Shown: one piece after another, positions 1 through 64,000 of the stretch | Numbering within the stretch: position 1 is the first letter of the stretch | Layout of the letters: each line of letters opens with the position of its first letter | Assembly (NCBI GenBank): GCA_020633435.1 | Contig: JACKDP010000002.1 | Coordinates: 695,788 to 759,787, forward strand | Length of the DNA: 64,000 bases | Source of the DNA: Myxococcales bacterium | GTDB taxonomy: Bacteria; Myxococcota_A; Bradymonadia; UBA7976; UBA1532 | Direction: 5' to 3' | Notes under the pieces: generated by a model | Seen by the model: the letters and a program-made list of their open reading frames with translations, nothing else | Databases searched by the model: none | Told to the model about the DNA's origin: nothing | Position numbers and translations under genes: made by a program

Positions 1-186
1 GCGTCGCCCCGGCGGCCCGCCTCGACCACCGCCTCCGTCCGGCCCCCGACCTCCACCGCCAAGATGGCGGCAGCCACCACGCGGCCCACCACCTGAGGCG
101 GCCCCACCGGCTCGTCGAGGGTGTCCTCCTCCCCGCGCCTCGACACCGCTGCACCGGGCCCCGGCGGCTGCTAGACTCGCCCCGGC

Positions 187-2355
187 ATGCGCCCCGCGAT
201 CCTCACCGCCCTGGCCGCCCTCTGGGCCTGCACCGACGCGGCCCTGCAGCCGGTGCCCCCCGTCGAGGCGCCGCTGCCCGACGCCTTCCTGCGCGTCCGC
301 GGCCAGGTCTGCACCGAGCCCGCCGACGTCACGCCCTTCCCGGTGAAGATCCTCTTCGTCCTCGATCAGTCCACCTCCCTGCAGTGTACGGACAGCCGCA
401 ACCGCCGGGTACGCGCGCTGCGCGACGTGGTCGACGGCCTCTCGCCGCTGCCCAACGTCTGGTTCGGCTTCATCGGCTTCGCCAACTGGACGCGCGTCCA
501 GCCGTTCACCCAGGACCGCGGCGCAGCCACGCCGTTCCTGGACCCGGCCCAGGGCCTCGGGCCGGCGACCGACTACCAGGGCGCCCTGGCCTCGGCCGCC
601 CGCCTGCTGGAGCAGGACATGCTCGACGCGGGCGCCGCCGTCCGCGCCCGCACCCGCTACGTCGTCGTCTTCGTCAGCGACGGCGTGCCCGAGCCGCGCT
701 GCAACGCCGGATGCGAGGACGACCGCGAGCGCTGCGACGACGGCGGCGACAACGACGGGGACGGCCTGGTCGACGCCGCCGATCCCGACTGCGCGGACCT
801 CGACGACAACAGCCTGCACCCCGACAACCTCTACGGCGTCTGCAACACCGACCGGCCCATCCCCGACGACCTCTACGTCGACATGCCGGGCCGCTGCCCC
901 GCCTACAACCAGCCGCGCCAGATCGCCCAGCGCATCGACGACATCCGTGCCCTGGAGGTGGCCTACCGCGCGGGCGACGTGACGCTGAACACCGTCCTGC
1001 TCGCCTCGCCGCAGGCCGCCGTCGAGGCGGTCTGCCCCGGCGCCCAGGCGGCCTTCGGCTACAACACCGACCAGGCCCGCGAGCTCCTGCGGGGCATGGC
1101 CCGCGCGGGCGGCGGGACCTTCCGCGACATCGACCTGGAGGCCGCCGACGACAGCTTCCTCGACTTCGACTTCACCTCCCTGCGCTCGCCCTACGCCATC
1201 ACCGAGTTCATCGCCCGCAACCACAACAGCCGGCCCGGCCCCGACGGCCCCCGCGTGGACTCCGACGGCGACGGCCTGAGCGACGACGAGGAGCGGGCCC
1301 TGGGCACCGACCCCCTCGGCCTGGACTCCGACGCCGGCGGCGGCGACGGCTACGGTGACGCCTTCGAGGAGCGCGCCCGGCGCGCGGGCTTCGACCCCCG
1401 CGACGCCGCCGCCCCGGCCGTGCCCTGCGGCGACGACAGCGACGAGGACGCCGACGGCCTGCGGGCGTGCGAGGAGGCCTTCCTGGGGACGGATCCCCGC
1501 CTCACCGACTCCGACGGCGACCGCCTGCCCGACGGCCTGGAGCTGGTGGTGGGCACCGACCCCGCCGTGCCCGACGCCGAGGCCGACCCCGATCTGGACG
1601 GCGTGGTGAATCGTGAAGAAATCCGGGCAGGTACCGACCCGCTCGTGGCCGACGCCGAGCGCGCGCGTCGCGCCGCCGTCCGGGCCCGGCTCACCGACCA
1701 GGGCGAGCTGCCGGTGCCCGAGCGCGAGTCCGGCGCCGTGGAGCTGCGCCACTGCTACGACTTCTCGGTCGAGGGCCTCGAGCTGGTCGTGACGGAGCTG
1801 CCCCGGGAGCGCGGCCGCAACCGCATCGACCTCATCGCGCTGGGCGAGCCCGTGGGCATCGAGGGCACCCGCGCGGTGGCCCGTCGGGCCTGCGTCGAAG
1901 CACGCCTGCCCGGCCCCGGCCGCAAGGACCCGCCCGACGGTGACGTCGACCTGCGCCCGGCGGCCTGGGCAGCCCTGCGCGCGGACCTGGAGGCCCGCGT
2001 CGCCCGCGTCGCCGCCTGCGCCGCCCCCGAGGATCCCACCCTCTTCGACCGCCCGGCCCTGGACGACGTGCTCACCCGCTGCCTGCCCCGCACCGTCCAG
2101 CTGGACCGCATCCTCTACGACCGCGCGGAGCTGCAGGCCCTGCTCGTCGCCTACCTGCACCGCGACCTCCGCCCCCGCCTGCCGGTCGAGGCGTCCGACC
2201 TCTTCTGGCCGGCCGAGCTCTTCGATCCCGACGCCCACTGCCTGCGGCCCTGGGAGCTGCGCCGCGTCGTCGCGCTGCTGGCCGCCCTGGAGGCGGCGTG
2301 CGCGACCTGTGGCGCGGCGGGCCCGGACGCCGGCGTCGACGGGGGCCCGCCGTGA
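187..2355 (+). CDS. vWA-domain lipoprotein with thrombospondin-type-3-like Ca-binding repeats
   Basis: Lipoprotein-type signal peptide (LAALWAC). vWA/MIDAS start motif KILFVLDQSTSL. Multiple DxDxDGxxDxxE repeats (DSDGDGLSDDEE etc.). Long clean ORF. Confidence 0.75.
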   Translation: MRPAILTALAALWACTDAALQPVPPVEAPLPDAFLRVRGQVCTEPADVTPFPVKILFVLDQSTSLQCTDSRNRRVRALRDVVDGLSPLPNVWFGFIGFANWTRVQPFTQDRGAATPFLDPAQGLGPATDYQGALASAARLLEQDMLDAGAAVRARTRYVVVFVSDGVPEPRCNAGCEDDRERCDDGGDNDGDGLVDAADPDCADLDDNSLHPDNLYGVCNTDRPIPDDLYVDMPGRCPAYNQPRQIAQRIDDIRALEVAYRAGDVTLNTVLLASPQAAVEAVCPGAQAAFGYNTDQARELLRGMARAGGGTFRDIDLEAADDSFLDFDFTSLRSPYAITEFIARNHNSRPGPDGPRVDSDGDGLSDDEERALGTDPLGLDSDAGGGDGYGDAFEERARRAGFDPRDAAAPAVPCGDDSDEDADGLRACEEAFLGTDPRLTDSDGDRLPDGLELVVGTDPAVPDAEADPDLDGVVNREEIRAGTDPLVADAERARRAAVRARLTDQGELPVPERESGAVELRHCYDFSVEGLELVVTELPRERGRNRIDLIALGEPVGIEGTRAVARRACVEARLPGPGRKDPPDGDVDLRPAAWAALRADLEARVARVAACAAPEDPTLFDRPALDDVLTRCLPRTVQLDRILYDRAELQALLVAYLHRDLRPRLPVEASDLFWPAELFDPDAHCLRPWELRRVVALLAALEAACATCGAAGPDAGVDGGPP

Positions 2356-4157
2356 TGGTCCGCGTCCTCGCCCTGGCCCTGCTGGCCGCCGCCTGCAGCC
2401 GCGCCGACCTGGAGGCCATCCCGGCGCCGCCGCCCCCACCCCGCGACGACCGGCTGGCCGTGTCGGGCGAGCTGTGCACCCTGCCCCCCGACCGCCGCGA
2501 CTTCCCGCTGCGCGTGCTCTTCGTCGTCGACGCCTCGGAGTCCATGGAGGTGACGGATCCCCCCGATCCGGCCACGGGCCTCACCGGGCGCGAGGCGGCC
2601 GTCGCCGCGACCTGGGGCCGGCTGCTCGACCAGAGCCCCGATCAGGTGAAGGTCGGCATCATCCGGTTCTCGGCCCAGGCGGCCTCCCGCACGCCCGTGG
2701 ACGCCGACGCCGACGGCCTGCCCGAGTCGTACTTCTCGGCCAACCGCGACCAGCTCGCCACCGCGACGGCGGCCCTGCGCTTCACCGACCGGACCACCAA
2801 CTACCGCAACGCCCTCGACGAGGCCTACCTCGAGCTGCGCACCGAGCTGCTGCGGGCCGAGGACGAGAGCAGCCCGCGCACCCGCTACGCCGTCATCTTC
2901 GTCTCCGACGGCCTGCCCGACGAGACCGGGGGCGAAGCGGGCCGCAACACGGCCGACGACATCGTGGCGGGCGTGCAGGCCCTGGCCGACCTGGCGGCGC
3001 TCTTCGACGTCGGGGATTTCTCCTTTCACACCGTATACTTGTCGAATCCGGAGGGCGTCTTGCTCGACCAGCCCGCCCAGGCGCTCCTGACGCGCATGGC
3101 CGAGGCGGGCGGGGGCACCTACCGCAGCGTGCCCCAGGGCGAGACGCTCGACTTCCTGCACATCGACCTGACCAGCCTCCAGCGGCTCTACCGCCTGCGC
3201 TCCCTGGTGGCCCTGAACCTCAACCAGGCGACGTCCGCCGGGCAGATCCCCGCGACGCCCGTCCCCGCGCTCGATGACGGCGCGTTCAAGGACCTGGACC
3301 TGGACGGCGAGCCGTCGTGCGGCGACCTGCTCATCGACAGCGACGGCGACGGGCTGGCCGACCTGGTGGAGCAGCGCATCGGCACGGACCCCCTGGCCAC
3401 CGACACCGACGGCGACGGCGTGGGCGACCGGCTGGAGTGGCGGGCGCGCACCTCGGGCCTCGACCCCCTCGACCCCACCGACACGGGCTGCTTCGTCCCC
3501 GACCGCGCCGAGCCGGGGGCCTGCGAGGACGCCGACGCCGACGGCTTCTGCGACTGCCCCGACGTGGACGCCGATGGCCGCTGCGACTACCCCGACACCG
3601 ACGGGGACGGCCTGACGGACTGCGAGGAGATCTTCCTGGGGTCGAGCCAGGTGCTCGCCGACAGCGACGCCGACGGGGTGCCCGATCTGGTGGAGCTGCG
3701 CCTCGGCACGAGCCCCGTCGATGACGACGGCCCCCGGGATCTGGACTGGGATGGCACCCCCAACGGCGTCGAGCTGCGGACGGGGGGCGATCCGCTCTGC
3801 GACGACGCCGCGAGCCGCTCCGAGAGCGCCCTGGACGTGACGCTCGAGGAGGCGGGCACCGCCGGCGCCTCCCTGTGCTATCGCTTCCGGGTCGCCCGCC
3901 TCACCCTGCTGCCCACCCGGGCCAACGCCGGCGCCGACGCCCCGGGCAACGGCCTCAACCGGGTGCTGCTCTTCGCCGGCGAGGCGGCCTTCGACGATCC
4001 CGGCGCCTTCGCCGCCTGGCGCGTCGCCTGCGTGGAGGCCCGCTACCTGCTCGACGGCGACCGCAAGGACCCGCCCTCCGGCCGCATGGCCCTGGTGGAC
4101 GAGGACTTCGTGCCGCTGGCCCGCTTCGATCCGCGCCTGCACTGCCGGCGCCCATGA
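2355..4157 (+). CDS. vWA-domain lipoprotein with TSP3-like repeats, paralogue of the upstream gene
   Basis: ATG overlaps the upstream stop (TGATG). Lipobox LLAAAC. vWA MIDAS motif LRVLFVVDASESM. TSP3-like repeats DSDGDGLAD and DTDGDGVGD. Confidence 0.75.
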   Translation: MVRVLALALLAAACSRADLEAIPAPPPPPRDDRLAVSGELCTLPPDRRDFPLRVLFVVDASESMEVTDPPDPATGLTGREAAVAATWGRLLDQSPDQVKVGIIRFSAQAASRTPVDADADGLPESYFSANRDQLATATAALRFTDRTTNYRNALDEAYLELRTELLRAEDESSPRTRYAVIFVSDGLPDETGGEAGRNTADDIVAGVQALADLAALFDVGDFSFHTVYLSNPEGVLLDQPAQALLTRMAEAGGGTYRSVPQGETLDFLHIDLTSLQRLYRLRSLVALNLNQATSAGQIPATPVPALDDGAFKDLDLDGEPSCGDLLIDSDGDGLADLVEQRIGTDPLATDTDGDGVGDRLEWRARTSGLDPLDPTDTGCFVPDRAEPGACEDADADGFCDCPDVDADGRCDYPDTDGDGLTDCEEIFLGSSQVLADSDADGVPDLVELRLGTSPVDDDGPRDLDWDGTPNGVELRTGGDPLCDDAASRSESALDVTLEEAGTAGASLCYRFRVARLTLLPTRANAGADAPGNGLNRVLLFAGEAAFDDPGAFAAWRVACVEARYLLDGDRKDPPSGRMALVDEDFVPLARFDPRLHCRRP

Positions 4158-6385
4158 GGACGCCGATGCCCGCCCGCCGCGCCCCCTGGCTGCTCATCCT
4201 GGCCCTCGCTGGCTGCGACCAGGGCCCCGACGCCACCGGCCTCACCGACGCCGCGGCCAGCGCGGGGCCCGTCTGCGCGTTCGACGAGTCCACCGATCCC
4301 GCCAGCGCGCTCCCGCTCTCGCCGGGCGCCCCGACCACGGGTCACCTCTGCCCCGTGGGCGACGCGGACTGGTACCGCCTCACCGTGCCGGCCGGCCACG
4401 CCCTCGTCCACGTCGCGCTGGCCATGGAGGCCGTCGTCTCCCCCGTGGAGGCCACCTGGTCCCTGCGGGCCGACGACGGCGCCGGCGCGGCCGTGGCCGG
4501 CCCGGCCCCGAGCGCCGTAGGCGGCCCCCTCGCCAGCACCCACTGCGTGGCCCCCGGGGCCTACGCCCTCGTCGTCCGCGACCAGGGGGACGACGCCCAG
4601 GACCGCCGCACCGCCTACCGCCTGCAGATCGACACGGCCCCCGATCCCGACGCCGCCGAGCCCGACGGCAGCCCGGCGCAGGCCCAGCCCCTCGGCGCGA
4701 GCGCGACGGGCCACATCGCCTGTCGCGGCGACGAGGACTGGTACGCCGTCGAGGTGGGCCCGCAGGCGCTCGTGCGCTTCGCCCTGACCGCCCCGGCGGG
4801 CCCCTGGCAGCCCCGCCTCCGGGTCGCGGATGCCGACGGCAACACCCTGATCTCGTTGACGAATCCAGCCGGCATCCGGGAGGCCACCGACCTGCGACGC
4901 GCCGTCGCAGCGCCGCCGGGGCGCGTCTACCTCGTCGTGAGCGACGACGACGGCGCGGACGCCGATCCCGGCGCCATCTACACCCTCACGGCAGAGGCCA
5001 CGGCCGAGCTCGACGCCTTCGAGCCCAACGAGACCGCGGCCGAGGCGACCCCGCTGGACGCGCTGACCTGCGGCCCGGACTGGACGCCCTGGCAGGTGCG
5101 CGAAGGCACGTTCGGCCGCGTCGGCGACACCGACTGGTTCCGCCTGCCCCTCGAGGGCTGTGGCCAGGGCCTCATCGAGGCAGAGCTCTCGCTGCCCACC
5201 GACGACCTGAGCCCGGCCGCCGCCTGGGCCCTGCAGGCCGGCCTCCAGCCCTCGCTCGCCGTCGTCCGGGGCCATGAGGACAGCCCCTGCGACGCCGACG
5301 AGGCGTGCCGCGCGCTGCACCTGAGCTGCCAGGACGCCTGGGGCTGCGCCGGCTACGGCAACGTCTGCCTGGCCGACAGCCGGTGCGCGGGCGCCACCGC
5401 CTGCCTGCCCGAGGGCCACTGCGGGGCCTTCCGGGTGGAGCGCCACCCGACCGCGCGCCCCGTCCCCGAGCCCGTCGTGGAGGCCCCGCCCCCCCTGGGC
5501 GCGCGCGTGTCCGCGCCGCTGGAGCGCCGCGCCGCCCTGTACCTGCGGATCAGCGACTTCGGTGGTGACGCGGAGGCCCCCGACCGCCCCTACCGCCTGC
5601 GCGTCCGCGTCCGCCGCGACCCCGACCGCAACGAGCCCTCCAACGTCTACACCCCGAACCCGCAGCGATCGGACCCGGCGAGCGTGCAGGCGCGCTTCGC
5701 GGCCCGCAACCCGCTGGTGCCCGTGCACGACTGCACGCAGGCCGCCTCGCCGGACGCGGGCGTGGCGGACGCCGGCCCGCGCGACGCCAGCCCCCGCGAC
5801 GCCAGCCCCCGCGACGCCGGCCCGCGCGACGCCAGCCCGCGCGACGCCCTGGCGGCGGACGCCCAGGCCGTCGACGCGGCCCCGGCCGACGCCGCCCCCC
5901 AGCCCAAGGAGGGCGAGCGCCTCGTCCCCGGCTGCTGCGGCCCGGGGGACTGGATCGAGGGCGCCCTCTCCTACGAGTACGACCAGGACTGGTACGCCTA
6001 CGCCCACCCCTGCCCCGGCGAGGACTGCATGATCCGCATCCGCTACGAGGTGGACGGGGGCCCGGCCGACCAGCTCTGGCAGATCTTCCGCCGCGATCAG
6101 CTCTGGTTCGATCCGGTGGTGCCGGTGGAGGAGCTGCCCATGAGCCCGGCCCGGGCCGGCGCCTTCGGCGGCCTCGACGCCGCGGACGCCTGCTTCTACG
6201 CCTACCGCGGCCACAGCGGCACGGCCGAGGAGCCCTACCTCTACAGCCTCGCCATCCGCGATCTGTTGCCGACGGTGGACTGGTCGCCGGACCAGCGCTA
6301 CCGCTTCTGCATCGAGAAGGTGGTGGCGGGCTGCGAGGCGCCCTGCCAGCCCTACGACGACGGCTGCGGCCTGCCCCGCCGCTGA
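4154..6385 (+). CDS. secreted lipoprotein with repeated PPC-like (pre-peptidase C-terminal-like) beta-sandwich modules and a C-terminal Cys-rich module
   Basis: ATGA overlap with the upstream gene. Lipobox LALAGC. Four repeats of the pattern GH(L/I)C..GD.DWY.(L/V) (for example GHIACRGDEDWYAVEV). Confidence 0.7.
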   Translation: MRTPMPARRAPWLLILALAGCDQGPDATGLTDAAASAGPVCAFDESTDPASALPLSPGAPTTGHLCPVGDADWYRLTVPAGHALVHVALAMEAVVSPVEATWSLRADDGAGAAVAGPAPSAVGGPLASTHCVAPGAYALVVRDQGDDAQDRRTAYRLQIDTAPDPDAAEPDGSPAQAQPLGASATGHIACRGDEDWYAVEVGPQALVRFALTAPAGPWQPRLRVADADGNTLISLTNPAGIREATDLRRAVAAPPGRVYLVVSDDDGADADPGAIYTLTAEATAELDAFEPNETAAEATPLDALTCGPDWTPWQVREGTFGRVGDTDWFRLPLEGCGQGLIEAELSLPTDDLSPAAAWALQAGLQPSLAVVRGHEDSPCDADEACRALHLSCQDAWGCAGYGNVCLADSRCAGATACLPEGHCGAFRVERHPTARPVPEPVVEAPPPLGARVSAPLERRAALYLRISDFGGDAEAPDRPYRLRVRVRRDPDRNEPSNVYTPNPQRSDPASVQARFAARNPLVPVHDCTQAASPDAGVADAGPRDASPRDASPRDAGPRDASPRDALAADAQAVDAAPADAAPQPKEGERLVPGCCGPGDWIEGALSYEYDQDWYAYAHPCPGEDCMIRIRYEVDGGPADQLWQIFRRDQLWFDPVVPVEELPMSPARAGAFGGLDAADACFYAYRGHSGTAEEPYLYSLAIRDLLPTVDWSPDQRYRFCIEKVVAGCEAPCQPYDDGCGLPRR

Positions 6386-6402
6386 CCGGCGTCCGAAATG
6401 AA

Positions 6403-6424
6403 AGCGGCGCCCGAAGGCGCCGCT
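6403..6424. terminator. GC-rich hairpin, candidate bidirectional terminator between convergent genes
   Basis: AGCGGCGCC-cgaa-GGCGCCGCT: perfect 9-bp stem with a 4-nt loop. An A-rich tract lies upstream on the + strand, which gives a T-tract for the minus-strand gene. Confidence 0.45.
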
Positions 6425-6447
6425 CTCTCACCGCAGGAGGACGGGGC

Positions 6448-7575
6448 TCAGTTGCCCGCGCTCACGCCCGCGATGGCCTGGGCCTGCATCTCCACGAGGA
6501 GGCAGACGCCCACGGCGTTGCAGTCACCCGAGCCAGGGGCGCAGGCCGAGGCCTGGCCGTTCTCGTAGTTGGCGTCGGGCTGCACGAGGGCGGTGAGGAT
6601 GCCGTAGGCGACCTCGGGATCCGTCCCCGGGGGAATGACGGCGCCGATGGTGCCGCAGATGGACGAGTCGGGGTTGGCCTCGCAGAAGGCCTGGAGGCCC
6701 ACGATCAGGTCCAGGATGGCCGGCTTCGTGAAGTAGCCCGCCAGCACGCCGTTCTGGGACGCGAAGCCGTTGGCCTGCATCTGCAGCGTGCCCTTGACGC
6801 GGGTGTCCGCCAGGCCCAGGGGCAGCGGGATGCCGTCGATCAGGGGCAGGTTCAGGGAGATGTTCTGCTCGGAGGTGAGCAGGGCAGCGCCCGTCACGGA
6901 GGTGTCGGGGAACGAGATGAGGGGGTTGTTGGCGGGATCGCCACCCTCGAAGGAGACCGGGTCGATGAAGAACTCGTCGCCGACGGCCTCGCCGGTGAAG
7001 AGGTTCATCGTCACGGTGCCGACCTGGTTCCCGGTCTGGCCCTCTTCCCAGCCCTTGAGCTGGGCCATGAGGATCAGGGAGATCTCGCCCATCTCGTCGG
7101 GCTGCACCAGGGAGGACAGGCCGCCGTCGACGAGAGCGCCGAGGGCCGACAGGCTCGCGCCCTGGTTGAAGGCCACGAGGCCGCAGCCGGCGTCCTCACC
7201 CGCCTGGGGAGACTCGGGGATCTCCAGGTAGGTCACCCGGCCCGAGGGGCCCCACTCGGCCACGGGGCCGGCGGGATCGGTGTCGGCGTTGGGGTCGCCA
7301 CCGGCGCCACCGGCGCCGCCGCCCTCGCCGCCAGCGCCACCGGCACCGCCAGCGCCACCGGCACCACCAGCGCCACCAGCGCCGCCAGCACCACCAGCGC
7401 CGCCCATGCCACCGGCACCACCAGCGCCGCCCATGCCACCAGCGCCGCCCTGGCCGCCAGCGCCCATGTCAGCGCCCTGCTGGCCGTCGTCACCGCTGCC
7501 GCCGTCATCACAGCCGGCGAGCGTCAGGCCGCCGACCGCGAGGCCGATCACGAGAAGTTCGAGAGTCTTGCGCAT
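6448..7575 (-). CDS. Gly/Ala-rich lipoprotein, hypothetical
   Basis: MRKTLELLVIGLAVGGLTLAGC lipoprotein signal. Long GGAGG linker followed by a globular C-terminal domain. The internal ATG at 7575 is preferred over the ORF-track start at 7626. Confidence 0.6.
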   Translation of the reverse strand: MRKTLELLVIGLAVGGLTLAGCDDGGSGDDGQQGADMGAGGQGGAGGMGGAGGAGGMGGAGGAGGAGGAGGAGGAGGAGGAGGEGGGAGGAGGDPNADTDPAGPVAEWGPSGRVTYLEIPESPQAGEDAGCGLVAFNQGASLSALGALVDGGLSSLVQPDEMGEISLILMAQLKGWEEGQTGNQVGTVTMNLFTGEAVGDEFFIDPVSFEGGDPANNPLISFPDTSVTGAALLTSEQNISLNLPLIDGIPLPLGLADTRVKGTLQMQANGFASQNGVLAGYFTKPAILDLIVGLQAFCEANPDSSICGTIGAVIPPGTDPEVAYGILTALVQPDANYENGQASACAPGSGDCNAVGVCLLVEMQAQAIAGVSAGN

Positions 7576-7693
7576 CCCTATATCCCCATTCCGTTTGGGT
7601 CGGCGGCTGGGATCACCCCCGCCCACCGCGCCGGCGCCGTTTTAGCAGATGGGCTCGGGACGGCGCAAAAGATCGATGAGGTTGTTTCTGCTT

Positions 7694-9490
<1,797 letters not shown>

Positions 9491-9638
9491 CAACGCTCCG
9501 TGGGCAGCGGGCCGCCCCGAGGGGCGAGGGGTACACGACGCCCGCAGGATACGCGAGGTCGGCCCGAAGCTGAACCGCGCTCGCAACGCCCCCCGCGCCC
9601 GCGGCGTTCTCTCTTGCAGATCAGGGCCTTGCGCTGCC

Positions 9639-10469
9639 CTAGAACGAGAAGCCCACCCCGAGGCCGCCGCCGGTGGGGCCGACGACCGGCCGGACCGTCG
9701 GCTGGATGGTCGTGCGCTTCACCTCGATCTCGTCGCGGAACGTGACGAGGGCGTGCACCACCCCGCCCACCATTAGCGCCGCCGCCACCCCGCCCGAGAC
9801 GAGCTGGGCGGTGCGCAGCGACCGCGCCTGATCCACGTCCTGGGGCGTGAAGAGCCCGTCGGGCTGCCGCAGGCTCTCCGACGCGATGAGGAAGGTGGCC
9901 GACAGCGCCACCGCCACCAGCTCCGAGCCCAGGAAGAGGCCCCCGAGCAGATCGTCGCCGTTCTGGAACTGGCCCACCCCGAAGGGCACGGCGGCCACGA
10001 GCTTGGAGTTGCGGCGGCGGTCGACGACCACCTGCACCATGCTCTCCTTCTTGCGCAGCTCCGCCTCTTCGGCCTTCTTGCGCTCGATGGCCTCCTGCCG
10101 CTTGCGGATCTCCTCCTTCAGCTCGGCGCGAATGCCCTCGTAGAAGGCCACCGCCGGCGGGGGCACCCGCACCGGATCCAGGCGCTTCTCGGGCCGGTAG
10201 AGGACGAGCGCCTCGAAGACGTCCCGCGCCTCGTCGGGCTGGCCGAGGTAGAAGTAGGACAGGCCCCGCAGCTCGTACGCCTCGACGATCTCCTCGGCGT
10301 CGGCGAAGAGGGCCTCCTCCTGGCCGGCGATGGGCTTGAGCGTCTCGATGACCAGCCGGTAGTCGCCGTAGAGGTAGGCGTTGCGCCCCTGCACGAGGCG
10401 CTCGACGGGCGACTGGGCCGCCGCCAGCGCCGGCAGCAGCAGCGCGAGGAGCGCGATCAGCCGGACCAC
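9639..10469 (-). CDS. signal-peptide protein with TPR-like N-terminal domain and C-terminal transmembrane segments
   Basis: MVRLIALLALLLPALAAAQ signal. Hydrophobic C-terminal helices. Immediately downstream of the kinase stop (10470), so probably co-transcribed. Confidence 0.55.
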   Translation of the reverse strand: MVRLIALLALLLPALAAAQSPVERLVQGRNAYLYGDYRLVIETLKPIAGQEEALFADAEEIVEAYELRGLSYFYLGQPDEARDVFEALVLYRPEKRLDPVRVPPPAVAFYEGIRAELKEEIRKRQEAIERKKAEEAELRKKESMVQVVVDRRRNSKLVAAVPFGVGQFQNGDDLLGGLFLGSELVAVALSATFLIASESLRQPDGLFTPQDVDQARSLRTAQLVSGGVAAALMVGGVVHALVTFRDEIEVKRTTIQPTVRPVVGPTGGGLGVGFSF

Positions 10470-12317
10470 CTAGAACTCCATCCGGATCTGCTCCTGCCGC
10501 CCCGCCGTCAGCGAGACGGTCGCGGTGCGGACGCGGTTGGTGGCGTCGCTCACCGTGATGGCGAGGTGGTGGCTCTGGGTGGTCATGGGGACGCGGATGT
10601 CCTTGTTGACGTGGCCGAGCAGCGTGCCGTCGCTGCGCAGCACCACCGCCTCGACGTTGGAGGCCACCCGCAGGTAGGCGGGCTTCCAGCGGCACCGGTG
10701 GTAGACCGTGGGCGACCGCGTCGCGTCGGCGGCGATGGCCACCGTGTGCACGTCCACCTCGCACGCGGGGCTGCGGAACTCGACCTGGTACTTGCGGCCG
10801 GTCTGCAGGGCGAGGCCGCCGCGGCTCTCCAGCAGCGCGATGAAGCCCTGGGAGACGCCATCCACGAAGACCTCGGCCGCCTTCAGCTCGCCCCCGACGG
10901 CCACCGTGATGGGGCGCGACGCCACCTCCGGCACCGCGGCGTCCACCCGGACCACCGGGCGACGCACGACGACCGGCCGGCGCACCCGGGCGTCGGGCCG
11001 GCCGGCGTCGGGGACGCCCGCGTCCTCGGGGGGTGGCGGCGGCGGGCGGGACGCCATGCTGGGCGGGGCGGCCGTCGGCGGCGCCGCGGTCACGGGCGCC
11101 GCCGGCACCGGGCTGACGGGGGCCACGGCGCGGGCCGCGGCGACCAGGCCACCGACGGCGGGGGCCAGGGGCGGGCCGAAGAGGCCGGCGCGCTGGGCCA
11201 GGAGCACCCCCGCCCCGACGACCAGGCCCAGGAAGACCGCCGCCGCCAGCAGCCGGACGGCGCGCCCCTGGCGCTGGCCCCGCTCGATGCGGCGCAGCAG
11301 CGACCGCGCCGTCTCCTGGTGCTCGTCCAGCGTCAGGACGCGATCGAGGTAGTCGAGGGCCCGCCCCGTCTGCCGATCCGCCCAGGCGCGCTCGGCCAGC
11401 GCCAGGTAGGCCGGCACCAGCCGGGCCGGCAGCCGATCCTGGAAGATCTCGGGATCCTTGAGGAAAGCGACGAGCTCGGCCCCGGCGTCCGTGAGGCCCG
11501 CCTCGTCCAGCAGGCCGCGCAGCGCCTCCGCGACGGCCCCGGCCGTGGGCGGTCGATCCTCGGGATCGTGGGCCATGCAGCGCTCGATGAGGCGGGCGAT
11601 GGCCCGACCCGCCTGGGGGCGGCGGGTGAGGACGGGATCGAAGCGGCACTCCGCGATGCGGCGGAAGAGCGCGGCCGGGTTCGGCCCGGCGAAGGGCAGC
11701 ACGCCGCAGACCAGCCAGTACAGCACGGTGCCCAGGCTGAAGAGATCGGACCGGGCCGAGATCTCCTCGCCCTCCACCACCTCGGGGGCCATGTGCGCGG
11801 GCGAGCCGAGCATCGTGCCGGTGGCCGTGAGCGTCTCCTGATCCACCATCTGCGCGATGCCGAAGTCCATCAGCACCGGCGTCCCGTCCGGGCGCAGCAT
11901 GATGTTCTCGGGCTTCACGTCGCGGTGGACGATGCCCGCGGCGTGGGCGTGCTGCAGGGCCTCCAGCACCGGCACCATCAGCAGCGCGGCGGCCTCGGCG
12001 TGCCGGATGGGGTGCTCGTCCACGAACTGCCGCAGCGTCGGCCCGTCGATGTACTCGGTGACGATGTACGCCTGCTCGCTATCGCTCGGGGCGTAGTCGT
12101 ACACTTCGACGATGTTCGGGTGCTGCAGCCGGGCGACGGCCTTCGCCTCCCGCGTGAAGCGGGCGCGGCTCTCATCCCGGTCGGCCAGGTGCGGGTGCAG
12201 GACCTTGACGGCGACGGGCCGTTCGAGCGCAGGATCACGGGCTCGATACACGACGGACATCCCGCCGCGGCCGAGCTCGGCCTGTACCTCATATCGACCG
12301 AAGCGCTTGTCCGCCAT
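10470..12317 (-). CDS. Hanks-type serine/threonine protein kinase with a C-terminal TM segment and extracytoplasmic domain
   Basis: GRGGMSVVY glycine loop, VAVK, HRDVKPENIML catalytic loop, DFGIA, APE motif. Pro-rich linker followed by a hydrophobic segment. Confidence 0.9.
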   Translation of the reverse strand: MADKRFGRYEVQAELGRGGMSVVYRARDPALERPVAVKVLHPHLADRDESRARFTREAKAVARLQHPNIVEVYDYAPSDSEQAYIVTEYIDGPTLRQFVDEHPIRHAEAAALLMVPVLEALQHAHAAGIVHRDVKPENIMLRPDGTPVLMDFGIAQMVDQETLTATGTMLGSPAHMAPEVVEGEEISARSDLFSLGTVLYWLVCGVLPFAGPNPAALFRRIAECRFDPVLTRRPQAGRAIARLIERCMAHDPEDRPPTAGAVAEALRGLLDEAGLTDAGAELVAFLKDPEIFQDRLPARLVPAYLALAERAWADRQTGRALDYLDRVLTLDEHQETARSLLRRIERGQRQGRAVRLLAAAVFLGLVVGAGVLLAQRAGLFGPPLAPAVGGLVAAARAVAPVSPVPAAPVTAAPPTAAPPSMASRPPPPPPEDAGVPDAGRPDARVRRPVVVRRPVVRVDAAVPEVASRPITVAVGGELKAAEVFVDGVSQGFIALLESRGGLALQTGRKYQVEFRSPACEVDVHTVAIAADATRSPTVYHRCRWKPAYLRVASNVEAVVLRSDGTLLGHVNKDIRVPMTTQSHHLAITVSDATNRVRTATVSLTAGRQEQIRMEF

Positions 12318-12364
12318 GCCGAAAACGAGTCTACGCGCGCGAGCGCCGAAGCGGTAGGTGCAAG

Positions 12365-13258
12365 GTGTTGCACTCCCCCGTGGCGGGCGTCGCGGCCGGC
12401 GGCCCCGGCCTGACGCTGGTGGACGCCGTGGCCCGTGAGCGCGCCGGGGGCGTCGAGCGGTACGGCGCCTGGCTGCAGGCGGCCCTCGCGGCCCGCGACC
12501 TCACCGGCGGGCCCACGTTCGCCCTCAAGGCCCGCTCCGGCGCCGAGATCGTCCGGACCGGCGATGGCGTGAGCGCCGCGTGGGTCGCCGCGACGGGTCG
12601 GTCTGCCTGGCGCTGGCGACGCCACGTCGCCCGGGAGCGCGCCGCCGTCCTCGCCGCCCGGCGGGTCATCGCCCTCTCCCCCATGGTCGCCGCCGAGCTC
12701 GCCGCCCACTACGGCCGCGCCGACGCGACCGTCCTGCTCAACCCCCTGCTCGGCCCGCCGCCGCCGCCCAGCCCGGTCACGGCCGGCGCCCTCGTCTTCG
12801 TGGGCCACGGCTTCCACCGCAAGGGCCTGGACGCGTGGCTCGCGGCGCTCGCGGCGCTGCCCGACCGCGCCGGCCACGTCGTCGGCGACGACGCCCACCC
12901 CGGCCGCTGGCGGCGCCTGGCTCGACGCCACAACCTGCTGGATCGCTTGACGTTTCACGGCGCCGTCGACGCCGGCCCCCTCATCGCCGGGGCGGCCGTC
13001 CTGGTCCACCCGGCCCGCTACGAGCCCTACGGCAACGTCGTGGCGGAGGCCGTCGCCGCGGGGGTGCCCGCCGTCGCCAGCGCGGCCACCGGCGCGGCCT
13101 GCCTGCTGCACCCCGACCACGTCTGGCCACCGACGACGGGCGTCGACGGCCTGCTCGATCGCGTGCGCCTCGCGCTGGCCGCCCCCCGCCCCCCGCGCCA
13201 GACGCCGCCCTCGGCCGACGACCACCTGGACGCCTTGCTGGCCGTGGCGCGCCGATGA
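12365..13258 (+). CDS. family 1/GT4-type glycosyltransferase (LPS-core type), possibly N-terminally incomplete
   Basis: C-terminal GT1 signature: VFVGHGFHRKGLD...LVHPARYEPYGNVVAEAVAAGVPAV. GTG start at 12365. Confidence 0.65.
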   Translation: MLHSPVAGVAAGGPGLTLVDAVARERAGGVERYGAWLQAALAARDLTGGPTFALKARSGAEIVRTGDGVSAAWVAATGRSAWRWRRHVARERAAVLAARRVIALSPMVAAELAAHYGRADATVLLNPLLGPPPPPSPVTAGALVFVGHGFHRKGLDAWLAALAALPDRAGHVVGDDAHPGRWRRLARRHNLLDRLTFHGAVDAGPLIAGAAVLVHPARYEPYGNVVAEAVAAGVPAVASAATGAACLLHPDHVWPPTTGVDGLLDRVRLALAAPRPPRQTPPSADDHLDALLAVARR

Positions 13259-14235
13259 GGGCCGTGGTCATCAGCACCGCCTTCCTGGGCGACGTGATCT
13301 TCACGGCCCCCCTGGTGGACAACCTGCTGGCCGCGGGCTTCGCCGTCGACCTGGTGGCCCGACCGGGGTACGGCGAGCTGCTGGCCACGCGCCCGGGGGT
13401 GACGCCCCTGCCCTTCGACAAGCGCGGCGCCGACGCCGGCCTCGCCGGGCTGCTGCGCCTGGGCGCCCGGCTGCGCGCCCGCCGACCCGGGCTCGTCCTG
13501 GGCGCCCACCCCTCCACCCGCAGCGGCCTCCTCGCGGCCCTCACCGGCGCCCCGCGGCGCCTGGGCTGGGGCCCGGTCGGCTACCACCAGCGGGTCCCGC
13601 GCGGCCCGCGCTTCGTCGAGGACGCCCGGGCGCTGGGCGTCGCGGCGGGCATCCCCGACGTCGTGGCGCGGCCCGGTCGACGTCCTGGGCCCGCCGCCCC
13701 GGGGCTGCCCGCCGGCGCCCCCATCGCCCTCGTCCCGGGCAGCCGCGTCGCGACGAAGCGGTGGCCGACCGCCCACTGGCGGACCCTCGCCGCCGGCCTC
13801 CGCGCCGCTGGCCACCCGGTCTGCTGGCTGGGCGGCCCCGGCGAGGCCGGCCTGGCCGCCGACGACGGCCCCGGCGTCTTCGACGCGACGCTGCCCGCGA
13901 CCGCCGCGCTCCTGGCCCGCTGCGCCGCCGCCGTCGGGGGCGACTCGGGGCTCCTGCACCTGGCCCGCGCGGTGGGCACGCCCGTCGTCATGCTCTTCGG
14001 GCCGACCGGCAGCGCCCCCCACCCTGCCGACCCCGGACGCCTGGACGTGGAGCGCGCCGACCTGCCCTGCCGGCCCTGCTCGCCCCACGGCCCCCCCCGC
14101 TGCCCGCTCGGCCACCACGCCTGCCTCGCGGAGGTGCTTCCCGCGACGGTGCTCGCTGCGGTAGAAACGGTGCTGCACACGCCCGACCGGCTCGGGCGCA
14201 CGGAGGTGGGATGGCCGACGGCAAGCAGATCCTGA
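13255..14235 (+). CDS. GT9-family glycosyltransferase (ADP-heptose:LPS heptosyltransferase-like)
   Basis: MRAVVISTAFLGDVIFTAPLVDNL...IALVPGSRVATKRWP...GGDSGLLHLARAVGTPVVMLFGPT, typical of RfaF/RfaC-type enzymes. ATGA overlap with the upstream gene. Confidence 0.8.
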   Translation: MRAVVISTAFLGDVIFTAPLVDNLLAAGFAVDLVARPGYGELLATRPGVTPLPFDKRGADAGLAGLLRLGARLRARRPGLVLGAHPSTRSGLLAALTGAPRRLGWGPVGYHQRVPRGPRFVEDARALGVAAGIPDVVARPGRRPGPAAPGLPAGAPIALVPGSRVATKRWPTAHWRTLAAGLRAAGHPVCWLGGPGEAGLAADDGPGVFDATLPATAALLARCAAAVGGDSGLLHLARAVGTPVVMLFGPTGSAPHPADPGRLDVERADLPCRPCSPHGPPRCPLGHHACLAEVLPATVLAAVETVLHTPDRLGRTEVGWPTASRS

Positions 14236-14606
14236 TCATCGAGGACGACGCCAGCGTCCGGCAGCTCGTGAGCCGCCTGCTCACCAAGTCGGGCTACGCC
14301 TGCACCACGGCGACGGACGGCCTCGACGGCCTGCGCGCCCTTGAGGTGGCCATCCCCGATCTGATCATCCTCGACGTGCTGATGCCGGAGCTGGACGGGC
14401 TCACGTTCGTGAAAGCCCTGAAAACTCAAAGGGATACGAAGCCCATCCCGGTCATCTTCCTGACGGCGAAGAGCGATCCGCTGTCGATGATCGAGGGCAT
14501 CAACGTGGGGGCGAAGTTCTACGTGACCAAGCCCTTCCAGTCCGAGGACCTGCTGGCCAAGGTCAACAAGGTGCTGGGCGAGCGGGCGGGCCACCGCCTC
14601 GGCTGA
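14211..14606 (+). CDS. single-domain response regulator (CheY-like receiver)
   Basis: MADGKQILIIEDDASVRQL...DLIILDVLMPELDG...TAKSD...K. Conserved DD, D and K residues. 131 aa. The start overlaps the end of the heptosyltransferase ORF by about 25 nt. Confidence 0.85.
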   Translation: MADGKQILIIEDDASVRQLVSRLLTKSGYACTTATDGLDGLRALEVAIPDLIILDVLMPELDGLTFVKALKTQRDTKPIPVIFLTAKSDPLSMIEGINVGAKFYVTKPFQSEDLLAKVNKVLGERAGHRLG

Positions 14607-14615
14607 TCGCCCGCG

Positions 14616-15773
14616 CTAGGGCGATGGCGCGGGGGCCGCCGGGCCGGGGGCCGTCGGGACGGGCACCACGGGCCGCACGAAGATGACCTCCACGCGCCGG
14701 TTGCGCGCGCGTCCCTCCCGGCTGCCGTTGTCGGCGATGGGCTCCTGATCCCCCTTCCCCACGGGCGTGATGCGGTCGGCGGCCACCCCGGCGGCCTGGA
14801 GCGCGGCGCTCACGACGTGGGCCCGCTTGTCGCTCAGGGCCAGGTTCTGGGCGGCGCGGCCCCGGTTGTCGGAGTGGCCCTCGATGACCAGCCGGAAGCG
14901 CGGGTGGCTGCGAGCCAGGTCGGCGAGGCGCTGCACCGGGCCGGGATCGGTGAGCGTCTCGGCCGCCGGCACGAAGAGCTCGCGCATCGAGATCACCAGG
15001 CCGCGCTGCTCGATGCGGGCGTCCGCGTGGCCGATGCGCGCCGACTCGTCCAGCAGCGCCCGCAGCTCGGCGTCGAGGTCGCGCTGGGTGGCCTCGGCCT
15101 CCCACGCCGGGCGCGCCGCCGACACCGCCGCGCCGGCGTCCGCCAGGGCCACGCTGGCCGCCTGGCTGGCCTCGGCGTAGCGGCCCTGGTTGAAGGCGTC
15201 GAAGGCGTTGGAGAGGCTCTGGCGCGCCCGGTTCAGGGGGCCGGGCGCGTGGCGGGCGGCGTCCAGCTCCTCGGCCTGCTGCAGCATCGCGGCGGCCTGC
15301 TCCACCCGCGTCTGGGCCTCGTTGGCGCGCCGCTCCTGGTGGGCCGTGCGCACGGCCTCCTCGAGCTTCTTCTGCATGGCCCGCGTGCGCTCGATGCGCT
15401 CGATGGCCCGCTCGGCGGCCTCCAGGCGCGCCGCCAACACCTGGGCCTCCTCCTGGGTCTGGGCCTGCCGCCGTGCAGCCGCGGTGGCCGCGTCGCGCAG
15501 ATCCTTGGTGTGGCTGTGGGCCTCCGCCGTGCGCCAGAGGATGCGGGCGAGGCGCGTGTGGTGGAGCGACAGGGTGTCGTCCCCGTCGCGATGCGCCTTC
15601 TGGGCCGCCAGGAAGTGGCGATCGCTCTCGGCCAGCAGCGTCGGCTCGCGGTCCCGCAGCGTCGCGGCGTAGTCGGCGCGCCGGGCGTGGTCGAAGGCCA
15701 CCAGCTCCACCGGGGGCGGCTGCGGGCTGCAGGCGCCGAGGGCCAGCAGCGCGGCGAGGAGCGGCCGCCTCAT
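14616..15773 (-). CDS. OmpA/MotB-family lipoprotein with a coiled-coil N-terminal region
   Basis: Lipobox LALGAC. C-terminal OmpA-like peptidoglycan-binding domain (LVIEGHSDNRG...NLALSDKRA...NRRVEVIFV). Confidence 0.85.
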   Translation of the reverse strand: MRRPLLAALLALGACSPQPPPVELVAFDHARRADYAATLRDREPTLLAESDRHFLAAQKAHRDGDDTLSLHHTRLARILWRTAEAHSHTKDLRDAATAAARRQAQTQEEAQVLAARLEAAERAIERIERTRAMQKKLEEAVRTAHQERRANEAQTRVEQAAAMLQQAEELDAARHAPGPLNRARQSLSNAFDAFNQGRYAEASQAASVALADAGAAVSAARPAWEAEATQRDLDAELRALLDESARIGHADARIEQRGLVISMRELFVPAAETLTDPGPVQRLADLARSHPRFRLVIEGHSDNRGRAAQNLALSDKRAHVVSAALQAAGVAADRITPVGKGDQEPIADNGSREGRARNRRVEVIFVRPVVPVPTAPGPAAPAPSP

Positions 15774-16216
15774 GGCGTGGTGCCCGGCGCCACGGGGGCC
15801 TCTTGCAGCTCGAGCTGCCGCAGCATCCGCTCGCGCTCTTCGGCCTTGCGGCGGATGGCCTGGACGTCGCGCTCCGCGCCGTCCGCCTCGTTGCGGGCCG
15901 CCCGCTCCGCCACGTCGGCCCGCCGGCGGTCGACCAGGGCCTCCACCAGCGCCGCCTGCGCCCGCACGCGATCCAGGCTGCGCGCGACGGCGTCGGCCTC
16001 GCCCGCGTCGAGCAGCCCCTGGGCCTCGGCGATCCAGGCCCGGAGGGTGCCCACCTCGTCGGCGATGGCGTCCCCCTCCACCAGCTTCTCGAGCTCGGCG
16101 GCCCGCAGGGTGTACTGGCCGATCTCCTCGCGCGGCGAGGCCGCGGCCACGGAGGCGGCCAGCAGCGCGGCCAGGAGCGCCGCGCCGAGGCGGCCGCGGG
16201 GTGCGCGTGCCACCAC
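15770..16216 (-). CDS. secreted coiled-coil protein, DUF4398-like (OmpA-partner type)
   Basis: Signal peptide plus Ala/Glu-rich helical repeat. GTG start with a GGAGG Shine-Dalgarno sequence. Four-nucleotide overlap with the OmpA-family gene. Confidence 0.55.
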   Translation of the reverse strand: MVARAPRGRLGAALLAALLAASVAAASPREEIGQYTLRAAELEKLVEGDAIADEVGTLRAWIAEAQGLLDAGEADAVARSLDRVRAQAALVEALVDRRRADVAERAARNEADGAERDVQAIRRKAEERERMLRQLELQEAPVAPGTTP

Positions 16217-16217
16217 G

Positions 16218-18449
16218 TCAGGCCTCCGTCGGCCGCTCCTTCAGCAGGAACGAGATGGCCTCGGTGATCGAGGCGCGGTCGTGGCCATGCTCCGTCTCGA
16301 GCCGGCGCAGGGTGTCGACGGCGCGCTGCCGCGCCTCGGGCTCCAGCCGCTCCCCGCCGTCCAGCAGCACGACCAGGATGTCTCGCTTCACGAGGTCGGC
16401 CTGGCGCCGCTTCTCCTCGTAGAAGGAGTCGTTCAGCCGGGTGATGCGGTCGGCGAAGATCTCGCCGAAGTCGAGGGCCGCGTCGGGATTCTCCATGCGC
16501 CACGCGGCGATGCGGTGCATGATCCCCGTGCGGAAGTCCTCGGCGTCCTTGCCCTCGGCCCCCAGCCTCGCCTCGAGATCGGCCATGAACCGGGTGTCGG
16601 CCTCCTCGTACTGGCCGGTCATCGGGTTCAGGCGCTTCTCCCGCCGGACGGCGTGCGTCACATGGTCGATGTAGCGCGTGAAGAGCTCCCCGGTGGCCAC
16701 ATCGTCCACCAGGCCCATGGCCCGGAAGAGCTCCTCCTCCAGCCGATCCAGGTACCAGTCCTTCACCGCGGCGATGAACTTCTCAGGCTGGTAGTAGGGG
16801 CCGTCGGGCTTCAGGCGCAGGAACTCGTAGACGGACTTCTGCCGGCACAGATCCCGCAGCTCGTCGAAGAGGCTCACGGGCGAGAGGCAGGCATGCCCCG
16901 TCCGGCGAGCGGCCCCCAGCAGGACGGCCTGGATCTCCCGCGCGCTGGCGCCGTAGCGGCCCTCGTACTCCTCCGCGGCCCGGTGCTCCCGGAAGAGATC
17001 CGGCAGGTTGGCCACCAGGGCGTTGGCGGTGTCGCGGGGCAGGCCCTTGGGCGCCACGCCACGGGCGTAGAGCTCGGCCTTCTCGATGGGCGAGAGCTTG
17101 CCGTACGCCTTGCGCAGATCCGTGTCCATGCCCTCGGTGGCTGGCCGGGCCAGCCGCGTGAGCACGGCCCAGAGGGCGGCGACGGCCTCGGTGTGCGGCG
17201 CCACCGTCGTCAGCAGACGGCTCTCGCGGAGCTGCTCGGCGTACAGCGCCTGCTCGACCCGGTAGTCCGTCTGGTAGGGCACCTGGACGAGCTCGATGCG
17301 GCCCTTGAAGCTCGCGAAGTCCGGGATCTCCTGAAAAGCCTGCAAATGCCCGGCGTTGCAGCTGCCAATCAGGATGGCGTCCATGTAGAGCGTCATCGTG
17401 TCGAGGCGGACGGTGCCGTTCTCGCAGGTGGACAGCAGGTACTTGAAGGCCTCGATGGGCCGCTTGAGCAGGTCGTTGAACTCGACCACCCCGCGGTTGC
17501 CATCGACGAGATCCCCCATGGGCTCGAAGAGCGTGACGTTGTGCAGGCTCGGCGGCAGCGAGGCGAGGCTGCGGTCCGCGGTGACCTGCCGCACCGTCGC
17601 GTCCGCCCGGAGCTGGGGATCGATGGTGACGGCCGCCTGCCGGTACCGGCGCGAGATGGTGAACCGCTCCACCTGGACGTGCTTGAGCACCTCCGCCAGG
17701 TCGCCGCGGTAGGCCCGCAGCAGGGCGTCATGGATCTGGCGCGCCTTCGGGGAGAGCTCCCCCTCGGTCAGGCTCTTGGGCAGCGCGGCCCCCGGCCCCA
17801 GCAGCGAGCGCAGCAGGTCGATGCGGGCGGCGCGCGGCAGCAGCAGCAGCGGGTGATCCCGCGTCTCGGTGCGCAGCCGGGCGTCCACCTCGCCCTCGGC
17901 CAGGTGGGCGAAGCTGTCGAGGGCGTCCAGGGCGCGGCGGCCGCCGAACCCGATGTTGCCCCGCTCCATCCGCGCAGACGGGAAGACCCAGTTGAAGGTG
18001 TACAGCGCCCCCTCGGGCTGCAGGCTGTAGTCCTCCAGGCCGCGCATGATGCAGGCGATCATGCTCGACTTGGCGCTGCCGTTGGGGCCGTGCAGCAAGA
18101 TGAGCTTGTTCACCCGCCCGGCCCGCACGAAGTCGGTGAGCAGGCCATAGATGGCCGCCTGCACCGGCTCGTGGCCCACCAGCCGATCGCGCCCGCCGTC
18201 AAACGGGGCGTCGAACAGGTGGTAGCGGGTGAAGGTGCCGTAGGGCCGCTTCACCACCGACGTGCCGTAGTAGTCGAAGGCGTCGCGGATGTAGCGGGCG
18301 GCGTCCCGCGCCTGGGCGGCGGGATCGGCGGCGACGACCGCGAGGTACTCGGCGAAGCTGAGGAGCGACTTGTGGGCGACGAAGCGCTCACGGGTCCGCT
18401 CGACGACGTCGCCGAGCAGAGCGCGCGGATCGGGCGTAGGCTCGGTCAC
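16218..18449 (-). CDS. prkA: PrkA-family AAA+ serine protein kinase
   Basis: N-terminal region characteristic of PrkA/YeaG (ERFVAHKSLLSFAEYL...ILLHGPNGSAKSS Walker A). Length 743 aa. High similarity across the whole length. Confidence 0.9.
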   Translation of the reverse strand: MTEPTPDPRALLGDVVERTRERFVAHKSLLSFAEYLAVVAADPAAQARDAARYIRDAFDYYGTSVVKRPYGTFTRYHLFDAPFDGGRDRLVGHEPVQAAIYGLLTDFVRAGRVNKLILLHGPNGSAKSSMIACIMRGLEDYSLQPEGALYTFNWVFPSARMERGNIGFGGRRALDALDSFAHLAEGEVDARLRTETRDHPLLLLPRAARIDLLRSLLGPGAALPKSLTEGELSPKARQIHDALLRAYRGDLAEVLKHVQVERFTISRRYRQAAVTIDPQLRADATVRQVTADRSLASLPPSLHNVTLFEPMGDLVDGNRGVVEFNDLLKRPIEAFKYLLSTCENGTVRLDTMTLYMDAILIGSCNAGHLQAFQEIPDFASFKGRIELVQVPYQTDYRVEQALYAEQLRESRLLTTVAPHTEAVAALWAVLTRLARPATEGMDTDLRKAYGKLSPIEKAELYARGVAPKGLPRDTANALVANLPDLFREHRAAEEYEGRYGASAREIQAVLLGAARRTGHACLSPVSLFDELRDLCRQKSVYEFLRLKPDGPYYQPEKFIAAVKDWYLDRLEEELFRAMGLVDDVATGELFTRYIDHVTHAVRREKRLNPMTGQYEEADTRFMADLEARLGAEGKDAEDFRTGIMHRIAAWRMENPDAALDFGEIFADRITRLNDSFYEEKRRQADLVKRDILVVLLDGGERLEPEARQRAVDTLRRLETEHGHDRASITEAISFLLKERPTEA

Positions 18450-18486
18450 GGGGGCTGCCCCTGGTCAGGGTGGCGGGTCCGGGGGG

Positions 18487-18972
18487 CTACTTGACCTCGA
18501 CGGCCCAGGCCACCTTCTCGTCGCGAATCAGCTTGCAGGTCCGGTCGTTGCACACGCTGAAGCTGGCCGCGCCGGCCAGATCCACCTTGCCCGCAGCGTC
18601 GGCCTTGAAGGGCACGGAGAAGCGCAGGGCCTCCTGGGTGACCTCGGCGTCCTCGGGGCCCAGCTCGGCCTTGGCGAGGGTGCCGCCGGTGCAGCTCAGG
18701 TCCTTCACGCGCGACGGGAACTCGGCGTTCATGTGGAAGCCGGGGGCCGCGGTGACCTCGATGATGCTCTTGGCGTCCTCGCCGGCCTTGGCCTCGGCGG
18801 GGAGCACGCGCACGGTGTACTCGGCGGCGGCGGGGGCCTCCGAGGCGGGGGCGGCGGCGGCCGAAGCCGGGGCCGCCGCGGACGCGGGGGCGGCCGCGGG
18901 ATCAGCGACGCTCTGGCCACAGGCGAAGGCCGAGGCGACACAGGCGAGCACGGTCAGGACGGGGCGCTTCAT
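18487..18972 (-). CDS. hypothetical lipoprotein
   Basis: MKRPVLTVLACVASAFAC lipoprotein signal. Ala-rich linker. Approximately 160 aa. Confidence 0.5.
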   Translation of the reverse strand: MKRPVLTVLACVASAFACGQSVADPAAAPASAAAPASAAAAPASEAPAAAEYTVRVLPAEAKAGEDAKSIIEVTAAPGFHMNAEFPSRVKDLSCTGGTLAKAELGPEDAEVTQEALRFSVPFKADAAGKVDLAGAASFSVCNDRTCKLIRDEKVAWAVEVK

Positions 18973-19068
18973 GGGGAACCTCATGGCGTCGGTCGACGGT
19001 CCGGGTTTAGCACCCGGGTCCGGCGAATGCAATCGGCGGCCCGGCGCCCCGCATTCCCGGGGGCCGCG

Positions 19069-19359
19069 TCAGACGAGCCCTGCGCAGGCCAGCAGGAAGT
19101 ACAGCACGAAGCAGGCGACGGTGGCCGTGGGCAGGGCCAGGCCCACGACCAGCAGCGTCGCCAGCCAGGCGGGCGCCCGGCGGGCCGCCGCCGCCGCCAG
19201 CCAGGCGGCCGCCCCCGCCCCCGCCGCGCCGTAGAGGCCGAGGCCGACGTAGGCGGTCGGCAGGTCCGTCGCCGGTTCGGGCGTGGCCCCGGGTCCGAAG
19301 CTGCCTGTCCAGAGGGTCGGCAGGGCCAGGGCCGCGATGACCTGCACCACCACCACCAC
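19069..19359 (-). CDS. possible small two-TM membrane protein
   Basis: Hydrophobic 96-aa tail (VIAALALPTLW...LLVVGLALPTATVACFVLYFLL) reading through the downstream end of the 19383-20066 gene in another frame. The start codon is uncertain. Confidence 0.25.
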   Translation of the reverse strand: MVVVVQVIAALALPTLWTGSFGPGATPEPATDLPTAYVGLGLYGAAGAGAAAWLAAAAARRAPAWLATLLVVGLALPTATVACFVLYFLLACAGLV

Positions 19360-19382
19360 GACCGCCGGCGGGAGGAGGGCTC

Positions 19383-20066
19383 TCACCGCAGGCTCAGCGC
19401 CGCGTCGCCGAGGAGCTCGGCGCGCGTCTCGGCGACCGGATCGAGGCCGTCGGGCAGGAAGCCCGCGATGGGGCCCAGCCGGTTCGCCGCCTGGGCGTTC
19501 GCCGCGACGACGGCCTCGGCCAGCGTCCGGCCCTCCGACCAGCGCCGCAGGAAATACACGAAGAAGATCGGGGAGATGGACAAGCGCCCCCGGTGGCCGA
19601 CGAAGGCCTGGGCGCCGAGCTCCAGCCAGCGCTCGCCGAAGACGGCGTCGGCGCAGCCGGTGCTGTACACCAGCCGCAGGTGGCGCCGGAGGCTCGGATC
19701 GATCTGCCGGAAGACGTGGGGCAGCGTGCGCCCGCCATGCACCGCGAGGAAGACGTCCACCGCCTCGTAGCGCCGCAGCAGGTCCTCCGTCGCGCGGACG
19801 AGCCGGTCGCGATCCGCGGGCGTGCGCTCCGTGACGTAGGCGACCTCGGCGTAGACGCCGCGCAGCAGCGGGAGGGTGTAGAGCTGGGTGCCCCACTGGA
19901 AGAACGGGATCTCGTGATCGCGCCAGGCCACGGCGGCGCGGCCCGCCTTCGGCCCCGCCCCTGGCCCCAGGGCGCGCGGCCGGTCGCCGACGACCAGCAC
20001 GACCGTCCAGCTCAGCAGGAAGAGCAGGCCGACGACGACGCGGGGCGCCCGGGGACGGTCGATCAT
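19383..20066 (-). CDS. hypothetical membrane-anchored protein (N-terminal TM)
   Basis: MIDRPRAPRVVVGLLFLLSWTVVLVV TM segment followed by a 200-aa globular domain. No low-complexity sequence. Confidence 0.5.
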   Translation of the reverse strand: MIDRPRAPRVVVGLLFLLSWTVVLVVGDRPRALGPGAGPKAGRAAVAWRDHEIPFFQWGTQLYTLPLLRGVYAEVAYVTERTPADRDRLVRATEDLLRRYEAVDVFLAVHGGRTLPHVFRQIDPSLRRHLRLVYSTGCADAVFGERWLELGAQAFVGHRGRLSISPIFFVYFLRRWSEGRTLAEAVVAANAQAANRLGPIAGFLPDGLDPVAETRAELLGDAALSLR

Positions 20067-20152
20067 GGCGGCGACCGTAGCACCGGGGGTGACGCGCCGG
20101 TAGATCCCCGCCCGCCGCCCGACTACGCTGCCGGGCCTCTGCGGGAGGCGGC

Positions 20153-21337
20153 ATGGCGACGCTCAAGGATCACTGGACCCTCGACCCCAAGACCCGGTTT
20201 CTCAACCACGGCTCCTTCGGCGCCTGCCCCCGGGTCGTGCTCGACGCCCAGCGGCGCTGGCAGGATCAGATGGAGCGGCAGCCCGTCCGCTTCTTCATGA
20301 CGGAGCTGCCGCCGCTGCTGGACGCCGCGCGGGCCCGGGTGGCGGCCCTCGTCGACGCGCCCGCCGAGGATCTGGCGTTCGTGACCAACGCCACCACCGG
20401 CGTGAACACCGTCCTGCGCGCGCTGCGGCTGGGCCCCGGCGACGCCCTGCTGGCCACCGACCACACCTACCAGGCCTGCCGGCGCAGCCTGGAGTTCATC
20501 GCCGCCCAGACGGGCGCGGCGCTGCAGATCGTGGCGATCCCGTTCCCGGGCACGACGGCCGACGGCATCGTCGAGGCCGTGCTCGGCGCGGTGACGCCCC
20601 AGACCCGGGTGGCGCTGCTCGATCACGTCACCAGCCAGACCGGCCTGGTCTTCCCGATCGAGCGGCTGGTGAAGGCCCTCGACGATCGCGGCGTCGACGC
20701 GCTGGTCGATGGGGCCCACGCCCCCGGCATGGTCCCGGTTTCATTGAGGAAAATGCAGCCCGCCTGGTACACCGCCAACCTGCACAAGTGGTGCTGCGCC
20801 CCCAAGGGCGCGGCGCTGCTCTACGTGCGCCCGGACCGGCGCCGCGACCTGCACCCCCTCAACATCAGCCATGGCTACGTGCCCGGCGGCGATCTGCGGG
20901 CCGAGTTCGACTGGACGGGCACCTGGGATCCGACCGCCTGGCTGACGGTGCCCGCCGCCCTCGACTTCCTCGACGGCGTGGGCGGGCTGCCGGCCATCCA
21001 GGCGCGCAACCGGGCGCTGGCCCTGACCGGGCGTGACCACCTGCTGCGCGTCCTGGGCATCCCGGCCCCCGCCGCCGACGACCTCATCGGCTCCATGGCG
21101 GCCGTGCCCCTGCCCCCCGCCGCCGGGGCCCCCCTGACCGGCCTCGGCACCCCGGACGCCTGGCAGCGCGCGCTGCTGGCCGATCACGGCATCGAGGTGC
21201 CCATCATCGCGTGGCCCGCCCCGCCGCGCCGCGTGCTGCGCATCTCCGCCCAGCTCTACAACCATGAAGGCGAGTACCTGGTCCTGGCTTCGGCCCTGGG
21301 CGAGCTGCTGGCCCAGGCCCCGAGAGAGGCTCGATGA
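20153..21337 (+). CDS. PLP-dependent aminotransferase class V (isopenicillin-N-epimerase/cysteine-desulfurase-like)
   Basis: Class V fold features: NHGSFGACP, TNATTGVNTV, DGAHAPGM, and NLHKWCCAPKGAALLYV (PLP-lysine region). Confidence 0.85.
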   Translation: MATLKDHWTLDPKTRFLNHGSFGACPRVVLDAQRRWQDQMERQPVRFFMTELPPLLDAARARVAALVDAPAEDLAFVTNATTGVNTVLRALRLGPGDALLATDHTYQACRRSLEFIAAQTGAALQIVAIPFPGTTADGIVEAVLGAVTPQTRVALLDHVTSQTGLVFPIERLVKALDDRGVDALVDGAHAPGMVPVSLRKMQPAWYTANLHKWCCAPKGAALLYVRPDRRRDLHPLNISHGYVPGGDLRAEFDWTGTWDPTAWLTVPAALDFLDGVGGLPAIQARNRALALTGRDHLLRVLGIPAPAADDLIGSMAAVPLPPAAGAPLTGLGTPDAWQRALLADHGIEVPIIAWPAPPRRVLRISAQLYNHEGEYLVLASALGELLAQAPREAR

Positions 21338-23152
21338 TCCGCCTACGCCCCGCCCTGCTCCTCGCCGCGGGCGCCTTCGCCGCCTGCGAGGCCCCGCTGC
21401 CCCCGTCCCGCCCGGCCGCCACGGGCGTCTGGCGGGCCGGCCTGACCATCGAGGAGACGGCCATGGAGACGTGCGACACGCCGCCCGAGCTGGTGGACGG
21501 CCTGTCGCGGCAGCTCGTGGACGCCATCAACTGCCTGCGGCCGGGCACCCTGGCCGACATCCCGCTCGGGGCCGACATCGGGCTGCTGCGCGCCGGCCGC
21601 CCCGCCATCATCGACGCCCGCGCGGTGGACGACCTGGCCCGCGCCGCCGCGGCGGGCGACCGCCAGATGATCGTCCGCTGGGCCTACCGGGATGTGGCCC
21701 TGCAGCACCTGTTCTGGCTGCAGGACGACTTCCGCTCCTGCGCGGTGGCGGCGCCCGCCGGGCTGTCGAACCACCAGAACGGCCTGGCCGTCGATCTCAA
21801 CGACTACCAGGCCTGGGAGCCGACCATGGAGCGGTTCGGCTTCGAGAACCGATTGCCCAATGATCGCGTGCACTTCGACTACCAGCGCGCCGACGACGTG
21901 GGCCTGGGGGCGCTGTCGCTGCTGGCCTTCCAGGCCCTCTGGAACAAGAACAACCCCGGCGAGGTGGTGCCCCTGAGCGCCGAGCTGGACGGCGACACCT
22001 ACGACGCCCTGAGCCGCGCCCCCATCGAGGGCTTCGCCCGGGAGCTCTGCGACGGCGGCCCCCCGCCGGTCGGCCCGGGCCCCGTGCGCGGACCCACGGT
22101 GGCCCAGTCGGCCTGGCGGGGCTGCGACGCGCCGGCCCCGCTGCTGGAGGGCCTGTCCATCCAGGTCATCGAGGCCATGAACTGCCTGCAGCCCGACGCC
22201 CTCCAGCGCGTGGCCGTCTGCGACCAGCCCGGCTGCATCATCGCCGATGAGCCGCTGCTGCCCTGGCTGGGCACGCCGGCCCGCATGGCGCTCCTGTCGG
22301 CCAGCGCCGTGGGCGACCGCCCCATCCCGCTGGTGGCGGCGTTCCGGGACGTCACGCTGCAGCACTTCTACGCCTCGGCGGACGCCAACATCGGGTGCCC
22401 GACGGCCGACGGCGCCGCCCGCAGCCCGCTCAACACCGGCCTGGCCGTGCGCATCCGCAACGCGCCGGGGCTCGGGGCCATCCTGGCCGACTTCGACTTC
22501 AGCAACGACGGGACGGGGGCGCCCACCGTGTACCGCTACACGGGGGACGACGCGGACGACCTCACGAGCCTGGGCGTGCTGGCGTTCCAGCGGCTCTGGA
22601 ACGTGAACCGACCCGACGATCCCATCGACGAGGATGGCCGCATCGGGCCGCAGACCCGGGGCGCCATCGATCGAGCGCCCATCGCGGGCTTCGCCGAGGG
22701 CCTCTGCGCGGTCGAGCCCCCCGATGGCGGCGTCGGCGGCTCCGGTGGCAGCGGCGGCGTGGCGGGCGCGGGTGGCGCGGGCGGCCAGGGCGGCGCGGGC
22801 GGCCAGGGCGGCGCGGGCGGCCAGGGTGGCGCCGGCGGCCAGGGCGGCCAGGGCGGCGCGGGTGGCCTCGGCGGCGCCGGGGGTCGGCGGCGAGGGCGGC
22901 TTTGGCGGCGGTGGCGTGGGCGGATCGGGCGGCCAGGGCGGCGTGATCAGCGGCGGCTCGGGCGGCGCCGGCGGCGGCGGTGGCGCGGACGGTGGCCTGC
23001 CTTCCCCCGTGCCCCCCGCCCGCGGCTGGACGGCCGTCGCGGTGGAGGACGGCGGCAGCGGCTGCCAGGGCGCCCCCGGTGGCGCCGGTGGGTGGTGGCT
23101 GCTGGGCTTGCTGGCGGCGCCCGCCGTCCGGCGGCGGCGGCGCCGGACCTGA
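21334..23152 (+). CDS. secreted tandem LAS/peptidase-M15-like (VanY/DD-carboxypeptidase fold) protein with two PG_binding_1 modules, Gly-rich linker and MYXO-CTERM. It carries an apparent +1 frameshift near 22875
   Basis: Two copies of a domain (QLVDAINCLRPG...RDVALQHLFW...LSNHQNGLAVDL and a second degenerate copy ...SPLNTGLAVRI). Two PG-binding-like segments (FQALWNKN...DGDTYDALSRAPI and FQRLWNVN...DGRIGPQTRGAIDRAPI). The C-terminal segment GCQGAPGGAGGWWLLGLLAAPAVRRRRRR is in the +1 frame (ORF 22634-23152). Confidence 0.65.
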
Positions 23153-23154
23153 CG

Positions 23155-24245
23155 TCAGGGGGCCAGGACCTCCAGGGTGTCGACGGCGCCGAACGCCTGC
23201 CGCGACGCCCCGCCTGGCACGTAGATGCGGCCGTCCAGGGTCGCCGCCGCCATGCCGTGGCGGGGGTGCGGCATGGCCGGCAGGCGGACCCAGCGATCCG
23301 TCGCCCCGTGCCAGGCCTCCACGGCGTCGAAGACCCCGCTGGCCGCGCCGCGGTTGCCCTCCCCGCCGATGACGTACAGCCAGCCATCCAGCACGGCCGC
23401 GGCCGTCCCGCCTCGCGACGTCGGCATGGGCGCCCCGGACGCCCAGGTGCCCCGCGCGGGATCGAAGACGTCCACCCGGTCGACGTGGCTCTCGATGTCA
23501 GCGGACCGGCCGCCGGCGATGACCAGGCGCCCGTCGACGGCCCCCGCGGCCATGTGGTCGCGGGGCGTGGGCAGGTCGGGCAAGGCCTCCCAGGTGTCGG
23601 CCGCGGGATCGTAGCGGTCGACGAGCGCCACCGCCCGGCCCCCGCCCAGGCCGCCAGCGAGGTAGATGAGCCCGTCGATGACGGCCACCCCGGACGCCCC
23701 CCGCGTCCGGGCCGGGGGCAGCGGGGCGCGCTCCTCCCAGGTCCCGACGGCTGGATCCAGGCGGAAGGCGCGCCCCTCGGCGGCGAACCCCTGGACGAGG
23801 TAGCCCAGCACGTAGAGGCGCCCATCCACCACGGCGGCGTTGGCGTGGTGCAGCCGCACGGGCAGCGGCGGCCCCGCACGCCAGGCGCCGATCGACGGCT
23901 CGAAGATGCGGACATCATTGACGATTCTGGCCTGACCGTCGAAGCCGCCGAGGACCCAGATGGCGTCGCCGGTGGCCACCACGGCGATCTCCTGGATGGC
24001 GCCTCCCCGACGGCCGGGCCGGGCGCCCACCGCTGGGCAGGCGGCGCGTCCGCCAGGCCCGCGTCCGCCAGGCCCGCGTCGGCCGGGCCCGCGTCAGCCG
24101 GGCCCGCGCCGCCCGCGTCGGCGAGCCCCGCGTCGGCCGCGGCGTCGACGGTGGCGTCCACCGGCGGGCAGGCGTCGACGCTGGCGCCCGGGCCGCCGTC
24201 GTCGCAGCCCGCGAGGGCGAGGGCGAGGGCGAGGGCGCGCCTCAT
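23155..24245 (-). CDS. Kelch-repeat beta-propeller lipoprotein (frame break between signal peptide and propeller)
   Basis: Six Kelch-like blades (GG..GG....V..YDP....W). Lipoprotein signal [14 protein letters not shown] at 24245, followed by a DAG-repeat linker in a different frame from the propeller (GTG 24030). Confidence 0.6.
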
Positions 24246-27200
24246 CGGCGGCATACGAACAGGGAGCAGTTGCCCGACTGGCACTCGATGTTCGTCAGGC
24301 AGGCGTGCCCGTTGGCCCACTTCGGCTGGCACGAGTAGCCCGCGTCGCACCAGGCGTTGGCGCCGCAGTCGGCGTGCACGGCGCAGGCCCGGCAGAAGCC
24401 GGCGACGCAGTGCCCCGAGCCGCACTCGATGTTGCCCAGGCAGACGTGGCCGTTGCCCCACTTCGACTGGCAGAAGCCCGCCGCGTCGCACCACTCGTTG
24501 CCGCCGCAGTCGCCATGGGCCCCGCACTCCCGGCAGAAGCCGGCGACGCAGTGCCCGAGCCGCCACTCGATGTTCGTGAGGCAGGCGTGCCCGTTGGCCC
24601 ACTTCGGCTGGCACGAGAAGCCCGCGTCGCACCAGGCGTTGGCGCCGCAGTCGGCGTGCACGGCGCAGGCCCGGCAGAAGCCGGCGACGCAGTGCCCCGA
24701 GCCGCACTCGATGTTGCCCAGGCAGACGTGGCCGTTGCCCCACTTCGACTGGCAGAAGCCCGCCGCGTCGCACCACTCGTTGCCGCCGCAGTCGCCATGG
24801 GCCCCGCACTCCCGGCAGAAGCCGGCGACGCAGTGCCCCGAGCCGCACTCCACGTCGCTCAGGCAGACGTGCCCGTTGCCCCACTCGGGCTGGCAGAAGC
24901 CCGCCGCGTCGCACCACTCGTTGTTGCCGCAGTCGCCATGGGCCCCGCACTCGCGGCAGAAGCCCAGCACGCAGTGCCCCGAGCCGCACTCCACGTCGCC
25001 CAGGCACGCGTGCCCGTTGCCCCACTCGTTCTGGCAGAAGCCCGCCGCGTCGCACCAGCGGTCGGCCCCGCAGTCCGCGTGGCGGCCGCACTCGCGGCAG
25101 AAGCCCAGCACGCAGTGCCCCGAGCCGCACTCCACGTCGCCCAGGCACGCGTGCCCGTTGTCCCACTCGTCCTGGCAGAAGCCCGCCGCGTCACACCACC
25201 GGCCGTCCCCGCAGTCGGCGTGGGCGTCGCACTCCCGGCAGAAGCCGATGACGCAGGCCCCCGAGCCGCACTCCCGATCGCTCAGGCAGGCGTGGCCGTT
25301 GTCCCAGAGCGGCTGGCAGTAGCCCGCCGCGTCGCACCACTGGCCGCAGGGGCACTCGTCGTCGCGATCGCAGTGGGCGCACAGGCCCAGCCGGCAGGAG
25401 CCCGACTTGCACTCCACGTCGCTCAGGCAGGCGTGGCCCGCGTTCCACTTGCTCACGCAGACGCGCGTCAGGTCGCACCAGGCCCCCGACCCGCAGTCAG
25501 CATGCCCGTCGCAGTCGCTGCACACGCCGGCGCGGCACGTCCCGCTCTGGCACTCGACGTCCGACAGGCACAGGTGCCCGGCCGACCACTTGCCGACGCA
25601 GACGTTGGTGGCGTCGCACCAGGCGTCCGCCGCGCAGTCGCCGTGGCGCTGGCAGTCCGTGCAGATGCCCAGGGTGCACTGGCCGCTCTGGCACTCCACG
25701 TTGCCGAGGCAGACGTGGCCGCCCTCCCACTTGCCCACGCAGACGCCCGTCACGTCGCACCAGGCGCCGGCGCCGCAGTCGGCGTGCTGCTGGCAGTCGC
25801 TGCAGACGCCCACCCGGCACGTGCCGCTGGCGCACTCGTCATCCCCTACGCACAGGTGCCCGGCCTGGAAGCGCGGCTGGCAGACGCCGTCGATGCAGCG
25901 CTCCTCGGCCGGGCAGTCCCCGCCGTTGTCGCAGCGACCGGGCACGCCGAGCCCCAGGCTCTCGCGGTCCCGCGCCTCGCAGGAGCCGTCGGTCAGCGCC
26001 GGCGGCACCCCCTCCAGGCCACGCTCGCCCCGGGCGCGCTCCCACGTCCGCACGTAGGCCTCCGCCGACCGGAGCATGGGCTCGATGTCGTCGTCGCCGA
26101 GGCCGATGTTGCGCAGATCCTGAATGAAATCAGGCAACAAGCCGATGTGGGCCACGCCGTCGGTGTTGATGTCGAAGGTGCGGTTGCCGGTGACCTGCTG
26201 GGGCAGCGCCTCGAAGCCGGGGAGCTGCACCGGGTAGCGCACACGGGTCGCCTCGGCCTGGGCCACCCGCTCGGCGGGGAAGCCGGCGCCCAGGCGGCAG
26301 GCGTCCGGGCCGAAGCGGGGGGAGGTGTGCCGGGCCAGGCCGTTGAAGTCGGTGCCGATGCCCAGGCCCACGCCACCGAGCTGGTGGGCAGCGAAGAGGA
26401 GCTCCTGGGCGAAGGTCTTCGAGCTGTTGGTGCAGTCCGCCGGCACCGCCCCGACGCTGTGGATGCAGGTCTCGGCGTCGGGATCGGCGTCGCAGCCGTG
26501 GTTGCTGCCGCCGATGAGGGCCAGCATGCCGCCCGTATCGGCCACGGCGCGCAGGTCGGCGCACGTCATCATCCGCTCGGCGCGCTCGTGGCCGGCGTAC
26601 ACCGGCAGGGTGCGGGCGTGGGAGTACATCACCGGGAAGCCCAGGTCCCGGGCCATGGCGATGGTCTCGTCCCGGGACCGCCGGCCCATGTGATCGATGT
26701 CGATGATCATGCCGCGACCCGCGAGGCCCTCGATGAGGTGGCGGCCCAGCGGGGTCAGGCCCCGCGTGTTGCACTGGCCCTCCTGCCCGTCGAAGACGGC
26801 CGTGGCCAGGCCCATGGTCTCGGCGATGACCGCCACGGCGGGGTTGCGGCCGAAGGCGAACCGGAAGCCGTCTGCCGTGCAGTCGCGGCTCTGAAAGGCG
26901 CGGTCGTTGTAGACCTGGTTCGCGAGCACGTAGACGTCGTCGAAGAGGGCGGTGCCGCCGAACGCGTTGTCGACCCCGTGGATGGGGATCACATGCCGCA
27001 CGCCGAGGGCGTGCAGCTCGTCGAGCTTGCGATCCACATAGGCCGGCGTGCAGGCCTCGTTGCCCTGGTCGCACCCGAAGAGCGCCCCCACCTCGACGCC
27101 GAGGACCACGGCCAGGCGCCCCTGGCCGATCACCGCCCGGGCCTCGGCCGGCGTCTCGACGATGCGGTACCAGCCCGTGTCGTTCTCCAGCCCGTCGTCT

Positions 27201-28497
27201 TGCCGATCCACCCAGGCCTGGAAGCTGAACGCTTCGCTGACCTGCCGGTGGATGGAGGCGTCCTCGTCGCAGTCGTACCGTCCGCCCGGCGCCACGCCGC
27301 ACAGCAGCCGGTTCTCGACCGCCAGGACGGAGATGAGGCGCAGGCCGCCGCGCCACGCCCGCTCGAGCCAGTCGACATAGGCCTGCTGGTGGGTGCGGGA
27401 GTACCAGTGCGGCCAGCCGCGGAAGTCGGGCCAGCCGCCGGGATCGTGGCCGAGGGGCTCGCCGACGGCCGCCACGATGGGGTTCGTCCCGCACACGCCG
27501 TGGCCCTCCAGGCCGTTCTGGGTGCAGGTCGCACCGCTGCACAGCCCCGAGCGGGCGCCGCAGCAGTGCAGGGCCTGGGCGGGATCCTCGCAGCCGAGGG
27601 GCGAGGCGGCGTCGTAGGCCTCCCCCTGGATGAAGCCCCCGCCGAACGCCAGGCTCGACATCTGGTGCAGGTGGGCGTCCGCGAAGCCCCAGAGGGCCGC
27701 GCCCGACCCGGGTCGGCAGGCCAGCGTGCAGAAGTCGCAGGCGGTCTCGCCAAAGGCGGGCTCGCACGACCCCGCGTTGGCGTCGCCGTCGTCGCAGAGC
27801 TCCACGCCCGCCTGGACGACGCCGTCGCCGCAGCGGGCCGGCTGGCAGGTGTTGCGGCAGGCGTCCGTGTCGACGCGGTTGCCGTCGTCGCAGCCCTCCA
27901 CGCCGGCCTGCACGACGCCGTCGCCGCAGCGGGCCGGCTGGCAGGTGTTGCGGCAGGCGTCCGTGTCGACGCGGTTGCCATCGTCGCAGCCCTCGACCCC
28001 CGCCTGCACCACGCCGTCGCCGCAGCGGGCCGGCTGGCAGATGTTGCGGCAGGCGTCGGTGTCGACGCGGTTGCCGTCGTCGCAGCCCTCGCCCGGATCG
28101 ACGACGCCGTCGCCGCAGGTGGCCGGCACCATGGCGTCGGGAGGCAGCACGCTGGCGTCCCCGGCCGGCGGGCCCGCGTCCGATCCCGGGACCTCGCCGC
28201 CCCCCGCGCCCGCCATGCCGGCGTCTGCGCCCGGGACCTCGCCGCCGCCCGCGCCCACCTCCCCGCCGGCGCCGCCGTCACCGCCGACGCCGCCCGCATC
28301 GCGGCCAGGCGCCCCAGCCGTCCCGCCAGCGCCACCGCCCGCGCCGCCCCGCCCGCGCCGCCGCCATCGCCGGGCCGCGCGTCTGGCGTCACCACCGCGC
28401 CATCGCACGGGCTCGCCCCGCACGTCTCCCCATCCGACGCCGTCCCCGCATCACACCCGAGGACGAGCACCAGCACCCAGCACCGCCAGCCAGCCAT
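24242..28497 (-). CDS. giant modular exoprotein: lipoprotein signal, Gly-rich linker, 3 Myxococcus Cys-rich repeats, an M19 membrane-dipeptidase-like domain, and 13 tandem 45-aa Cys-rich repeats
   Basis: [29 protein letters not shown] repeated 3 times (Myxo disulfide repeat). [30 protein letters not shown] resembles peptidase M19. C-terminal repeats of the form CxxDxECxSGxCxxGxCxxCxxHxDCGxxxWCDxxGxC. Signal peptide [15 protein letters not shown] at 28497 is in a different frame from the main ORF (GTG 28423). Confidence 0.75.
24260..24800. repeat. near-identical tandem duplication (2 x about 270 bp) inside the Cys-rich repeat array, which extends with 135-bp periodicity to about 25990
   Basis: Long stretches beginning ggcaggcgtgcccgttggcccacttcggctggcacgag...gccatgggccccgcactcccggcagaagccggcgacgcagtgcc recur almost perfectly. 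The + strand ORF 24357-25322 shows the same periodic peptide. Confidence 0.7.
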
Positions 28498-28588
28498 CCA
28501 GGACCTCCCCCGCATGCCCGCAGCGTAGCACCGCCCCGTGGCCACGAGATCCCTTGCGCAGCGCCCGCCGACCTGAAAGAACGCGCCC

Positions 28589-30583
28589 ATGGAGATCCGC
28601 GACCTCGCCGAGCGCGTGCTCTTCGGTCGGACGCTGGCCGAAAAGCTCATTCATCCCGAAGAGTTGACGGATGAACGCCCGGGCGTGGCGCTGGCCCGCG
28701 CCCCCGCCGAGCCCGAGCGCCCGGCCGGCCTGGCGCTCGTCCGCCGGGCCCGCGTGCCGTTCCCCGCGCTCGCCCACCTCGACCAGGTGGACGCCCGCGG
28801 CCACGCGCTGCACCACTTCGCCAGCCACGAGCTGCTGGCCATGGAGCTCATGGCCCTGGCCCTCCTGCGCTTCCCGGACGCGCCGCCGGCCTTTCGCCGT
28901 GGGCTCGTCGCCGCGCTGCACGAGGAGCAGGCCCACTTCGCCCTCTACCAGGCCCGGATGGGCGCGTGCGGCGTGCCCCTGGGCGCGGTGCCGGCCAGCG
29001 CCCTCTTCTGGGACGCCCTCGCCGGCATGGCCTCGCCCCTCGACTTCGTGGCGGGGATGAGCCTGACGTTCGAGCAGGCCAACCTCGACTACGCCGGCTT
29101 CTACCGGCGGGCCTTCGCCGCCGTCGGCGACGCCGAGACGGCCGCCGTCCTCGACCAGGTCTACGAGGACGAGATCGGCCATGTGAAGCTGGGCCTCGTC
29201 TGGTTTCGGCGCTGGCTGTCCCCCGGGCCCGACGCGGAGTGGGCGGCGTACACCGAGGCCCTCCCGACGACGCTGCAGCCCAGCCGGGCCAAGGGCCTCG
29301 AGTTCGACGCCGAGGCCCGCCGCCGCGCGGGCTTCACCGAGGGCTACATCGACACGCTGCGGGTCTTCAGCCGCTCCCGCGGGCGGGTGCCCGATCTGCA
29401 CGTCTTCGATCCCGCCGCCGAGATCGTCCTCGCGGGGCGCCCCGTGCCCGCCGTGGCGGAGACGCTGCGGGCCGACCTCGAGACGCTGCCCATGTTCCTG
29501 GCCGCCGCGGACGACGCCGTCCTCGTCGGGCGGCCGCCGCGGCCCGCCTTCCTGGCCCCGCTGGCCGAGGCGGGCTTCACGCTGCCCGAGTTCGTCACCC
29601 CCGAGGCGGCCGCTGACCGCACCTTCCGCCAGCGCCGGCCGTGGGCCGACCTGGCGGCGACGCCGGCCCACCTCTTCCGCAAGTCCTGGGCGGCCGGGCT
29701 GCTCGCCGGGCTGGCCGAGGCCGGCGACTTCGCCGACGCCGCCGTCGTCGGGGCCGCGTGCCGCACCCTCGCCGAGGTGGAGGCCCACGCGACCCGCCTG
29801 CGGGCCCTGGGCTTCGCGCCGCTCGTCGCCAAGGCCGACCTCGCCACCGCCGGGCGTGGCCACATCCCCCTCGGCGACGCCCTCCCCGTCGCCCGCCTGC
29901 GCCGGGTGCTCGCCATCGGCCCCGTCGTCGTCGAGCCGTGGCTCGACCGCGTCCTCGACCTGGGCCTGCAGCTCCACGTCAGCGACACGGGCTGGCGGCT
30001 CGACGCCATCACGCGCGGCCTCGTCGACGCCCGCGGCCAGCACCGCGGCGTCGCCCTCACCCGCCTCGCCGCCGGCCTGCCAGAGCACCTGCGGCGGTGG
30101 CTCATGGGCGCGGCCACCCAGGCCGCCCTGCGCCGGGCCGCGGACCACGTGGGGGCCGCCCTCCACGGGGCCGGCCACCGCGGCTTCGCGGGCGTCGACG
30201 CCCTCGTCTACCGGCGCGACGGCGCCTTCCACCTCAAGCCCATCGTCGAGGTGAACCCCCGCACCACGATGGGTCGGGTGGCCCTGGGCCTGCGCCGCCG
30301 GGTGGCCCCGGGCGCCGCCGCCGCCTGGATCCAGGTCCCGACGCCCGTGGACGCGACGCCGCACCTGCAGGTGCGCGGCCAGCCGCCGCTCATCGAGGAC
30401 GCCGTCCTCTTCACCACCGACCCCGAAGGCGCGCGCTTCACGACGCTGCTGGTGGTCGCCCCGACGGTCGAGGCGCTCGCGGCGCGGCTGGCCGCCTGGA
30501 CCACCGCGGTGGATCCCCTGGTTTCTGCTCATGAAAGTGTCGCGCCGGGCGCGGCGACCCTTGGCGGGCCGTCGCAGCCGTGA
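28589..30583 (+). CDS. fusion protein: N-terminal ferritin-like (DUF455-like) domain plus C-terminal ATP-grasp-like domain
   Basis: HHFASHELLAMELMALALLRFPDAP...HEEQAHFALYQ and EDEIGHVKLGLVWF match the DUF455/ferritin-like helical-bundle pattern. C-terminal half carries ATP-grasp-like features: GFAGVDALVYRRDGAFHLKPIVEVNPR. Confidence 0.55.
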   Translation: MEIRDLAERVLFGRTLAEKLIHPEELTDERPGVALARAPAEPERPAGLALVRRARVPFPALAHLDQVDARGHALHHFASHELLAMELMALALLRFPDAPPAFRRGLVAALHEEQAHFALYQARMGACGVPLGAVPASALFWDALAGMASPLDFVAGMSLTFEQANLDYAGFYRRAFAAVGDAETAAVLDQVYEDEIGHVKLGLVWFRRWLSPGPDAEWAAYTEALPTTLQPSRAKGLEFDAEARRRAGFTEGYIDTLRVFSRSRGRVPDLHVFDPAAEIVLAGRPVPAVAETLRADLETLPMFLAAADDAVLVGRPPRPAFLAPLAEAGFTLPEFVTPEAAADRTFRQRRPWADLAATPAHLFRKSWAAGLLAGLAEAGDFADAAVVGAACRTLAEVEAHATRLRALGFAPLVAKADLATAGRGHIPLGDALPVARLRRVLAIGPVVVEPWLDRVLDLGLQLHVSDTGWRLDAITRGLVDARGQHRGVALTRLAAGLPEHLRRWLMGAATQAALRRAADHVGAALHGAGHRGFAGVDALVYRRDGAFHLKPIVEVNPRTTMGRVALGLRRRVAPGAAAAWIQVPTPVDATPHLQVRGQPPLIEDAVLFTTDPEGARFTTLLVVAPTVEALAARLAAWTTAVDPLVSAHESVAPGAATLGGPSQP

Positions 30584-30713
30584 TAGGACTCGCGCGCCCT
30601 TGAAGTCTGTTTCGGTCTGCGCTCCCTTTTTTCACTCTGGGACGCCGCCGCTGCGGACCTGGGAGGAGGCGCGAGCGACGCGCCTGTCGCGCCCTGTTCT
30701 GGAGGAAGTCGCG

Positions 30714-31724
30714 TTGAAGATCCTCGTCGCCGCCCTGGCCCTCGGCCTCGCTCTCCCGGCCTTCGCCGAGGACGAGTCCTTCCCCATCTCCGGCTCCCTG
30801 AGCACCGGGGTCAGCTTCAACCACGGCAACTTCACCGACCTGGGCGGCGTCGAAGGCGGCGCCGGCTACGTGCGCGGCTCGCTGTCGGGCAGCGTGGGCT
30901 ACACCCTCCCCGTCGAGGGCCTCTCGGCGTCGGCCAGCTTCAGCCTGACCAAGCCCCTCGAGGAGAACTTCGTGCGGGCCTCCGGCGCCACCCAGCCGGG
31001 CAAGACCGAGATCAGCGACATCGGCCTGGGCCTCGGCTACGACATCGCCACCCTCGGGCCGGTCAACCTGGGCAGCAGCCTCGATCTGGTGGTGCCCCTG
31101 TCCAACGCCAGCCGCGCGGCGGGCCTCATCACCAACATCTCCCCGGGCCTCTCGGCCTCGGTGAAGCTGCCGGCGGGCTTCTCCCTCTCGGCGGGCGCTG
31201 GCCTGAGCTACAACGTCAACGAGGACGCCACCCAGCAGCTCGACTGCGACGAGTTCCGCGACCTCTGCGACCAGCTCGGCGGCGCCGGCGGCCTGGGCCA
31301 GCCCAACTCCCTCTGGGGCTTCAGCGCCAACGGCGGCCTCGGCTGGAAGGCCCCCCTGCCTGGCCTGAGCCTGCGCGCCGGCTACTCCTGGGGCACCGGC
31401 CTCAGCGCCGTCGAGTTCAAGAAGGATGAGTTCACCTCGGAGTTCGCCCAGACCGGCGCCCAGCTCCAGGGGGACTCCCACGGCACCAGCTTCGGCATCA
31501 GCTACACCCCGAGCCCCATGGTCGAGGTGCCCGAGGGCGAGAAGGCCCCGGCCCCCGAGGGCGCCTGGGCCGCGCTGGGTCACTTCACGCTGTCGCTCAG
31601 CATGTCGACCCGCCAGAGCTTCTACTCCTCCGATGGCTCTCGCGTGACGGTGCCGATCTTCGACTTCGAGACGGGCACCCAGCAGCGCACGGTCTACGGC
31701 ATCTCGCTCTCGGCCAACCTGTAG
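30714..31724 (+). CDS. putative secreted/outer-membrane beta-rich protein
   Basis: TTG start with a GGAGGAAG Shine-Dalgarno sequence. Signal peptide KILVAALALGLALPAFA. Mature part is Ser/Gly-rich with alternating polar/hydrophobic residues. Confidence 0.5.
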   Translation: MKILVAALALGLALPAFAEDESFPISGSLSTGVSFNHGNFTDLGGVEGGAGYVRGSLSGSVGYTLPVEGLSASASFSLTKPLEENFVRASGATQPGKTEISDIGLGLGYDIATLGPVNLGSSLDLVVPLSNASRAAGLITNISPGLSASVKLPAGFSLSAGAGLSYNVNEDATQQLDCDEFRDLCDQLGGAGGLGQPNSLWGFSANGGLGWKAPLPGLSLRAGYSWGTGLSAVEFKKDEFTSEFAQTGAQLQGDSHGTSFGISYTPSPMVEVPEGEKAPAPEGAWAALGHFTLSLSMSTRQSFYSSDGSRVTVPIFDFETGTQQRTVYGISLSANL

Positions 31725-31916
31725 CCCCTCGATCGAAGGGCCGTGGCCGCTCGGCCGCCCCCCGCGCCGCGCCGGCGCCCCAACCTCCCGATTCCCTTGA
31801 CCAAATCTGTAGAGCCCGTCAGGCTGCGTCCGGCGCTCGGGCGGAACCTTTCACGCAGTGGAGGCATCGACCTCGGCGTCTGCACCGCCGCACCTGCGGC
31901 TCTGGAGGAGGAATCG

Positions 31917-32648
31917 ATGTCCTACGCCGATTTTCGTCGTCGACAGTCCGAAGCGATCCATGACGGCTTCACCACGGCTGCTGATGCGTCGGCCACTGAT
32001 CGGGCCGACTTCATCCGGCTCACCTACCTGCACCTGGGCGGCGCCATCCTGGCCTTCGCCGGCCTGACCGCGCTGCTGGTGAACTCGTCCTTCGCGCCCT
32101 CGATGATGGCGACGCTGGCGGGCAGCCCCTACTCGTGGCTGCTGGTGCTGGGCGCCTTCATGCTCGTCGGGGCCGTCGCCCAGCGCTGGGCCTCGTCCGG
32201 CGCCTCCGTGGGCATGCAGTACACCGGCCTCGCCCTGTACGTGCTGGCCGAGGCGGTCATCTTCGTGCCGCTGGTCTTCATCGCCAACCTGAAGGCGCCC
32301 GGCTCCGTCGGCACCGCGGCCGTGCTCACCGCCACGGTCTTCGGCGGGCTCACCGTCACCTCCCTGGTGACGAAGAAGGACTTCTCGTTCCTGGGGCGGG
32401 CGCTGACCATCGCCGGCTTCGCGGCGATGGGCATGATCATCGTGTCGATCCTCTTCGGGTTCACCCTGGGGTCGTTCTTCTCGCTGGCGATGGTGGTCGT
32501 GGCCGCGGGCTACATCCTCTATCAGTCCTCGCAGATCATGTATCACTACCCCATCGGCTCCCACGTGGCCGCCTCCCTGGCCCTCTTCGCCTCGGTCGCG
32601 CTGCTGTTCTGGTACATCCTGCGCCTCGTGATGGCCTCCCGCGACTGA
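31917..32648 (+). CDS. Bax-inhibitor-1/YccA (TMBIM) family inner-membrane protein
   Basis: GGAGGA Shine-Dalgarno sequence 6 nt upstream. Seven hydrophobic helices. TLTYLHLGGAIL and the C-terminal charged tail are typical of the BI-1/YccA family. Confidence 0.85.
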   Translation: MSYADFRRRQSEAIHDGFTTAADASATDRADFIRLTYLHLGGAILAFAGLTALLVNSSFAPSMMATLAGSPYSWLLVLGAFMLVGAVAQRWASSGASVGMQYTGLALYVLAEAVIFVPLVFIANLKAPGSVGTAAVLTATVFGGLTVTSLVTKKDFSFLGRALTIAGFAAMGMIIVSILFGFTLGSFFSLAMVVVAAGYILYQSSQIMYHYPIGSHVAASLALFASVALLFWYILRLVMASRD

Positions 32649-32693
32649 CCCGCCCCCATTGACTTCCGGCGGCGCCCGCCGGACAGTCCACCC

Positions 32694-33257
32694 ATGCGCT
32701 ACACACCCCTCTTCTTCGTCATCGGCGCCGTCAACCTGGGCGGCTGCGATGCCCAGCGCCCCGACGATGACGGCGCGGGCGGGTACGGCGGCTTCTCCGA
32801 CAACTCGGGCTGGTACGACGACGACGGCTTCGGCGGCCAGGCCGCCCAGGGCGGCGGCGGCCAGGGCGGGCAGCTCGACTTCGGGCCCGACGCCTTCGAG
32901 AGCGACAACTCCGGCTGGTACGACGCTGAGGGCCCCGAGCCCGACCTGGACGCCGGGCCGGACGCCGGGCCCGACGCCGGGCCGGACGCCGGCTCCGACG
33001 GCGGAGCGGAGGCCGGCGCCGGCGCGGATGGGGCGACCCACGACGGCGGGGCAGACGCGGGCACCGCCGCACCGGAGGCAGGGCGCCCCGCCGCCGACGC
33101 CGCCCCCGACGGGCAGGCCTGCGCGCCCGGCCGGCACGGGCTCGACTGGACGGCCCTCGCCTTCTGCGCCCCCGAGGGCCGACCCGCGGGCCTGCGGCCC
33201 TACCGGGGCCTGACCAGCCCCTTCGTCATCGACCCCGACGCCGTCGTCCGAGGCTGA
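32694..33257 (+). CDS. small acidic lipoprotein (paralogue A)
   Basis: Lipobox NLGGC. SGWYDDDGFGG repeats. Conserved C-terminal block LDWTALAFCAPEGRPAGLRPYRG. Confidence 0.6.
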   Translation: MRYTPLFFVIGAVNLGGCDAQRPDDDGAGGYGGFSDNSGWYDDDGFGGQAAQGGGGQGGQLDFGPDAFESDNSGWYDAEGPEPDLDAGPDAGPDAGPDAGSDGGAEAGAGADGATHDGGADAGTAAPEAGRPAADAAPDGQACAPGRHGLDWTALAFCAPEGRPAGLRPYRGLTSPFVIDPDAVVRG

Positions 33258-33262
33258 CCCCG

Positions 33263-33577
33263 ATGCCCAGCTACCGCGCCCACCTCTTCGTCGTCCTCGG
33301 CGTGGCCACCAACCTCATCGGCTGCAACTCGGGCTGGTACAGCGACGAGGGCCTCGATGAGGGGCTCGACGCCGCCCCCACGGACGCCACCCGCCCCGAC
33401 GCGGCGGCCGACGCCGGTGCCGACGCGGCCGATGGCGCGCCCGACGCCACCGATGGCGAGGCCGCGCTCCCCCGGCTGGACTGGGAGGCCCTGGCGTTCT
33501 GCGCCCCCGAGGGCGTGCCCGCGGGGCTGCGCGCCTGGCGCGGCCGACCCGGCCCCTTCCAGGTGGACCGCGCGTGA
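33263..33577 (+). CDS. small acidic lipoprotein (paralogue B)
   Basis: Lipobox NLIGC. SGWYSDEGLDEG. C-terminal LDWEALAFCAPEGVPAGLRAWRG is shared with the upstream gene. Confidence 0.6.
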   Translation: MPSYRAHLFVVLGVATNLIGCNSGWYSDEGLDEGLDAAPTDATRPDAAADAGADAADGAPDATDGEAALPRLDWEALAFCAPEGVPAGLRAWRGRPGPFQVDRA

Positions 33578-34320
33578 ACGACGTCCAGCGCACCTGGTTT
33601 CGGCAGGCCCGCACCGAGTACACCGCCGCCAGCCTGGTGGCCGAGATGACCCACTGGCTCATCCGCCTGGGCGTGGGCCCCGACCTGCTCGTCCGCGCGA
33701 CGCGGGTGGTGAGCGACGAGGTCCGCCACGCCACCATCTGCCGCGAGCTCTACGTCCATGTGGGCGGTGACCCGGGGCCCGTCGCCCTCAACCCGCGGGC
33801 GCTCGCCCACGCCGATGATCCCGACGCGCCCACGCACCTGCGCGCCATCACCGCCGCCGGCGAGCTGGCGTGCGAGGAGTCGGTGGCGCTGACGGTGTTC
33901 CGCATGCGCCTGGAGAACGCGCGCGACCCCATGGCCCGGGAGGTCTGCGAGGTGATCCTGCGCGATGAGGCGACCCACCGCGTCTTCGCGTGGGACACCC
34001 TCGACGCCCTCACGGCCCTCGTCGGCCAGGAGGCCACGCGCGCCTGGGTGCGGCCCCGCATCGCCTGGTGGCTGAGGACGTACCTCGGCGCGAAGCTGCG
34101 GCCCGTCGAGCCGACGTTCCCGCCCGAGGACCTGGCGTTTGGCCTGATCGACCGGCGGGCCCACTGGGCGGCCATGCGCCAGACGGTCGAAGCGCAGGTC
34201 CTCCCCCGGTTTCAGTCGCGCGGGCTGCTCGAAGCCGAGGCGACGCCGGCGATGCTCATCGCGGAGCTGGAGGCCCTGGGCGGCGTGCCGCCCGGCCGGT
34301 CACCCCCGGCAACCGCCTGA
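33574..34320 (+). CDS. ferritin-like di-iron-carboxylate family protein
   Basis: GTGA overlap with the upstream gene. Two ExxH motifs in helices (VSDEVRHATICREL and ILRDEATHRVFAWD), consistent with a four-helix-bundle di-iron site. Confidence 0.6.
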   Translation: MNDVQRTWFRQARTEYTAASLVAEMTHWLIRLGVGPDLLVRATRVVSDEVRHATICRELYVHVGGDPGPVALNPRALAHADDPDAPTHLRAITAAGELACEESVALTVFRMRLENARDPMAREVCEVILRDEATHRVFAWDTLDALTALVGQEATRAWVRPRIAWWLRTYLGAKLRPVEPTFPPEDLAFGLIDRRAHWAAMRQTVEAQVLPRFQSRGLLEAEATPAMLIAELEALGGVPPGRSPPATA

Positions 34321-34353
34321 CATCAAAGAGAAAACGGGAGGGCGTGCGGGGCG

Positions 34354-35280
34354 TCAGGCCTCGGGGCCGAAGCCCAGGATGAGGTAGCCGCCCGACTTCT
34401 CCTCCTTCTGGATCTCGAGGAGGCCGCGGTCGCGCATGTCTTCCAGCAGGCGGTTGAAGTTGCGGTAGCCGTGGAAGGTCTCCGCGAACTGGGGCTGCTT
34501 GCGCTTGATGGTCTGCTTGACCATGGAGCCCCACAGGCTGTCATCCCGCTCGCGGAAGAGGCTGTCCACCGTGTCGAGCACGCGCTCGATGGCCTGCAGG
34601 CGCAGCGTCTCCACCGACTCCGTCTCGGCGGCCGGCGCCTCGGCCACGACGGCCGGGCGCTCGGCGGCGGGCTTCTCGGCCACCACCGGCCGCTCGGCCG
34701 GGCGCTCGGCGGGCTTCTCCGCCGGCTTCTCGGCGCGGGCGTCCCGATCGCCGCCGCGGCGCCGGCCCCGGGGGCGCTCGGTGCCCGCCGTGCGGGGTCG
34801 CACCAGGTCGTCGTAGAAGATGAACTGGTCGCAGTTGTCGATGAGCAGCTCGGCCGAGGAGTTCTTCACCCCGAGGCCGATGACCGTCTTGTTGTTCTCC
34901 CGCAGCTTCGAGACCAGCGGCGAGAAGTCCGAGTCCCCCGAGACGATGACGAACATATGGACGTGCTCCTTGGTGTAGCAGAGGTCCAGAGCGTCCACGA
35001 CCAGGCGGATGTCCGCGCTGTTCTTGCCCGAGTAGGAGACGTGGGGGATCTCGATGAGCTCGAAGGCGGCCTCATGGAGCGGGCGGCGCGCGCTCTTGTA
35101 GCGCGACCAGTCCGCGTAGGCCTTCTTGACGACGATGTTGCCCTTGTCCAGCAGGCGCTCGATCACGAGGCCGATGTTGAACTCGTCGAAGCGCGCGTCG
35201 CGCACGCCGATGGCGACGTTCTCGTAGTCACAGAAGATGGCGATGTTGGGAGCCTCTTGGAGGCGAGTGAGCGTTTCCAC
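34354..35280 (-). CDS. NYN (LabA-like PIN) domain protein with a C-terminal OST-HTH/LOTUS domain
   Basis: IAIFCDYENV...KKAYADW...GKNSADIRLVVDALDL...FVIVSGDSDFSPLV is the NYN/LabA signature. C-terminal helical LOTUS-like module. Confidence 0.85.
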   Translation of the reverse strand: METLTRLQEAPNIAIFCDYENVAIGVRDARFDEFNIGLVIERLLDKGNIVVKKAYADWSRYKSARRPLHEAAFELIEIPHVSYSGKNSADIRLVVDALDLCYTKEHVHMFVIVSGDSDFSPLVSKLRENNKTVIGLGVKNSSAELLIDNCDQFIFYDDLVRPRTAGTERPRGRRRGGDRDARAEKPAEKPAERPAERPVVAEKPAAERPAVVAEAPAAETESVETLRLQAIERVLDTVDSLFRERDDSLWGSMVKQTIKRKQPQFAETFHGYRNFNRLLEDMRDRGLLEIQKEEKSGGYLILGFGPEA

Positions 35281-35447
35281 GGCGGGCAGCCTACACCACC
35301 GCCCGCGCGATGGCGAGGACGGAATCGGACCCCCGAAGCCCGCCCGCGAGACCTCTCCCGCGTAGCCACATGCCTACATCATCTTGTTGAAATCAAAGGG
35401 GAATTCTCGCTTGCTCGGCACCACCCCCGGGCCCTACTCTCCGCGCC

Positions 35448-37633
35448 ATGCGGTACCCCCTGTTGCTGGTCCTGGCGGTGGCGGCGTGTGACGGGCCAGT
35501 CGCCCGGCCAGCCGCGCCAGTGAGCGCCGCGGCAGCCCGGCGACAGCCGCGCCCGCGACGGCAGCCCCCGCGCCGCAGGTCGTCCGCCCCGAGGACCTGC
35601 CCCTCATCGGCCTGCAGGAGCTCGCCCAGGCGCGGGCCCGCCTCGAGGGGCTGGCCGCGTCGGCGCCACCGCCGGCGGTCGTCGACGCCCTCATGGGCCT
35701 CGCCACCGAGGAGCTGAAGGCCGGCACCGTCGAGGCCGCCCAGCAGGCCCTGGAGCGCGCCGCCCTCGTGCTGGCCGACGCGCCCCCCGAGGCCGACGCC
35801 CGCCGCGAGCTGCTGCTCTTCCTGCGGGGGCTGGCGGCGCTGCGCCTGGGCGAGCAGCGCGGCTGCCGGGAGCACCACGGGCCGCGCAGCTGCATCCTGC
35901 CGCTCACCGGGGACGCGGTGCACCCCGATCCGGCCCCGGCCCGCGCGTCCATGGCGGCCTTCCAGGCCCTGGCGGATCGCACGCCCCCGGGCGAGTGGCG
36001 GCACCACACCAGCCGCTGGCTGCTCAACATCGCGGCGATGGCCGCCGGGGCCTGGCCGGATGGCCTGGCCCCGGCGGACCGCCTCACCTTCCCCACCGCC
36101 CCGTTCAAGGCGTTCCCCAACGTCGCTGGCGCCCTGGGCGTCGACGCCTACGACCACGCCGGCGGCGCCCTGGCCGACGACTTCGACGGCGACGGCCGCC
36201 TGGACCTGATCTCCACGAGCTTCCACCCGGCCGAGCCGCCGCGGTTCTGGCGGGCCGACGGCGCCGGCGGCTTCGTGGCCGAGGACGCCGGCCTCGGGGG
36301 CGTGCTCGGCGGCCTGCACATCGTGCACGGCGACTACGACGGCGACGGCGACCTCGATCTCTACCTGCCGCGCGGCGCGTGGATGCGCGCGGCGGGGCGC
36401 CTGCCGGCCGCGCTGCTGCGCAACGACGGGGGCCGCTTCACCGACGTGGCCGCCGCCGTCGGCCTGGCCGACGCCCAGCCCAGCCAGGCGGCGGCCTGGG
36501 CCGACTGCGATGGCGACGGCGATCTGGACCTGTACGTGGGCGTCGAGACGGAGCCGGGGCTCCCCAGCAGTCGGCTTTATCGCAATGATGACGGGCACTT
36601 CACCGACATCGCCGCCGCCGCGGGCGTGACCAACGACCGCTACGCCAAGGGCGTGGCGTGGGGCGACTACGACGGCGATCGCTGGCCCGACCTGTACGTG
36701 AGCAACCTGCACGGGAAGAACCGGCTGTACCACAACCGGGGGGACTGCACCTTCGAGGACGTCGCCGCGCAGGCCGGCGTGGAGGGGCCGGATGACAGCT
36801 TCGCGACGTGGTTCTGGGACTTCGACGACGACGGCCACCTGGACCTCTGGGTGGGGGCCTACACCCTCGCGGGCGCCCCCGACCACCTCGCCTACGTCGC
36901 GGCCAGCCACACCGGCGACCCGCACCCGGCCGCCGTCTCCCGGCTCTACCGCGGCGATGGCCAGGGGCGCTTCACCGACGTCGCGCCGGCGATGGGCCTG
37001 GCGGCGGCGACGCTGCCCATGGGCGCGGGCTTCGGGGACGTCGATCAGGATGGCTGGCAGGACGTGTACCTGGGCACGGGGGCGCCGGAGCTCGACACCC
37101 TCGTGCCCAACAAGCTCTACCGCAACGTCGCCGGGCAGCGGTTCGAGGACGTGACCGTCGCGGCCGGCGTCGGCCACTTGCAGAAGGGCCACGGCGTCGT
37201 CTTCGCCGACCTGGACGACGACGGGGATCAGGATCTCTGGGAGCAGATGGGCGGGTTCTTCGAGAACGACGCGTTCTTCAACGCGCTCTACGAGAACCCG
37301 GGCTTCGGGGGCCACTGGATCGACGTCGAGCTGCGCGGCCGGCGCAGCAACCGCTTTGGCGTCGGCGCCCACCTCTTCGTCGAGGCGGACGGCCACACCC
37401 GCCACCGCGTCGTCGGCTTCGGCTCGAGCTTCGGCAGCCGGCCCCTGCGCGAGAACATCGGCCTGGGGAGCGCCACCCGCATCACCCGGCTCATCGTGTG
37501 GTGGCCCGCGACGGACGAGCGCCAGCTCTTCACCGACGTGCCGGTGGACGCCCACCTGCGCATCGTCGAGAGCGACGACACCCTCATCCGGCTGGCGCGG
37601 CCCGCCACCCCGCTGGCCACCGGCCCGCGCTGA
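35448..37633 (+). CDS. ASPIC/UnbV (CRTAC1-like) lipoprotein with FG-GAP repeats (frame break after signal peptide)
   Basis: FG-GAP/VCBS repeats (DFDGDGRLDL, DYDGDGDLDLY, DCDGDGDLDLYVG, DYDGDRWPDLYV, DFDDDGHLDLWV). C-terminal UnbV_ASPIC-like block. Lipobox LAVAAC at 35448 in frame 0; the body is in frame 2 from before 35693. Confidence 0.75.
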
Positions 37634-37638
37634 CCCGG

Positions 37639-38217
37639 CTACTTCAGCCGGAAGCTCTGGGCCACCGTCTCGAAGGTGGGCAAGAGGGCGTCGAAGCGGC
37701 GCGAGGGCGACGAGCACGTCACCACGAACGCCGTCTTTTCGGGCACATAGATGTAGTACAGGTGGTGCGTCGGCTCGCTGATGCCGTCGTCGTCCGTGAT
37801 GATCCGGCGGACGCGCAGGTCACCCACGCTGTAGTTGCGGACGTCGCGCTCGTGGGCCGCGCCGCCCATCATCATCCTCGAGAAGCGCTGGGCCTGCTTC
37901 CAGTAGTCCTCGGGGCTCATGGCGCTGCCGAGGGGCTCCGCCACCACGATGCACATGGCCGTCGGCTCGTCCGACGCGTTGCAGGTGATGAGCTTGCCGC
38001 CGTGGCTGCGCCAGCCCTCGGGGCAGCCCAGGCTGAAGCCCTCCCCCTCGACCGTCGAGAGCGCGACCTGGGCCCCGGCCGGCGCGGCGGGCGGCGGCCA
38101 GAACATCACCGCCAGGACGCCACCGCCGGCGGCGAGGACGATGCCGATGGCGACGAGGACGCCCAGCCGGCGGCGCTTCTGGAGGGCATCCTGGAACGCG
38201 TCGGTGTGGCTCGACAT
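37639..38217 (-). CDS. membrane-anchored hypothetical protein
   Basis: MSSHTD...RRLGVLVAIGIVLAAGGGVLAVMFW TM segment followed by a 150-aa domain. The start overlaps the upstream aminotransferase stop. Confidence 0.5.
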   Translation of the reverse strand: MSSHTDAFQDALQKRRRLGVLVAIGIVLAAGGGVLAVMFWPPPAAPAGAQVALSTVEGEGFSLGCPEGWRSHGGKLITCNASDEPTAMCIVVAEPLGSAMSPEDYWKQAQRFSRMMMGGAAHERDVRNYSVGDLRVRRIITDDDGISEPTHHLYYIYVPEKTAFVVTCSSPSRRFDALLPTFETVAQSFRLK

Positions 38218-38218
38218 G

Positions 38219-39535
38219 TCAGCTCCGGGCGAGTCGTCGGCAGGCGGCGTCGACGTTGGCGAAGAGGTCGTCCAGCTCGGCGAGGGGCGTCGACGAGAAG
38301 GCCAGGCGGATGAGGCCATCGGTGGCGATGACCCCGGTGTCGTACTCGGCCAGGAGGAGCTGGCGGACGGCCTCGGCGTCGGCGCTCACGGGGCGCACGC
38401 ACATGAAGTAGCCCGAGTTGAACGGCAGAGGCGTGAAGCTCTCGGCGTACTCGGGGTGCGCCGCGAGGACCGCGACCACCTTCTCGTAGCGGCGGCGCAG
38501 GGTGGCGTGCTTCTCGGCCTTCTGCGCGGCGTAGTCGGGGTGGTCGTAGGCGGCCAGCAGCAGCGACTGGGCGAGGTTGGGCGCGTTGGAGATGTTGCCG
38601 CGGATGGCCCCGGCCGTCTTGTCCTCGAGGGCGCTGTAGGTGTCGCGGGTGGCGCCGGCCATGCCGTACGTCAGGAAGCCCACCCGGAAGCCCCACACGT
38701 AGTCCTCCTTCGTGGCGCCGTCGATCTTCACCGCGAGCACGCGGGGCGACAGCGTCGAGAGGGGCACGAAGAGGGACGTCTCGTGGATGCCGGCCTCGAA
38801 GACCAGGCCGAAGTAGGCATCGTCGATGAGGACCACGATGTCATGGCCGGCGGCGGCCGCCTTCCCGATGGCCCGCACGATCTCGATGGCCTCGCCCTCG
38901 GTGGGCGAGTAGCCGGTGGGGTTGTTGGGAAAGTTCAGCAAGATCACGCGCTTGCCGGGCGTGCCGTCCATCAGCTTCGCCGCCAGGCCCGCCACGTTGA
39001 AGCGGCCGTCGACGAAGGTGGGGAACGGATCGAGCACCGCGCCGAAGGCCGCCTGGAAGATGAGGCGGTAGTTGCCCCAGTACAGGTCGGGCAGGATGAG
39101 GCGGTCGCCGGGATCGAGGAAGAGCTCACCCGCGATGCTGAGGCCATGGGTCAGGGCGCAGGTGACCACGGGGACGCTGTGGCCGCCGTCGGCGAGGCCC
39201 GGGTTCTTGGCCCGGATCATCGACCCCCACCGCTGGCGCAGGGCGGGCTTGCCGAAGCTCGGCGCGTACAGGACCTGTTCGCCCGGGGCCAGCTCTACCT
39301 GCTCGGCCACGCAGTCGAGGACCAGGGGGCGACCGTCCTCCTCCAGCGCGACGCCGATGGTGGCGTTGATGCGCTTGCCGCGGGCCTCGGCGGACTGGCC
39401 GAGGATGCCCTTGTGCGGGAAGTACGCGGCGCGCCCCCGAGCGGAGAGCAGGCGCAGCGCGGCGGGGCACTCCCCGTCGAGGCGGGCGTTGAGCTCGGCG
39501 GCGAGCGGCGACAGGCTCATCTTCGTCTCCCCCAT
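38219..39535 (-). CDS. PLP-dependent aminotransferase, class I/II fold
   Basis: NFPNNPTGY...KEDYVWGFRVGF (PLP-Lys region) and overall AAT-like layout. Start taken at MGETKMSL (39535). Confidence 0.8.
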   Translation of the reverse strand: MGETKMSLSPLAAELNARLDGECPAALRLLSARGRAAYFPHKGILGQSAEARGKRINATIGVALEEDGRPLVLDCVAEQVELAPGEQVLYAPSFGKPALRQRWGSMIRAKNPGLADGGHSVPVVTCALTHGLSIAGELFLDPGDRLILPDLYWGNYRLIFQAAFGAVLDPFPTFVDGRFNVAGLAAKLMDGTPGKRVILLNFPNNPTGYSPTEGEAIEIVRAIGKAAAAGHDIVVLIDDAYFGLVFEAGIHETSLFVPLSTLSPRVLAVKIDGATKEDYVWGFRVGFLTYGMAGATRDTYSALEDKTAGAIRGNISNAPNLAQSLLLAAYDHPDYAAQKAEKHATLRRRYEKVVAVLAAHPEYAESFTPLPFNSGYFMCVRPVSADAEAVRQLLLAEYDTGVIATDGLIRLAFSSTPLAELDDLFANVDAACRRLARS

Positions 39536-39737
39536 GGCCACGGCGCGCGCGGCCGTGCAGGTGAATGTGCGCAGGCGCGTACCCCGGCCGGCGCCGGGGG
39601 GAATGTGGCCCAAGGAGGGGCGCGCGGGCAAGGGGCCACACACGTGCCCACGGTCCTTGACGCGCCGCGGGCAGCGGGGGATCGTGCGCAACCGTAACCG
39701 ACGGTGGCGCGCCACCGTGGACCTGGAGGATCTGGCC

Positions 39738-41768
39738 GTGAGCGCTTTGGCCGAACGGTTCGCCGGCATCCCGGCGGAGACGCTGCAACGCTGGTACGCC
39801 CTGACCCACCTCGGGCGGCTGCTGGAAGACCGCGCCGTGGGGTACATCCGCAAGGCGAAGGGGTGGAGCTACCACGCCCCGTTCGCCGGGCACGACGGCA
39901 TCCAGCTCGCCCTGGGCCTGGCGTTCCGGTGGGAGAAGGACTTCCTCTTCCCCTACTACCGCGACATGCTCACCGTGCTGGCGGCCGGCATGACCCCCGA
40001 GGAGATCATCCTCAACGGCCTGTCGAAGGACGGGGACGTGGCCGGCGGCGGCCGCCATATGTCCAACCACTTCGCCAAGCCCGCGGTCGGCATCCAGAAC
40101 GTGTCGTCGTGCACCGGGAACCACACGCTGCACGCCGTGGGCGTGGCCCGGGCCATCAAGCACTACGGCGACGACGCCGTCGCGTTCTCCAGCCAGGGCG
40201 AGTCGTCCACCAGCGAGGGCTACGTCTACGAGGCCCTGAACGGGGCCTGCCGCGAGCAGCTCCCCGTCATCTTCGTGGTGCAGAACAACGGCTACGGCAT
40301 CTCGGTGCCCACCTGGGAGCAGTCGGCCAACACGACGGTCTCGGAGAACTACCGGGGCCTCAAGCACCTGCTCATCATCAACGTGGACGGCACCGACTTC
40401 GTCGACTGCCACCGCGGCATGCAGCGGGCGCTCGAGTACGTGCGCAGCGGCGAGGGCCCGGTGCTCCTGCACGCGCAGTGCGTTCGCATCGGCGCCCACT
40501 CCAACTCCGATCGCCACGAGCTCTACCGCGACGACGCCGAGATCGCCGAGGCGCTGACCCACGATCCCCTGCCCCGCCTGCGCGCAGAGCTGCTGGAGGC
40601 GGGGCTGGCCACCGAGGCCGACCTGGCCGCGCTGGAGCAGGCCAACGAGGCCCAGGTCCAGGCCGCGGCGGACGCCGTCGAGGAGGCCCCCGATCCGGAT
40701 CCGGCCACCGTCGCGACGTTCCTCTACCCCCCGGCCTACGAGCCCGTGGAGACGCCCACGCCCGCCGAGGGCGAGAGCTGGAAGATCCGCGAGGCCATCA
40801 ACGAGACGCTGCACGCCGAGTTCGAGCGCAACCCCGACACCTTCCTCTGGGGCCAGGACGTGGCCTCCAAGGAGAAGGGCGGCGTGTTCCTCGTGACCAA
40901 GGGCATGCAGCAGGCCTTCGGCCGCGGCCGCGTCTTCAACGGGCCCATCGCCGAGGACTACATCGTCGGCACCGCCAACGGCCTGTGCCGCTACAAGCCC
41001 GAGATCCGCGCGGTCATCGAGGCGGCCCAGTTCGCCGACTATGTGTGGCCGGCGATGGAGCAGATCGTCGAGATGAGCCATGAGTACTGGCGCACGCGGG
41101 GGCAGTTCTCCCCCAACGTGACGCTGCGGCTCTCCAGCGGCGGCTACATCGGCGGCGGCCTGTACCACTCGCAGAACACCGAGGCCATCTTCGGGCACCT
41201 GCCCGGGGTGCGCATCGTGGCGCCGGCCTTCGCCGACGACGCCGCCGGCCTGCTGCGCACCTGCATCCGCAGCGAGGGCATGACGTTCTTCCTGGAGCCA
41301 AAGTTCCTTTACAATCAGCCCTTTGCGGCCACCGTCCGCCGCGACGCCGAGCACGCCATCCCCTTCGGGAAGGCCCGCATCCGCCGGCCCGGCGACGCCG
41401 CCACCATCGTCGCGTGGGGCACGCCGGTGCACTGGAGCCTGCGCGCCGCCCAGAAGATGGCCAAGGAGGGCGCCGAGGTCGAGGTCATCGACCTGCGCTC
41501 CATCAAGCCCTGGGACTTCGACACGGTGGCGGCCTCCGTGAAGAAGACGGGGCGCCTGCTGGTGGTGCACGAGGACCACCTGACCAACGGCTTCGGCGCC
41601 GAGATCGTGGCGGTCGTGGCCGATCGCCTCTTCGAGTGGCTCGACGCGCCCATCCGGCGGGTCGGGGCCCTCGACGTCCCGGTGGCGTTCTCGCGTATCC
41701 TGGAGAAGGCCATCCTGCCCCAGGAGTCCGATGTGCTGGAGGCGCTCCGGGGCTTGCTGGAATACTAG
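39738..41768 (+). CDS. fused alpha/beta E1 component of a 2-oxoacid dehydrogenase (TPP-dependent)
   Basis: N-terminal E1-alpha features (YRDML...GMT, GGGRHMSNHF, TPP-binding GDDAVAFSSQGESSTSEGYVYEALN). C-terminal transketolase-like pyrimidine-binding and C-terminal domains. GTG 39738 is preceded by a GGAGGA Shine-Dalgarno sequence; an alternative GTG lies at 39717. Confidence 0.85.
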   Translation: MSALAERFAGIPAETLQRWYALTHLGRLLEDRAVGYIRKAKGWSYHAPFAGHDGIQLALGLAFRWEKDFLFPYYRDMLTVLAAGMTPEEIILNGLSKDGDVAGGGRHMSNHFAKPAVGIQNVSSCTGNHTLHAVGVARAIKHYGDDAVAFSSQGESSTSEGYVYEALNGACREQLPVIFVVQNNGYGISVPTWEQSANTTVSENYRGLKHLLIINVDGTDFVDCHRGMQRALEYVRSGEGPVLLHAQCVRIGAHSNSDRHELYRDDAEIAEALTHDPLPRLRAELLEAGLATEADLAALEQANEAQVQAAADAVEEAPDPDPATVATFLYPPAYEPVETPTPAEGESWKIREAINETLHAEFERNPDTFLWGQDVASKEKGGVFLVTKGMQQAFGRGRVFNGPIAEDYIVGTANGLCRYKPEIRAVIEAAQFADYVWPAMEQIVEMSHEYWRTRGQFSPNVTLRLSSGGYIGGGLYHSQNTEAIFGHLPGVRIVAPAFADDAAGLLRTCIRSEGMTFFLEPKFLYNQPFAATVRRDAEHAIPFGKARIRRPGDAATIVAWGTPVHWSLRAAQKMAKEGAEVEVIDLRSIKPWDFDTVAASVKKTGRLLVVHEDHLTNGFGAEIVAVVADRLFEWLDAPIRRVGALDVPVAFSRILEKAILPQESDVLEALRGLLEY

Positions 41769-41947
41769 GCGCGTGGCCTGCGCAGGGGACCCGACGCGTC
41801 GGGCCACCCCTGACCGGCGACGCGGGCGGGCCCTCGACCGGGGGCGCGCCGCGTGACACCCCGCCCGGCGCGGGGCTCAGGTCGATCACGGGAGGTCGGG
41901 CGAGCGCGGGGAGAGCGCTGGCCGGGCGAGTCCCCGCGGAGAGGAAG

Positions 41948-44900
41948 ATGAACCACTCGAAGTCCTGGCGCCTCGCGGCGGCGCTCGTCCTGCTCGGTGG
42001 CCCGGCCTGGGGCCAGTTCCCCAACGGGGCCGACTCGCAGGACATGGAGACCGGCCAGTTCTGCGCCCCCGAGCTGGGGCGCGTGCAGCTCTCGCTGGAC
42101 GCCTACGGCGCCCACGGCTCGTCCACGTCAGCCGGCGAGAACGCCCAGTTCAACCCCGCCGACGACGTCCCCGATCAGGGGTTCGTGAACACGATGTTCG
42201 AGTCGATGCCCTTCCTCTGCCGCACGCAGGGCGGGCAGACGGCGGGCACATGGCTGGAGGCCGGCGACTTCGCGGGGCAGCGCGCCCGGGTGCAGGTGGT
42301 CGACGGGGTGGTCAACTCCCAGTTCTCCGCCAACGGCATCGAGGTGTCGGCCCGGTACTGGCTGGACTGCACCGAGCTGCACCAGTGCTACACCTTCACC
42401 AACATCACCAACGCCGCCATGGACGTGGTGGCGCTGACCCACTACATCGACGGCGACCTCTTCTTCGGCGAGGGCGGCCTGGGCAACGACTACGGGGCCA
42501 CCAGCGTGGGCGCCCCGAAGACGCTCTGGGAGTTCGACGAGGGCGATGATCCCAATGATCCCACGACCTTCGTGGGCATGTACGGGGAGAACGGCGCCGA
42601 CGCGTTCCTGAACTCGTGGGAGATCGGCCAGTACTCCGAGCAGCGCGGCCGCATCGCCAACACCGCCGGTGGCTGCGCCATCCTGCGCAACGACATCAAC
42701 ATGCGCGGCCAGAACGTCGACGTGGACGGCGACTTCATCACCGACCGCGGCTTCGACGTGACGCTGGCGCTGCGCTACGACATGGGCCCGCTGGAGCCAG
42801 GCGAGGCCAGCCGCGAGCTGTGCTACGTGGTGCAGTGGGGCGTGGGCCTGCCCTGCTCCGATGAGGATCTCGACGAGATCTGCCTGCCCGACGACAACTG
42901 CCCGAGCGTGCCCAACCCCGACCAGGTGGACGAGGACGGCGACGGCGTGGGCGACGTCTGCGACAACTGCCCCAAGACGGTGAACCCCGAGCAGGCGGAC
43001 ACCGACGAGGACGGCCAGGGCGACGCCTGCGACCGCATCTTCTGCGAGCCGGACGGCCAGCCCGAGGTCTGCGACGGCATCGACAACGACTGCGACGGCC
43101 TCGTCGACATCAACCCCGATGGCTCCCCGGTGGTCGTGCCCGGCGCCTGCGCCACCGGCCTGGCCGGCCAGTGCGCGGTGGGCAACTGGGCCTGCGTCGG
43201 CGGCCGCTCCCGCTGCGCGCCCGACATCTCCCCCAGCCCCGAGGTCTGCGACCTGCTGGACAACGACTGCGACGGCAACATCGACGAGGGCACCCGCAAC
43301 GCCTGCGGCACCTGCGGCGGGCGCCCCCCCGAGACGTGCGACGGCACCGACGAGGACTGCGACGGCACCATCGACGAGGGCGATCTCTGCCCCGCGGGCC
43401 AGGGCTGCTACGAGGGCCGCTGCCTCGGCAGCTGCGGCGAGGGCGGCGCCTGCCCCAACGGCAACGACACCTTCTGCGCCGACGGCGTGTGCGTGCCGTG
43501 GTGCCAGGTCAACGGCTGTGACGTCGCCGGGCAGGTCTGCGAGGCCAACGGGGCCTGCGTGGATCCCTGCGCCGGCGTGCAGTGCGGCGCGGGCGAGGCC
43601 TGCCTGGACGGCGAGTGCGGCCCGGCCCACTGCGTGCGCACCGGCTGCCCCGACGGCCAGCGCTGCCGGCCCGGCGGCTGCGAGCCCGACCCGTGCGCCG
43701 GCCGCGACTGCGGCGACGCCAGCTTCTGCCGCGAGGGCGAGTGCGTGTTCTCCTGCGCCGGCGTGGCCTGCCCCGCCGCCCAGGCGTGCTTCGACGGCCT
43801 GTGCGATGACACCGGCTGCGGCCCCGTGGGCTGCCCCGCCGAGGGCGAGCTCTGCGTCGAGGGCGTCTGCGCCGAGGATCCCTGCAAGGACGTGGCCTGC
43901 GGCGACGCGGAGACCTGCGTGATGGGCGCCTGCGTGCCCGATCCCTGCCAGGGCGTCCGCTGCCCCCAGTACCAGATCTGCGCCGTCGTGCTGGGCACCG
44001 CCCAGTGCGTCGCCAACTGGCCCACCTTCCCGGCCGAGACCGATCCCGGCGCCGGCGGGGCGGGCGGCCAGGGCGGCGCGGGCGGCCAGGGTGGCGCCGG
44101 CGGCCAGGGTGGCGCGGGCGGCCAGGGTGGCGCCGGTGGCCAGGGTGGCGCCGGGGGCGGCTTCTTCTGCGGCCCCGAAGACTGCGGCGAGCTGCCCCCC
44201 GGCCTGCACTGTCCGGACGGCTCCATGATCTCGCCGACCTGCGAGATCCAGCCCAACGACGCCTGCGACTGGGTCTTCCCCGCCTGCCCGGGCGAGGCGT
44301 GCGGCCCCGCGGCCGGCCACGACTGCGCGCCCGGCGCCGTCTGCGACTTCCCCGACAACGCCTGCGGGGCCGGCGCGGCGGGCATCTGCCAGACGCGGCC
44401 GGAGGCCTGCCCCGAGATCTACGCGCCGGTCTGCGGGTGCGATGGCGTCGAGTACGACAACGAGTGCTTCGCCCTCGGCGCCGGCACCGATGTCGCGTCG
44501 GTGGGCGCCTGCGAAGGCCCCCGCCCCTGCCGCGAGGACGAGTGCGGCCCGCCGCCCCCCGTGGCGCAGTGTGAGGACGGCAGCTTCCCCGTGATCGCGT
44601 GTGCGCGCGCCGAGGACGGCATGTGCGGCTGGCAGGTGAGCTGCCCCGAGCCGGCCGAGGCCTGCGGCCTGCCCGCCGACAGCGGCGACTGCGACGCCGA
44701 CATCCCGCGCTGGTTCCACAACGCCCAGACCGGCCAGTGCGAGCAGTTCTCGTACGGCGGCTGCGGCGGAAACGCCAACAACTTCGAGACGTTGGAGGCC
44801 TGCCAGGCGACCTGCAACGTGGACGGCCCCGTGTGCCGGGACGGCTCGTTCGCCAGCATCCTGCTGGGCGGCCGCTTCTCGGCCGGCGAGTGCTTCGGGT

Positions 44901-45319
44901 TCTGCCGCCAGGAGCTCAACCTGCACGCCTCGCCCTTCGCCGGCCCGATGCCGAGCTGCGACTGGGTGGACCTGGACCTGTGCGACGACGGCAACCCCGA
45001 CGTTGGCTGCGTGCGCCACACGGGCACACTGACGCCGGCCGGCCACGACCGCGCCCGCGCCATCGCCCGCGCGCTCCTCGGCGTGGCCCTCGAGCGCGTC
45101 TACCCCTGCGGCGACGAGTGCCCGGAGGACCTGCCCGGCATCAGCCTGCGCCTCCGCCGGGACGGCGTCGACAGCGAGCACGCCTACAGCGGGGGCCATG
45201 CCCCCGACGTCCTGGCCGACGCCGACGCCTGGTTCAACGACGTCCTGCGCGCCCTGCGCGGGTGCACCCCCTCGCCCTTCATCCAGCCCAACGCCGACTG
45301 CCGCCCCCTGGCCCCCTGA
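41948..45319 (+). CDS. large multidomain exoprotein: N-terminal unknown domain, TSP3 repeats, MopE-like CxDxDNDCDG motifs, EGF-like Cys repeats, GGAGGQ linker, Kazal domain, Kunitz/BPTI domain
   Basis: Signal peptide [23 protein letters not shown] with a GGAGAGGAAG Shine-Dalgarno sequence. [41 protein letters not shown] and [15 protein letters not shown]. Kazal: [22 protein letters not shown]. Kunitz: [51 protein letters not shown]. Confidence 0.8.
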
Positions 45320-45360
45320 GGCCGCTTGAACGCGGCCGCGCCATCGGCGAAGCTCTCGCC

Positions 45361-46764
45361 ATGGCACGCATTCTGGTGATCGACGACAACGAGACCATGC
45401 GGCTGGGCATCGCCCACACCGTGCAACGCCTCGGCCACGAGGTCGACCAGGCCGGCAGCGGCCCCGAGGGCATCGAGAAGTTCAAGAAGCGGCCCGCCGA
45501 CTTCGTGATCTCGGACCTCAAGATGGAAGGCCTGGACGGCATCGGCGTGCTGGAGGGCATCCGGCAGCTCGACCCCGACGCCCTGCTCATGATCGTCACG
45601 GGCTTCGGCACCATCGAGACGGCCGTGAAGGCCATGCAGCTCGGGGCCTTCGACTTCATCACCAAGCCCTTCCCGCCCCAGGTCCTGCGGCTCAAGGTCG
45701 AGGCCGCGCTGGCCGTCATCGAGCAGCGCCACGCCCGCGAGAAGCTGGAGCGGCACAACGAGGTCCTGCGCGAGGAGGTCGAGGAGCGCTACCACCTCGA
45801 CCCGAAGCGCCCCGAGGTGGACCACGACCTCGTCGGCGAGAGCCCGGCCATCCAGCGCATCATCGAGACCATCCGCCGCGTGGCCGGCGCTGAGAGCACC
45901 GTCTACATCTACGGCGAGAGCGGCACCGGCAAGGAGCTCGTCGCCCGCGCCCTGCACCGCACCAGCCGCCGCAAGGACGGCCCCTTCATCAAGGTCAACT
46001 GCGGCGCCCTCGCCGAGAGCATCCTGGAGAGCGAGCTCTTCGGCCACGAGCGCGGCTCGTTCACCAACGCCCACAAGCGCAAGCTCGGCCGCTTCGAGCT
46101 CGCCGACGGCGGCACCCTCTTCCTCGACGAGATCGGCGACATCAGCCCCGCCATCCAGCTCAAGCTCCTGCGCGTCCTGCAGGAGCGCGAGTTCGAGCGC
46201 GTGGGCGGCGAGGAGACCGTCAAGGTCGACGTCCGCGTCGTCAGCGCCACCAACCGCGACATGCGCAAGCTCGTCGACGAGGGCAAGTTCCGCGAAGACC
46301 TCTTCTACCGCCTGCACATCGTGCCCATCGAGCTCCCCCCGCTGCGCGAGCGCGCCACCGACATCGGCCTGCTGGCGAAGCACTTCATCGAGAAGCTCCA
46401 CCGCCGCGCCGGCAGCCGCGCCCGCGCCCTCAGCCCCGACGCCCTCGAAGCCCTCAAGCGCTACCCCTGGCCCGGCAACGTCCGCGAGCTGGAGAACGCC
46501 ATCGAGGTCGCCCTGGTCTTCGCCGACGGCGACCGCCTGGAGCTCAAGGACCTGCCCGCCCACATCAGCGGCGCCCCGCCCCGCGACTTCTTGCCGGTGC
46601 TGCAAGGGGACCAGGCGCTGCCCGACATCCTGGATGGGCTGGAGAAGCAGCTGATCTTGCGGGCGTTCGAGCAGGCGAACGGGGTGAAGACGGAGTGCGC
46701 GCGGCTGCTGGGCGTGAAGACGAGCGCGCTGTACTACAAGCTGGAGAAGTATGGGATTGGATAG
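45361..46764 (+). CDS. NtrC-family sigma-54-dependent response regulator (receiver plus AAA+ plus HTH_8)
   Basis: Receiver domain [16 protein letters not shown]...DLKMEGLDG...K. GESGTGKE Walker A and GSFTNA (GAFTGA variant). C-terminal Fis HTH. Confidence 0.9.
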
Positions 46765-46775
46765 ACCGCCAACTG

Positions 46776-47627
46776 CTACTCGATCGCGGCGAGGCGGCAT
46801 ACCGTCCCTTTGACCTTGCAGCGACGCTGAAGTTCACACTCGCCGAGTGCCAGCTTCGAACAGTCTCTGTCAGACACTGGAACGCACTCGAGCCCAGACC
46901 CCGAGCACACCGCCGTGCAGGAGCCACTTTGCGCACAAACGCTTGTGCTGTTGCAGATTTTACTTACCGTCGCCGAAGTCCGGACTTCTAGGCTCCTCGA
47001 CAACGGGCATGACAAGTCGACCGATAGCACACAGCCGAGCTCTGCAAGCCGAAGACAGAACGCCGTACTCATCTCGGTGTCGAGTTCGTTGATTCCCTCG
47101 ACGAACTCCGGTCTGCGAGCGGGTGCTTCGCCTCGATTCGGAGGGCAGGCTACCTCGAACAGAGTGCCTTGGATGGTCGCGGAGACCATCACGCCGTAGG
47201 CCAGATTCGCAGCTGTCTGAACCTGGCAGGCGACAGCTGGCTCCTTCTTGATGAGTTCCTTCAACGGCATTTCACTTCGAAGCCCGTAGTTCGTTGACAG
47301 GCCGGCGCTCTCCGCAACAAGCCTGCTCAGCTGCCCCGAACACGAGATATCGCCCGTTGCCATGGTCTGCCCAGTCTCATCGCTAATGCGCACGACGGGG
47401 ACCTCCGAGATGAAGGCGCCTTCAGGCACCGACTCGGTCTCTACCGCGAAGGTCCAGCCCACCGGCAAAGCTTGTTGGAGCCGTTCAACCGGGATACCGC
47501 AGACCCTGAGGGCCTGAGTTCCAACGAACAACGCGGGGGGGTCTGGCTTGGCCGTGGCCGGTGGCGAACTTGGGACTGCCAGGGCCAGAGCCGCCCATCG
47601 AGAATACCGCTTCACTCTACCCTGCAC
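46776..47627 (-). CDS. Cys-rich secreted hypothetical protein encoded in a low-GC islet
   Basis: 283-aa ORF in a roughly 57% GC segment, where random ORFs are unlikely. N-terminal signal-like RWAALALAV. About 18 Cys residues concentrated in the C-terminal half. Confidence 0.45.
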   Translation of the reverse strand: MQGRVKRYSRWAALALAVPSSPPATAKPDPPALFVGTQALRVCGIPVERLQQALPVGWTFAVETESVPEGAFISEVPVVRISDETGQTMATGDISCSGQLSRLVAESAGLSTNYGLRSEMPLKELIKKEPAVACQVQTAANLAYGVMVSATIQGTLFEVACPPNRGEAPARRPEFVEGINELDTEMSTAFCLRLAELGCVLSVDLSCPLSRSLEVRTSATVSKICNSTSVCAQSGSCTAVCSGSGLECVPVSDRDCSKLALGECELQRRCKVKGTVCRLAAIE

Positions 47628-47808
47628 TTCCGTTGCCCCCTGCCTACTGGCTCATAAGCTCGGCCCAGGTCCCGAAAAGATCAAGCTTTCCATCACTTGT
47701 CCGGAAGCTGCCCAACCACAAACCTCACTTGAACCGCCCGTTTACCGTCGCAACCGGACCGGCGCCGCCCAAACAAGGCTGGGCGCGATCTAGCCGCTCT
47801 CCCCCCCC

Positions 47809-49407
47809 TCACTCCCCCGCCAGGCAGACGCCGATGGCGTCGCAGTCCCCCTGGGCGGCCAGCGCGCAGGCGTACTCGTCGCGGGTGAGGCTGGCGCAGG
47901 CGGCGAGGCAGAAGTCGCGGCCGCCGAGGCCGATGCAGGCTTGCAGGCCGTTGTCGCAGAAGGCGGCGCACTCGTCGGGGCTGGGGCGGAAGTCGGGGTC
48001 GCCTTCGCAGATGGGGGCGAGCTCGCGGTTGTTGCGGTAGACGATCTGGCGGACTTCGGCGCAGGTGGCGGCCTCGACGTTGGCGACCTGCTCGTCGGTG
48101 GGGGGCTGGTCGAGGCAGCCGGCGGTGCAGTTGACGCTCAGCTCGGGCGGGATGATGCGCGGGGGGCAGGCTTCTTCGAGGCAGCCCTGCAGGCGGCCGC
48201 AGAAGCGGGCGCAGCGGTCCTGGCCTTCGGGATCGCCGTAGCACGCGAGGACGTCGTCGCAGGTGGGGGCGAGCTGGACGCAGCGCAGGTTGGCGGCGTC
48301 GAAGGTGGCGCAGTCGGCCAGGCAGTCGGCGAGGGGGGCGTCGGTGCAGGGGCCGATGGTGTCGGCGCAGAGGGTCTCGCACGCGGCGGCGGCGTCGGCG
48401 TCGCAGGCGGCGTCGAGGGCGGCGTCCTGGGCGCGCCGCTCGGCGACGACGTCGCTGCACAGGGCGGCCTGGTGGGCCTGGACGGCGTCGGCGGTGGGCG
48501 GATCGACGACGCAGGCGTCGACGCACCGGCCGACCCAGCCATCGGGCAGGCTGCCGGCGGCGCACTCGCGGAAGATGCACTGGGCGGTGCGCTGGCAGTC
48601 GGCCTGGCAGAGCTGCCGAGGGTCGGGCGGGGGGCCCTCGAAGCAGGCGGCGAGGTCCGGGCAGGCGTCGGCGGCGGCGGCGCAGTCGCGCACAGGGGGC
48701 GGGATGTCGGCGCAGAAGCCCGCGCACTCGGCGGCCGAGACGAAGCCGCAGGCGTCGGCCAGATCGCAGAGGGCGTCGCACTGGCCGGGCGCGGGGGGCG
48801 CGTCGAAGCAGGCGGTGAAGGCGTCGCAGCTCTCGGCGGCGTCGACGCACGCGGTCAGGCGACCGGGGAGCTGGCTGCAGAACTGGCCACACTGGCGCGG
48901 CGGGATGCCGAAGCCGCAGGCGTTGGCCTGCTCGCAGCGCGCGGCGCAGGCGTCGGAGACGGGGGGCGGCTGCTCCCCGCTGCAGATGGCCCCAAGCTGG
49001 GGGATGGCCTGCTGAAGCCGGGCGTTGAACTGGTCGCAGGTGCCCGCGGTGGCGGCGCGCAGGCGGTCGGCGGGCTGCTGGCAGGCGCCGTCGCAGATGC
49101 CGGTGAGCGCCCGCTCACCGATGTCGGGGCAGGCCGGCACCAGGCACTCGTCCAGGCGGTCGCAGAAGGCGGCGCAGGCGTCGTCGGGCGGCGGCGCGGC
49201 GTCAGGGGGTACGCTGGCGTCGCGGGCGGGTGGGCGAGGCCCGGCGTCGGCCGGCCCGCCCTGAGCGTCGGCGCCCCCGCCGCCGGTGGCATCCGCGGTG
49301 GCGCCCGCGTCCGCCTGGGCGTCGGGCGTGGTGTCGTCGTCGGGGTTCGACCCCTCTTCGATGCAGCCCGACAGGGCGATGAGCGCGATCAAGGCCAGGT
49401 ACTTCAT
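47809..49407 (-). CDS. Cys-rich repeat lipoprotein
   Basis: MKYLALIALIALSGC lipobox. Repeats of the pattern C..(F/L)C..L..CGF(G/V)...C..FC. Acidic low-complexity linker after the signal. Confidence 0.65.
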   Translation of the reverse strand: MKYLALIALIALSGCIEEGSNPDDDTTPDAQADAGATADATGGGGADAQGGPADAGPRPPARDASVPPDAAPPPDDACAAFCDRLDECLVPACPDIGERALTGICDGACQQPADRLRAATAGTCDQFNARLQQAIPQLGAICSGEQPPPVSDACAARCEQANACGFGIPPRQCGQFCSQLPGRLTACVDAAESCDAFTACFDAPPAPGQCDALCDLADACGFVSAAECAGFCADIPPPVRDCAAAADACPDLAACFEGPPPDPRQLCQADCQRTAQCIFRECAAGSLPDGWVGRCVDACVVDPPTADAVQAHQAALCSDVVAERRAQDAALDAACDADAAAACETLCADTIGPCTDAPLADCLADCATFDAANLRCVQLAPTCDDVLACYGDPEGQDRCARFCGRLQGCLEEACPPRIIPPELSVNCTAGCLDQPPTDEQVANVEAATCAEVRQIVYRNNRELAPICEGDPDFRPSPDECAAFCDNGLQACIGLGGRDFCLAACASLTRDEYACALAAQGDCDAIGVCLAGE

Positions 49408-49576
49408 GTCGCCCCCCGGGGCCTGGTTCGGAGCGTCAGGATAGCCTGATCGCCCGGAGAGCGTCTCTCCGTCTGTCTGTGGCCGACCTGCAGGTTGTGG
49501 CGAGCGGCCCGCGTGGGGTCTATTGGGATGTGGGGCGCCGGCCGCTCCGACCCACGGACCGAGGACAGACGACGTG

Positions 49577-51340
49577 ATGACGACGGCAATCCGAGCCATC
49601 CTGGCGTGCGCGCTCGTGGCGGCGACCCTGGGCTGCGACGACGACGGCGGCGAGGGGACGACAGACGGCGGCGCCGACGGCATGGCAGGCGCGGGTGGCG
49701 GGGCGGGTGCTGGCGGCGCGGGTGGCGTGGCTGGCATGGGCGGCGACGGTGGCGAGGGCGGCGTGGCCGGCATGGGCGGCGCCGGCGGCGAGCCGCCGCC
49801 CGCCGAGATCTGTGGCGATGGCGCCGACAACGATGGTGACGACGCCGTCGACTGCGACGACGCCGACTGCGCCGGCTTCCGGGCCTGCGAGGTGGCGGCG
49901 ATCTGCGATCCGCTCGCCCGCCCCATCGGCCTCGGCGAGGTGCAGACCGGCGTCTCGGAGGGCGCGGGGCGGTTCGAGGGGAGCTGCGGCGGGGGCGGCG
50001 AGAGCGCGGAGATCGTGTTCGCCTTCACCCTGGAGGCCTCGACGCTGGCCTGCCTCTCCACGGCCGGCAGCCGGTTCGACACCGTCCTGTACGTCCGCGC
50101 GGGCGACTGCACCGACGCCGCGGCCGAGATCGCCTGCAATGACGAGAGCTTGCGGGCGCCGGGCGGCGCATCGGAGATCGAGGGGCGCTTCGACGCGGGC
50201 GTCACCTACTACGTCTTCCTGGACCGGTTCGACGACGGCCAGAACGCGCCGGCCGACTTCCGCCTGGACCTGCTGGAGGGCCCCTGCGGGCAGGGTCCGC
50301 CGTGCGAGGTGGACGCCCAGTGCGATGGCCGCTGCGGCCCGGCCGGGCGGTGCGTCGGCTGCCTGGCGGACGCGGACTGCGCCGTCGGGCGGTGCGATCC
50401 GGGCGGCCGCTGCGCGGCGTGTCTGGCGGACGCCGACTGCGCGGAGGGCGACACCTGCGCGGATGGCAGCTGCACCCGCGACGGCGTGCCGGACTGCGTC
50501 GAGGCCTGCCAGGTCGTCCTCGACTGCTTCGACCCCGGCGCTCCCCCCGAGGCCTGCGAGGCCGGATGCCGCGCGGAGTCGACGCCGGAGGACCGCCTGT
50601 GCGTGACGTCGGCGCCCTCCTGCGAGGCCGTCTCGGCGTGCTTCGAGCCGGCGGATCGCTGCGACGGCGTGGTCTGCGACGATGGCCTCGTCTGCACCCC
50701 CGCCACGGGCCTCTGCGAAGACCCGCTGGCCCCGACCTGCGAGGAGGCCTGCGCGGCGCTCTCCGCCTGCGGGTTCGTGCCGGAGGCCTCGGTGCCGGCC
50801 TGCATCGACGGCTGCCGGAACGACTCGATCGCGGCCCAGCGCGCCTGCGTGGTGGCGGCGGGCTGTGACGAGGCGGCCATCGAGGCCTGCTCCGCCCCGC
50901 CCTGCGGCGGGCAGCTCTGCCAGGCCGGCCAGGCCTGCTTCGCCGAGGTCTGCCGCGACCTGCAGCCCGTCCACGACTGCGCCGATCCGGCGCCCCTCGC
51001 GGTGGGCCGGTTCTACGGGACGACCGCCGACGCGGCGTCCGCCCAGGCCGGGAGCTGCGGCGGGCAGGCGAGCCCGGAGGCCGTCTACGTGCTCGACGCC
51101 CCGGCGGGGGACTACTGCCTGCGAACCACGGGCAGCCAGATCGACTCCGTCCTGTACGTCCGCCAGGTGTGCGATGCCCCGGACTCGGAGCTGGCCTGCA
51201 ACGACGACAGCCCGCTCGCTGGGGGCCTCGCGTCGGCCCTGACCGTCGCGGGCGGCGCGCCGCTCTACGTCTTCGTCGACGCCCTGGGCGGCGGTGGGCC
51301 GTACGCCCTGATCGTCACCGAAGGCGCCTGCGCGCCCTGA
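49577..51340 (+). CDS. Cys-rich lipoprotein with two PPC-like domains
   Basis: MTTAIRAILACALVAATLGC. GGAGG linker. Two copies of ...SCGG...E.V(F/Y)......Y.L.T.GS..D(T/S)VLYVR...C......ACNDD(S/E). Central repeats of the form CxACLADADCAxGxC. Confidence 0.7.
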   Translation: MTTAIRAILACALVAATLGCDDDGGEGTTDGGADGMAGAGGGAGAGGAGGVAGMGGDGGEGGVAGMGGAGGEPPPAEICGDGADNDGDDAVDCDDADCAGFRACEVAAICDPLARPIGLGEVQTGVSEGAGRFEGSCGGGGESAEIVFAFTLEASTLACLSTAGSRFDTVLYVRAGDCTDAAAEIACNDESLRAPGGASEIEGRFDAGVTYYVFLDRFDDGQNAPADFRLDLLEGPCGQGPPCEVDAQCDGRCGPAGRCVGCLADADCAVGRCDPGGRCAACLADADCAEGDTCADGSCTRDGVPDCVEACQVVLDCFDPGAPPEACEAGCRAESTPEDRLCVTSAPSCEAVSACFEPADRCDGVVCDDGLVCTPATGLCEDPLAPTCEEACAALSACGFVPEASVPACIDGCRNDSIAAQRACVVAAGCDEAAIEACSAPPCGGQLCQAGQACFAEVCRDLQPVHDCADPAPLAVGRFYGTTADAASAQAGSCGGQASPEAVYVLDAPAGDYCLRTTGSQIDSVLYVRQVCDAPDSELACNDDSPLAGGLASALTVAGGAPLYVFVDALGGGGPYALIVTEGACAP

Positions 51341-51422
51341 GCCCCGCGGCCCCGCCGGGCGTTGCGGGTGGGGGCGCCGCTCCGCTACGCTCGGGAGGAA
51401 CGGCACGCCTCAAGGGGGCAGA

Positions 51423-51788
51423 ATGCGCAAGAAAAGCCAAAGGATTTCGATGGTTGTGGCGCTGGCGCTGGGGGGCACGACGGCCATCGCGCCGGCCGTG
51501 GCCATCGCCGGCCCCGTGCCCTCCGGGGTGGGCGTGCGGGGCAGCCAGCGGGGGGCCGACGTCGCCCGCATCGAGGAGCAGCTCGCCGATCCCGCCATCC
51601 AGGCGGCGCTGCGGCAGGCGGGGACGGATCCCGCGGAGCTGCGCGATCGGCTGCGGGAGCTGGGCGATCACGACGTGCACCTGCTGGCGAGCCGCCTGGA
51701 CGATGTGAAGGGCGGCGGCCTCATCACCGAGGTGCTCGTCATCGTCGTGCTGGTGCTGCTCATCCTGTACCTGGTCAAGCGCGTCTGA
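51423..51788 (+). CDS. small secreted protein with C-terminal TM anchor (PA2779-family-like)
   Basis: Signal peptide plus a helical acidic segment plus terminal VLVIVVLVLLILYLVKRV anchor. Stop overlaps the next start (TGATG). Confidence 0.6.
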   Translation: MRKKSQRISMVVALALGGTTAIAPAVAIAGPVPSGVGVRGSQRGADVARIEEQLADPAIQAALRQAGTDPAELRDRLRELGDHDVHLLASRLDDVKGGGLITEVLVIVVLVLLILYLVKRV

Positions 51789-52726
51789 TGCGCTGGCTCG
51801 GGCTCCTGGCCCTCGGAGCCCTGGGCTGCACGCGCGCGGCGGACATCCGGGCTGACATTCGCCGCGGGGCCGTGCCCGGCGCGCAGGTGGAGGGGGTGCC
51901 GTTCGTGGCGCAGCGCCCTGACACGTGCGGGGCTGCGGCGCTCGCGTCGGTGCTGCAGTTCGGGGGGCTGCCGGCCACGGAGCCGGCCCTGGCCGCCGCG
52001 CTCCGCACCCGCCCCGACAAGGGCGCCGTGACCTACGAGCTGGTGCTGGCGGCCCGCGCCCAGGGGGCCCTGGCGGCCCAGCGCTACGACGTGACGGCGG
52101 AGGATCTGCGCCGGGCCATCGACGCCGGCGTCGCGCCCATCGTCCTGCGCGGCGGCCTGGCCCACGCGCTGCTGGGCGTCTTCCACTACTCGGTGCTGAC
52201 GGCCTACGACCTGGACCGCGAGGTGTGGATCGGCCACGACGGCGAGGCGGCCGACGTGGTGTTCGCCTTCGATGACATGGAGGCCGACCGCCGGCGGGCG
52301 GATCGCTGGGCGCTCTTCGTGGTGGGGCCCGACGCGCGGCCGAAGGGGCTGCCGGCCGGGGTGCACCTGGAGCTGGGGGTGCAGGCCGAGGAGGGTGCGC
52401 ACGCGGAGGCGGCGGCCCACCACTACGGCCAGGCGGCCTGGACGCCGGTGAGCGCGCAGGCGTTGCTGAACCTGAGCAACGTGGCCCTGGCCGGTGGGGA
52501 CCTGGGGCGCGCCGAGGTGCTGCTGCGCGCGGCGCTGGCGGCGGATCCGACGTCGGCGGCCAGCAAGAACAACCTGGCGTGGGTGCTGCTGAAGCAGGGG
52601 CGAAGCCTGGCGGAAGCCGAGGCGCTGGCGGCGGCGGCGGCGGCGGACCCCGATGTGCACGCCAGCGCGCTGGACACGCTGGCGCAGGTGCGCGCGGCGC
52701 AGGGCAAGCCCGAAGGAGATCCGTGA
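51788..52726 (+). CDS. lipoprotein with a papain-like peptidase-C39-like domain plus TPR region (PA2778-family-like cysteine peptidase)
   Basis: Lipobox LGALGC. VPFVAQRPDTCGAAALASVLQFGG (C39-type Q..C motif). HYSVLTAYD (His). C-terminal TPR-like helices (NNLAWVLLKQGRSLAEAEAL). Confidence 0.65.
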   Translation: MRWLGLLALGALGCTRAADIRADIRRGAVPGAQVEGVPFVAQRPDTCGAAALASVLQFGGLPATEPALAAALRTRPDKGAVTYELVLAARAQGALAAQRYDVTAEDLRRAIDAGVAPIVLRGGLAHALLGVFHYSVLTAYDLDREVWIGHDGEAADVVFAFDDMEADRRRADRWALFVVGPDARPKGLPAGVHLELGVQAEEGAHAEAAAHHYGQAAWTPVSAQALLNLSNVALAGGDLGRAEVLLRAALAADPTSAASKNNLAWVLLKQGRSLAEAEALAAAAAADPDVHASALDTLAQVRAAQGKPEGDP

Positions 52727-53412
52727 TGCTGCCGTTCGACGACTTGCTGGCGCTGGCCCTGAGCCGGGATGGCTTCACCGCCCGGGAGGCCATCGACAAG
52801 GCCCCCCTCGCCGACGTGCAGCGCCTGCTGGAGGAGCTGCCGAAGCACGGCCCCCAGCCGACCATGACCCACGCGGCGCGCCAGCGGCTGTGGGCGCTGC
52901 AGCCAGACTTTCGACCCTTCGACCCCCCGGCCGACAAGGCTGCCTTCCTGGTGGAGCTCGCGGCGAGCCTCGAGGCCCGCCTCGCCGCCGGCCTGCCCGC
53001 GCGCTACTCCCCGGGAGAGAAGCTCGGCTTCGACCGCCTGCCGGCGCTGATCGAGGTCGTGCGCGGCTTCGACCCCAGCCCGCGGTCGGTGGTGGAGGAG
53101 GGCGCGCTGTACCTGGTCGAGGCCCGAATGCGGCTGCCGGGGGAGGCCGTCTTCCGGCCGCGGAACCAGCAGCTTTGCCTGCTGTCGGGGGCCTTCACCT
53201 ACTCGCTGCCTCACGCCATGGGCGACGTCCAGGTGTACCTTCAGCGCGGCCCCGCCCGCGAGGCCGCCGGCCAGGGGGTGGGCACGGTGTGGGAGCGCGA
53301 GTTGCCGTCCGTGCGGGCGCAGCACATCAGGATGGGGCTGCGGGGGGATGACCGGACGATCGGGCCGGAGGAGATCGGGGCCTGGCAGGAGGAGATCTTG
53401 AGCTGCCAGTAG
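52726..53412 (+). CDS. hypothetical protein, third gene of the C39 operon
   Basis: ATGA overlap with the upstream gene. 228 aa with no low-complexity sequence. Its C-terminus has a diverged duplicate at 57500-57705. Confidence 0.6.
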   Translation: MLPFDDLLALALSRDGFTAREAIDKAPLADVQRLLEELPKHGPQPTMTHAARQRLWALQPDFRPFDPPADKAAFLVELAASLEARLAAGLPARYSPGEKLGFDRLPALIEVVRGFDPSPRSVVEEGALYLVEARMRLPGEAVFRPRNQQLCLLSGAFTYSLPHAMGDVQVYLQRGPAREAAGQGVGTVWERELPSVRAQHIRMGLRGDDRTIGPEEIGAWQEEILSCQ

Positions 53413-53431
53413 GGGCGGGCGGCGGGGGTGG

Positions 53432-56400
53432 TCAGTCGCCTTCGGGGTTGTCGTCGGCTTCGGGTGGATCAGGCAATTCGTCCTCGGGCCAGTCGGCGAG
53501 GGAGAAGCCTTCGGGCATGACGGCCTTGTTGAGATTGAGGGCTCGCCGGATACCGAGGACACCTTCCAAGTCAGCCTTGCGCAGATCCGCCTGTCTGAGG
53601 TCTGTGCCGGTCAGGTTGGCAGACAGGAGCACCGTCCCGGCAAGCGTCGCGTTCCACGAGCGTGGCTTCCATGAGCATTGCGCGCATCAGGTTGGCGTCT
53701 CCCCCAACAGGCATCCACCAGACGGGCGCCGAACTGGCGCTTTCAGATCGGCGCCCTCCAAAGCGGGCTCCTTCAGCGTTGCTTCGATCGAGGACTGCCC
53801 CGTCTAGGTTCGCGTTGTTGAGATTGGCCCCTTCGAGCTTGGCCCCTTCGAGATTGGCCCCCCTGAGGTTGGCCCCTTCGAGGTTGGCCTTCTTGAGGTT
53901 GGCTCCTCTGAGGTTGGCCCCCTCGAGGTTGGCTCCCTCGAGCTTTGCGTCTTCCAGGTTGGCTGCCTCGAGATCGGCCCCTTCGATTACCGCCTGTCTC
54001 AGGCTGGTCCCGTTGAGGGTGGCGTGCCTGAGATTGGCGCGGACGAGATTCGCGTCATCCACGTTCGCCATGTTGAGTTGGGCTTCGGTGACCGTGGCGG
54101 AGGCCATGCTGGCACCACGGAGGTCTGCTCCATCGAGCTTCGCTCGTGAAAGGTCAGCACCCGCGAGGTTGGCCCCCGCGAGACCAGCCCCCTGGAGGTT
54201 GGCGTCGCCGAAATCAGCCCCGACCAGCATCGCCGAGCGTAGGTTTGCTCCCTCAAGGTTGGCCCCCCGAAATCGTGCATCCGAGAGCTTTACGCCTCCA
54301 AGCAGCTGGCCGCTGAGATCAGCCCCGCAGAGGTTCGCCCCGCTGAGGTCGGCCCTGCTCAAGCGAGCCTCGTGCAGGTCGGCGTTCTCAAGGTTGCTTC
54401 GGCTGAGCGGGAGGTTCGAGAGATCCAGCCCACATCCGTCAATTCGCACCATTCGTAGCTCAGCAGGAGTTCCTCGCGCAATGTGGAGCGCGACGAGCGA
54501 CCGAACAGGATCCGCGTCCGCCAGTTGAAGCCGCGTCTCACCAAGTTCACAACGGAGGGCCAGAGCGACCCTGCGAAGGTGGAGGCGCAGATCCTCGCGG
54601 GGAATGCTGGTCGGGCCAAGCTGATTGCCCAGGCGCTCATCGCGAAAGCAGTCTTCAGCCACCCGGGCGATGGAGGCGGCCTGGCCACCCCTTCTCGCAA
54701 GGGCGACGAGAAAGTCGAAGGACTCATTGTCTTCCTCAAGCAACCGCGCTCCAAGGAGCGCCGCCTCCTCGAACGGTTCCGTGGTCAGCCGAGCCCGCCA
54801 GTACCAGGCCACAAGGTAGTCGCGAAAGGTACGGTCGCCGGTCTCGACTGCCAGGTCGTCAGTCAAAGGCTCAAACTGCAGGCCCAGCATGACGCCGCGA
54901 TTGATGAGCTCGAAGGCAGGGCCTGCCTCCAACTCCAACTCCTGCCGCAGGACGACTTCGACATGGCGTTCGAGCAGGGCCTTCCCGACGTGGGCCTTGC
55001 GCCTGCTCTCCCACGCAATGCGCCCGAGAAGCCAGAGCAGGGCTGTCGCCGGCTCCGCATCCTCGCTCACGAGGCCTCGCATCGCGAGGCGGCGCCGCAG
55101 CTCCATCGCACTTCTGCGCACGACCTTATGGCCCTTGTCGTGGACCGGGTCCGGCTCGTACACGCACTTCGATCGGGTGAGCTGCTCGAAGTAGCGGCCG
55201 TAAACGTCAACGACGTCGCTGCCCTCAGCGGCCTCGACGCGCCAGGTCCAGGCGATCATGAAGAGCAGAATCGGCGTGCGCGCCAACTCCGCCATGCCGC
55301 GGGCCTCGATGGCGGCTCGGGTGATGGTCAGGCGTTCTGGATCGACCCGGTCCGTGGCGTTCGTGCGCCAGGCTTCAATCCACTGGTCGATCTGGCTGTT
55401 CGAGAAGCTCTGGATTCTGAAGCGCCGCACCGTCCCGTTGAGACCCTGGAGCAAGGCTGGCCGGGAGAACACGACGATCCGGCAACGATCGGTCGTGTGG
55501 TCGTCCAGGTGCTGGAACAGATCGCCGAGCTTCTGGGCGTCCAGGTGTACCTCGTCCAGGCCATCAAGGATGATGAGGACCCGCTGGCCATCGGTCGGCA
55601 GCGCAAGGGCCGCGTCGTCGGTCCCCAGGTGCGGGCCGTCCGCGTCGGCGAGCTGCCCGCGCTGGGCCCGCCGGACCATCGTGGCCAGGCTGGCGTCGTA
55701 GGCGTGGGCACAGCGGACGAAGACCGGAAACCAGGCGTCCACGGGGGCAGCCGCATTGAGCCAGGCCGCGGCCAGGTCGGCGGCGAGGCGGCGAGCCGAC
55801 AACGACTTGCCATGGCCGAAGTCGGCCTGGACGACGGCCACGGATGGCTTGTCCCCGAGCCAGGAGGTCAGCTTCGCCTGGATTGGCCTGGGGTTCTCGT
55901 GGGGTCCCTCGGGCGCGCAGACGGGCTCCACGTAGACCCGCCCCAGGGGCATGGGCGGCAGGTCGGGGGGGCTCTCGCGCCGGTTGCCGAACACGTGGTG
56001 GTCGGGCCAGATGCAGAAGTCCCAGGCCAGGTGCTCCCGGATGGCCGCCGCGTGCGCACCCGAGGAGAGGGCGGCCCGCAGCGGCTCGCCCACTGGCGAC
56101 GCGCGCAGCCGGGCGAAGGCAGCCCGGAAGTCCCGGTGGAACTGCTGGATGGTGTGAGGTTCCGCTGGCGCGTCGACCAGGTCCTCGTCAGCGAACAGCC
56201 CCCAGAGCGTCTTGAACGCCGGGCTGCGGGTGGGGCAGCCCCGCAGAAGTTCCAGGTGCTCGAGGCTGGGCTTCCCATCCGCGGTGGTCGACGCGGGCAG
56301 CGAGCGCTCCGTGGCCGTTCGCACCACCGCTTCGAATCCTTTTTTCTTTCCATTCAAGATGTCGGCATTGCCCGCCCAGTGGGCGCGCCAGGCCTGGGCG

Positions 56401-56606
56401 AAGGCGCCGATGACCATCGCCTGGTGGGCGGCCGCCGCGTCCGCGGCCACGGGTGCGCGCAGCGCCAGGACCTCCTTGAGGGAGCCGATCAGCGAAGCGA
56501 CGGCCGCGAGGCTGTTCTGCGGGTCGCCGTCCTGGGCCTTCCAGACCTTGAGTGCCAGTTCGATGGCCTTCGCCGTCAGCCCGGCCACACTCGTTGGATC
56601 CACCAT
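53432..56606 (-). CDS. STAND-class NTPase (NACHT-like P-loop plus helical arm) with an N-terminal unknown domain and C-terminal pentapeptide-repeat array. There is an apparent frameshift near 53650
   Basis: Walker A AVVQADFGHGKSLSARRLA. Walker B RVLIILDGLDEV. Long A(N/D)LxG pentapeptide run (ANLEGANLRGANLKKANLEGANL...). The repeat continues in another frame (ORF 53432-53632: ANLTGTDLRQADLRKADLEG) after the stop at 53571. Start MVDPTSV at 56606 with a GGAGGTG Shine-Dalgarno sequence. Confidence 0.8.
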
Positions 56607-56778
56607 GCCCACCTCCCAGTGTGGATGTCGCACATGCTGTCGGGGCTGGCAAGGGTCGGCGGGCGCCGGTCGTCAAGCGGCCGGGCCTGCTGCCGACGCC
56701 TGTCCGGCCGCACCGCTGGGCGTCGTCTCGTTCGCCGTGTCGCGCACCGCAGCATAGACCGGCTCCAACGAGGAACCC

Positions 56779-57384
56779 ATGCCGATGAAGCCCGACGACC
56801 GCGTCACCGACCCCATCTCCGTGCTCCGCACGCTGTCCACCTGCGCCGGCCCGGTCGCGCTGACCCTGGTGCCGACGAGTGAGCCAGGCTACAAGACCGA
56901 CCGGGTGCGGGAGCGCCTGGCGGTCGGTCCCATCGTCCTGAAGCGGGGTGAGGCCCTCGGCAGGGCCGACCGCAACGTGTTTCCTGGCCGGCCGTTGACG
57001 ACCTCCGACGATCTCTGGCGGCTGGCCGACGTGCTCGTGGCCCAGCTTCAGCGTCGGCTGAAGTCGGCCCTGGACGACGCCATCGTGCTGGCCGACGGCC
57101 GCGTCCTGGCGGCCCTGGCGCCCGGCCTCGACGCCCAGCTCGACGTCAGCCGGGCCAGTCAGCCCGGGGCGAGCGCCGCCGTCGCGGTCGGTGTCTTCGA
57201 TTTCACGCACAGGCTGGTCGCCCGCAACGACTTCGAACGCTGGCAGTCGACGCCCGCGACAGACACCCTCGCCTTCCACTCCCGCGTCGGTACAAAGTTC
57301 CGCGAGTTGCCGCACGCCATCCACTTCTGGGACGGCGAGCACGAGGCTGTCGTGACGTTCGTCACCAACCCGTTCACCGGCTGA
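56779..57384 (+). CDS. hypothetical protein divergently transcribed from the STAND NTPase
   Basis: 201-aa ORF with balanced composition. 172-nt divergent intergenic region shared with the STAND gene. Confidence 0.5.
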   Translation: MPMKPDDRVTDPISVLRTLSTCAGPVALTLVPTSEPGYKTDRVRERLAVGPIVLKRGEALGRADRNVFPGRPLTTSDDLWRLADVLVAQLQRRLKSALDDAIVLADGRVLAALAPGLDAQLDVSRASQPGASAAVAVGVFDFTHRLVARNDFERWQSTPATDTLAFHSRVGTKFRELPHAIHFWDGEHEAVVTFVTNPFTG

Positions 57385-57499
57385 ACCGGCGACGCCACGC
57401 CAGGACAATGCGCGCGTTCGGCCCTCGGCCCACAAGGGAGGATGACCGGGGAGGCCGGGGTCCGGCCCGCGTCGGCCGCGTCCTCGTGGTCGGCCGTGT

Positions 57500-57705
57500 C
57501 CCATGACCTGGGGGACCGGCGGGTCGTGCTGGAGCGTGAGCCACTCCGGGAGGTCGCTGGGCACGAGCCGGGCGGGGTCTGGGAGCGAGACCTGGCGTCG
57601 GCGCGGGCCCAGCACATCCGCTGCGGCCTGCATGAGGGGGACGACCGGACGGTGCCGCCCGAGGAGCTGGGCGTGTGGCAGTGGGCCGTCGTCGCCTGCA
57701 TGTAG
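57500..57705 (+). pseudogene. 3' remnant, paralogous to the C-terminus of the 52726-53412 gene
   Basis: HDLGDRRVVLEREPLREVAGHEPGGVWERDLASARAQHIRCGLHEGDDRTVPPEELGVWQ aligns with HAMGDVQVYLQRGPAREAAGQGVGTVWERELPSVRAQHIRMGLRGDDRTIGPEEIGAWQ. No N-terminal part is present. Confidence 0.5.
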
Positions 57706-57819
57706 CCTGCGGTTTGCCCGTGGATGCCTGATCTGCCATGGTAGGAGGCCGATGGCTGATCGGGCAGCGATGGAGGCTCTCTGGCCGTGGAACGCGTTGA
57801 AAGTACACGGAGTTTGACC

Positions 57820-58695
57820 ATGCGCCTGCGGTGGGCGGCGCTCGGGCTCGCGCTGCTGGCGACGGGCTGCAGCTTTGGGAAGTACCACCGGCTGCTGGTG
57901 GCTCACGAGGAGGCCGCGCCGACGCTGGCGGCCCGGTTGAAGGCCGCGCCCGTGGTCTACGTGCGGGAGCTCTTCATCTGGCGGCCCGGCGTGGCCGAGG
58001 CCACGCTGTGGCGGCCGGACCTGGCGGAGGGCGGCGCGAGCCTGGAGATCCAGCGCGGAGATGCGCTCCTGCGCAACGACTTCGCGCAGCGGCTCGCCGG
58101 GTACTGGGAGGAGCAGGGCGTCGCGAAGACCCTGGTGATGCTCCCGGACGGGGTGCCCGATCCGGCGGGGCTGGTGGTGCGGCCGGTGGTGGTCGGCATG
58201 TACCCGATGGACGCCGGCTGGAGCCACGCGACGCTCGAGATCACGGACGGCGGCGGGGACGAGGGGGTCTACTTCGCCCGGGTGGACCTGCCGACGCTGG
58301 TGGGGGAGCACGAGGCCCGGGAGCTCTTCAAGCGGCGTGACGCCGTCTACGTCCAGTCCATCGCGCACGCGCACCTGGCCTGGGCGGTCGCCGGTCTGGT
58401 CGGGACGGGGACGCTCCCGCGCTCGACCGACGGGCGCCCCACGGCCTGGACGTTGACCCAGAGCTTCGCCGCCGAGGCCGAGGGCAAGTACTGGGCGGAG
58501 CGGGCGCGGGCGCTCCCGCCCGGCGAGTCGACGCAGCGCGCCTACGCGCAGAAGCGGGCGCTGGATGCGCTGGAGAACTGGAACGCGCTGAACGCGCAGC
58601 TCTCGGCTGCCTGCAAGGGCGAAGGACTCACCGACATCGCGGCCTGCAGCCGGGCCGAGGCGCAGCGGCTGGGCCGCCCGGAGGGCAAGCGATGA
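57820..58695 (+). CDS. hypothetical lipoprotein
   Basis: MRLRWAALGLALLATGC lipobox. 290 aa. Confidence 0.6.
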   Translation: MRLRWAALGLALLATGCSFGKYHRLLVAHEEAAPTLAARLKAAPVVYVRELFIWRPGVAEATLWRPDLAEGGASLEIQRGDALLRNDFAQRLAGYWEEQGVAKTLVMLPDGVPDPAGLVVRPVVVGMYPMDAGWSHATLEITDGGGDEGVYFARVDLPTLVGEHEARELFKRRDAVYVQSIAHAHLAWAVAGLVGTGTLPRSTDGRPTAWTLTQSFAAEAEGKYWAERARALPPGESTQRAYAQKRALDALENWNALNAQLSAACKGEGLTDIAACSRAEAQRLGRPEGKR

Positions 58696-59432
58696 GGGCC
58701 TTCACGCACGCCTGGGCCGGTCTGCTCCCGCTCCTCGCTGGCCTCGCGGCCTGTGGCGGGGGTCCGATGGCCGCCATGGACGACACCCCGTACTTCGTGG
58801 CCCGGGGCCGCTACCCCGCCCGGGACAAGCTGCCGACGCTCACAGAGGACGCCGACCATGTGCTGCGGGGCCAGGGCTTCGTCGACATCGGCGCGCTCTA
58901 CGTGGATGGCGTCGGCACCGAGGAGGGCATCGAGAAGCTGCTGCGCGCGGCCGCTGCGCGGCGAGGGGCCGACCGCGTCCAGGTGCTGCGGCGGGGGCCG
59001 GGCTTCCTGCCGAAGGCCCAGCGATCCATCGGCGGGGTGCTGTGGCGGCAGGGCGCGGCCCCCGACTGGGAGACGCCGGCGCCGGCCCCGGCAGCGCAGA
59101 TCCGGGACCTCGAGGCCAGCCCGGTGACGACGTCGATCGAGACGCTGGACGTCGAGTGCCGCGCCGGCCGGCTGGTGGCCTGCGCGACCATCGCCGCGAG
59201 CCTCGCGCGGGCGCCTGGCCTGCTGGGCAAGCGGGTCTGGTCGGAGCGGTTCGGCGACTACCTCGTGCTGGTGCTGCACCTGGCGCAGTGGCACTGCGAG
59301 CGCGGTGATGCGATCCCGGCGTGCCGGTATGGGGCGCAGATCACGACGGACGCGGCGCAGGCGGCCGACCTGGCCCGGCGTGGGTGCGAGGCGGGGGACC
59401 AGGTGGCGTGCGGGCTGGTGGGGCCGAAGTAG
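58692..59432 (+). CDS. hypothetical lipoprotein
   Basis: ATGA overlap with the upstream gene. LAGLAACGGG lipobox. Cys pairs in the C-terminal half. Confidence 0.6.
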   Translation: MRAFTHAWAGLLPLLAGLAACGGGPMAAMDDTPYFVARGRYPARDKLPTLTEDADHVLRGQGFVDIGALYVDGVGTEEGIEKLLRAAAARRGADRVQVLRRGPGFLPKAQRSIGGVLWRQGAAPDWETPAPAPAAQIRDLEASPVTTSIETLDVECRAGRLVACATIAASLARAPGLLGKRVWSERFGDYLVLVLHLAQWHCERGDAIPACRYGAQITTDAAQAADLARRGCEAGDQVACGLVGPK

Positions 59433-59571
59433 AGGGCGGCCGCGCCTCTGGTCAGCATGCGGGGGCCCGCCGACACGGCCGCTCAGGGAGCGCCTTGTGG
59501 GATCGGGCACCTGCCTGTCGGGCTTGACCCTTGACCCAGCCCCCTGCGGCTGGCGAGGGTGCGGGCAGGCG

Positions 59572-60663
59572 ATGCGGGGGGTCGGCGGCGTGCAGAGGTG
59601 GTGGGTGCTCGCGCTGGGCTTGCTCGGCTGCGACGACGGCCGGCAGGCGGTCATGCCGGCGGATGCGGTGACCAATGCCGCGGTCGACGCCGTGGCCGAC
59701 GCGACGGCGGACGCGGGGCTGGATGCAGGCACGTTGGCTGACCAGGGGGTGGCCGACGCCGCTGTCGATGCTCGCGTCGCCGATGCGACAGCGGACGCCC
59801 TGCTGGACGCGACGCTGGAGCCGCCTGACGCTGCGCCTTTGCCAGCGTGCCCTGCCTTCGGGGAGCCGGTCGCGCTGGGCAGCGTCGCGGTCGGGGAGGT
59901 CTGGGAGGCGAGCGGGGTGGTGGAGAGCCGCCGGGCGCGTGACGTGCTGTGGCTGCACAATGACTCGGGAGACACCGCGCGGCTCTTCGCGGTGACGACG
60001 GCGGGCGTGGGGCTGGGGGTGTTCACGCTGGACGCGCCGAGGCCGGTGGACTGGGAGGATGTGGCCGTCGGGCCAGGGCCGGAGGCGGGTCAGAGCTACC
60101 TGTACATCGGGGACATCGGGGACAACTTGCGGGTGCGGGAGACGCTGCGAGTCTACCGGGTGGCGGAGCCCGTCGTGGATGGGCGAGACGCGAGCATCGG
60201 GGGCGTGGAGGTCTTCCAGCTCGTCTACCCCGATGGCCCCCATGACTGCGAGACGCTGATGGTCGATCCGCGCTCGGGGGATGTCTTCCTGGTGGTCAAG
60301 TCGGCGGATGGCGTGTCGCCGGTCTTCCGCGCGCGGGCGCCGCTGCATGAGGGGGCGAACGCGCTGGAGGAGGTGGCCCGGCTGACGTTCGGGGCCGAGC
60401 CGCTGCCCGGGGGGACGCTGACGACGGGTGGGGACATCTCGGCGTCGGGGGACGCGGTGATAATTCGGACGTACGGGTCGGCATATCTGTGGCGGCGGGG
60501 GCCCGGGAAGTCGGTGGCCGAGGCGCTGGCGACGCCGCCATGCCGGTTGCCGCTGGCGCGGGAGCCCCAGGGGGAGGCCATCGGGTTCGCGGCAGACGGG
60601 CGGGGGTTCTTCACGGTCAGCGAGCAGGCCGAGCAGCCCATCTACTTCTCGCCGAGGCGATGA
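59572..60663 (+). CDS. lipoprotein, possibly an SdiA-regulated/phytase-like beta-propeller fold
   Basis: VLALGLLGC lipobox with Asp/Ala-rich linker. LWLHNDSGD...LYIGDIGDN...IRTYGSAYLW motifs. Confidence 0.5.
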   Translation: MRGVGGVQRWWVLALGLLGCDDGRQAVMPADAVTNAAVDAVADATADAGLDAGTLADQGVADAAVDARVADATADALLDATLEPPDAAPLPACPAFGEPVALGSVAVGEVWEASGVVESRRARDVLWLHNDSGDTARLFAVTTAGVGLGVFTLDAPRPVDWEDVAVGPGPEAGQSYLYIGDIGDNLRVRETLRVYRVAEPVVDGRDASIGGVEVFQLVYPDGPHDCETLMVDPRSGDVFLVVKSADGVSPVFRARAPLHEGANALEEVARLTFGAEPLPGGTLTTGGDISASGDAVIIRTYGSAYLWRRGPGKSVAEALATPPCRLPLAREPQGEAIGFAADGRGFFTVSEQAEQPIYFSPRR

Positions 60664-60972
60664 GGCCTGGGGCGTGGCCCAGCGATTTCTTCGTCGTTTC
60701 AGGACGTTGGCGCCCGGCACCGGGCGCCAGTCGATGACCGAGTATGTCTTGGGGAGGGTGTTCGGCAGCAGGCAGGCTGGAACTGACGAGGGGGGCGGGA
60801 GGGGCTGTGGGGGGTCTCGGCGGGTGGCTCTGGCTCGGCGGGGTGCCTGGAGGTCGCGGCCCGGCTGCCGACCAGCCCGGCCGGCCCACCTGTCCCAGCC
60901 TCCAGGCGCAGCTCGCCCTCTGCGCTCCCACCAGGCGCCACCGCCGCTCGACTCAGCGCGCGTCCACCACGA

Positions 60973-61926
60973 TCACCCGCTGCCCCGCCAGAGGGTCTTC
61001 CTCGCATGCGACGGCGGGATCGTCCCCGGCGGGAACGGGATCAGCGGCCGGCTCGGGTCGGCGAGCCACTGCCAGTAGGCGATGTGCGCCTCCGTGTACG
61101 CCGCCTTCAGCGCGTCGTGGAGCTCGAGCCACTCGGCCTGCTGCGCCTTCGTGCCGTGCACGACGGGCGCGGGGCTGCGCTTGCGTGCCCGCGGGCGCGT
61201 CCATGGGTCGACGCGGCGCGCGGCTTCCGGGTCGGGGACGGGCAGGCCGGCCTTCTTGCGGCGCGGGCGGTGCTCGGCGGCGATGCCGTCGGCGAGCTCC
61301 CACATGAGCTGGCGGTGGGCGCGCGGGGTGAGGTCGCCCAGGCCAGGCAGGCGGTCGAGGCGCACCGTGAGGGTCTCCGCGCGGCCGTTGGCGTGCCAGA
61401 AGGTGCCCCGCGCCGGCTCGCCCCGCAGCAGCGCGGGGTTGGAGCAGGCGAAGACGTCGTCGGCGGGGTGGCGGGACACCAGCTCGGCCGTGGCCTGGCC
61501 CATCAGGTACCGCATCCGGTCGAGCGCGTGAGCCAGCGAGACGACCTGGATGGCGTGGTTGGGGATGAGGAGCTGGCCCGTCCGGTCGTGGAACCGGTTG
61601 ATCCGCCTGGAGATCTCCCGGCACGTCCACTCGAGCAGCAGGCTCTTGTGCACCAGCTCGACGACGCCGATGAGCAGGTGCAGGTGGTTGGACATGAAGT
61701 AGTAGGCGTAGAGGTCGAAGTCGAACTCGAAGCCACCGGCCTCCCCCACCTTCTGCTGCGCCCGCCCCAGGATGCCGGTCACCAGGTCGACGACCTCGTG
61801 CTTCGGCGCGAGCAGGAAGAGGTCGTCGGTGACCTTGCAGGTGACCTCGAAGACGAGCACCTCCTGCCCGAGGCGGGGGCTGATGAAGCGGTGCTCGGCC
61901 ATCTCGATGCGCAGCGTGGCGGGCAT
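60973..61926 (-). CDS. HUH (Y1) transposase-family protein, IS200/IS605 TnpA or RAYT-like, with a C-terminal extension
   Basis: HUH motif SNHLHLLIG. Putative catalytic Tyr in RMRYLMGQ (Y-x3-Q helix). 317 aa. Upstream leader has locally low GC. Confidence 0.55.
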   Translation of the reverse strand: MPATLRIEMAEHRFISPRLGQEVLVFEVTCKVTDDLFLLAPKHEVVDLVTGILGRAQQKVGEAGGFEFDFDLYAYYFMSNHLHLLIGVVELVHKSLLLEWTCREISRRINRFHDRTGQLLIPNHAIQVVSLAHALDRMRYLMGQATAELVSRHPADDVFACSNPALLRGEPARGTFWHANGRAETLTVRLDRLPGLGDLTPRAHRQLMWELADGIAAEHRPRRKKAGLPVPDPEAARRVDPWTRPRARKRSPAPVVHGTKAQQAEWLELHDALKAAYTEAHIAYWQWLADPSRPLIPFPPGTIPPSHARKTLWRGSG

Positions 61927-62039
61927 GGGGGCGTCCTCCGGGCGATGGGGGCCTCCATTCCCTTCGGTCAGTCGCGGCGCGTGTCGCAGACTTTTTCCGA
62001 AGCTGTTGAACGTGAAGGGAAAAAAGTCGGGGGCTGGCC

Positions 62040-64000
62040 TCAGCGCCGGCGGCGCCGCAGGAGGACGAGCGCAGCGAGCAGCAGGATCGCCGGCGGCGGC
62101 CGGTCGTCCCCCACATCGCAGGTGCAGTCGCCGTTCTCCTGGGGGCTGGCCCCCGTGGTGCCGTCGAAGGCGGCGTCCACCAGGCCACGGTCGGTCGGCG
62201 CCTGGGCGTCGCCGGTGATGCTGGCGTCCACGGGCGGGCCGGCGTCGCGCGCGGGCTGGGCGTCCTCGATGGCCGCGTCTTCCACCGCCGCGTCCTCGGG
62301 CAGGCCCGCGTCCTCGATGGTGCCCGCGTCGACGCCGCCGTCCGGGGTGCCCGGGTCGCCGTCCAGCACGCACTCGCCCCCGACCTCACGGCTGCCTTCC
62401 GCGCAGCACGCGGCCTCAACGCAGCCGCGGCCACCGCAGTCGGCCACCCGCTCCTCGACCTCGTAGCAGCTCGACAGCGAGAAGACGTCGCCGCCCTCGC
62501 AGCCCAGCCGCGCCCCCGCCACGCACTCGCAGTCGCCCTGCTCGGGCATGCAGAGGCCCTCGCCCCCCTCGCCGGCCTGGCAGACGGTGCCGTTGGCGCA
62601 GAGCTCACCCGCGCACGCGACCACGCAGTGCCGGCCCGAGGGGAACTCGACGCACTTGTTGTCGCCGGCCCCGCAGTCGGCGTCGATCTGGCACGCGGCG
62701 CAGACCGTGATGCGGCAGGCGTCATCGATGCACCCCTCGCCCGGGCCGCAGTCGGCGTCGGCGTGGCAGCACCCGGGCACCCGCTCCTGCGAGCAGCCCA
62801 CCGCGGGGTCGCACAGGCCCACCGTGCAGGCGTCCCCGTCCTCGCAGTCGACGTCCTGGCCCACGCAGACCTGGTCCACGCAGGTGTCTCCCTGCGTGCA
62901 GGCGTTGCCGTCATCGCAGGCCCCCACGAGGTCCTCGCTCTGGCAGACCCCCGCGACGCAGACGTCCCGGGTGCAGGCGTTGCCATCCTCGCAGACCATC
63001 GGGGTGCCACCGCAGGCGCCGCCGCCACACCGGTCGTCCAGCGTGCAGGCGTCGCCGTCGTCGCACGGGTCGTTGTTGGGCTCGAACAGGCAGCGCCCGT
63101 TGGGCCCGCACGAGTCCGTCGTGCAGGGGTTGTTGTCGTCGCAGTCCGGGCACGCCATGCAGTTGGGGAACCCGCCGAACCCCGGGGCGCACGCGTCGCA
63201 GGCGTCGCCGACGATGTTGGGGCCGCAGGCGCAGACCGGCGCCTCGGCCGGACCACCGCACACCCCGGCCCCGTTGCAGGGGTTGGCCGCGCCGCCGGGG
63301 CACTCGCCGCACACGAAGCCATCCCCCAGGAAGCCCGGCGGGCACTCGCACTGGAAGCCGCCCGGCGTGTTGGTGCAGATGCCGTCGGCGTCGCAGGGCG
63401 AGTTCAGGCACTCGTCGACGTCCCGGCACAGGCGCCCGTTGCCGAAGTAGCCCGGGTTGCACTCGCAGATGAAGCTGCCGGGGACGTTGGTGCACGTCGC
63501 GTTGGCGTCGCAGAGGCCCCGCGCGCACTCGTCGTCGTCCACGCAGGTCAGGCCGTCGCCCACATAGCCGCGCTGGCAGGTGCAGGCGAAGCTGCCGTCC
63601 CGGTTCTCGCAGGTGGCGTGCGGATCGCACGGGTCGTCCTGGCACTCGTCCACGTCCACGCAGACGAAGCCATCGCCCACATAGCCCGGGGCACAGGCGC
63701 AGTCGAAGGCGCCGGGCCGGTTGGTGCACAGGGCGTGCGGGCCGCAGGCGTTGGCCGCGCACTCGTCGATGTCGGCGCAGGCGAAGCCATCCCCCTCGAA
63801 GCCGGGCTCGCAGGTGCACTCGAAGCCGCCGGGGGTGTTCTCGCAGGTCGCCATGGGATCGCACGGCCCCGCCGCGCACTCGTCGATGTCGTCGCAGGTG
63901 ATGCCGTCGCCGACGAAGCCCTGCGGGCACGCGCGGAACGCCACCGTCAGCGTCGGCCGCCGCCCCGGATCCCGGGCCTCGGAGGCCGCGAAGTGCCACT
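62040..64000 (-). CDS. secreted protein with at least 5 Ca-binding EGF-like domains, CxDGNACTxDxC-type repeats and a MYXO-CTERM sorting signal. The 5' end lies outside the window
   Basis: DIDECAAGPCDPMATCENTPGGFECTCEPGFEGDGFAC repeated 5 times (cbEGF consensus D-x-D-E-C). C-terminus GDCTCDVGDDRPPPAILLLAALVLLRRRRR. The reading frame is open to the window edge. Confidence 0.75.
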   Translation of the reverse strand, partial: WHFAASEARDPGRRPTLTVAFRACPQGFVGDGITCDDIDECAAGPCDPMATCENTPGGFECTCEPGFEGDGFACADIDECAANACGPHALCTNRPGAFDCACAPGYVGDGFVCVDVDECQDDPCDPHATCENRDGSFACTCQRGYVGDGLTCVDDDECARGLCDANATCTNVPGSFICECNPGYFGNGRLCRDVDECLNSPCDADGICTNTPGGFQCECPPGFLGDGFVCGECPGGAANPCNGAGVCGGPAEAPVCACGPNIVGDACDACAPGFGGFPNCMACPDCDDNNPCTTDSCGPNGRCLFEPNNDPCDDGDACTLDDRCGGGACGGTPMVCEDGNACTRDVCVAGVCQSEDLVGACDDGNACTQGDTCVDQVCVGQDVDCEDGDACTVGLCDPAVGCSQERVPGCCHADADCGPGEGCIDDACRITVCAACQIDADCGAGDNKCVEFPSGRHCVVACAGELCANGTVCQAGEGGEGLCMPEQGDCECVAGARLGCEGGDVFSLSSCYEVEERVADCGGRGCVEAACCAEGSREVGGECVLDGDPGTPDGGVDAGTIEDAGLPEDAAVEDAAIEDAQPARDAGPPVDASITGDAQAPTDRGLVDAAFDGTTGASPQENGDCTCDVGDDRPPPAILLLAALVLLRRRRR

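Follow-up and report, generated by a model that had tools for sequence, protein, structure and literature searches.

A predicted lipoprotein with an M19-like hydrolase domain between two cysteine-rich repeat arrays in a Myxococcales bacterium

Genes and reading frames at the locus

The stretch of DNA analysed here, which we call the window, comprises 64,000 nucleotides from a Myxococcales bacterium and carries on its minus strand a long gene for an M19-like protein, followed directly by a gene for a Kelch lipoprotein. The main features of the two genes are as follows.

28453-28515, minus strand: lipoprotein signal peptide of the M19-like gene, from ATG 28515 (alternative ATG 28497), seen in three-frame translation
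28118-28452, minus strand: Gly/Ala-rich low-complexity linker, from the translations and short-period TRF rows at 28185-28372
28331-28415, minus strand: apparent frameshift zone with a 1-nt deficit in the G-rich linker, with a GGGG run at 28350
27713-28117, minus strand: four cysteine-rich acidic repeats of the form CGDGxxxxGExCDDGN (TIGR02232/DUF4215) with a 96-nt period
26009-27697, minus strand: M19-like (beta/alpha)8 metal-hydrolase domain, aa 243-805 of the GTG ORF, from PF01244, AF2, Foldseek and hhalign
24245-25939, minus strand: C-terminal Cys-rich array, made of a half unit, 11 full 47-aa (141-nt) units with 8 Cys each and a terminal half unit ending CSLFVCRR
24242-24245, minus strand: ATGA stop/start overlap of the M19-like gene and the downstream Kelch gene, read from the sequence, with a second possible ATG at 24254
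23155-24245, minus strand: downstream Kelch beta-propeller lipoprotein gene (lipobox signal, linker, propeller; Kelch_1 8.4e-46), with its frame broken near 24007

The original prediction placed the M19-like gene at 24242-28497. There is indeed a long coding region on the minus strand, which runs for 1402 codons without a stop (24242-28450) and has a GC3 of 0.96, but the proposed span of 4256 nt is not a multiple of three and a break in the frame had been overlooked. The main frame is closed by a stop at 28451-28453, and the uninterrupted ORF (24242-28423, minus strand, 1393 aa, start GTG 28423) has no signal peptide as assembled. The lipoprotein signal, with the lipobox VLGC (pattern [LV]-x-[GAS]-C), was found by three-frame translation in a frame that is off from that of the main ORF by 1 nt. 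Adding one base at any tested position of 28331-28415 yielded a single ORF of 1424 aa from ATG 28515, and once the break is repaired the domain order that had been predicted (lipoprotein signal, Gly-rich linker, Cys repeats, M19-like domain, Cys-rich array) is correct. Canonical lipoboxes are kept in all three orthologs, that is, the window gene, L001 and L002. In L001, which is 89% identical, the signal is in frame (lipobox MGRWMGLAALLLLGC), and in L002 the lipobox signal MRWHLLWLAALVVSC is out of frame. The stop-start coupling to the Kelch gene was also as described: the ATG of the Kelch gene (24245-24243) overlaps the TGA of the M19-like gene (24244-24242), and the Kelch_1 match lies behind a lipobox signal. 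The ATGA junction is also found in L001, and the gene neighbourhood is conserved in a close relative.

The M19-like domain and its predicted active site

The assignment of the central domain to the M19 dipeptidases stands in part. The Peptidase_M19 profile PF01244 scored 63.5 bits against a cut-off of 26, with a match confined to profile positions 154-308 of 319, and the quoted motif that ends in PVMYSHA is present; the domain is not a textbook M19, however, being about 200 aa longer and having His-x-His as its first motif. The AF2 model of the domain of about 560 aa was confident (pLDDT 88.4, pTM 0.93), and when this model was compared with the PDB using Foldseek, ranks 1-20 were all M19 structures (E 1.3e-13 to 1.2e-7, target-normalised TM-score 0.55-0.69), whereas barrels outside M19 had E > 0.01. 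Similarly, hhalign aligned the profile of the family with two canonical His-x-Asp M19 dipeptidases with 99% probability (E 8e-18) over template residues 109-346.

In M19 enzymes, Asp288 of the GSDFDG motif is catalytic, His152 has a role in the catalytic site and Arg230 binds the carboxylate of the substrate. The metal ligands of human renal dipeptidase are His20, Asp22, Glu125, His198 and His219 (PMC9305348). The predicted ligands of the window domain, in the numbering of the GTG ORF, are H251, H253, E444, H578 and H602, and H482, R617 and D692 are the predicted catalytic or substrate-binding residues. In the hhalign alignment E444, which lies within LGVEVG opposite the canonical LGAEGG, is paired with the Glu of the M19 AEGG motif, H482 with the His of THN, H578 with the His of DLSH, H602 with the His of FSHS, R617 with the Arg of HPRN and D692 with the Asp of GSDFDG. 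The counterparts of H578 (in IDIDH) and H602 (in YSH) lie in the DLSH and FSH/YSH motifs of PvdM, GliJ and canonical M19 proteins. H251, H253, E444, H482, H578, H602 and D692 are invariant in all 62 family members; the loss of the M19 metal ligands, named beforehand as the result that would speak against the assignment, was thus not observed. The position of R617 varies: of the 62 sequences, 23 have Arg and 32 have Gly, so that binding of the carboxylate may not be common to the whole family. A Glu that is invariant in the family precedes this position. The first motif, G-F-A-D-x-H-x-H on strand 1, has His at the second ligand position in 62 of 62 sequences, in place of the His20-x-Asp22 of M19. 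Neither HMMER nor hhalign aligned this N-terminal motif with M19, and its placement on strand 1 rests on the topology of the AF2 model (strand at 5-10 of the model). The M19-like domain also contains conserved Cys columns, and family-specific loops lie around the pocket, among them one of about 95 aa after strand 1 and one of about 55 aa, with invariant PRFG, YPF and FDxNxDG, after the catalytic Asp.

With the M19 dipeptidases of known structure (DPEP1, 1itq; Streptomyces Sco3058, 3id7; the fungal Cys-Gly dipeptidase GliJ, 5lwz) the window domain thus has in common the (beta/alpha)8 barrel, and the bridging Glu, the two later His ligands, the catalytic Asp, the His152 equivalent and the carboxylate-binding Arg all align. 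DPEP1 is lipid-anchored outside the cell, as the window protein is likely to be. However, identity to these enzymes is only about 15%, their first motif is His-x-Asp, they are about 200 aa shorter than the window domain and lack its large loops after strand 1 and after the catalytic Asp, and the window protein, unlike them, is multidomain with Cys-rich arrays and has the invariant Glu before the Arg position.

The cysteine-rich arrays

The repeats that precede the M19-like domain had been correctly recognized as the Myxococcus Cys-repeat family, but their number is four and not three. TIGR02232 matched them in 4 stretches (1.5e-21, 75.9 bits, cut-off 20.8), as did DUF4215 (1.2e-18, 67.5 bits, 4 stretches), and TRF reported 3.6 copies of 96 nt with 90% matches. 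The repeat itself is the same as in the TIGR02232 'myxo_disulf_rpt' proteins of Myxococcota; in the window protein it acts as a spacer on the N-terminal side of an enzyme domain.

The C-terminal tandem array is genuine as well, although the 13 repeats of 45 aa first proposed proved to be 11 full units of 47 aa with a half unit at each end. TRF gave a period of 141 (score 1296) and a repeat search found 10 in-register copies at 141-nt spacing. The cysteine spacing resembles that of DUF7107 (71.1 bits, cut-off 24.6, 7 stretches) and Dickkopf_N (30.3 bits, cut-off 25), in both cases above the Pfam thresholds, but here it occurs in a bacterial tandem array of 47-aa units with no significant structural match. 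An AF2 model of 3 units reached a pLDDT of 83 and was confident in one of five runs only, and Foldseek found no structure matching it with E < 0.01 (Dkk4 N-terminal region E 2.2, knottins E > 2). The 47-aa repeat is carried by only 153 representative clusters among 1.84 billion, and it also ends other exoproteins which have no M19 domain. The end of the array shows two further features.

24311-24874, minus strand: a 282-nt block of two units present twice in tandem, at 24593-24874 (units 8-9) and 24311-24592 (units 10-11)
24551-24568, minus strand: compensated +1/-1 indel in unit 10, GAGTGGCGGCTCGGGCAC versus GAGTGCGGCTCGGGGCAC, from DNA comparison of the duplicates

The last four repeats had been described as two near-identical duplicates of 270 bp. 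The duplication was confirmed with a length of 282 nt: the two blocks agree in register at 268 of 282 nt and, beyond the initial 40 nt, differ at one position only. Units 9 and 11 share 99% identity, and with an offset of 282 nt the repeat search gave 95% identity across 300 nt. The indel pair in unit 10 leaves EWRLGHC where ECGSGHC is expected from the duplicate, and one Cys is lost. Units 1-7 have diverged (59-89% nt identity). The three orthologs have 11 (the window gene), 8 and 14 full units, which together with the duplication supports the proposal of a recent expansion of the array.

Interpretation of the locus and proposed function

We propose, with a probability of about 0.6, that the locus contains a single gene whose product is a surface lipoprotein of about 1420 aa, in which an M19-like hydrolase lies between two Cys-rich arrays, and that the break in its frame is an assembly deletion. 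Export is supported by the lipoboxes of the three orthologs, by the signal-like N-termini of distant family members and by the conserved Cys columns of the domain. Most likely, 1 nt was lost in the G-rich linker during assembly. The frame is broken in three adjacent exported-protein genes of the window, the VanY-like, the Kelch and the M19-like gene, each time in a G-rich linker, which makes assembly indels the likeliest cause, and breaks confined to G-rich low-complexity tracts which differ between related MAGs are a signature of consensus indel errors. L001 and L002 carry breaks of their own in other places and in other directions. Compared with L001, the Kelch gene of the window has a 1-nt gap directly before the conserved GCCATCCAGGAGATCGCC. 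Could the deficit nevertheless be real and the locus a decaying pseudogene, with any translation of its body starting at GTG 28423 and yielding a non-functional Cys-rich protein that lacks a signal peptide? The break does stand in the assembled sequence, both neighbours are broken too and the local indel pair in unit 10 has cost that unit a Cys. Against this, the 1402 codons without an in-frame stop, the GC3 of 0.96, the catalytic residues, which are all intact, L001 being in frame at the same site and the pattern of the breaks argue for an error, and we regard decay as improbable. Is it possible that the breaks are biological and heritable, with slipped-strand phase variation or ribosomal recoding deciding whether a given surface protein is displayed? 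If so, 1-nt switches would lie in linkers between export signals and mature domains, and in the three adjacent genes and the L002 ortholog the breaks do fall repeatedly within Gly-rich linkers or where the signal meets the linker. Such switching is nonetheless very improbable: the shifts do not all go the same way (the M19-like and Kelch genes are 1 nt short, the VanY-like gene and L002 have 1 nt too many), the sites offer nothing more than GGGG in the way of a long homopolymer or slippery heptamer, and the break of L001 sits inside the Kelch propeller, outside any linker.

The quality of the assembly also bears on the length of the C-terminal array, since mis-assembly of near-identical repeats could have produced both the second 282-nt copy and the odd junction in unit 10. 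For most of their length the duplicates show 99% identity, the junction carries the +1/-1 indel pair and the assembly has other indel problems; however, independent assemblies with 8 and 14 units show that an array of variable length does exist, and units 1-7 are diverged and so unambiguous to assemble. We therefore consider a partly artefactual array unlikely, and it would affect copy number only and be compatible with the single lipoprotein gene that we favour. The last alternative concerns catalysis. A non-hydrolytic periplasmic subfamily of M19, the PvdM type, exists (PMC9305348), whose members have an extracytoplasmic, membrane-anchored M19 fold, as the window protein is likely to have, and PvdM (3b40) is the best single-sequence PDB match of the domain. 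On this view the barrel would bind a peptide and do no more, or would pass it on to another protein, for which the co-transcribed Kelch protein is one candidate. Proteins of the PvdM type, however, have lost four of the five ligands, among them the bridging Glu, and have no zinc site (PMC9305348), whereas the window protein retains every ligand position, and these positions and the catalytic Asp are invariant in all 62 relatives. This makes a binding protein very unlikely, and from its sequence and model the M19-like domain is probably an active metal hydrolase.

In the model that we favour, the lipoprotein would be lipidated at Cys21, and its 560-aa (beta/alpha)8 hydrolase domain would be held out by the flexible Gly-rich linker together with the four TIGR02232 repeats, which would be disulfide-bonded, and would be followed by a rod of about 565 aa of disulfide-rich 47-aa modules. 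Two metal ions would be bound via H251 and H253 on strand 1, the bridging E444, H578 and H602, and an amide bond in a small peptide-like substrate with a free carboxylate would be hydrolysed with the help of D692 and H482, the carboxylate being held by R617 as in M19 enzymes. The family-specific loops at the pocket suggest a substrate unlike those of the classical M19 enzymes. The Cys-rich arrays would lengthen and shorten through unequal recombination and may be accessory stalk or binding modules, which for the C-terminal repeat is a conjecture.

The original prediction regarded a metallodipeptidase on such a scaffold as unusual, which overstates the case. The family of the catalytic domain has at least 461 loci in many phyla, and its members are routinely fused to other modules, among them Ricin-B lectin, FG-GAP, HYR, Big_2, FIMAH, DUF5648, DUF7495, CGxxGQRAC repeats and other Cys-rich sequences. 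The relatives are long 'membrane dipeptidase' proteins of Myxococcota, Acidobacteriota, Actinomycetes, Gammaproteobacteria and others (for example P0006, P0011, P0040, P0050 and P0109), which differ from the window protein in their accessory modules; their catalytic domain of 520-570 aa is 33-45% identical over nearly its full length in most of the matches listed, and the invariant residues are identical. We found no characterised member of this long His-x-His subfamily in the literature. The N-termini of the inspected members, distant ones included, are signal- or lipoprotein-like. Judged by sequence, the catalytic domain appears to come from a large sister group of the M19 membrane dipeptidases whose inspected members look secreted. 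TIGR02232 repeats and the 47-aa array were not found together on one M19-like protein outside the clade of the window gene, L001 and L002. The architecture is genuine but a lineage-specific variant of a known arrangement, and the lineage-specific part is only the fusion to these two Cys-repeat arrays in a small clade.

The M19-like enzyme domain and its active site

The central part of the M19-like gene product is an enzyme domain which is related to the M19 dipeptidases (residue numbers are those of the GTG ORF).

24242-28423, minus strand: mechanical ORF of the M19-like gene, GTG start, 1393 aa
aa 243-805, minus strand: M19-like enzyme domain, from Pfam Peptidase_M19, model and profile comparison

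Pfam Peptidase_M19 matches the domain with 63.5 bits, covering only the C-terminal half of the profile. The AlphaFold model, built from 62 aligned sequences, has a pLDDT of 88.4 and a pTM of 0.93, and every one of its best 20 PDB matches is an M19 enzyme, among them renal dipeptidase, Sco3058, GliJ, Rsp dipeptidase, Lmo2462, PvdM and DPEP3; past the 20th match E-values rise abruptly, from 1e-7 to above 0.01. With a single sequence as query, phmmer found only marginal M19 matches in the PDB (E ~3e-3), so profile and structure methods were required. Plasmid-borne M19 dipeptidases served as the canonical reference. A mixed set of six such genes, three of them without His-x-Asp, aligned badly at the N-terminus, and the reference was therefore restricted to two His-x-Asp members. 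The profile of these two matched that of the catalytic family, the 520-570-aa M19-like hydrolase domains whose first motif is His-x-His, with 99% probability and an E-value of 8e-18 (hhalign). Besides the metal ligands, the M19 literature describes roles for His152, Arg230 and Asp288 of renal dipeptidase.

Active-site positions of the window protein aligned with the canonical M19 profile by hhalign (residue; motif; canonical motif; corresponding renal-dipeptidase residue)
E444; LGVEVG; LGAEGG; Glu125
H482; IPIHG; TLTHN; His152
H578; IDIDH; VDLSH; His198
H602; MYSHA; IFSHS; His219
R617; AERM; HPRN; Arg230
D692; GTDFNG; GSDFDG; Asp288

E444, H482, H578, H602 and D692 are invariant in 62 of 62 family members, and the position of R617 holds Arg in 23 and Gly in 32 of the 62. 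The loss of metal ligands that the original prediction had considered as a sign of an inactive domain is thus not seen, the ligand positions being kept throughout the 62. The metal ligands listed for renal dipeptidase are His20, Asp22, Glu125, His198 and His219 (PMC9305348). What takes the place of His20 and Asp22? The first model strand carries a G-F-A-D-x-H-x-H motif, both His of which are invariant (62/62). A profile of this motif had no PDB match even at E 10, local hhalign to M19 did not reach the N-terminus and no alignment method joined the N-terminal segment to M19; we therefore infer from the barrel topology of the model that H251 and H253 would stand in for His20 and Asp22. Global hhalign paired the canonical IDGHNDL with LAVENRLL of the family at zero confidence; this pairing was rejected because a segment of the family resembles the M19 strand-2 motif LRGGGVGAQFWSVYAP. 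Three canonical-length plasmid genes annotated as 'dipeptidase / peptidase M19' (L082, L083 and L085) have IDGLQ or IDALQ instead of IDGHND, so the first metal site varies among annotated M19 proteins too.

Compared with canonical M19 enzymes, the catalytic family adds about 95 Cys-rich residues after strand 1, modelled with lower confidence, an extra insertion between strands 4 and 5, and about 55 residues directly past the catalytic Asp, with invariant PRFG, YPF and FDxNxDG motifs. In the model, all three additions are on the catalytic side of the barrel. Because the defining His-x-Asp motif is absent, we file the domain as M19-like and not as M19. It forms part of a sister subfamily and most likely shares the mode of action of M19 enzymes; the window gene is real and probably encodes a functional surface enzyme.

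Reading frame and frame breaks

The window has a G+C content of about 74%, and 24242-28450 on the minus strand contains 1402 stop-free codons which form one long coding region by codon-position GC (GC3 0.96). The start at 28497 that had been proposed for the gene is impossible in this frame, since the 4256 nt of 24242-28497 are not divisible by three and the frame is closed by a stop codon at 28451-28453. The predicted lipoprotein signal is present (ATG 28515, internal ATG 28497), but as assembled it lies in another frame than the main ORF. One added base at any tested site within 28331-28415, a zone inside a Gly-rich tract that includes GGGG at 28350, fuses signal and body into a 1424-aa ORF. 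Between the window and its ortholog L001 the linker DNA has diverged too far for an alignment to place the frameshift. A promoter and terminator scan of 22700-28700 found none.

Is the break a feature of the gene or of the assembly? Two orthologous loci came from a scan of species-representative genomes, L001 (MAG ABC2.71) and L002 (Myxococcales HK-STAS-MYXO-6), with enzyme domains 89% and 65% identical to the window's. The neighbouring genes could also be compared, among them:

21334-23152, plus strand: VanY-like gene, M15B-type (Pfam VanY 1.1e-5), with Gly-rich linker and MYXO-CTERM tail (TIGR03901, 28.6 bits)
28589-30583, plus strand: DUF455 neighbour, 664 aa, DUF455 (2e-47) in the first 254 aa, 67% identical in L001

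The lipobox signal of L001, MGRWMGLAALLLLGC, is in frame with the remainder of the protein, and that of L002, MRWHLLWLAALVVSC, is out of frame, the switch falling within a GGQGGGAGG linker in the direction opposite to the window's. Compared with L001, the Kelch gene of the window lacks 1 nt some 10 nt ahead of where the conserved propeller starts, near 24007, and its L001 ortholog (9030-10180) has the signal in frame and two frame changes within the propeller. In the convergent VanY-like gene the frame changes at ~22880-22885, in the Gly-rich linker, and the MYXO-CTERM tail is reached only after this change. The aminotransferase and DUF455 genes each align with L001 as single tblastn segments, without sign of a frame break. 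Such breaks, confined to G-rich tracts, at varied places and in varied directions, in three MAGs, within genes of otherwise perfect coding statistics, are most plausibly consensus indel errors. A compensated +1/-1 pair at 24551-24568, which turns ECGSGHC into EWRLGHC in unit 10 of the C-terminal repeat array, probably has the same cause. The window protein also illustrates how frame errors can cluster in the G-rich linkers of high-GC MAGs and mask signal peptides. The VanY-like tail of L001 was likewise scrambled, and the MAG of L001 is also indel-rich.

Cys-rich repeats and their combination with the enzyme

The enzyme domain is flanked by two kinds of Cys-rich repeat:

after signal and linker, minus strand: four CGDG...CDDGN repeats, 96-nt period, TIGR02232 and DUF4215
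after the enzyme domain, minus strand: half unit, 11 full 8-Cys units (aa 855-1371) and closing half unit

TIGR02232 (75.9 bits) and DUF4215 (67.5 bits) each match four stretches of the CGDG repeats; the Myxococcus Cys-repeats of the original prediction are thus real, but number four and not three. The TIGR02232 search it proposed bore out the family for the 140-aa CGDG segment alone (75.9 bits, 1.5e-21). A whole-protein NCBIfam scan of the 24242-28423 product returned no family, the segment alone matching TIGR02232; when a long protein is repeat-rich and biased in composition, scanning it whole can mask real repeat families.

The C-terminal array has a period of 141 nt (47 aa) and its closing half unit ends in CSLFVCRR, so the tandem array described earlier as 13 units of 45 aa stands with a corrected period and 11 full plus two half units. 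The near-identical duplicates in its last repeats also exist, as a 282-nt and not 270-nt tandem duplication of units 8-9 and 10-11, in which 268 of 282 nt match in register; units 9 and 11 share 99% identity. Copy number does vary in the comparison that had been suggested: full units number 11 in the window, 8 in L001 and 14 in L002, and window units 1-6 pair one-to-one with units 1-6 of L001. These counts and this pairing indicate that the array is real and that its copy number shifts on short evolutionary scales. The repeat passes the Pfam thresholds for DUF7107, on which we found no literature, and Dickkopf_N. A 3-unit model showed short hairpins; one of its five runs was confident, and a fold search with the model gave no significant structural match; a protease-inhibitor (knottin) reading was dropped as unsupported. 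For studies of how disulfide-rich display scaffolds of bacteria are built, and of tandem-module expansion, the window protein offers a clear example.

Among the 80 loci fetched, of at least 461, for module and neighbour comparison, the window, L001 and L002 are the only ones with the 47-aa array behind the enzyme. An exhaustive HMMER search with three units against 1.84 billion representatives found only 153 proteins, of which 26 had E-values below 1e-30. In the best 150 of these 153 the enzyme domain occurs only in the L001-type cluster P0121 and, weakly, in cluster P0247; seven top array matches scanned besides P0121 contained no M19 domain, and in the four of these seven that were read as sequences the repeat extends to the C-terminus. 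By these comparisons enzyme plus array is a lineage-specific domain combination inside a large, uncharacterised M19-like family.

The window encodes another disulfide-rich surface protein at 62040-63998 (minus strand), a secreted product that combines five EGF repeats of the calcium-binding type with Dictyostelium-type Cys repeats and has a MYXO-CTERM-like tail (CTCD...ILLLAALVLLRRRRR). At 175-6385 (plus strand) lie three consecutive lipoprotein-like genes, the first with VWA and bacterial TSP3 repeats, the second resembling by eye a paralogue of the first and the third without Pfam match.

Gene neighbourhood and the catalytic family

The order aminotransferase, VanY-like MYXO-CTERM protein, Kelch lipoprotein, M19-like lipoprotein and divergent DUF455 gene is the same in the window and L001; these neighbours are absent at L002. 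Since L001 is closely related, the shared order says little on function. The predicted stop-start junction is present: the Kelch ATG at 24245 overlaps the TGA of the M19-like gene (ATGA), with an identical junction in L001. Kelch adjacency as a family trait was rejected, as besides the window it was seen only in L001, plus a distant upstream Kelch-like match in L031. The 5' part of the Kelch gene contains tandem repeats within 24045-24141 and 24211-24237, a 15-nt unit in 4.7-6.7 copies giving a (DAGLA)-type linker and GCGAGG in 4.5 copies giving an ALALALA signal-peptide core. A distance of 2 nt separates the VanY-like stop (23150-23152) from that of the convergent Kelch gene, and as assembled the VanY-like ORF extends to 24579. 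On the other side, the start codons of the M19-like and DUF455 genes are about 75 nt apart, and the last ~400 residues of the DUF455 protein had no match in Pfam or NCBIfam. A minus-strand ORF at 28451-30532 was rejected as the upstream gene, because codon-position GC favours 28589-30583 (plus strand).

A Ser/Thr protein kinase alone recurs as a neighbour, in 9 of the 80 loci:

Kinase-adjacent loci: L002 (2026-5305), L004, L015, L020, L022, L043, L057, L074, L079

An ECF sigma factor (PF07638) joins the kinase in four loci, L002 included, from Myxococcota, Acidobacteriota, Planctomycetota and Gammaproteobacteria, and the two may form a regulatory module for the catalytic family. Bacterial M19 enzymes reportedly prefer L-Xaa-D-Xaa dipeptides (Cummings et al. 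2010); together with the VanY-like neighbour, this hints at cell-wall-derived peptides as a first guess for the substrate.

A search with the enzyme domain gave 577 relatives, the best 42% identical, most of those listed being 500-1000 aa long and the named ones called 'membrane dipeptidase' or 'microsomal dipeptidase-like Zn-dependent dipeptidase'. The genome scan confirmed at least 461 loci, with hosts among the matches listed in Myxococcota, Acidobacteriota, Binatia, Planctomycetota, Nitrospirota and others, and also in Actinomycetes (Cellulomonas, Intrasporangium) and Gammaproteobacteria (Microbulbifer, Paraglaciecola, Lysobacterales). A literature search, M19 with Myxococcus included, found no published study of the family. 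The inspected relatives have signal-like N-termini and look secreted, and their accessory modules change, comprising other Cys-rich repeats, Ricin-B lectin, FG-GAP, HYR, Big_2, FIMAH, DUF5648 and DUF7495. Display on accessory scaffolds would thus be the rule in this family; a metallodipeptidase on a scaffold, thought unusual in the original prediction, is not so, and only this combination is restricted. The usual binding or adhesion modules and, in about a tenth of the loci, a Ser/Thr kinase alongside, sometimes with an ECF sigma factor, suggest a regulated extracellular activity on peptide-like material, for example cell-wall peptides, peptide antibiotics or beta-lactams. The main value of these results lies in the catalytic family rather than in the window locus, and identification of the substrate would annotate hundreds of genes.

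Follow-up and report, generated by a model that had tools for sequence, protein, structure and literature searches.

Kunitz/BPTI domains are regarded as essentially animal proteins, and the multi-Kunitz and mixed inhibitors of animals, e.g., WFIKKN and papilin, which mix Kazal and Kunitz modules, share the principle of several canonical inhibitor heads per chain. Canonical binding of such a head needs a small P1′ residue (Ala), and P1-variant work on BPTI marks P1 Asp together with P2′ Asp as a poor combination for classical S1 proteases. Kunitz-type modules also serve as binding or spacer elements, e.g., TFPI K3, collagen VI C5, and dendrotoxins.

Among Kazal inhibitors, the P3–P3′ residues have been defined for domain 1 of CrSPI-1, a non-classical group I inhibitor of the horseshoe crab (PDB 3QTL, 3PIS); this domain has two disulfides (II–IV and III–VI) and binds subtilisin in a substrate-like manner, and P1-Glu Kazal domains (CrSPI-1 domain 2, SPIPm2) inhibit the same protease (PMC3082530). 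In myxobacterial genomes, another animal-type family of small disulfide-rich inhibitors has been reported, that of the pacifastin-like domains (PMC13388995); the part of that report drawn on here describes neither bacterial Kunitz/Kazal cassettes nor the C-terminal domain discussed below. Characterized bacterial Kunitz or Kazal inhibitors from Myxococcota/Bradymonadales were not found in the literature, where no experiments on a bacterial Kunitz domain came up either; the stand-alone relatives are known from annotation only.

In TraA, a variable domain for binding at the N-terminus is combined with a Cys-rich stalk. It carries the tripartite MYXO-CTERM tag (a Cys-containing motif, a transmembrane helix, and an Arg-rich tail), and receptors of this type are processed by myxosortase (PMC11980579). 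The window analyzed here, a stretch of 64,000 nucleotides from a Myxococcales bacterium (contig JACKDP010000002.1), harbors a gene in which the two kinds of systems appear to meet. On balance, its product is probably a Sec-exported, disulfide-rich extracellular chimera, in which the ectodomain of a surface protein is joined at a Gly-linker repeat to an inhibitor cassette with acidic P1 residues. The analysis shows the domain identities, the Cys patterns, the breakpoint, the P1 residues, the predicted folds, and how the family is distributed; inhibitory activity, target class, localization, and the presence of the fusion in the cell are inferred.

Gene and Domain Architecture

The ORF (41948–45319, plus strand) starts with ATG at 41948, stops at 45317–45319, and encodes, as read from the sequence, a 1123-aa product that contains 102 Cys and starts with a signal peptide (Table 1); the start of the mature protein (QFPNG) is the same in the orthologues. 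Coding-type GC3 (0.88) is found in the plus frame only. An exact look-up of the full-length protein found no record, and promoter and terminator scans found neither a sigma-70 promoter nor a terminator-like site around the gene. Unlike the animal inhibitors, the gene sits in a bacterial host, in DNA of 72–74% GC among bacterial genes; eukaryotic contamination was ruled out by the GC content of 66–78% throughout the window and by the bacterial flanking genes.

Table 1. Features of the inhibitor gene and its surroundings (positions in the window).
Feature	Position	Strand	Basis or remark
Shine–Dalgarno-like purine-rich GGAGAGGAAG	41938..41947	+	directly before ATG, read from sequence
Signal peptide, aa 1–23, Sec type-I-like, without lipobox Cys	41948..42016	+	cleavage site inferred
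Beta-supersandwich (galactose-mutarotase-like) domain, aa 24–310	42017..42877	+	predicted fold
Thrombospondin type-3 calcium-binding repeats (DxDxDGxGDxCDNCP), aa 305–362	42860..43033	+	TSP_3 profile
Three MopE-type CxDxxDxDCDGxxDE motifs, aa 373–387, 432–448, 462–478	43064..43381	+	Cu-binding_MopE profile
Cys-rich stalk, ~20-aa four-Cys repeats, aa 479–687	43382..44008	+	conserved in P0001, P0002, P0003, P0009
Gly-rich linker (GGAGGQ)n, 18-bp tandem repeat, fusion junction	44048..44161	+	TRF
CGP module 1, ~40-aa six-Cys, aa 741–781	44168..44290	+	conserved in stand-alone relatives
Extended Kazal module, aa 785–855: four-Cys N-terminal extension, then non-classical core	44300..44512	+	profiles, CrSPI-1 alignment
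CGP module 2, aa 861–900	44528..44647	+	repeat of CGP module 1
Kunitz/BPTI domain, aa 906–956; P1 Asp916 (codon 44693–44695), P1′ Ala917	44663..44815	+	Pfam, Cys pattern, structure matches
C-terminal ~165-aa Mago-nashi-like alpha/beta domain, aa 957–1123	44816..45316	+	predicted fold
NtrC-type sigma-54 activator gene, context only	45361..46764	+	Response_reg + Sigma54_activat + HTH_8

The thrombospondin type-3 repeats and MopE-like motifs listed for the N-terminal half in the initial annotation were recovered by profile searches. TSP_3 (PF02412; cut-off 25) gave 37.7 bits with three stretches on the isolated segment and a sub-threshold 18.9 on the whole protein, and Cu-binding_MopE (PF11617; cut-off 27) gave 60.9 bits with three repeats and 31.8 bits, respectively; the latter motifs are of a putative metal-binding type. 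The sole NCBIfam hit, Omp28_seleno on the TSP3-like region, stayed below the threshold (35.6 bits vs. a cut-off of 200) and was disregarded. A segment scan of the Cys-rich stalk returned no Pfam match. For the two domains of unrecognized family, i.e., the head and the C-terminal domain, sequence searches of the PDB and Pfam gave nothing significant, so fold comparison was the only informative route; by its predicted fold, the supersandwich head is likely glycan-binding.

Inhibitor Modules and Their Reactive Sites

The Kunitz signature that had been noticed near the C-terminus was confirmed: Kunitz_BPTI (PF00014, MEROPS I2; cut-off 21) matches aa 905–956 with 72.9 bits (E 2.5e-20) over profile positions 1–52 of 53, and the Cys spacing is canonical (C-x8-C-x15-C-x7-C-x12-C-x3-C; Cys906/915/931/939/952/956). 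Like the solved domains of boophilin, SmCI, and TFPI, which it matches with per-domain E-values down to 1e-19, the domain is complete in length and has the six Cys and the YGGC-x-GN-x-NNF core. The P1 residue, proposed earlier as a point to check, is Asp916; in the alignment, boophilin D1, TFPI K1, and TFPI K2 have their P1 Lys/Arg at this position. The domain thus lacks the basic residue (Lys/Arg) that trypsin-directed members usually carry at P1, which is a functional mark and not a family criterion. P1′ is the canonical Ala, and P2′ is Asp. In the non-animal set, P1 is variable (D29, E13, R13, K9, Q7). A Kunitz domain with P1 Asp also forms the third domain of P0220 and P0236, two unlabelled hits that are TFPI-like by sequence; we take these domains to be the counterpart of the non-inhibitory TFPI third domain. 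The partner domains of the window protein (Mago-like, CGP, MopE) differ from the partners found in animal proteins.

The Kazal-like module (PF00050/PF07648, MEROPS I1), also mentioned in the initial annotation, is recognizable as a non-classical (group I-like) one, a short domain with the loop C-P-P1-x-Y-x-P-V-C and the hairpin G-x-x-Y-x-N-x-C. The whole-protein scan reported no Kazal match at E ≤ 1; the isolated segment scored 38.3 bits with Kazal_1 (cut-off 21) and 26.3 bits with Kazal_2 (cut-off 22.8), covering profile positions 1–29 of 49 only. Its best solved match is CrSPI-1 domain 1, aligned end to end with E 3e-8 (CPxxYxPVCGxxGxxYDNECFxxxAGxxxA...C); LDTI matches as well. The core contains Cys814/821/829/831/840/855, of which 821, 829, 840, and 855 stand for Cys II, III, IV, and VI; Cys V of the classical six-Cys pattern (I–V, II–IV, III–VI) is absent, and the extra Cys831 (CGCDG) recurs in 103 of the 104 bacterial cores compared. 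The reactive site comprises P3 Cys821, P2 Pro822, P1 Glu823 (codon 44414–44416), P1′ Ile824, and P2′ Tyr825. The P3 Cys, the P2 Pro, the short C-terminal segment, and the lack of the classical Cys5 are common to this module and CrSPI-1 domain 1, whereas the extra conserved Cys (CGC) and the four-Cys N-terminal extension are peculiar to the former; its P1 is Glu, as in CrSPI-1 domain 2, vs. His in domain 1.

No Pfam match was found for CGP module 1. In P0337, the same CGP unit separates Kazal from Kunitz, and the Kazal–CGP–Kunitz set is tandemly repeated, which is counted as pointing to an evolutionary unit.

Both reactive sites hence carry an acidic P1, as do those of most relatives, a peculiarity unremarked in the initial annotation, which argues against trypsin-like targets. 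Judging from the sequence, the Kazal and Kunitz modules would most likely inhibit serine proteases by the standard mechanism, in a canonical, substrate-like manner. Since P1 is Glu823 in the former and Asp916 in the latter, their targets are likely to be subtilisin-like (S8) or Glu/Asp-specific proteases and not trypsin-like ones; the concrete prediction is, therefore, subtilase- or Glu-specific inhibition. The 104 distinct bacterial Kazal-like cores feature a near-invariant scaffold with variable P2–P3′ residues, and within the loop P1 varies most (E31, D26, A12, L10, R8, Q7). A variable loop on a near-invariant scaffold would be a sign of real inhibitors, as would the variable P1 of the non-animal Kunitz domains.

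It is decidedly unlikely that the two modules are not inhibitors but stable disulfide-rich binding or spacer elements of an adhesin-like extracellular protein. Such a role would agree with the Asp residues at P1 and P2′ of the Kunitz domain, unfavorable for classical S1 proteases, with the frequency of P1 Asp among the animal-labelled Kunitz domains of the hit list (26/191), with the P1-Asp third domains of P0220 and P0236, and with the adhesion-type modules making up the rest of the protein (supersandwich head, TSP3 repeats, Cys-rich stalk). It is at odds with the hypervariability of the reactive-loop positions on an invariant scaffold, with the small Ala at the Kunitz P1′, with the recruitment of three unrelated inhibitor families to one C-terminal domain lacking recurrent non-inhibitor partners, and with the documented inhibition of subtilisin by P1-Glu Kazal domains (PMC3082530). 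Several observations still count against the preferred inhibitor reading: the acidic Kunitz P1 is unfavorable for classical S1 targets, the classical Cys5 is missing from the Kazal module, the C-terminal domain has its most conserved motif in degenerate form, and no protease gene was found among the scanned ORFs of the window. No experimental precedent was found for a P1-Asp Kunitz domain that inhibits a subtilase.

Probable Fusion Junction and N-Terminal Orthologues

The first ~700 residues are orthologous to MYXO-CTERM surface proteins of ~690–800 aa, the close ones being 74–91% identical. P0001 (83%), P0002 (91%), and P0003 (74%), with 690–797 aa, cover 52–62% of the query; together with P0009, they display 63–91% identity over aa 1–700. 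The head, the TSP3 and MopE repeats, the stalk (the last portion common to the window protein and the MYXO-CTERM orthologues), a Gly linker, and upstream synteny are shared by all of them, and their architecture is similar to that of the TraA-type receptors. Overall, this part would represent the ectodomain of a surface protein conserved in Bradymonadia/Myxococcota, with a glycan-binding-like head, calcium/metal-type repeats, and a Cys-rich stalk, whose close orthologues all end in a Gly-rich linker and a MYXO-CTERM lipid-anchor signal.

The tails of P0001, P0002, and P0003 consist of the Gly linker and ...DDCSTTP...LLLVTRRRR. Unlike them, the window protein ends in ...NADCRPLAP, without the MYXO-CTERM motif, the transmembrane helix, and the Arg-rich tail, so it cannot be a myxosortase substrate, and it has ~385 extra residues of the inhibitor cassette. 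Query coverage does not exceed 68% in any of the best 120 homologues of the N-terminal part. Homologues lacking the inhibitor modules had been named earlier as grounds for rejecting the domain calls. The close N-terminal orthologues do lack the inhibitor part, but the calls stand: orthologues of the N-terminal 62% that end in MYXO-CTERM without this part point to a fusion and not to a mistaken domain assignment. By sequence comparison, the inhibitor part is an add-on, which the initial annotation missed.

The junction falls into the 18-bp tandem repeat coding for the Gly linker (TRF: period 18, 5.3–5.5 copies, 91–92% matches, 44053–44159): within it, at 44121 and 44117, respectively, the orthologous loci L003 and L001 cease to be homologous at the nucleotide level. 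In the orthologues, synteny is kept upstream, with the E1 dehydrogenase gene and others, whereas the downstream genes differ. Likely, recombination in the repeat swapped the anchor for the passenger of a multi-headed inhibitor, ordered as CGP module, non-classical Kazal, CGP module, Kunitz, and Mago-like C-terminal domain; elsewhere, this passenger is found in stand-alone proteins that are probably lipoproteins. Because both parental lipid anchors are lost, the fusion would be positioned by the N-terminal head only, or released.

The junction is spanned by the window contig alone, which counts against the recombination scenario; no other contig spanning it was found, and the junction-proximal 26-mer just 3′ of the repeat had no match in the collections of genome and metagenome contigs. 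The alternative, considered unlikely, is an assembly chimera: a MYXO-CTERM surface-protein gene and a lipoprotein Kazal–Kunitz gene, the latter upstream of the NtrC gene, would have been joined in silico via similar Gly-linker repeats, so that both halves are real and the 1123-aa protein does not exist. The position of the breakpoint exactly inside a low-complexity repeat and the end of synteny with relatives at the same point would fit this account, as would the presence of GGxGGx linkers in both parent families, which makes an in-frame join expected, and the lack of a second fusion example in 5.8 billion protein clusters. Related assemblies yielded short fragments only: the cassette and its border with the downstream gene recur at 99.4–99.5% identity in the separate contigs L008 (1345 bp) and L009 (638 bp), which confirm the 3′ half independently, but they begin 330–400 bp downstream of the fusion junction, and neither reaches it. 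On the other hand, the repeat array, imperfect and only ~110 bp long, could be bridged by reads or large k-mers, neither side retains a trace of a MYXO-CTERM or lipoprotein signal, and there is no break in composition or coding signal at the junction. A real fusion, i.e., one existing in the cell, would provide a clean case of domain shuffling via linker-coding repeats, with a lipid anchor traded for a functional cassette. In the case of an artefact, both halves would stay valid, and Gly-linker repeats in GC-rich Myxococcota genomes would be a possible source of false chimeric genes.

Distribution of the Cassette and the C-Terminal Domain Family

The combination of two animal-type inhibitor domains in one bacterial protein had been called rare. 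This holds bacteria-wide, where only 24 Kunitz loci were confirmed by a pattern scan that took one genome from each of 185,579 species; it does not hold for Myxococcota, Planctomycetota, and Binatia, where the pair is recurrent. Kazal and Kunitz occur within one ORF in 11 of these 24 loci, and dozens of Kazal+Kunitz proteins, mostly probable lipoproteins, are found in the three groups. The pair is thus a recurrent, unstudied cassette here, and the unusual part is its fusion to a surface-protein body.

The window cassette matches the stand-alone protein P0129 (87% coverage) as well as P0141, P0160, and P0164; each of these starts with a signal peptide that contains a Cys, has a Gly linker along with Kazal and Kunitz modules, and shares the C-terminal domain. 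Together with P0130 and P0337, these relatives stem from Bradymonadia/Myxococcota MAGs. The stand-alone relatives (250–880 aa, 28–54% identity to the window cassette) have the module set and order in common with it: a Gly-rich linker, CGP, a CGCDG-type Kazal, and a Kunitz with mostly acidic P1, followed by the same C-terminal domain except in P0130, which ends in a Kazal module. Most of the full-length ones possess a signal peptide ending in Cys (a probable lipobox), and all lack the supersandwich/TSP3/MopE/stalk body. Some relatives are already named by domain, e.g., P0130, the [quoted passage not shown] of NCBI.

The C-terminal domain belongs to a sizeable family brought to light here (695 representatives at 50% identity, no Pfam hit). 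Kunitz, Kazal, and pacifastin modules are the sole partners that recur in it; no non-inhibitor partner does. Pacifastin modules, absent from the window protein, are fused to it in 9 of 132 family representatives. The most conserved family motif, YGCPDCADGG, is degenerate in the window copy. The likeness to Mago nashi/Magoh of the exon-junction complex is a resemblance of fold only: identity to the window domain is 9–11%, and no sequence-level relationship was found. Unlike Magoh, the window domain is predicted to be extracellular and disulfide-bonded, and the CPDC motif is conserved in its family.

Several bacterial phyla accordingly carry diversified Kunitz/Kazal (and pacifastin) arrays with hypervariable reactive loops and an acidic-P1 bias. 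New here are this bias and a ~165-aa C-terminal domain family partnered recurrently only with inhibitor modules. A broader proposal, tentative and rather doubtful, is that an undescribed class of envelope-tethered, multi-headed canonical inhibitors exists in predatory or surface-attached Myxococcota, Planctomycetota, and Binatia. Its Kunitz, Kazal, or pacifastin heads, mostly with acidic P1, would be unified by the Mago-like domain, itself protease-docking or inhibitory, and would together amount to a shield directed at subtilisin-like or Glu-specific proteases; in the window gene, an anchor swap via Gly-linker repeats would have placed this shield on the tip of a glycan-binding stalk.

Genomic Context

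The NtrC-type gene reported directly downstream is there, starting at 45361, 41 nt past the stop codon of the inhibitor gene, and its position is confirmed in contig L008. Regulated expression of the inhibitor exoprotein by this sigma-54 activator, e.g., during predation or development, had been suggested from the adjacency and is very unlikely. The small gap, the same strand, the lack of a terminator-like site in between, and the reproduction of the arrangement in an independent contig would be compatible with it. However, the regulator lies downstream, which makes co-transcription with the inhibitor gene the most that could be expected, and no TGGCAC-N5-TTGCW site with up to two mismatches was found at 41769–41947 (window-wide, 6 matches vs. 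19 expected by chance). Moreover, sigma-54 activators are frequent in the genome, a second one being located at 7694–9718 of the same 64 kb, and the adjacency is absent in the relatives of both halves. Beside the stand-alone P0130, P0141, and P0151, neither a conserved neighbor nor an NtrC gene was found. A Trypsin-domain gene is situated ~6 kb from P0130, a single case.

Domain Composition of the Window Protein

The open reading frame named in the initial annotation is real: its ATG is preceded by the purine-rich GGAGAGGAAG, and its product carries 102 cysteines and an N-terminal signal peptide with a predicted mature start at QFPNG. In this region of 72–74% GC, the coding pattern GC1>GC2<<GC3 (0.74/0.58/0.88) is limited to the frame of the gene, and the long opposite-strand ORFs were rejected as the usual high-GC artefacts.

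The canonical Kunitz signature reported near the C-terminus was borne out. Pfam detected a full-length Kunitz/BPTI domain (72.9 bits, E 2.5e-20) with canonical spacing of the six cysteines; it aligns over its whole extent with solved Kunitz domains from boophilin, SmCI, and TFPI, the best per-domain E-value reaching 1e-19. The Kazal-like module held up in a non-classical form: the Pfam scan of the whole protein did not report it, and the classical Cys V is absent (Cys II, III, IV, and VI are present), but the isolated segment scored 38.3 bits with Kazal_1 and 26.3 bits with Kazal_2, covering the first 29 of the 49 profile positions. The best end-to-end likeness is to domain 1 of CrSPI-1 (E 3e-8), a solved non-classical Kazal inhibitor in a subtilisin-bound form. 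A conserved four-Cys extension precedes the core, and an extra cysteine (CGCDG) is present in 103 of the 104 distinct bacterial Kazal-like cores of this type; together with the missing Cys V, it marks the module, at the sequence level, as a distinct bacterial non-classical Kazal subtype. The TSP3 and MopE motifs attributed to the N-terminal half passed the thresholds as well, clearly so on the isolated segments (37.7 and 60.9 bits). Besides these, the protein contains two six-Cys units, termed CGP modules, with the pattern C-x4-CGPxPP-x3-C-x-DG-x6-C-x5-G-x-CGW-x4-CP, which gave no match in a Pfam search.

Overall, the observation was confirmed and its interpretation was supported in part. The Kunitz domain, the non-classical Kazal module, and the ectodomain of the MYXO-CTERM family are of known kinds; new are the fusion architecture, the acidic reactive sites, and the membership of the C-terminal domain in an undescribed Mago-nashi-like family.

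Features of the gene under study and of other genes in the window
Feature	Position (strand)	Remarks
Gene under study	41948–45319 (+)	ATG 41948, stop 45317–45319; 1123-aa product
18-bp tandem repeat	44053–44159	~5.5 copies, encodes (GGAGGQ)n
First CGP module	44168–44290	~40 aa, six Cys
Second CGP module	44528–44647	~40 aa, six Cys
Kunitz/BPTI domain	aa 905–956	
C-terminal domain	44816–45316 (aa 957–1123)	~165 aa; Mago-nashi-like predicted fold
Adjacent ORFs	175–2355 and 1944–4157 (+)	VWA_2 and bacterial TSP3 repeats in each
Second sigma-54 activator	7694–9718 (-)	FHA-GAF-AAA+-HTH_8
Ser/Thr kinase	10470–12500	
PrkA kinase	16218–18464	
Cys-rich protein	24242–28450 (-)	1402 aa; Peptidase_M19 (membrane dipeptidase); DUF7107, DUF4215, and Dickkopf_N-like Cys-rich matches
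Segment unmatched in L003	35294–37639	~2.3 kb
FG-GAP/ASPIC (UnbV) repeat protein gene	35492–37633 (+)	
Cys-rich ORF	46776–47627 (-)	Zero Pfam matches
Cys-rich ORF	47809–50205 (-)	Zero Pfam matches; internal lipoprotein-like start MKYLALIALIALSGC
NACHT NTPase	53571–56633 (-)	1020 aa; C-terminal pentapeptide repeats; in a stretch of GC 0.668 (~0.73 around)
EGF-domain protein	62040–63998 (-)	Five calcium-binding EGF domains (EGF_CA, cEGF, EGF_3); ORF leaves window end

Chimeric Structure and Its Breakpoint

The top whole-protein homologues, the surface proteins P0001 (83%), P0002 (91%), and P0003 (74%), are 690–797 aa long, and their match is confined to the first 52–62% of the window protein. 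They terminate in a Gly-rich linker followed by a MYXO-CTERM-type tail, and are annotated in the source as MYXO-CTERM or MopE-related. The MYXO-CTERM is a sorting tag for lipid anchoring at the cell surface, cleaved by myxosortase (PMC11980579). The orthologous loci have the upstream neighbourhood in common with the window, including a fused E1 dehydrogenase gene directly upstream and, in L003, more than 10 kb of sequence; the downstream genes are unlike. Nucleotide homology ends at 44121 with L003 (88%) and at 44117 with L001 (81%), both ends falling inside the tandem repeat.

Past this breakpoint, the window matches another family, i.e., stand-alone proteins of 250–880 aa from Bradymonadia/Myxococcota MAGs. 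These feature a signal peptide ending in Cys (a probable lipobox) and a Gly-rich (GGAGGE)n linker, followed by CGP, CGCDG-Kazal, and Kunitz modules; most of them also possess the C-terminal domain of the window protein. In one such inhibitor, P0337, a Kazal-CGP-Kunitz unit, with the CGP module between the two inhibitor heads, is present in tandem ahead of the C-terminal domain. By its homology pattern, the window protein is a chimera of a MYXO-CTERM-family ectodomain and an inhibitor cassette, and no remnants of a MYXO-CTERM or lipoprotein anchor are present in its gene. The simplest history would be a recombination between the Gly-linker-coding repeats of both gene types: the signal peptide and the ectodomain would have been retained from the MYXO-CTERM-type gene, the passenger would stem from a stand-alone inhibitor gene, and both parental lipid anchors would have been lost in the process.

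It is unlikely that the fusion reflects a misassembly at the Gly-linker repeat; such an error would place the breakpoint in low-complexity repeat DNA, and so would genuine recombination. The cassette itself was found in independent assemblies, on the near-identical short contigs L008 and L009 (99.4–99.5% identity), which start 330–400 bp 3′ of the repeat; L008 confirms the junction of the cassette with the downstream regulator, and L009 contains the cassette alone. The exact look-up retrieved no record of the full-length window protein, none of the best 120 of the 2612 N-terminal homologues covered more than 68% of the query, and a junction-adjacent 26-mer had zero matches in the genome and metagenome contig collections. 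Recombination remains the preferred reading, and the putative fusion is the singular feature of this gene.

Reactive Sites and Predicted Targets

Alignment with CrSPI-1, whose P3–P3′ residues are defined crystallographically (PMC3082530), places the Kazal reactive site at Cys821-Pro822-Glu823-Ile824-Tyr825-Ala826, with Glu823 as P1. Alignment to boophilin and TFPI assigns the Kunitz P1 to Asp916; the next residue, Ala917, is small, as is canonical for P1′. Of the 104 Kazal-like cores, 31 have E and 26 have D at P1, and most of the others have A (12 cores), L (10), R (eight), or Q (seven); the entropy of the reactive loop is the highest at P1, and the scaffold is almost invariant. Among the non-animal Kunitz domains, D occupies P1 in 29 and E in 13, compared with R in 13, K in 9, and Q in 7, so, as these alignments indicate, an acidic P1 is the rule among the relatives. 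Contact residues that are hypervariable while the scaffold stays fixed mark functional canonical inhibitors, as established in the work on ovomucoid and BPTI.

The third domain of ovomucoid with Glu at P1 is reportedly an inhibitor of the Glu-specific Streptomyces protease. The P1-Glu Kazal domains of CrSPI-1 (domain 2) and SPIPm2 inhibit subtilisin (PMC3082530). Given these precedents and the acidic P1 in both heads, the likely targets would be subtilisin-like (S8) or Glu/Asp-specific serine proteases, not trypsin-like ones. For the Kunitz head, such targets are suggested less strongly, because inhibitors of these enzymes with Asp at P1 are not known to us.

The C-Terminal Mago-nashi-like Domain

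The C-terminal domain, without a single match in Pfam, is the least expected element of the window protein. The profile search against 1.84 billion representatives yielded 695 family representatives at 50% identity (300 with E ≤ 1e-10), the homologues P0241–P0464 among the members; in most of the 150 matches listed, the domain is C-terminal. Many members consist of a signal peptide and this domain alone, and one from Sorangium bears the UniRef name “Lipoprotein”. The motif YGCPDCADGG (CxxC), almost invariant in the family, is degenerate in the window copy. Three partner domains, and no other, recur among 132 representatives: Kunitz in 13, Kazal in 13, and pacifastin in 9. Since the partners are exclusively protease-inhibitor heads, our working hypotheses are that the domain may be a protein-binding platform docking or orienting the protease, or a further inhibitory module.

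Distribution in Bacteria

The initial annotation regarded two animal-type inhibitor domains in a single bacterial protein as rare. Across bacteria this is true: the pattern scan of one genome each for 185,579 species revealed 24 confirmed Kunitz-encoding loci, belonging to Myxococcota, Planctomycetota (Phycisphaerales), Binatia, and one Streptomyces isolate. Within Myxococcota, Planctomycetota, and Binatia, however, the combination is recurrent: Kunitz and Kazal-like modules share one ORF in 11 of the 24 loci, with as many as eight Kunitz domains, or three Kunitz and eight Kazal-like modules. The Streptomyces match (L024, positions 6001–6213; Streptomyces sp. NPDC050659, NZ_JBFAIK010000028.1) comes from a cultured isolate, has Ser at P1, and lies outside the Myxococcota/Planctomycetota groups of the other loci.

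Some of the Kazal/Kunitz relatives are already named by domain in the NCBI annotation; the literature search found no experimental characterisation of bacterial Kunitz/Kazal inhibitors in Myxococcota or Bradymonadales. An analogous case, pacifastin-like domains in Myxobacteria, is documented in a 2026 paper (PMC13388995). The bacterial inhibitor cassette family merits biochemical testing.

Regulation and Genomic Neighbourhood

The NtrC-type neighbour is genuine (Response_reg, Sigma54_activat, and HTH_8 domains) and starts 41 nt past the stop codon of the window gene. No terminator-like site was found between the two genes, and their co-transcription is possible. The NtrC-regulated expression proposed from this adjacency gained no support: no sigma-54 consensus was found upstream of the window gene, the adjacency was not seen in the relatives of either half, and a second sigma-54 activator is encoded within the 64-kb window. 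Near this second activator, there are genes for a Ser/Thr kinase and a PrkA kinase, a signalling density typical of Myxococcota.

Just past the NtrC gene lie two Cys-rich ORFs, and GC across the window is at its minimum (0.656) at 46–48 kb; the NACHT NTPase gene lies in a stretch that is also below its surroundings in GC. The segment holding the FG-GAP/ASPIC gene is unmatched in the otherwise syntenic L003. The stretch 1–5555 of L001, the locus carrying P0001, had zero nucleotide matches in the window and encodes, upstream of the E1 dehydrogenase, two 875-aa proteins with eCIS_core (extracellular contractile injection system) matches. Elsewhere in the window, two adjacent ORFs combine VWA_2 with TSP3 repeats, another encodes a large Cys-rich protein with a peptidase domain, and the EGF-domain protein represents a further “eukaryote-like” set of extracellular modules in the same genome.

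Follow-up and report, generated by a model that had tools for sequence, protein, structure and literature searches.

A Myxococcota NACHT-pentapeptide STAND protein with an NLR-like predicted fold, encoded in a haplotype block that is absent from some strains

For bacterial NACHT proteins (bNACHTs) the NACHT signature is given as D[GAS]hDE, pentapeptide repeats are among their sensor-type C-termini, and phage defence has been shown for several of them (Kibby et al., bioRxiv 10.1101/2022.07.19.500537). NACHT/STAND conflict systems are enriched in multicellular bacteria (Kibby et al., bioRxiv 10.1101/2022.07.19.500537; Kaur et al.). The closest described layout is that of bNACHT clade 9, given in Table S1 of the Kibby et al. 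study (bioRxiv 10.1101/2022.07.19.500537) as NNH3/NNH4+NACHT+Pentapeptide. In the part of that table available to us, clade-9 proteins have 900-1270 aa, with a helical N-terminus at about residues 1-230/248, NACHT at about 270-700 and pentapeptide repeats thereafter; the groups represented are Cyanobacteria, Vibrio, Nitrospirae, Desulfovibrionales, Bacteroidetes and the like, with Myxococcales not among them, and no clade-9 entry seen there is labelled as experimentally tested.

The 64-kb stretch of DNA analysed here (the window) contains a minus-strand gene of this type, with the following features:

53432-56606, minus strand: NLR-like STAND NTPase gene, 1058 aa in the intact allele, with Pfam NACHT and Pentapeptide matches
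56606, minus strand: ATG start of the NTPase, with the ribosome-binding site GGGAGG 5 nt upstream
56007-56606, minus strand: N-terminal domain, about aa 1-200, predicted all-helical, family-specific, candidate output or effector domain
55362-55838, minus strand: NACHT NTPase core, aa 257-415 according to Pfam
55803-55817, minus strand: Walker A motif GHGKS, read in the NTPase sequence
55551-55565, minus strand: Walker B/NACHT signature DGLDE (within ILDGLDEV), read in the NTPase sequence
54435-55361, minus strand: winged-helix/helical arm between NACHT core and repeats, from the structure model and Foldseek
53498-54434, minus strand: pentapeptide-repeat array (predicted right-handed beta-helix), presumed sensor, Pfam Pentapeptide E 1.2e-56
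53432-53496, minus strand: last 21 codons and stop of the NTPase, encoding DWPEDELPDPPEADDNPEGD, with a 68% identical remnant in the empty allele

In the window sequence as read, the gene is frameshifted and gives an ORF of 1011 aa (53571-56633, minus strand). The intact allele is carried by P0001/L029 and L003, with 99% identity to the window gene. The N-terminal domain, NACHT core and pentapeptide array make up a tripartite NTPase of the STAND/NLR-like kind, which bears out the architecture proposed in a preliminary description of this DNA. The match to Pfam NACHT (PF05729) reached 38.6 bits (gathering cut-off 26.7, E 1.3e-9) and covered profile positions 3-165 of 167. Both a Walker A motif (GxxxxGK[ST]) and a Walker B motif with the NACHT signature are present, and across 57 family members G264, G266, K267, S268, D348 and D351 do not vary. 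The C-terminal 300 aa gave strong matches to stand-alone pentapeptide families and profile matches to solved pentapeptide proteins, and at 53806-53966 the array contains about 11 nearly identical units of 15 nt (periodic repeat family D1). The WP/acidic tail that follows is the family's own: the C-terminus of P0006 is GFSLETWPEDDD, and WP belongs to the family consensus.

The domain order and boundaries match those tabulated for clade 9 in the part of Table S1 available, a likeness of layout. The NACHT signature D[GAS]hDE appears here as DGLDE, and both are single-gene systems. Genes of this type have been catalogued before, so we regard the find as solid but fairly ordinary. A phmmer search with the N-terminal domain against 1.84e9 representatives found only 72 proteins, so any kinship to NNH3/4 would be remote, if the domains are related at all.

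The N-terminal domain had been described as unrecognised, and its roughly 215-245 residues indeed matched nothing in Pfam, even with the threshold relaxed to E<=10. Structure prediction had been proposed as a way to find a nuclease, TIR or protease fold there. The model of this domain (pLDDT 69.7, moderate confidence) shows no recognisable enzyme-like or effector-like fold, and searches of the N-terminus did not reveal a nuclease, protease, SIR2 or TIR effector. The lack of an effector-like fold is one of the outcomes that the preliminary description had itself named as refuting its reading. The N-terminus is instead predicted to be an all-helical bundle. An AlphaFold model of aa 1-715 (pLDDT 79.7) contains a winged-helix/helical extension with an NLR-like NOD fold at the C-terminal side of the NACHT core. 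A Foldseek search of this model against the PDB returned NLRP3, NLRC4, NOD2, NAIP/NAIP5 and NLRP9 as the top 30 matches, with about 550-720 aligned columns and probability 1.00; for the best matches of the predicted NACHT-WHD-helical module, to NLRP3, NLRC4, NOD2 and NAIP5, the alignments spanned 570-690 columns and E-values ranged from 3e-7 to 1e-4. A different arrangement of the domains keeps the TM-scores low (0.2-0.37). NOD2 was also a weak sequence-profile match (E 0.025). The modelled fold is thus closest to that of the animal NACHT NLRs, with which the protein shares the logic of effector, switch and repeat sensor. However, the sensor of animal NLRs is an LRR domain whereas a pentapeptide beta-helix is expected here, none of their CARD, PYD or BIR N-termini is found, and identity is only 11-17%.

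The protein had also been likened to Avs (AVAST) defence proteins. Avs1-5 are likewise tripartite single-protein STAND sensors, and Avs4 (8dgf) is among the fold matches (E 7e-4), but much further down than the NLRs. The Avs sensor is TPR-like, in contrast to the pentapeptide array of this NACHT-type protein, and the nuclease, protease, SIR2 or TIR effector of Avs N-termini was not seen. No PADLOC model, including those for Avs, matched the 1011-aa protein at E<=1, so of the HMM searches suggested earlier, Pfam recovered NACHT and Pentapeptide and PADLOC no defence system, and the Avs-like label is not supported. For stand-alone pentapeptide proteins (MfpA, Qnr, HetL, Alr5209, Np275/276), the shared feature would be the right-handed quadrilateral beta-helix predicted for the C-terminus. 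Here, by contrast, the repeats form the C-terminal part of an NTPase of 1058 aa; the protein missed the full-length cut-offs of all pentapeptide families except the short Alr5209 model, and gyrase protection is not implied.

The NTPase family is small and found almost only in Myxococcota, to which 17 of 18 family genome loci belong by their record titles. Among proteins sharing the N-terminal domain, 49 of 51 have Pentapeptide and 41 of 51 have NACHT. When ORFs from 22 loci were clustered, no conserved neighbour emerged beyond generic ABC ATPases and kinases, and PADLOC gave scattered generic matches only (AAA_21-type ATPases, kinases) in the neighbourhoods of homologues. Since no neighbour is conserved, the NTPase appears to be a single-gene module. 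No relatives were found on plasmids, phages or IMG/VR viral contigs, and no recognisable defence genes were found near the NTPase in the 64-kb window. One homologue, L007, has an integrase and two pairs of PtuA-like ATPases as neighbours.

The genes and segments around the NTPase are as follows:

52726-53412, plus strand: 228-aa orphan gene, GC3 0.95 in frame, called in 8 metagenome contigs
53413-57819, no strand: whole haplotype block between two conserved genes, from strain comparison
53497-57676, no strand: 4180-bp segment missing from the empty allele, from blastn and junction alignment
56607-56778, no strand: 172-bp intergenic region separating the divergent NTPase gene and 201-aa ORF, read from the sequence
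56779-57384, plus strand: orphan ORF of 201 aa, divergent from the NTPase gene, GC3 0.9, ribosome-binding site GAGGA
57442-57705, plus strand: 87-aa ORF, paralogous to the 228-aa protein's C-terminal domain and diverged from it, from BLASTP
57820-58695, plus strand: 291-aa lipoprotein gene with lipobox LATGC, conserved right flank, with 99.9% identity in L002, an empty-allele contig

The preliminary description read this locus as a lower-GC insertion of about 4 kb beside 52726-53412, with a degraded duplicate of the last codons of that gene as its footprint, and carrying an Avs-like NTPase and a possible 201-aa partner; on this model it would be a recently acquired defence island. The segment is variable, as an island would be: four metagenome contigs (L002, L004, L005 and L006) join 53496 directly to 57677, while at least nine carry the NTPase block, and near-identical strains differ in having it. 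Empty and occupied forms even occur within one MAG assembly, GCA_020430725.1. Short-read contigs break at both block ends. An insertion, however, is not what the empty form indicates. In relatives the 228-aa gene was expected to be followed directly by the lipoprotein gene, but the empty contigs retain 218 bp between them, with a remnant of the conserved NTPase tail. This remnant aligned with a score of 37, compared with -0.5 +/- 4.4 for shuffled sequences (z about 8.5); its frame is open, its stop corresponds in position to that of the NTPase, and the WP motif of the family is mutated to CP. Since the last 21 NTPase codons survive in the empty allele as a diverged remnant, that allele arose by deletion. 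The evidence largely shows that it is a deletion derivative that cuts off the NTPase within its tail, with short, imperfect microhomology (CAGTCGG/CAGTGGG) at the junction, and not the pre-insertion state. The deletion probably cut through the 87-aa ORF as well. This right endpoint is less certain, with only a block of 15/16 nt homologous to the end of that ORF and a global test that was not significant.

Features of a mobile insertion (target-site duplication or terminal repeats, integrase or transposase, attachment site, clean empty site) were not found. No TSD or TIR lies at the block borders, and the only repeats found code for pentapeptides; there is no tRNA in the 64 kb and no integrase or recombinase in the block. 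The empty site consists of gene remnants with no clean junction, and both endpoints lie inside ORFs, all of which argues against a recent island. Outside the block, strains differ by 0.1-1.2%, whereas the residual 218 bp of the empty allele differ by 10-32%. This divergence is too extreme for a simple deletion, so old haplotypes or introgression are needed to explain it.

The supposed footprint is also too old. The 228-aa gene is the last in a four-gene operon, after genes for a 605-aa protein of unknown type, a DUF6627 protein and a Peptidase_C39_2+TPR protein. Its product matched only itself among 5.8e9 proteins and gave no Pfam, NCBIfam, PADLOC or PHROG match. The 87-aa ORF has 47% identity to its last ~93 aa over 93 aa (BLASTP E 1e-23; homology at 57439-57702), and judging from this alignment the C-terminal ~93 aa of the 228-aa gene are the source or a paralogue of the copy. 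A diverged copy therefore exists, longer than the roughly 60 codons reported, but it is not degraded: the ORF is an intact 87 codons, protein-identical in 7 contigs, and its gaps relative to the 228-aa gene are all in frame. The two differ at 0.32, 0.27 and 0.44 of first, second and third codon positions. Because 44% of third positions differ, compared with at most 1.2% between strains, the copy is far older than the polymorphism and does not mark an insertion; with third positions saturated and strains about 1% apart, it weighs against recent acquisition.

The 201-aa ORF, proposed as a co-functioning partner, fares no better. Among 5.8 billion proteins its sole match was itself (H6706_09815), it has no family or PDB match, and it was absent beside all 20 or so NTPase homologues examined. 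The neighbours of P0002 and P0004 had no tblastn match in the window. The 87-aa ORF lies in frame with it across a real TGA at 57382-57384, confirmed by indel-free contigs, and strain SNPs within the 201-aa ORF comprise 7 nonsynonymous and 3 synonymous changes. From its sequence this ORF looks like a coding one, but it is not a conserved partner, and no two-gene system of the NTPase with a conserved neighbour is apparent.

Base composition had been the other argument for foreign DNA, with a reported GC content of 60-62%. A dip exists and includes the lowest 2-kb value in the window (64.5%, z about -3; window mean 73.4%, sd 2.9% in 2-kb windows), but the block as a whole (53413-57705) has 68.4%. 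Only 53413-55400 is low (64.9%); 55401-57705 has 71.4%, so a sliding-window plot does not set the whole block apart, and the deviation is confined to the repeat-containing half. The region at 45.2-48 kb, which holds a sigma-54 response regulator, is equally low. Within the NTPase gene, GC3 is 0.64-0.78 in the repeat part and 0.82-0.96 upstream, and the same drop occurs in 4 of 4 homologues checked in other genomes (L007-L010). By this comparison, the low GC is intrinsic to the repeat-coding part of the family and does not indicate foreign origin. The polymorphism, the GC minimum, the genuine tripartite layout and the mobile-looking surroundings of L007 are what a recently acquired island can draw on. 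Set against the tail remnant, the family-wide GC3 dip, the orphan 201-aa ORF and the lack of PADLOC Avs matches and of relatives on mobile or viral DNA, we consider it very improbable.

We favour, with reasonable though not high confidence, the reading that the block encodes an NLR-like, single-gene chromosomal STAND protein of the helical-NACHT-pentapeptide type and is an old haplotype block, the absent form having arisen by the 4.18-kb deletion. The NTPase gene, the divergent orphan ORF and the 87-aa paralogue together form this block, which is present in some strains and absent from others although their flanking genes share about 99% identity. By analogy, the NTPase likely functions as an NLR-like conflict sensor. 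The pentapeptide beta-helix may keep it inactive until a trigger is bound, which is probably some phage component or one from another invader. Trigger binding would then lead to nucleotide exchange or hydrolysis by the NACHT module and to oligomerisation, which would cluster the N-terminal helical domains and produce an output, not an obvious enzymatic one.

Fungal NACHT proteins of the HET-E/D type act in incompatibility, and the NTPase could alternatively be a similar switch in myxobacterial social biology (allorecognition, kin discrimination or programmed cell death in development) or a signal-transducing regulator, with no anti-phage role. The family is essentially restricted to the social, multicellular Myxococcota, in keeping with the enrichment noted above for conflict systems of the NACHT/STAND type. 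Deeply diverged haplotypes with presence and absence in one population are a pattern of self/non-self loci, although phage-defence genes show presence/absence polymorphism just as typically. The helical, non-enzymatic N-terminus and the lack of a defence-island context in the window also suit such a switch; on the other hand, the protein has no DNA-binding or HTH output domain, and partner or allorecognition genes are not conserved nearby. We regard a social or regulatory role as unlikely, and a conflict sensor remains our preferred reading.

The copy of the gene in the window is disturbed near its 3' end:

53640-53760, minus strand: indel cluster with 7 indels and 3 substitutions, in the window only, from alignment to L003

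The cluster scrambles about 35 codons and shifts the NTPase frame to a premature stop at 53571, so that the last ~90 codons are disrupted in the window assembly. It is either an assembly error or decay. If it is decay, the gene in the source genome would be a true pseudogene, an intermediate towards full loss with nothing functional here. That the gene has demonstrably been lost from this locus in the empty-allele contigs fits this explanation, and the protein search did not recover a full-length, identical product of the source MAG, as expected if the gene was annotated as a pseudogene. All 7 indels, which fall within 115 bp, occur in the window alone, and two independent assemblies, L003 and L029, are undisturbed there, identical to each other across the region and intact in frame. 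However, true decay would be expected to scatter over the 3.2 kb of the gene, and this cluster is tight, mostly of homopolymer type and next to the 15-nt tandem array, which has the look of an unpolished patch in a 908,650-bp long-read MAG contig. Downstream of the cluster the frame still codes for pentapeptide repeats (Pfam E 4e-8). We consider the pseudogene explanation doubtful, though somewhat less so than the social or regulatory role: flanks of more than 10 kb match short-read contigs without a single indel, and the remainder of the NTPase gene differs by substitutions only (about 99% identity).

The NTPase encoded on the minus strand of the window is a Myxococcota-specific member of an already catalogued architecture and lies in a strain-variable block. 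What the preliminary description observed was largely real and its interpretation half right: an NLR-like STAND NTPase does sit in such a block, but its recent low-GC insertion, footprint, partner and Avs assignment did not survive comparison. Reading frames in the window, which has about 73% GC, were chosen by codon-position GC and gave the following features.

52726-53412, plus strand, gene for a 228-aa protein (GC3 0.95)
about 53.4-56.6 kb, minus strand, long NTPase gene (codon-position GC)
56779-57384, plus strand, 201-aa ORF (codon-position GC)
up to 57705, plus strand, coding stretch in the frame of the 201-aa ORF (codon-position GC)
from 57820, plus strand, lipoprotein gene (codon-position GC)

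As read in the window, the NTPase ORF spans 53571-56633 on the minus strand, and its start is probably the ATG at 56606, with a GGGAGG ribosome-binding site 5 nt upstream. Residues 257-415 match Pfam NACHT (38.6 bits; cut-off 26.7) and the repeats match Pfam Pentapeptide (E 1.2e-56). The Walker A and Walker B motifs are GHGKS and ILDGLDEV, and the latter fits D[GAS]hDE, the NACHT signature (Kibby et al., bioRxiv 10.1101/2022.07.19.500537). The protein was thus correctly described at the outset as a NACHT-like core with a pentapeptide array. Within the array, about eleven near-identical 15-nt units at 53806-53966 encode (A/E)NLEG-type pentapeptides.

Past the apparent stop of the NTPase, a second frame encodes more pentapeptide repeats and ends at the stop at 53432. 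Contig L003 (ENA) and contig L029 (NCBI MAG GCA_020430725.1, protein P0001), which are two independent short-read assemblies, are each 99% identical to the window and agree exactly with each other over 53560-53829. Seven indels and three substitutions within 53640-53760 occur in the window only, and the NTPase of L003 and L029 is intact, with 1058 aa. The indel cluster could be real decay of the gene. More than 10 kb of neighbouring sequence shows zero indels against the short-read contigs, and the window is part of a 908,650-bp MAG contig; both facts make an unpolished spot in a long-read MAG, beside the 15-nt tandem array, the likelier explanation in our view.

A search with residues 1-715 retrieved 21 proteins, all of 700-1040 aa and the same layout. 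With the N-terminal 245 aa as query, exhaustive phmmer matched 72 of 1.84 billion representative clusters, and in nearly all of these the domain stands at the N-terminus of proteins of 900-1000 aa. Pentapeptide was present in 49 and NACHT in 41 of the 51 family proteins scanned. The stretch after the helical arm varies from 2 to 607 aa across the family, so the repeat number is variable. A scan of GTDB (one genome per species) with a single protein found nothing; with the alignment as query it found 18 loci, 17 of them named as Myxococcota, including Byssovorax, Pyxidicoccus, Haliangium, Archangium, Nannocystis, Polyangiaceae and Chondromyces (a tandem pair). In the last, two NTPase-family paralogues adjoin at 154-6116 of L014 (Chondromyces apiculatus DSM 436 contig147). 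One member lies on a 3.3-kb contig, L026 (CAZKWG010000866.1), binned as 'uncultured Enterobacterales bacterium'; this contig is probably mis-binned, all other genome matches being Myxococcota.

No neighbouring gene was common to 22 homologue loci, and the neighbours of the homologues P0002 and P0004 had no counterpart in the window. Among 5.8 billion proteins the 201-aa ORF matched only itself. The lack of shared neighbours and this orphan status indicate that the NTPase is a single-gene module and that the 201-aa ORF, first proposed as its partner, is not a conserved one. PADLOC and Pfam searches gave just scattered generic matches among 135 neighbours of homologues and no defence matches among the 10 window neighbours. 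Defence context is weak for the family. P0002, the closest distinct homologue (44-45% identity), lies on L007 (6092-17952), with a phage-type integrase on one side and, on the other, an R2K_3 protein and two pairs that each consist of an AAA_15/AAA_21 (PtuA-like) ATPase and a small gene. No other locus examined has a clearly defence-island-like context. Another homologue adjoins phage-tail-like genes and a kinase-STAND.

No solved-structure relatives were found by sequence search with the N-terminal/NACHT part. The model of residues 1-715 (pLDDT 79.7) was closest to NLRP3, NLRC4, NOD2, NAIP5 and NLRP9, with Avs4 and plant NLRs among the lower-ranked structural matches. The PADLOC (2023) models did not match the NTPase, and searches of PADLOC, NCBIfam and PHROGs returned pentapeptide families alone. 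It is not an Avs; the preliminary description had compared its layout with that of Avs-like proteins. The sensor-type C-termini listed for bacterial NACHT proteins include pentapeptide repeats (Kibby et al., bioRxiv 10.1101/2022.07.19.500537). In listed architecture, the NTPase shares its layout with clade 9 of that study. In the part of Table S1 considered here, clade 9 combines NNH3/NNH4 (helical, about residues 1-230/248), NACHT and Pentapeptide in proteins of 900-1270 aa; its hosts include Cyanobacteria, Vibrio and Nitrospirae, and no entry in that part was labelled as tested (bioRxiv 10.1101/2022.07.19.500537).

The contigs found through the 228-aa protein fall into two kinds. In L002, L004, L005 and L006, window position 53496 is joined straight to 57677, and the block is present in L003, L029 and L030-L036. 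The block is a true presence/absence polymorphism. Because L004 (empty) and L029 (occupied) come from the same MAG assembly, both forms coexist in one community. The two alleles are present in a metagenome series comprising the ERZ273090xx-ERZ273093xx assemblies, the WANG18 samples SAMN083891xx-083892xx, SRR15882951 and SRR12358675/6. The empty junction shows just imperfect 7-9-nt microhomology. The 84 bp to its left encode the last 21 codons and stop of the NTPase, and the empty allele retains a 68%-identical version of this tail (alignment score 37; shuffles -0.5 +/- 4.4). The remnant is an open frame, ...DCPQDDDEPPEAGAEPEDG*, with DWPEDELPDPPEADDNPEGD* as its window counterpart. A WP motif with an acidic tail behind it belongs to the family itself: the homologue P0006 ends in GFSLETWPEDDD, and WP is in the 51-sequence consensus. 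The tail remnant, its open frame and this family ending indicate that the empty allele is descended from a chromosome that once carried such an NTPase gene. On the right the evidence is weaker: a 15/16-nt block hints that the empty allele also retains the final codons of the 87-aa ORF (57442-57705). No terminal repeats, target duplication, tRNA or recombinase were present at the block, and no relatives of the NTPase family were found in plasmids, phages or IMG/VR viral contigs. With the NTPase tail kept and no signs of a mobile element, the empty form is a deletion and not the state before a recent insertion. Homologous recombination between the paralogous 3' ends was rejected as its route, since the endpoints 53496 and 57677 lie at non-homologous positions. 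A search of JGI metagenomes with an exact 33-mer for more alleles gave 0 matches.

Divergence between the window and the empty-allele contigs was measured by segment.

Table. Divergence between the window and empty-allele contigs.
Region; divergence
228-aa gene; 0.6-1.2%, all synonymous
left remnant (NTPase tail); 32%
intergenic 57706-57819; about 10%
lipoprotein gene; 0.1%

The short-read contigs end at 53412 and at about 57786-57815, as expected from an assembly bubble spanning the whole inter-gene block. Judged by these divergences, the pattern cannot be squared with a recent insertion or deletion. Either both haplotypes are ancient and their flanks have recombined, or a diverged lineage was the source of one of them.

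Another presence/absence polymorphism is found 1.7 kb downstream, where 89 bp of the window (59441-59529) are replaced by about 1.9 kb in L037 (1654-3544; MAG GCA_020430725.1). This stretch carries a 582-aa minus-strand orphan ORF with no Pfam match and a lone PADLOC match, PDC-M72B (E 2.7e-4). Gene turnover seems to be a general tendency of this neighbourhood. In L030, an occupied allele, the lipoprotein gene (472-1263) is called as 263 aa instead of 291 aa, and 23 gap positions separate L030 from the window over 57349-59257; the right flank, too, therefore varies among strains.

The duplicated 3' end of the 228-aa gene, first described as degraded, does exist: residues 136-227 match the translated 57439-57702 with 47% identity (E 1e-23). 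The copy is, however, an intact 87-codon ORF (57442-57705), which shares its frame with the 201-aa ORF, a single TGA lying between the two. This TGA is real, being covered by seven contigs from different samples with 99.2-100% identity and no indels. Per site, the two copies differ by 0.32 at the first, 0.27 at the second and 0.44 at the third codon position, and every gap is in frame; the 87-aa copy has therefore spent most of a long history evolving as a coding sequence. The duplicate predates even the haplotypes and hence cannot be the footprint of the event that distinguishes the strains. We rejected the 201-aa ORF as the diverged N-terminal part of a full-length 228-aa paralogue because BLASTP and a Smith-Waterman shuffle were not significant (33 against 32.5 +/- 5.5). 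No significant similarity was found between it and the N-terminal 135 aa of the 228-aa protein; one in-frame 65-nt blastn match (E 5e-4) lies in Ala/Leu-rich sequence and was not trusted. All 10 SNPs among occupied-allele contigs over 55890-57815 sit in the 201-aa ORF (L031, L032, L034); seven are nonsynonymous and three synonymous, which suggests relaxed or diversifying selection on an otherwise coding-like ORF. Sequence searches of solved structures found no relatives for the 201-aa ORF and just sub-threshold designed-armadillo noise for the 228-aa protein. PADLOC, NCBIfam and PHROGs gave no match to the 201-aa ORF, the 228-aa protein or the 87/106-aa copy.

Low GC had been taken as a sign of foreign origin.

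Table. GC content of the block and the window.
Region; GC
53413-57705 (segment first described as the insertion); 68.4%
53413-55400; 64.9%
55401-57705; 71.4%
window mean, 2-kb windows; 73.4%, sd 2.9%

Within 53413-57705, low GC is confined to 53413-55400, the repeat half of the NTPase. GC3 drops from 0.82-0.96 to 0.64-0.78 past about codon 600, homologues in four other genomes (L007-L010) show this drop too, and the repeat-coding part of every family member examined has a GC3 of 0.55-0.78. The near-identical 15-nt units make amplification of units with A/T-ending codons a plausible cause. The second-lowest stretch of the window, 45.2-48 kb (about 65%), is equally low and carries a sigma-54 response regulator (44599-46764, plus strand; Response_reg, Sigma54_activat and HTH_8), so GC dips of this size also occur here outside accessory DNA. 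Base composition offers no sign that the block is foreign.

Domain composition, intact catalytic motifs, single-gene organisation, taxonomic restriction and strain-level turnover are established for the NTPase; its mechanism is proposed by analogy with NLRs and tested bNACHT proteins. The pentapeptide beta-helix would sense a trigger and lift autoinhibition, and the NACHT module would then bind or hydrolyse nucleotide and oligomerise. The clustered N-terminal helical domains would give the output, probably abortive or otherwise costly, and such a cost would explain the ready loss of the gene. The data agree to about the same degree with phage defence and with a role in myxobacterial self/non-self recognition or cell death during development. 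The pentapeptide beta-helix is a known DNA-mimicking fold. In a joint reading that we hold to be quite improbable, the locus would hold an NLR-like gene whose presence or absence is a long-lived, balanced polymorphism in a natural myxobacterial population, with deeply diverged haplotypes in ~99%-identical flanks and both forms in one metagenome; the beta-helix would bait DNA-binding proteins of invaders or non-kin, and the helical N-terminus would be a new non-enzymatic death or signalling output. If true, the locus would resemble the NLR loci of plants and fungi, which show trans-specific polymorphism.

Animal and fungal NLR immune receptors are thought to originate from bacterial NACHT proteins. 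To these the locus adds a subfamily restricted to Myxococcota, whose helical N-terminal domain is uncharacterised. Its most attractive feature is that an intact and a deleted allele, on deeply diverged haplotypes, occur naturally as a pair; in near-isogenic strains this pair would offer a ready comparison for functional testing. Practical value is modest, the organism being uncultured and the kind of system already known. The locus is also cautionary: a GC dip and a flanking duplicate mimicked an insertion footprint, where comparison shows that DNA was deleted and that the odd composition is inherent in the repeat-coding DNA.

Two other regions of the window deserve mention. Kunitz domains are unusual in bacteria; a 1301-aa ORF at 41414-45319 (plus strand) contains a Kunitz/BPTI protease-inhibitor domain (E 3.4e-20, residues 1083-1134) and MopE-like metal-binding motifs. 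Four genes whose stops and starts overlap form an operon at 49523-53412 (plus strand), which encodes a 605-aa protein, a DUF6627 protein (51450-51788), a Peptidase_C39_2-like protein with TPRs (51788-52726) and the 228-aa orphan, whose C-terminal domain recurs as the 87-aa ORF across the NTPase.
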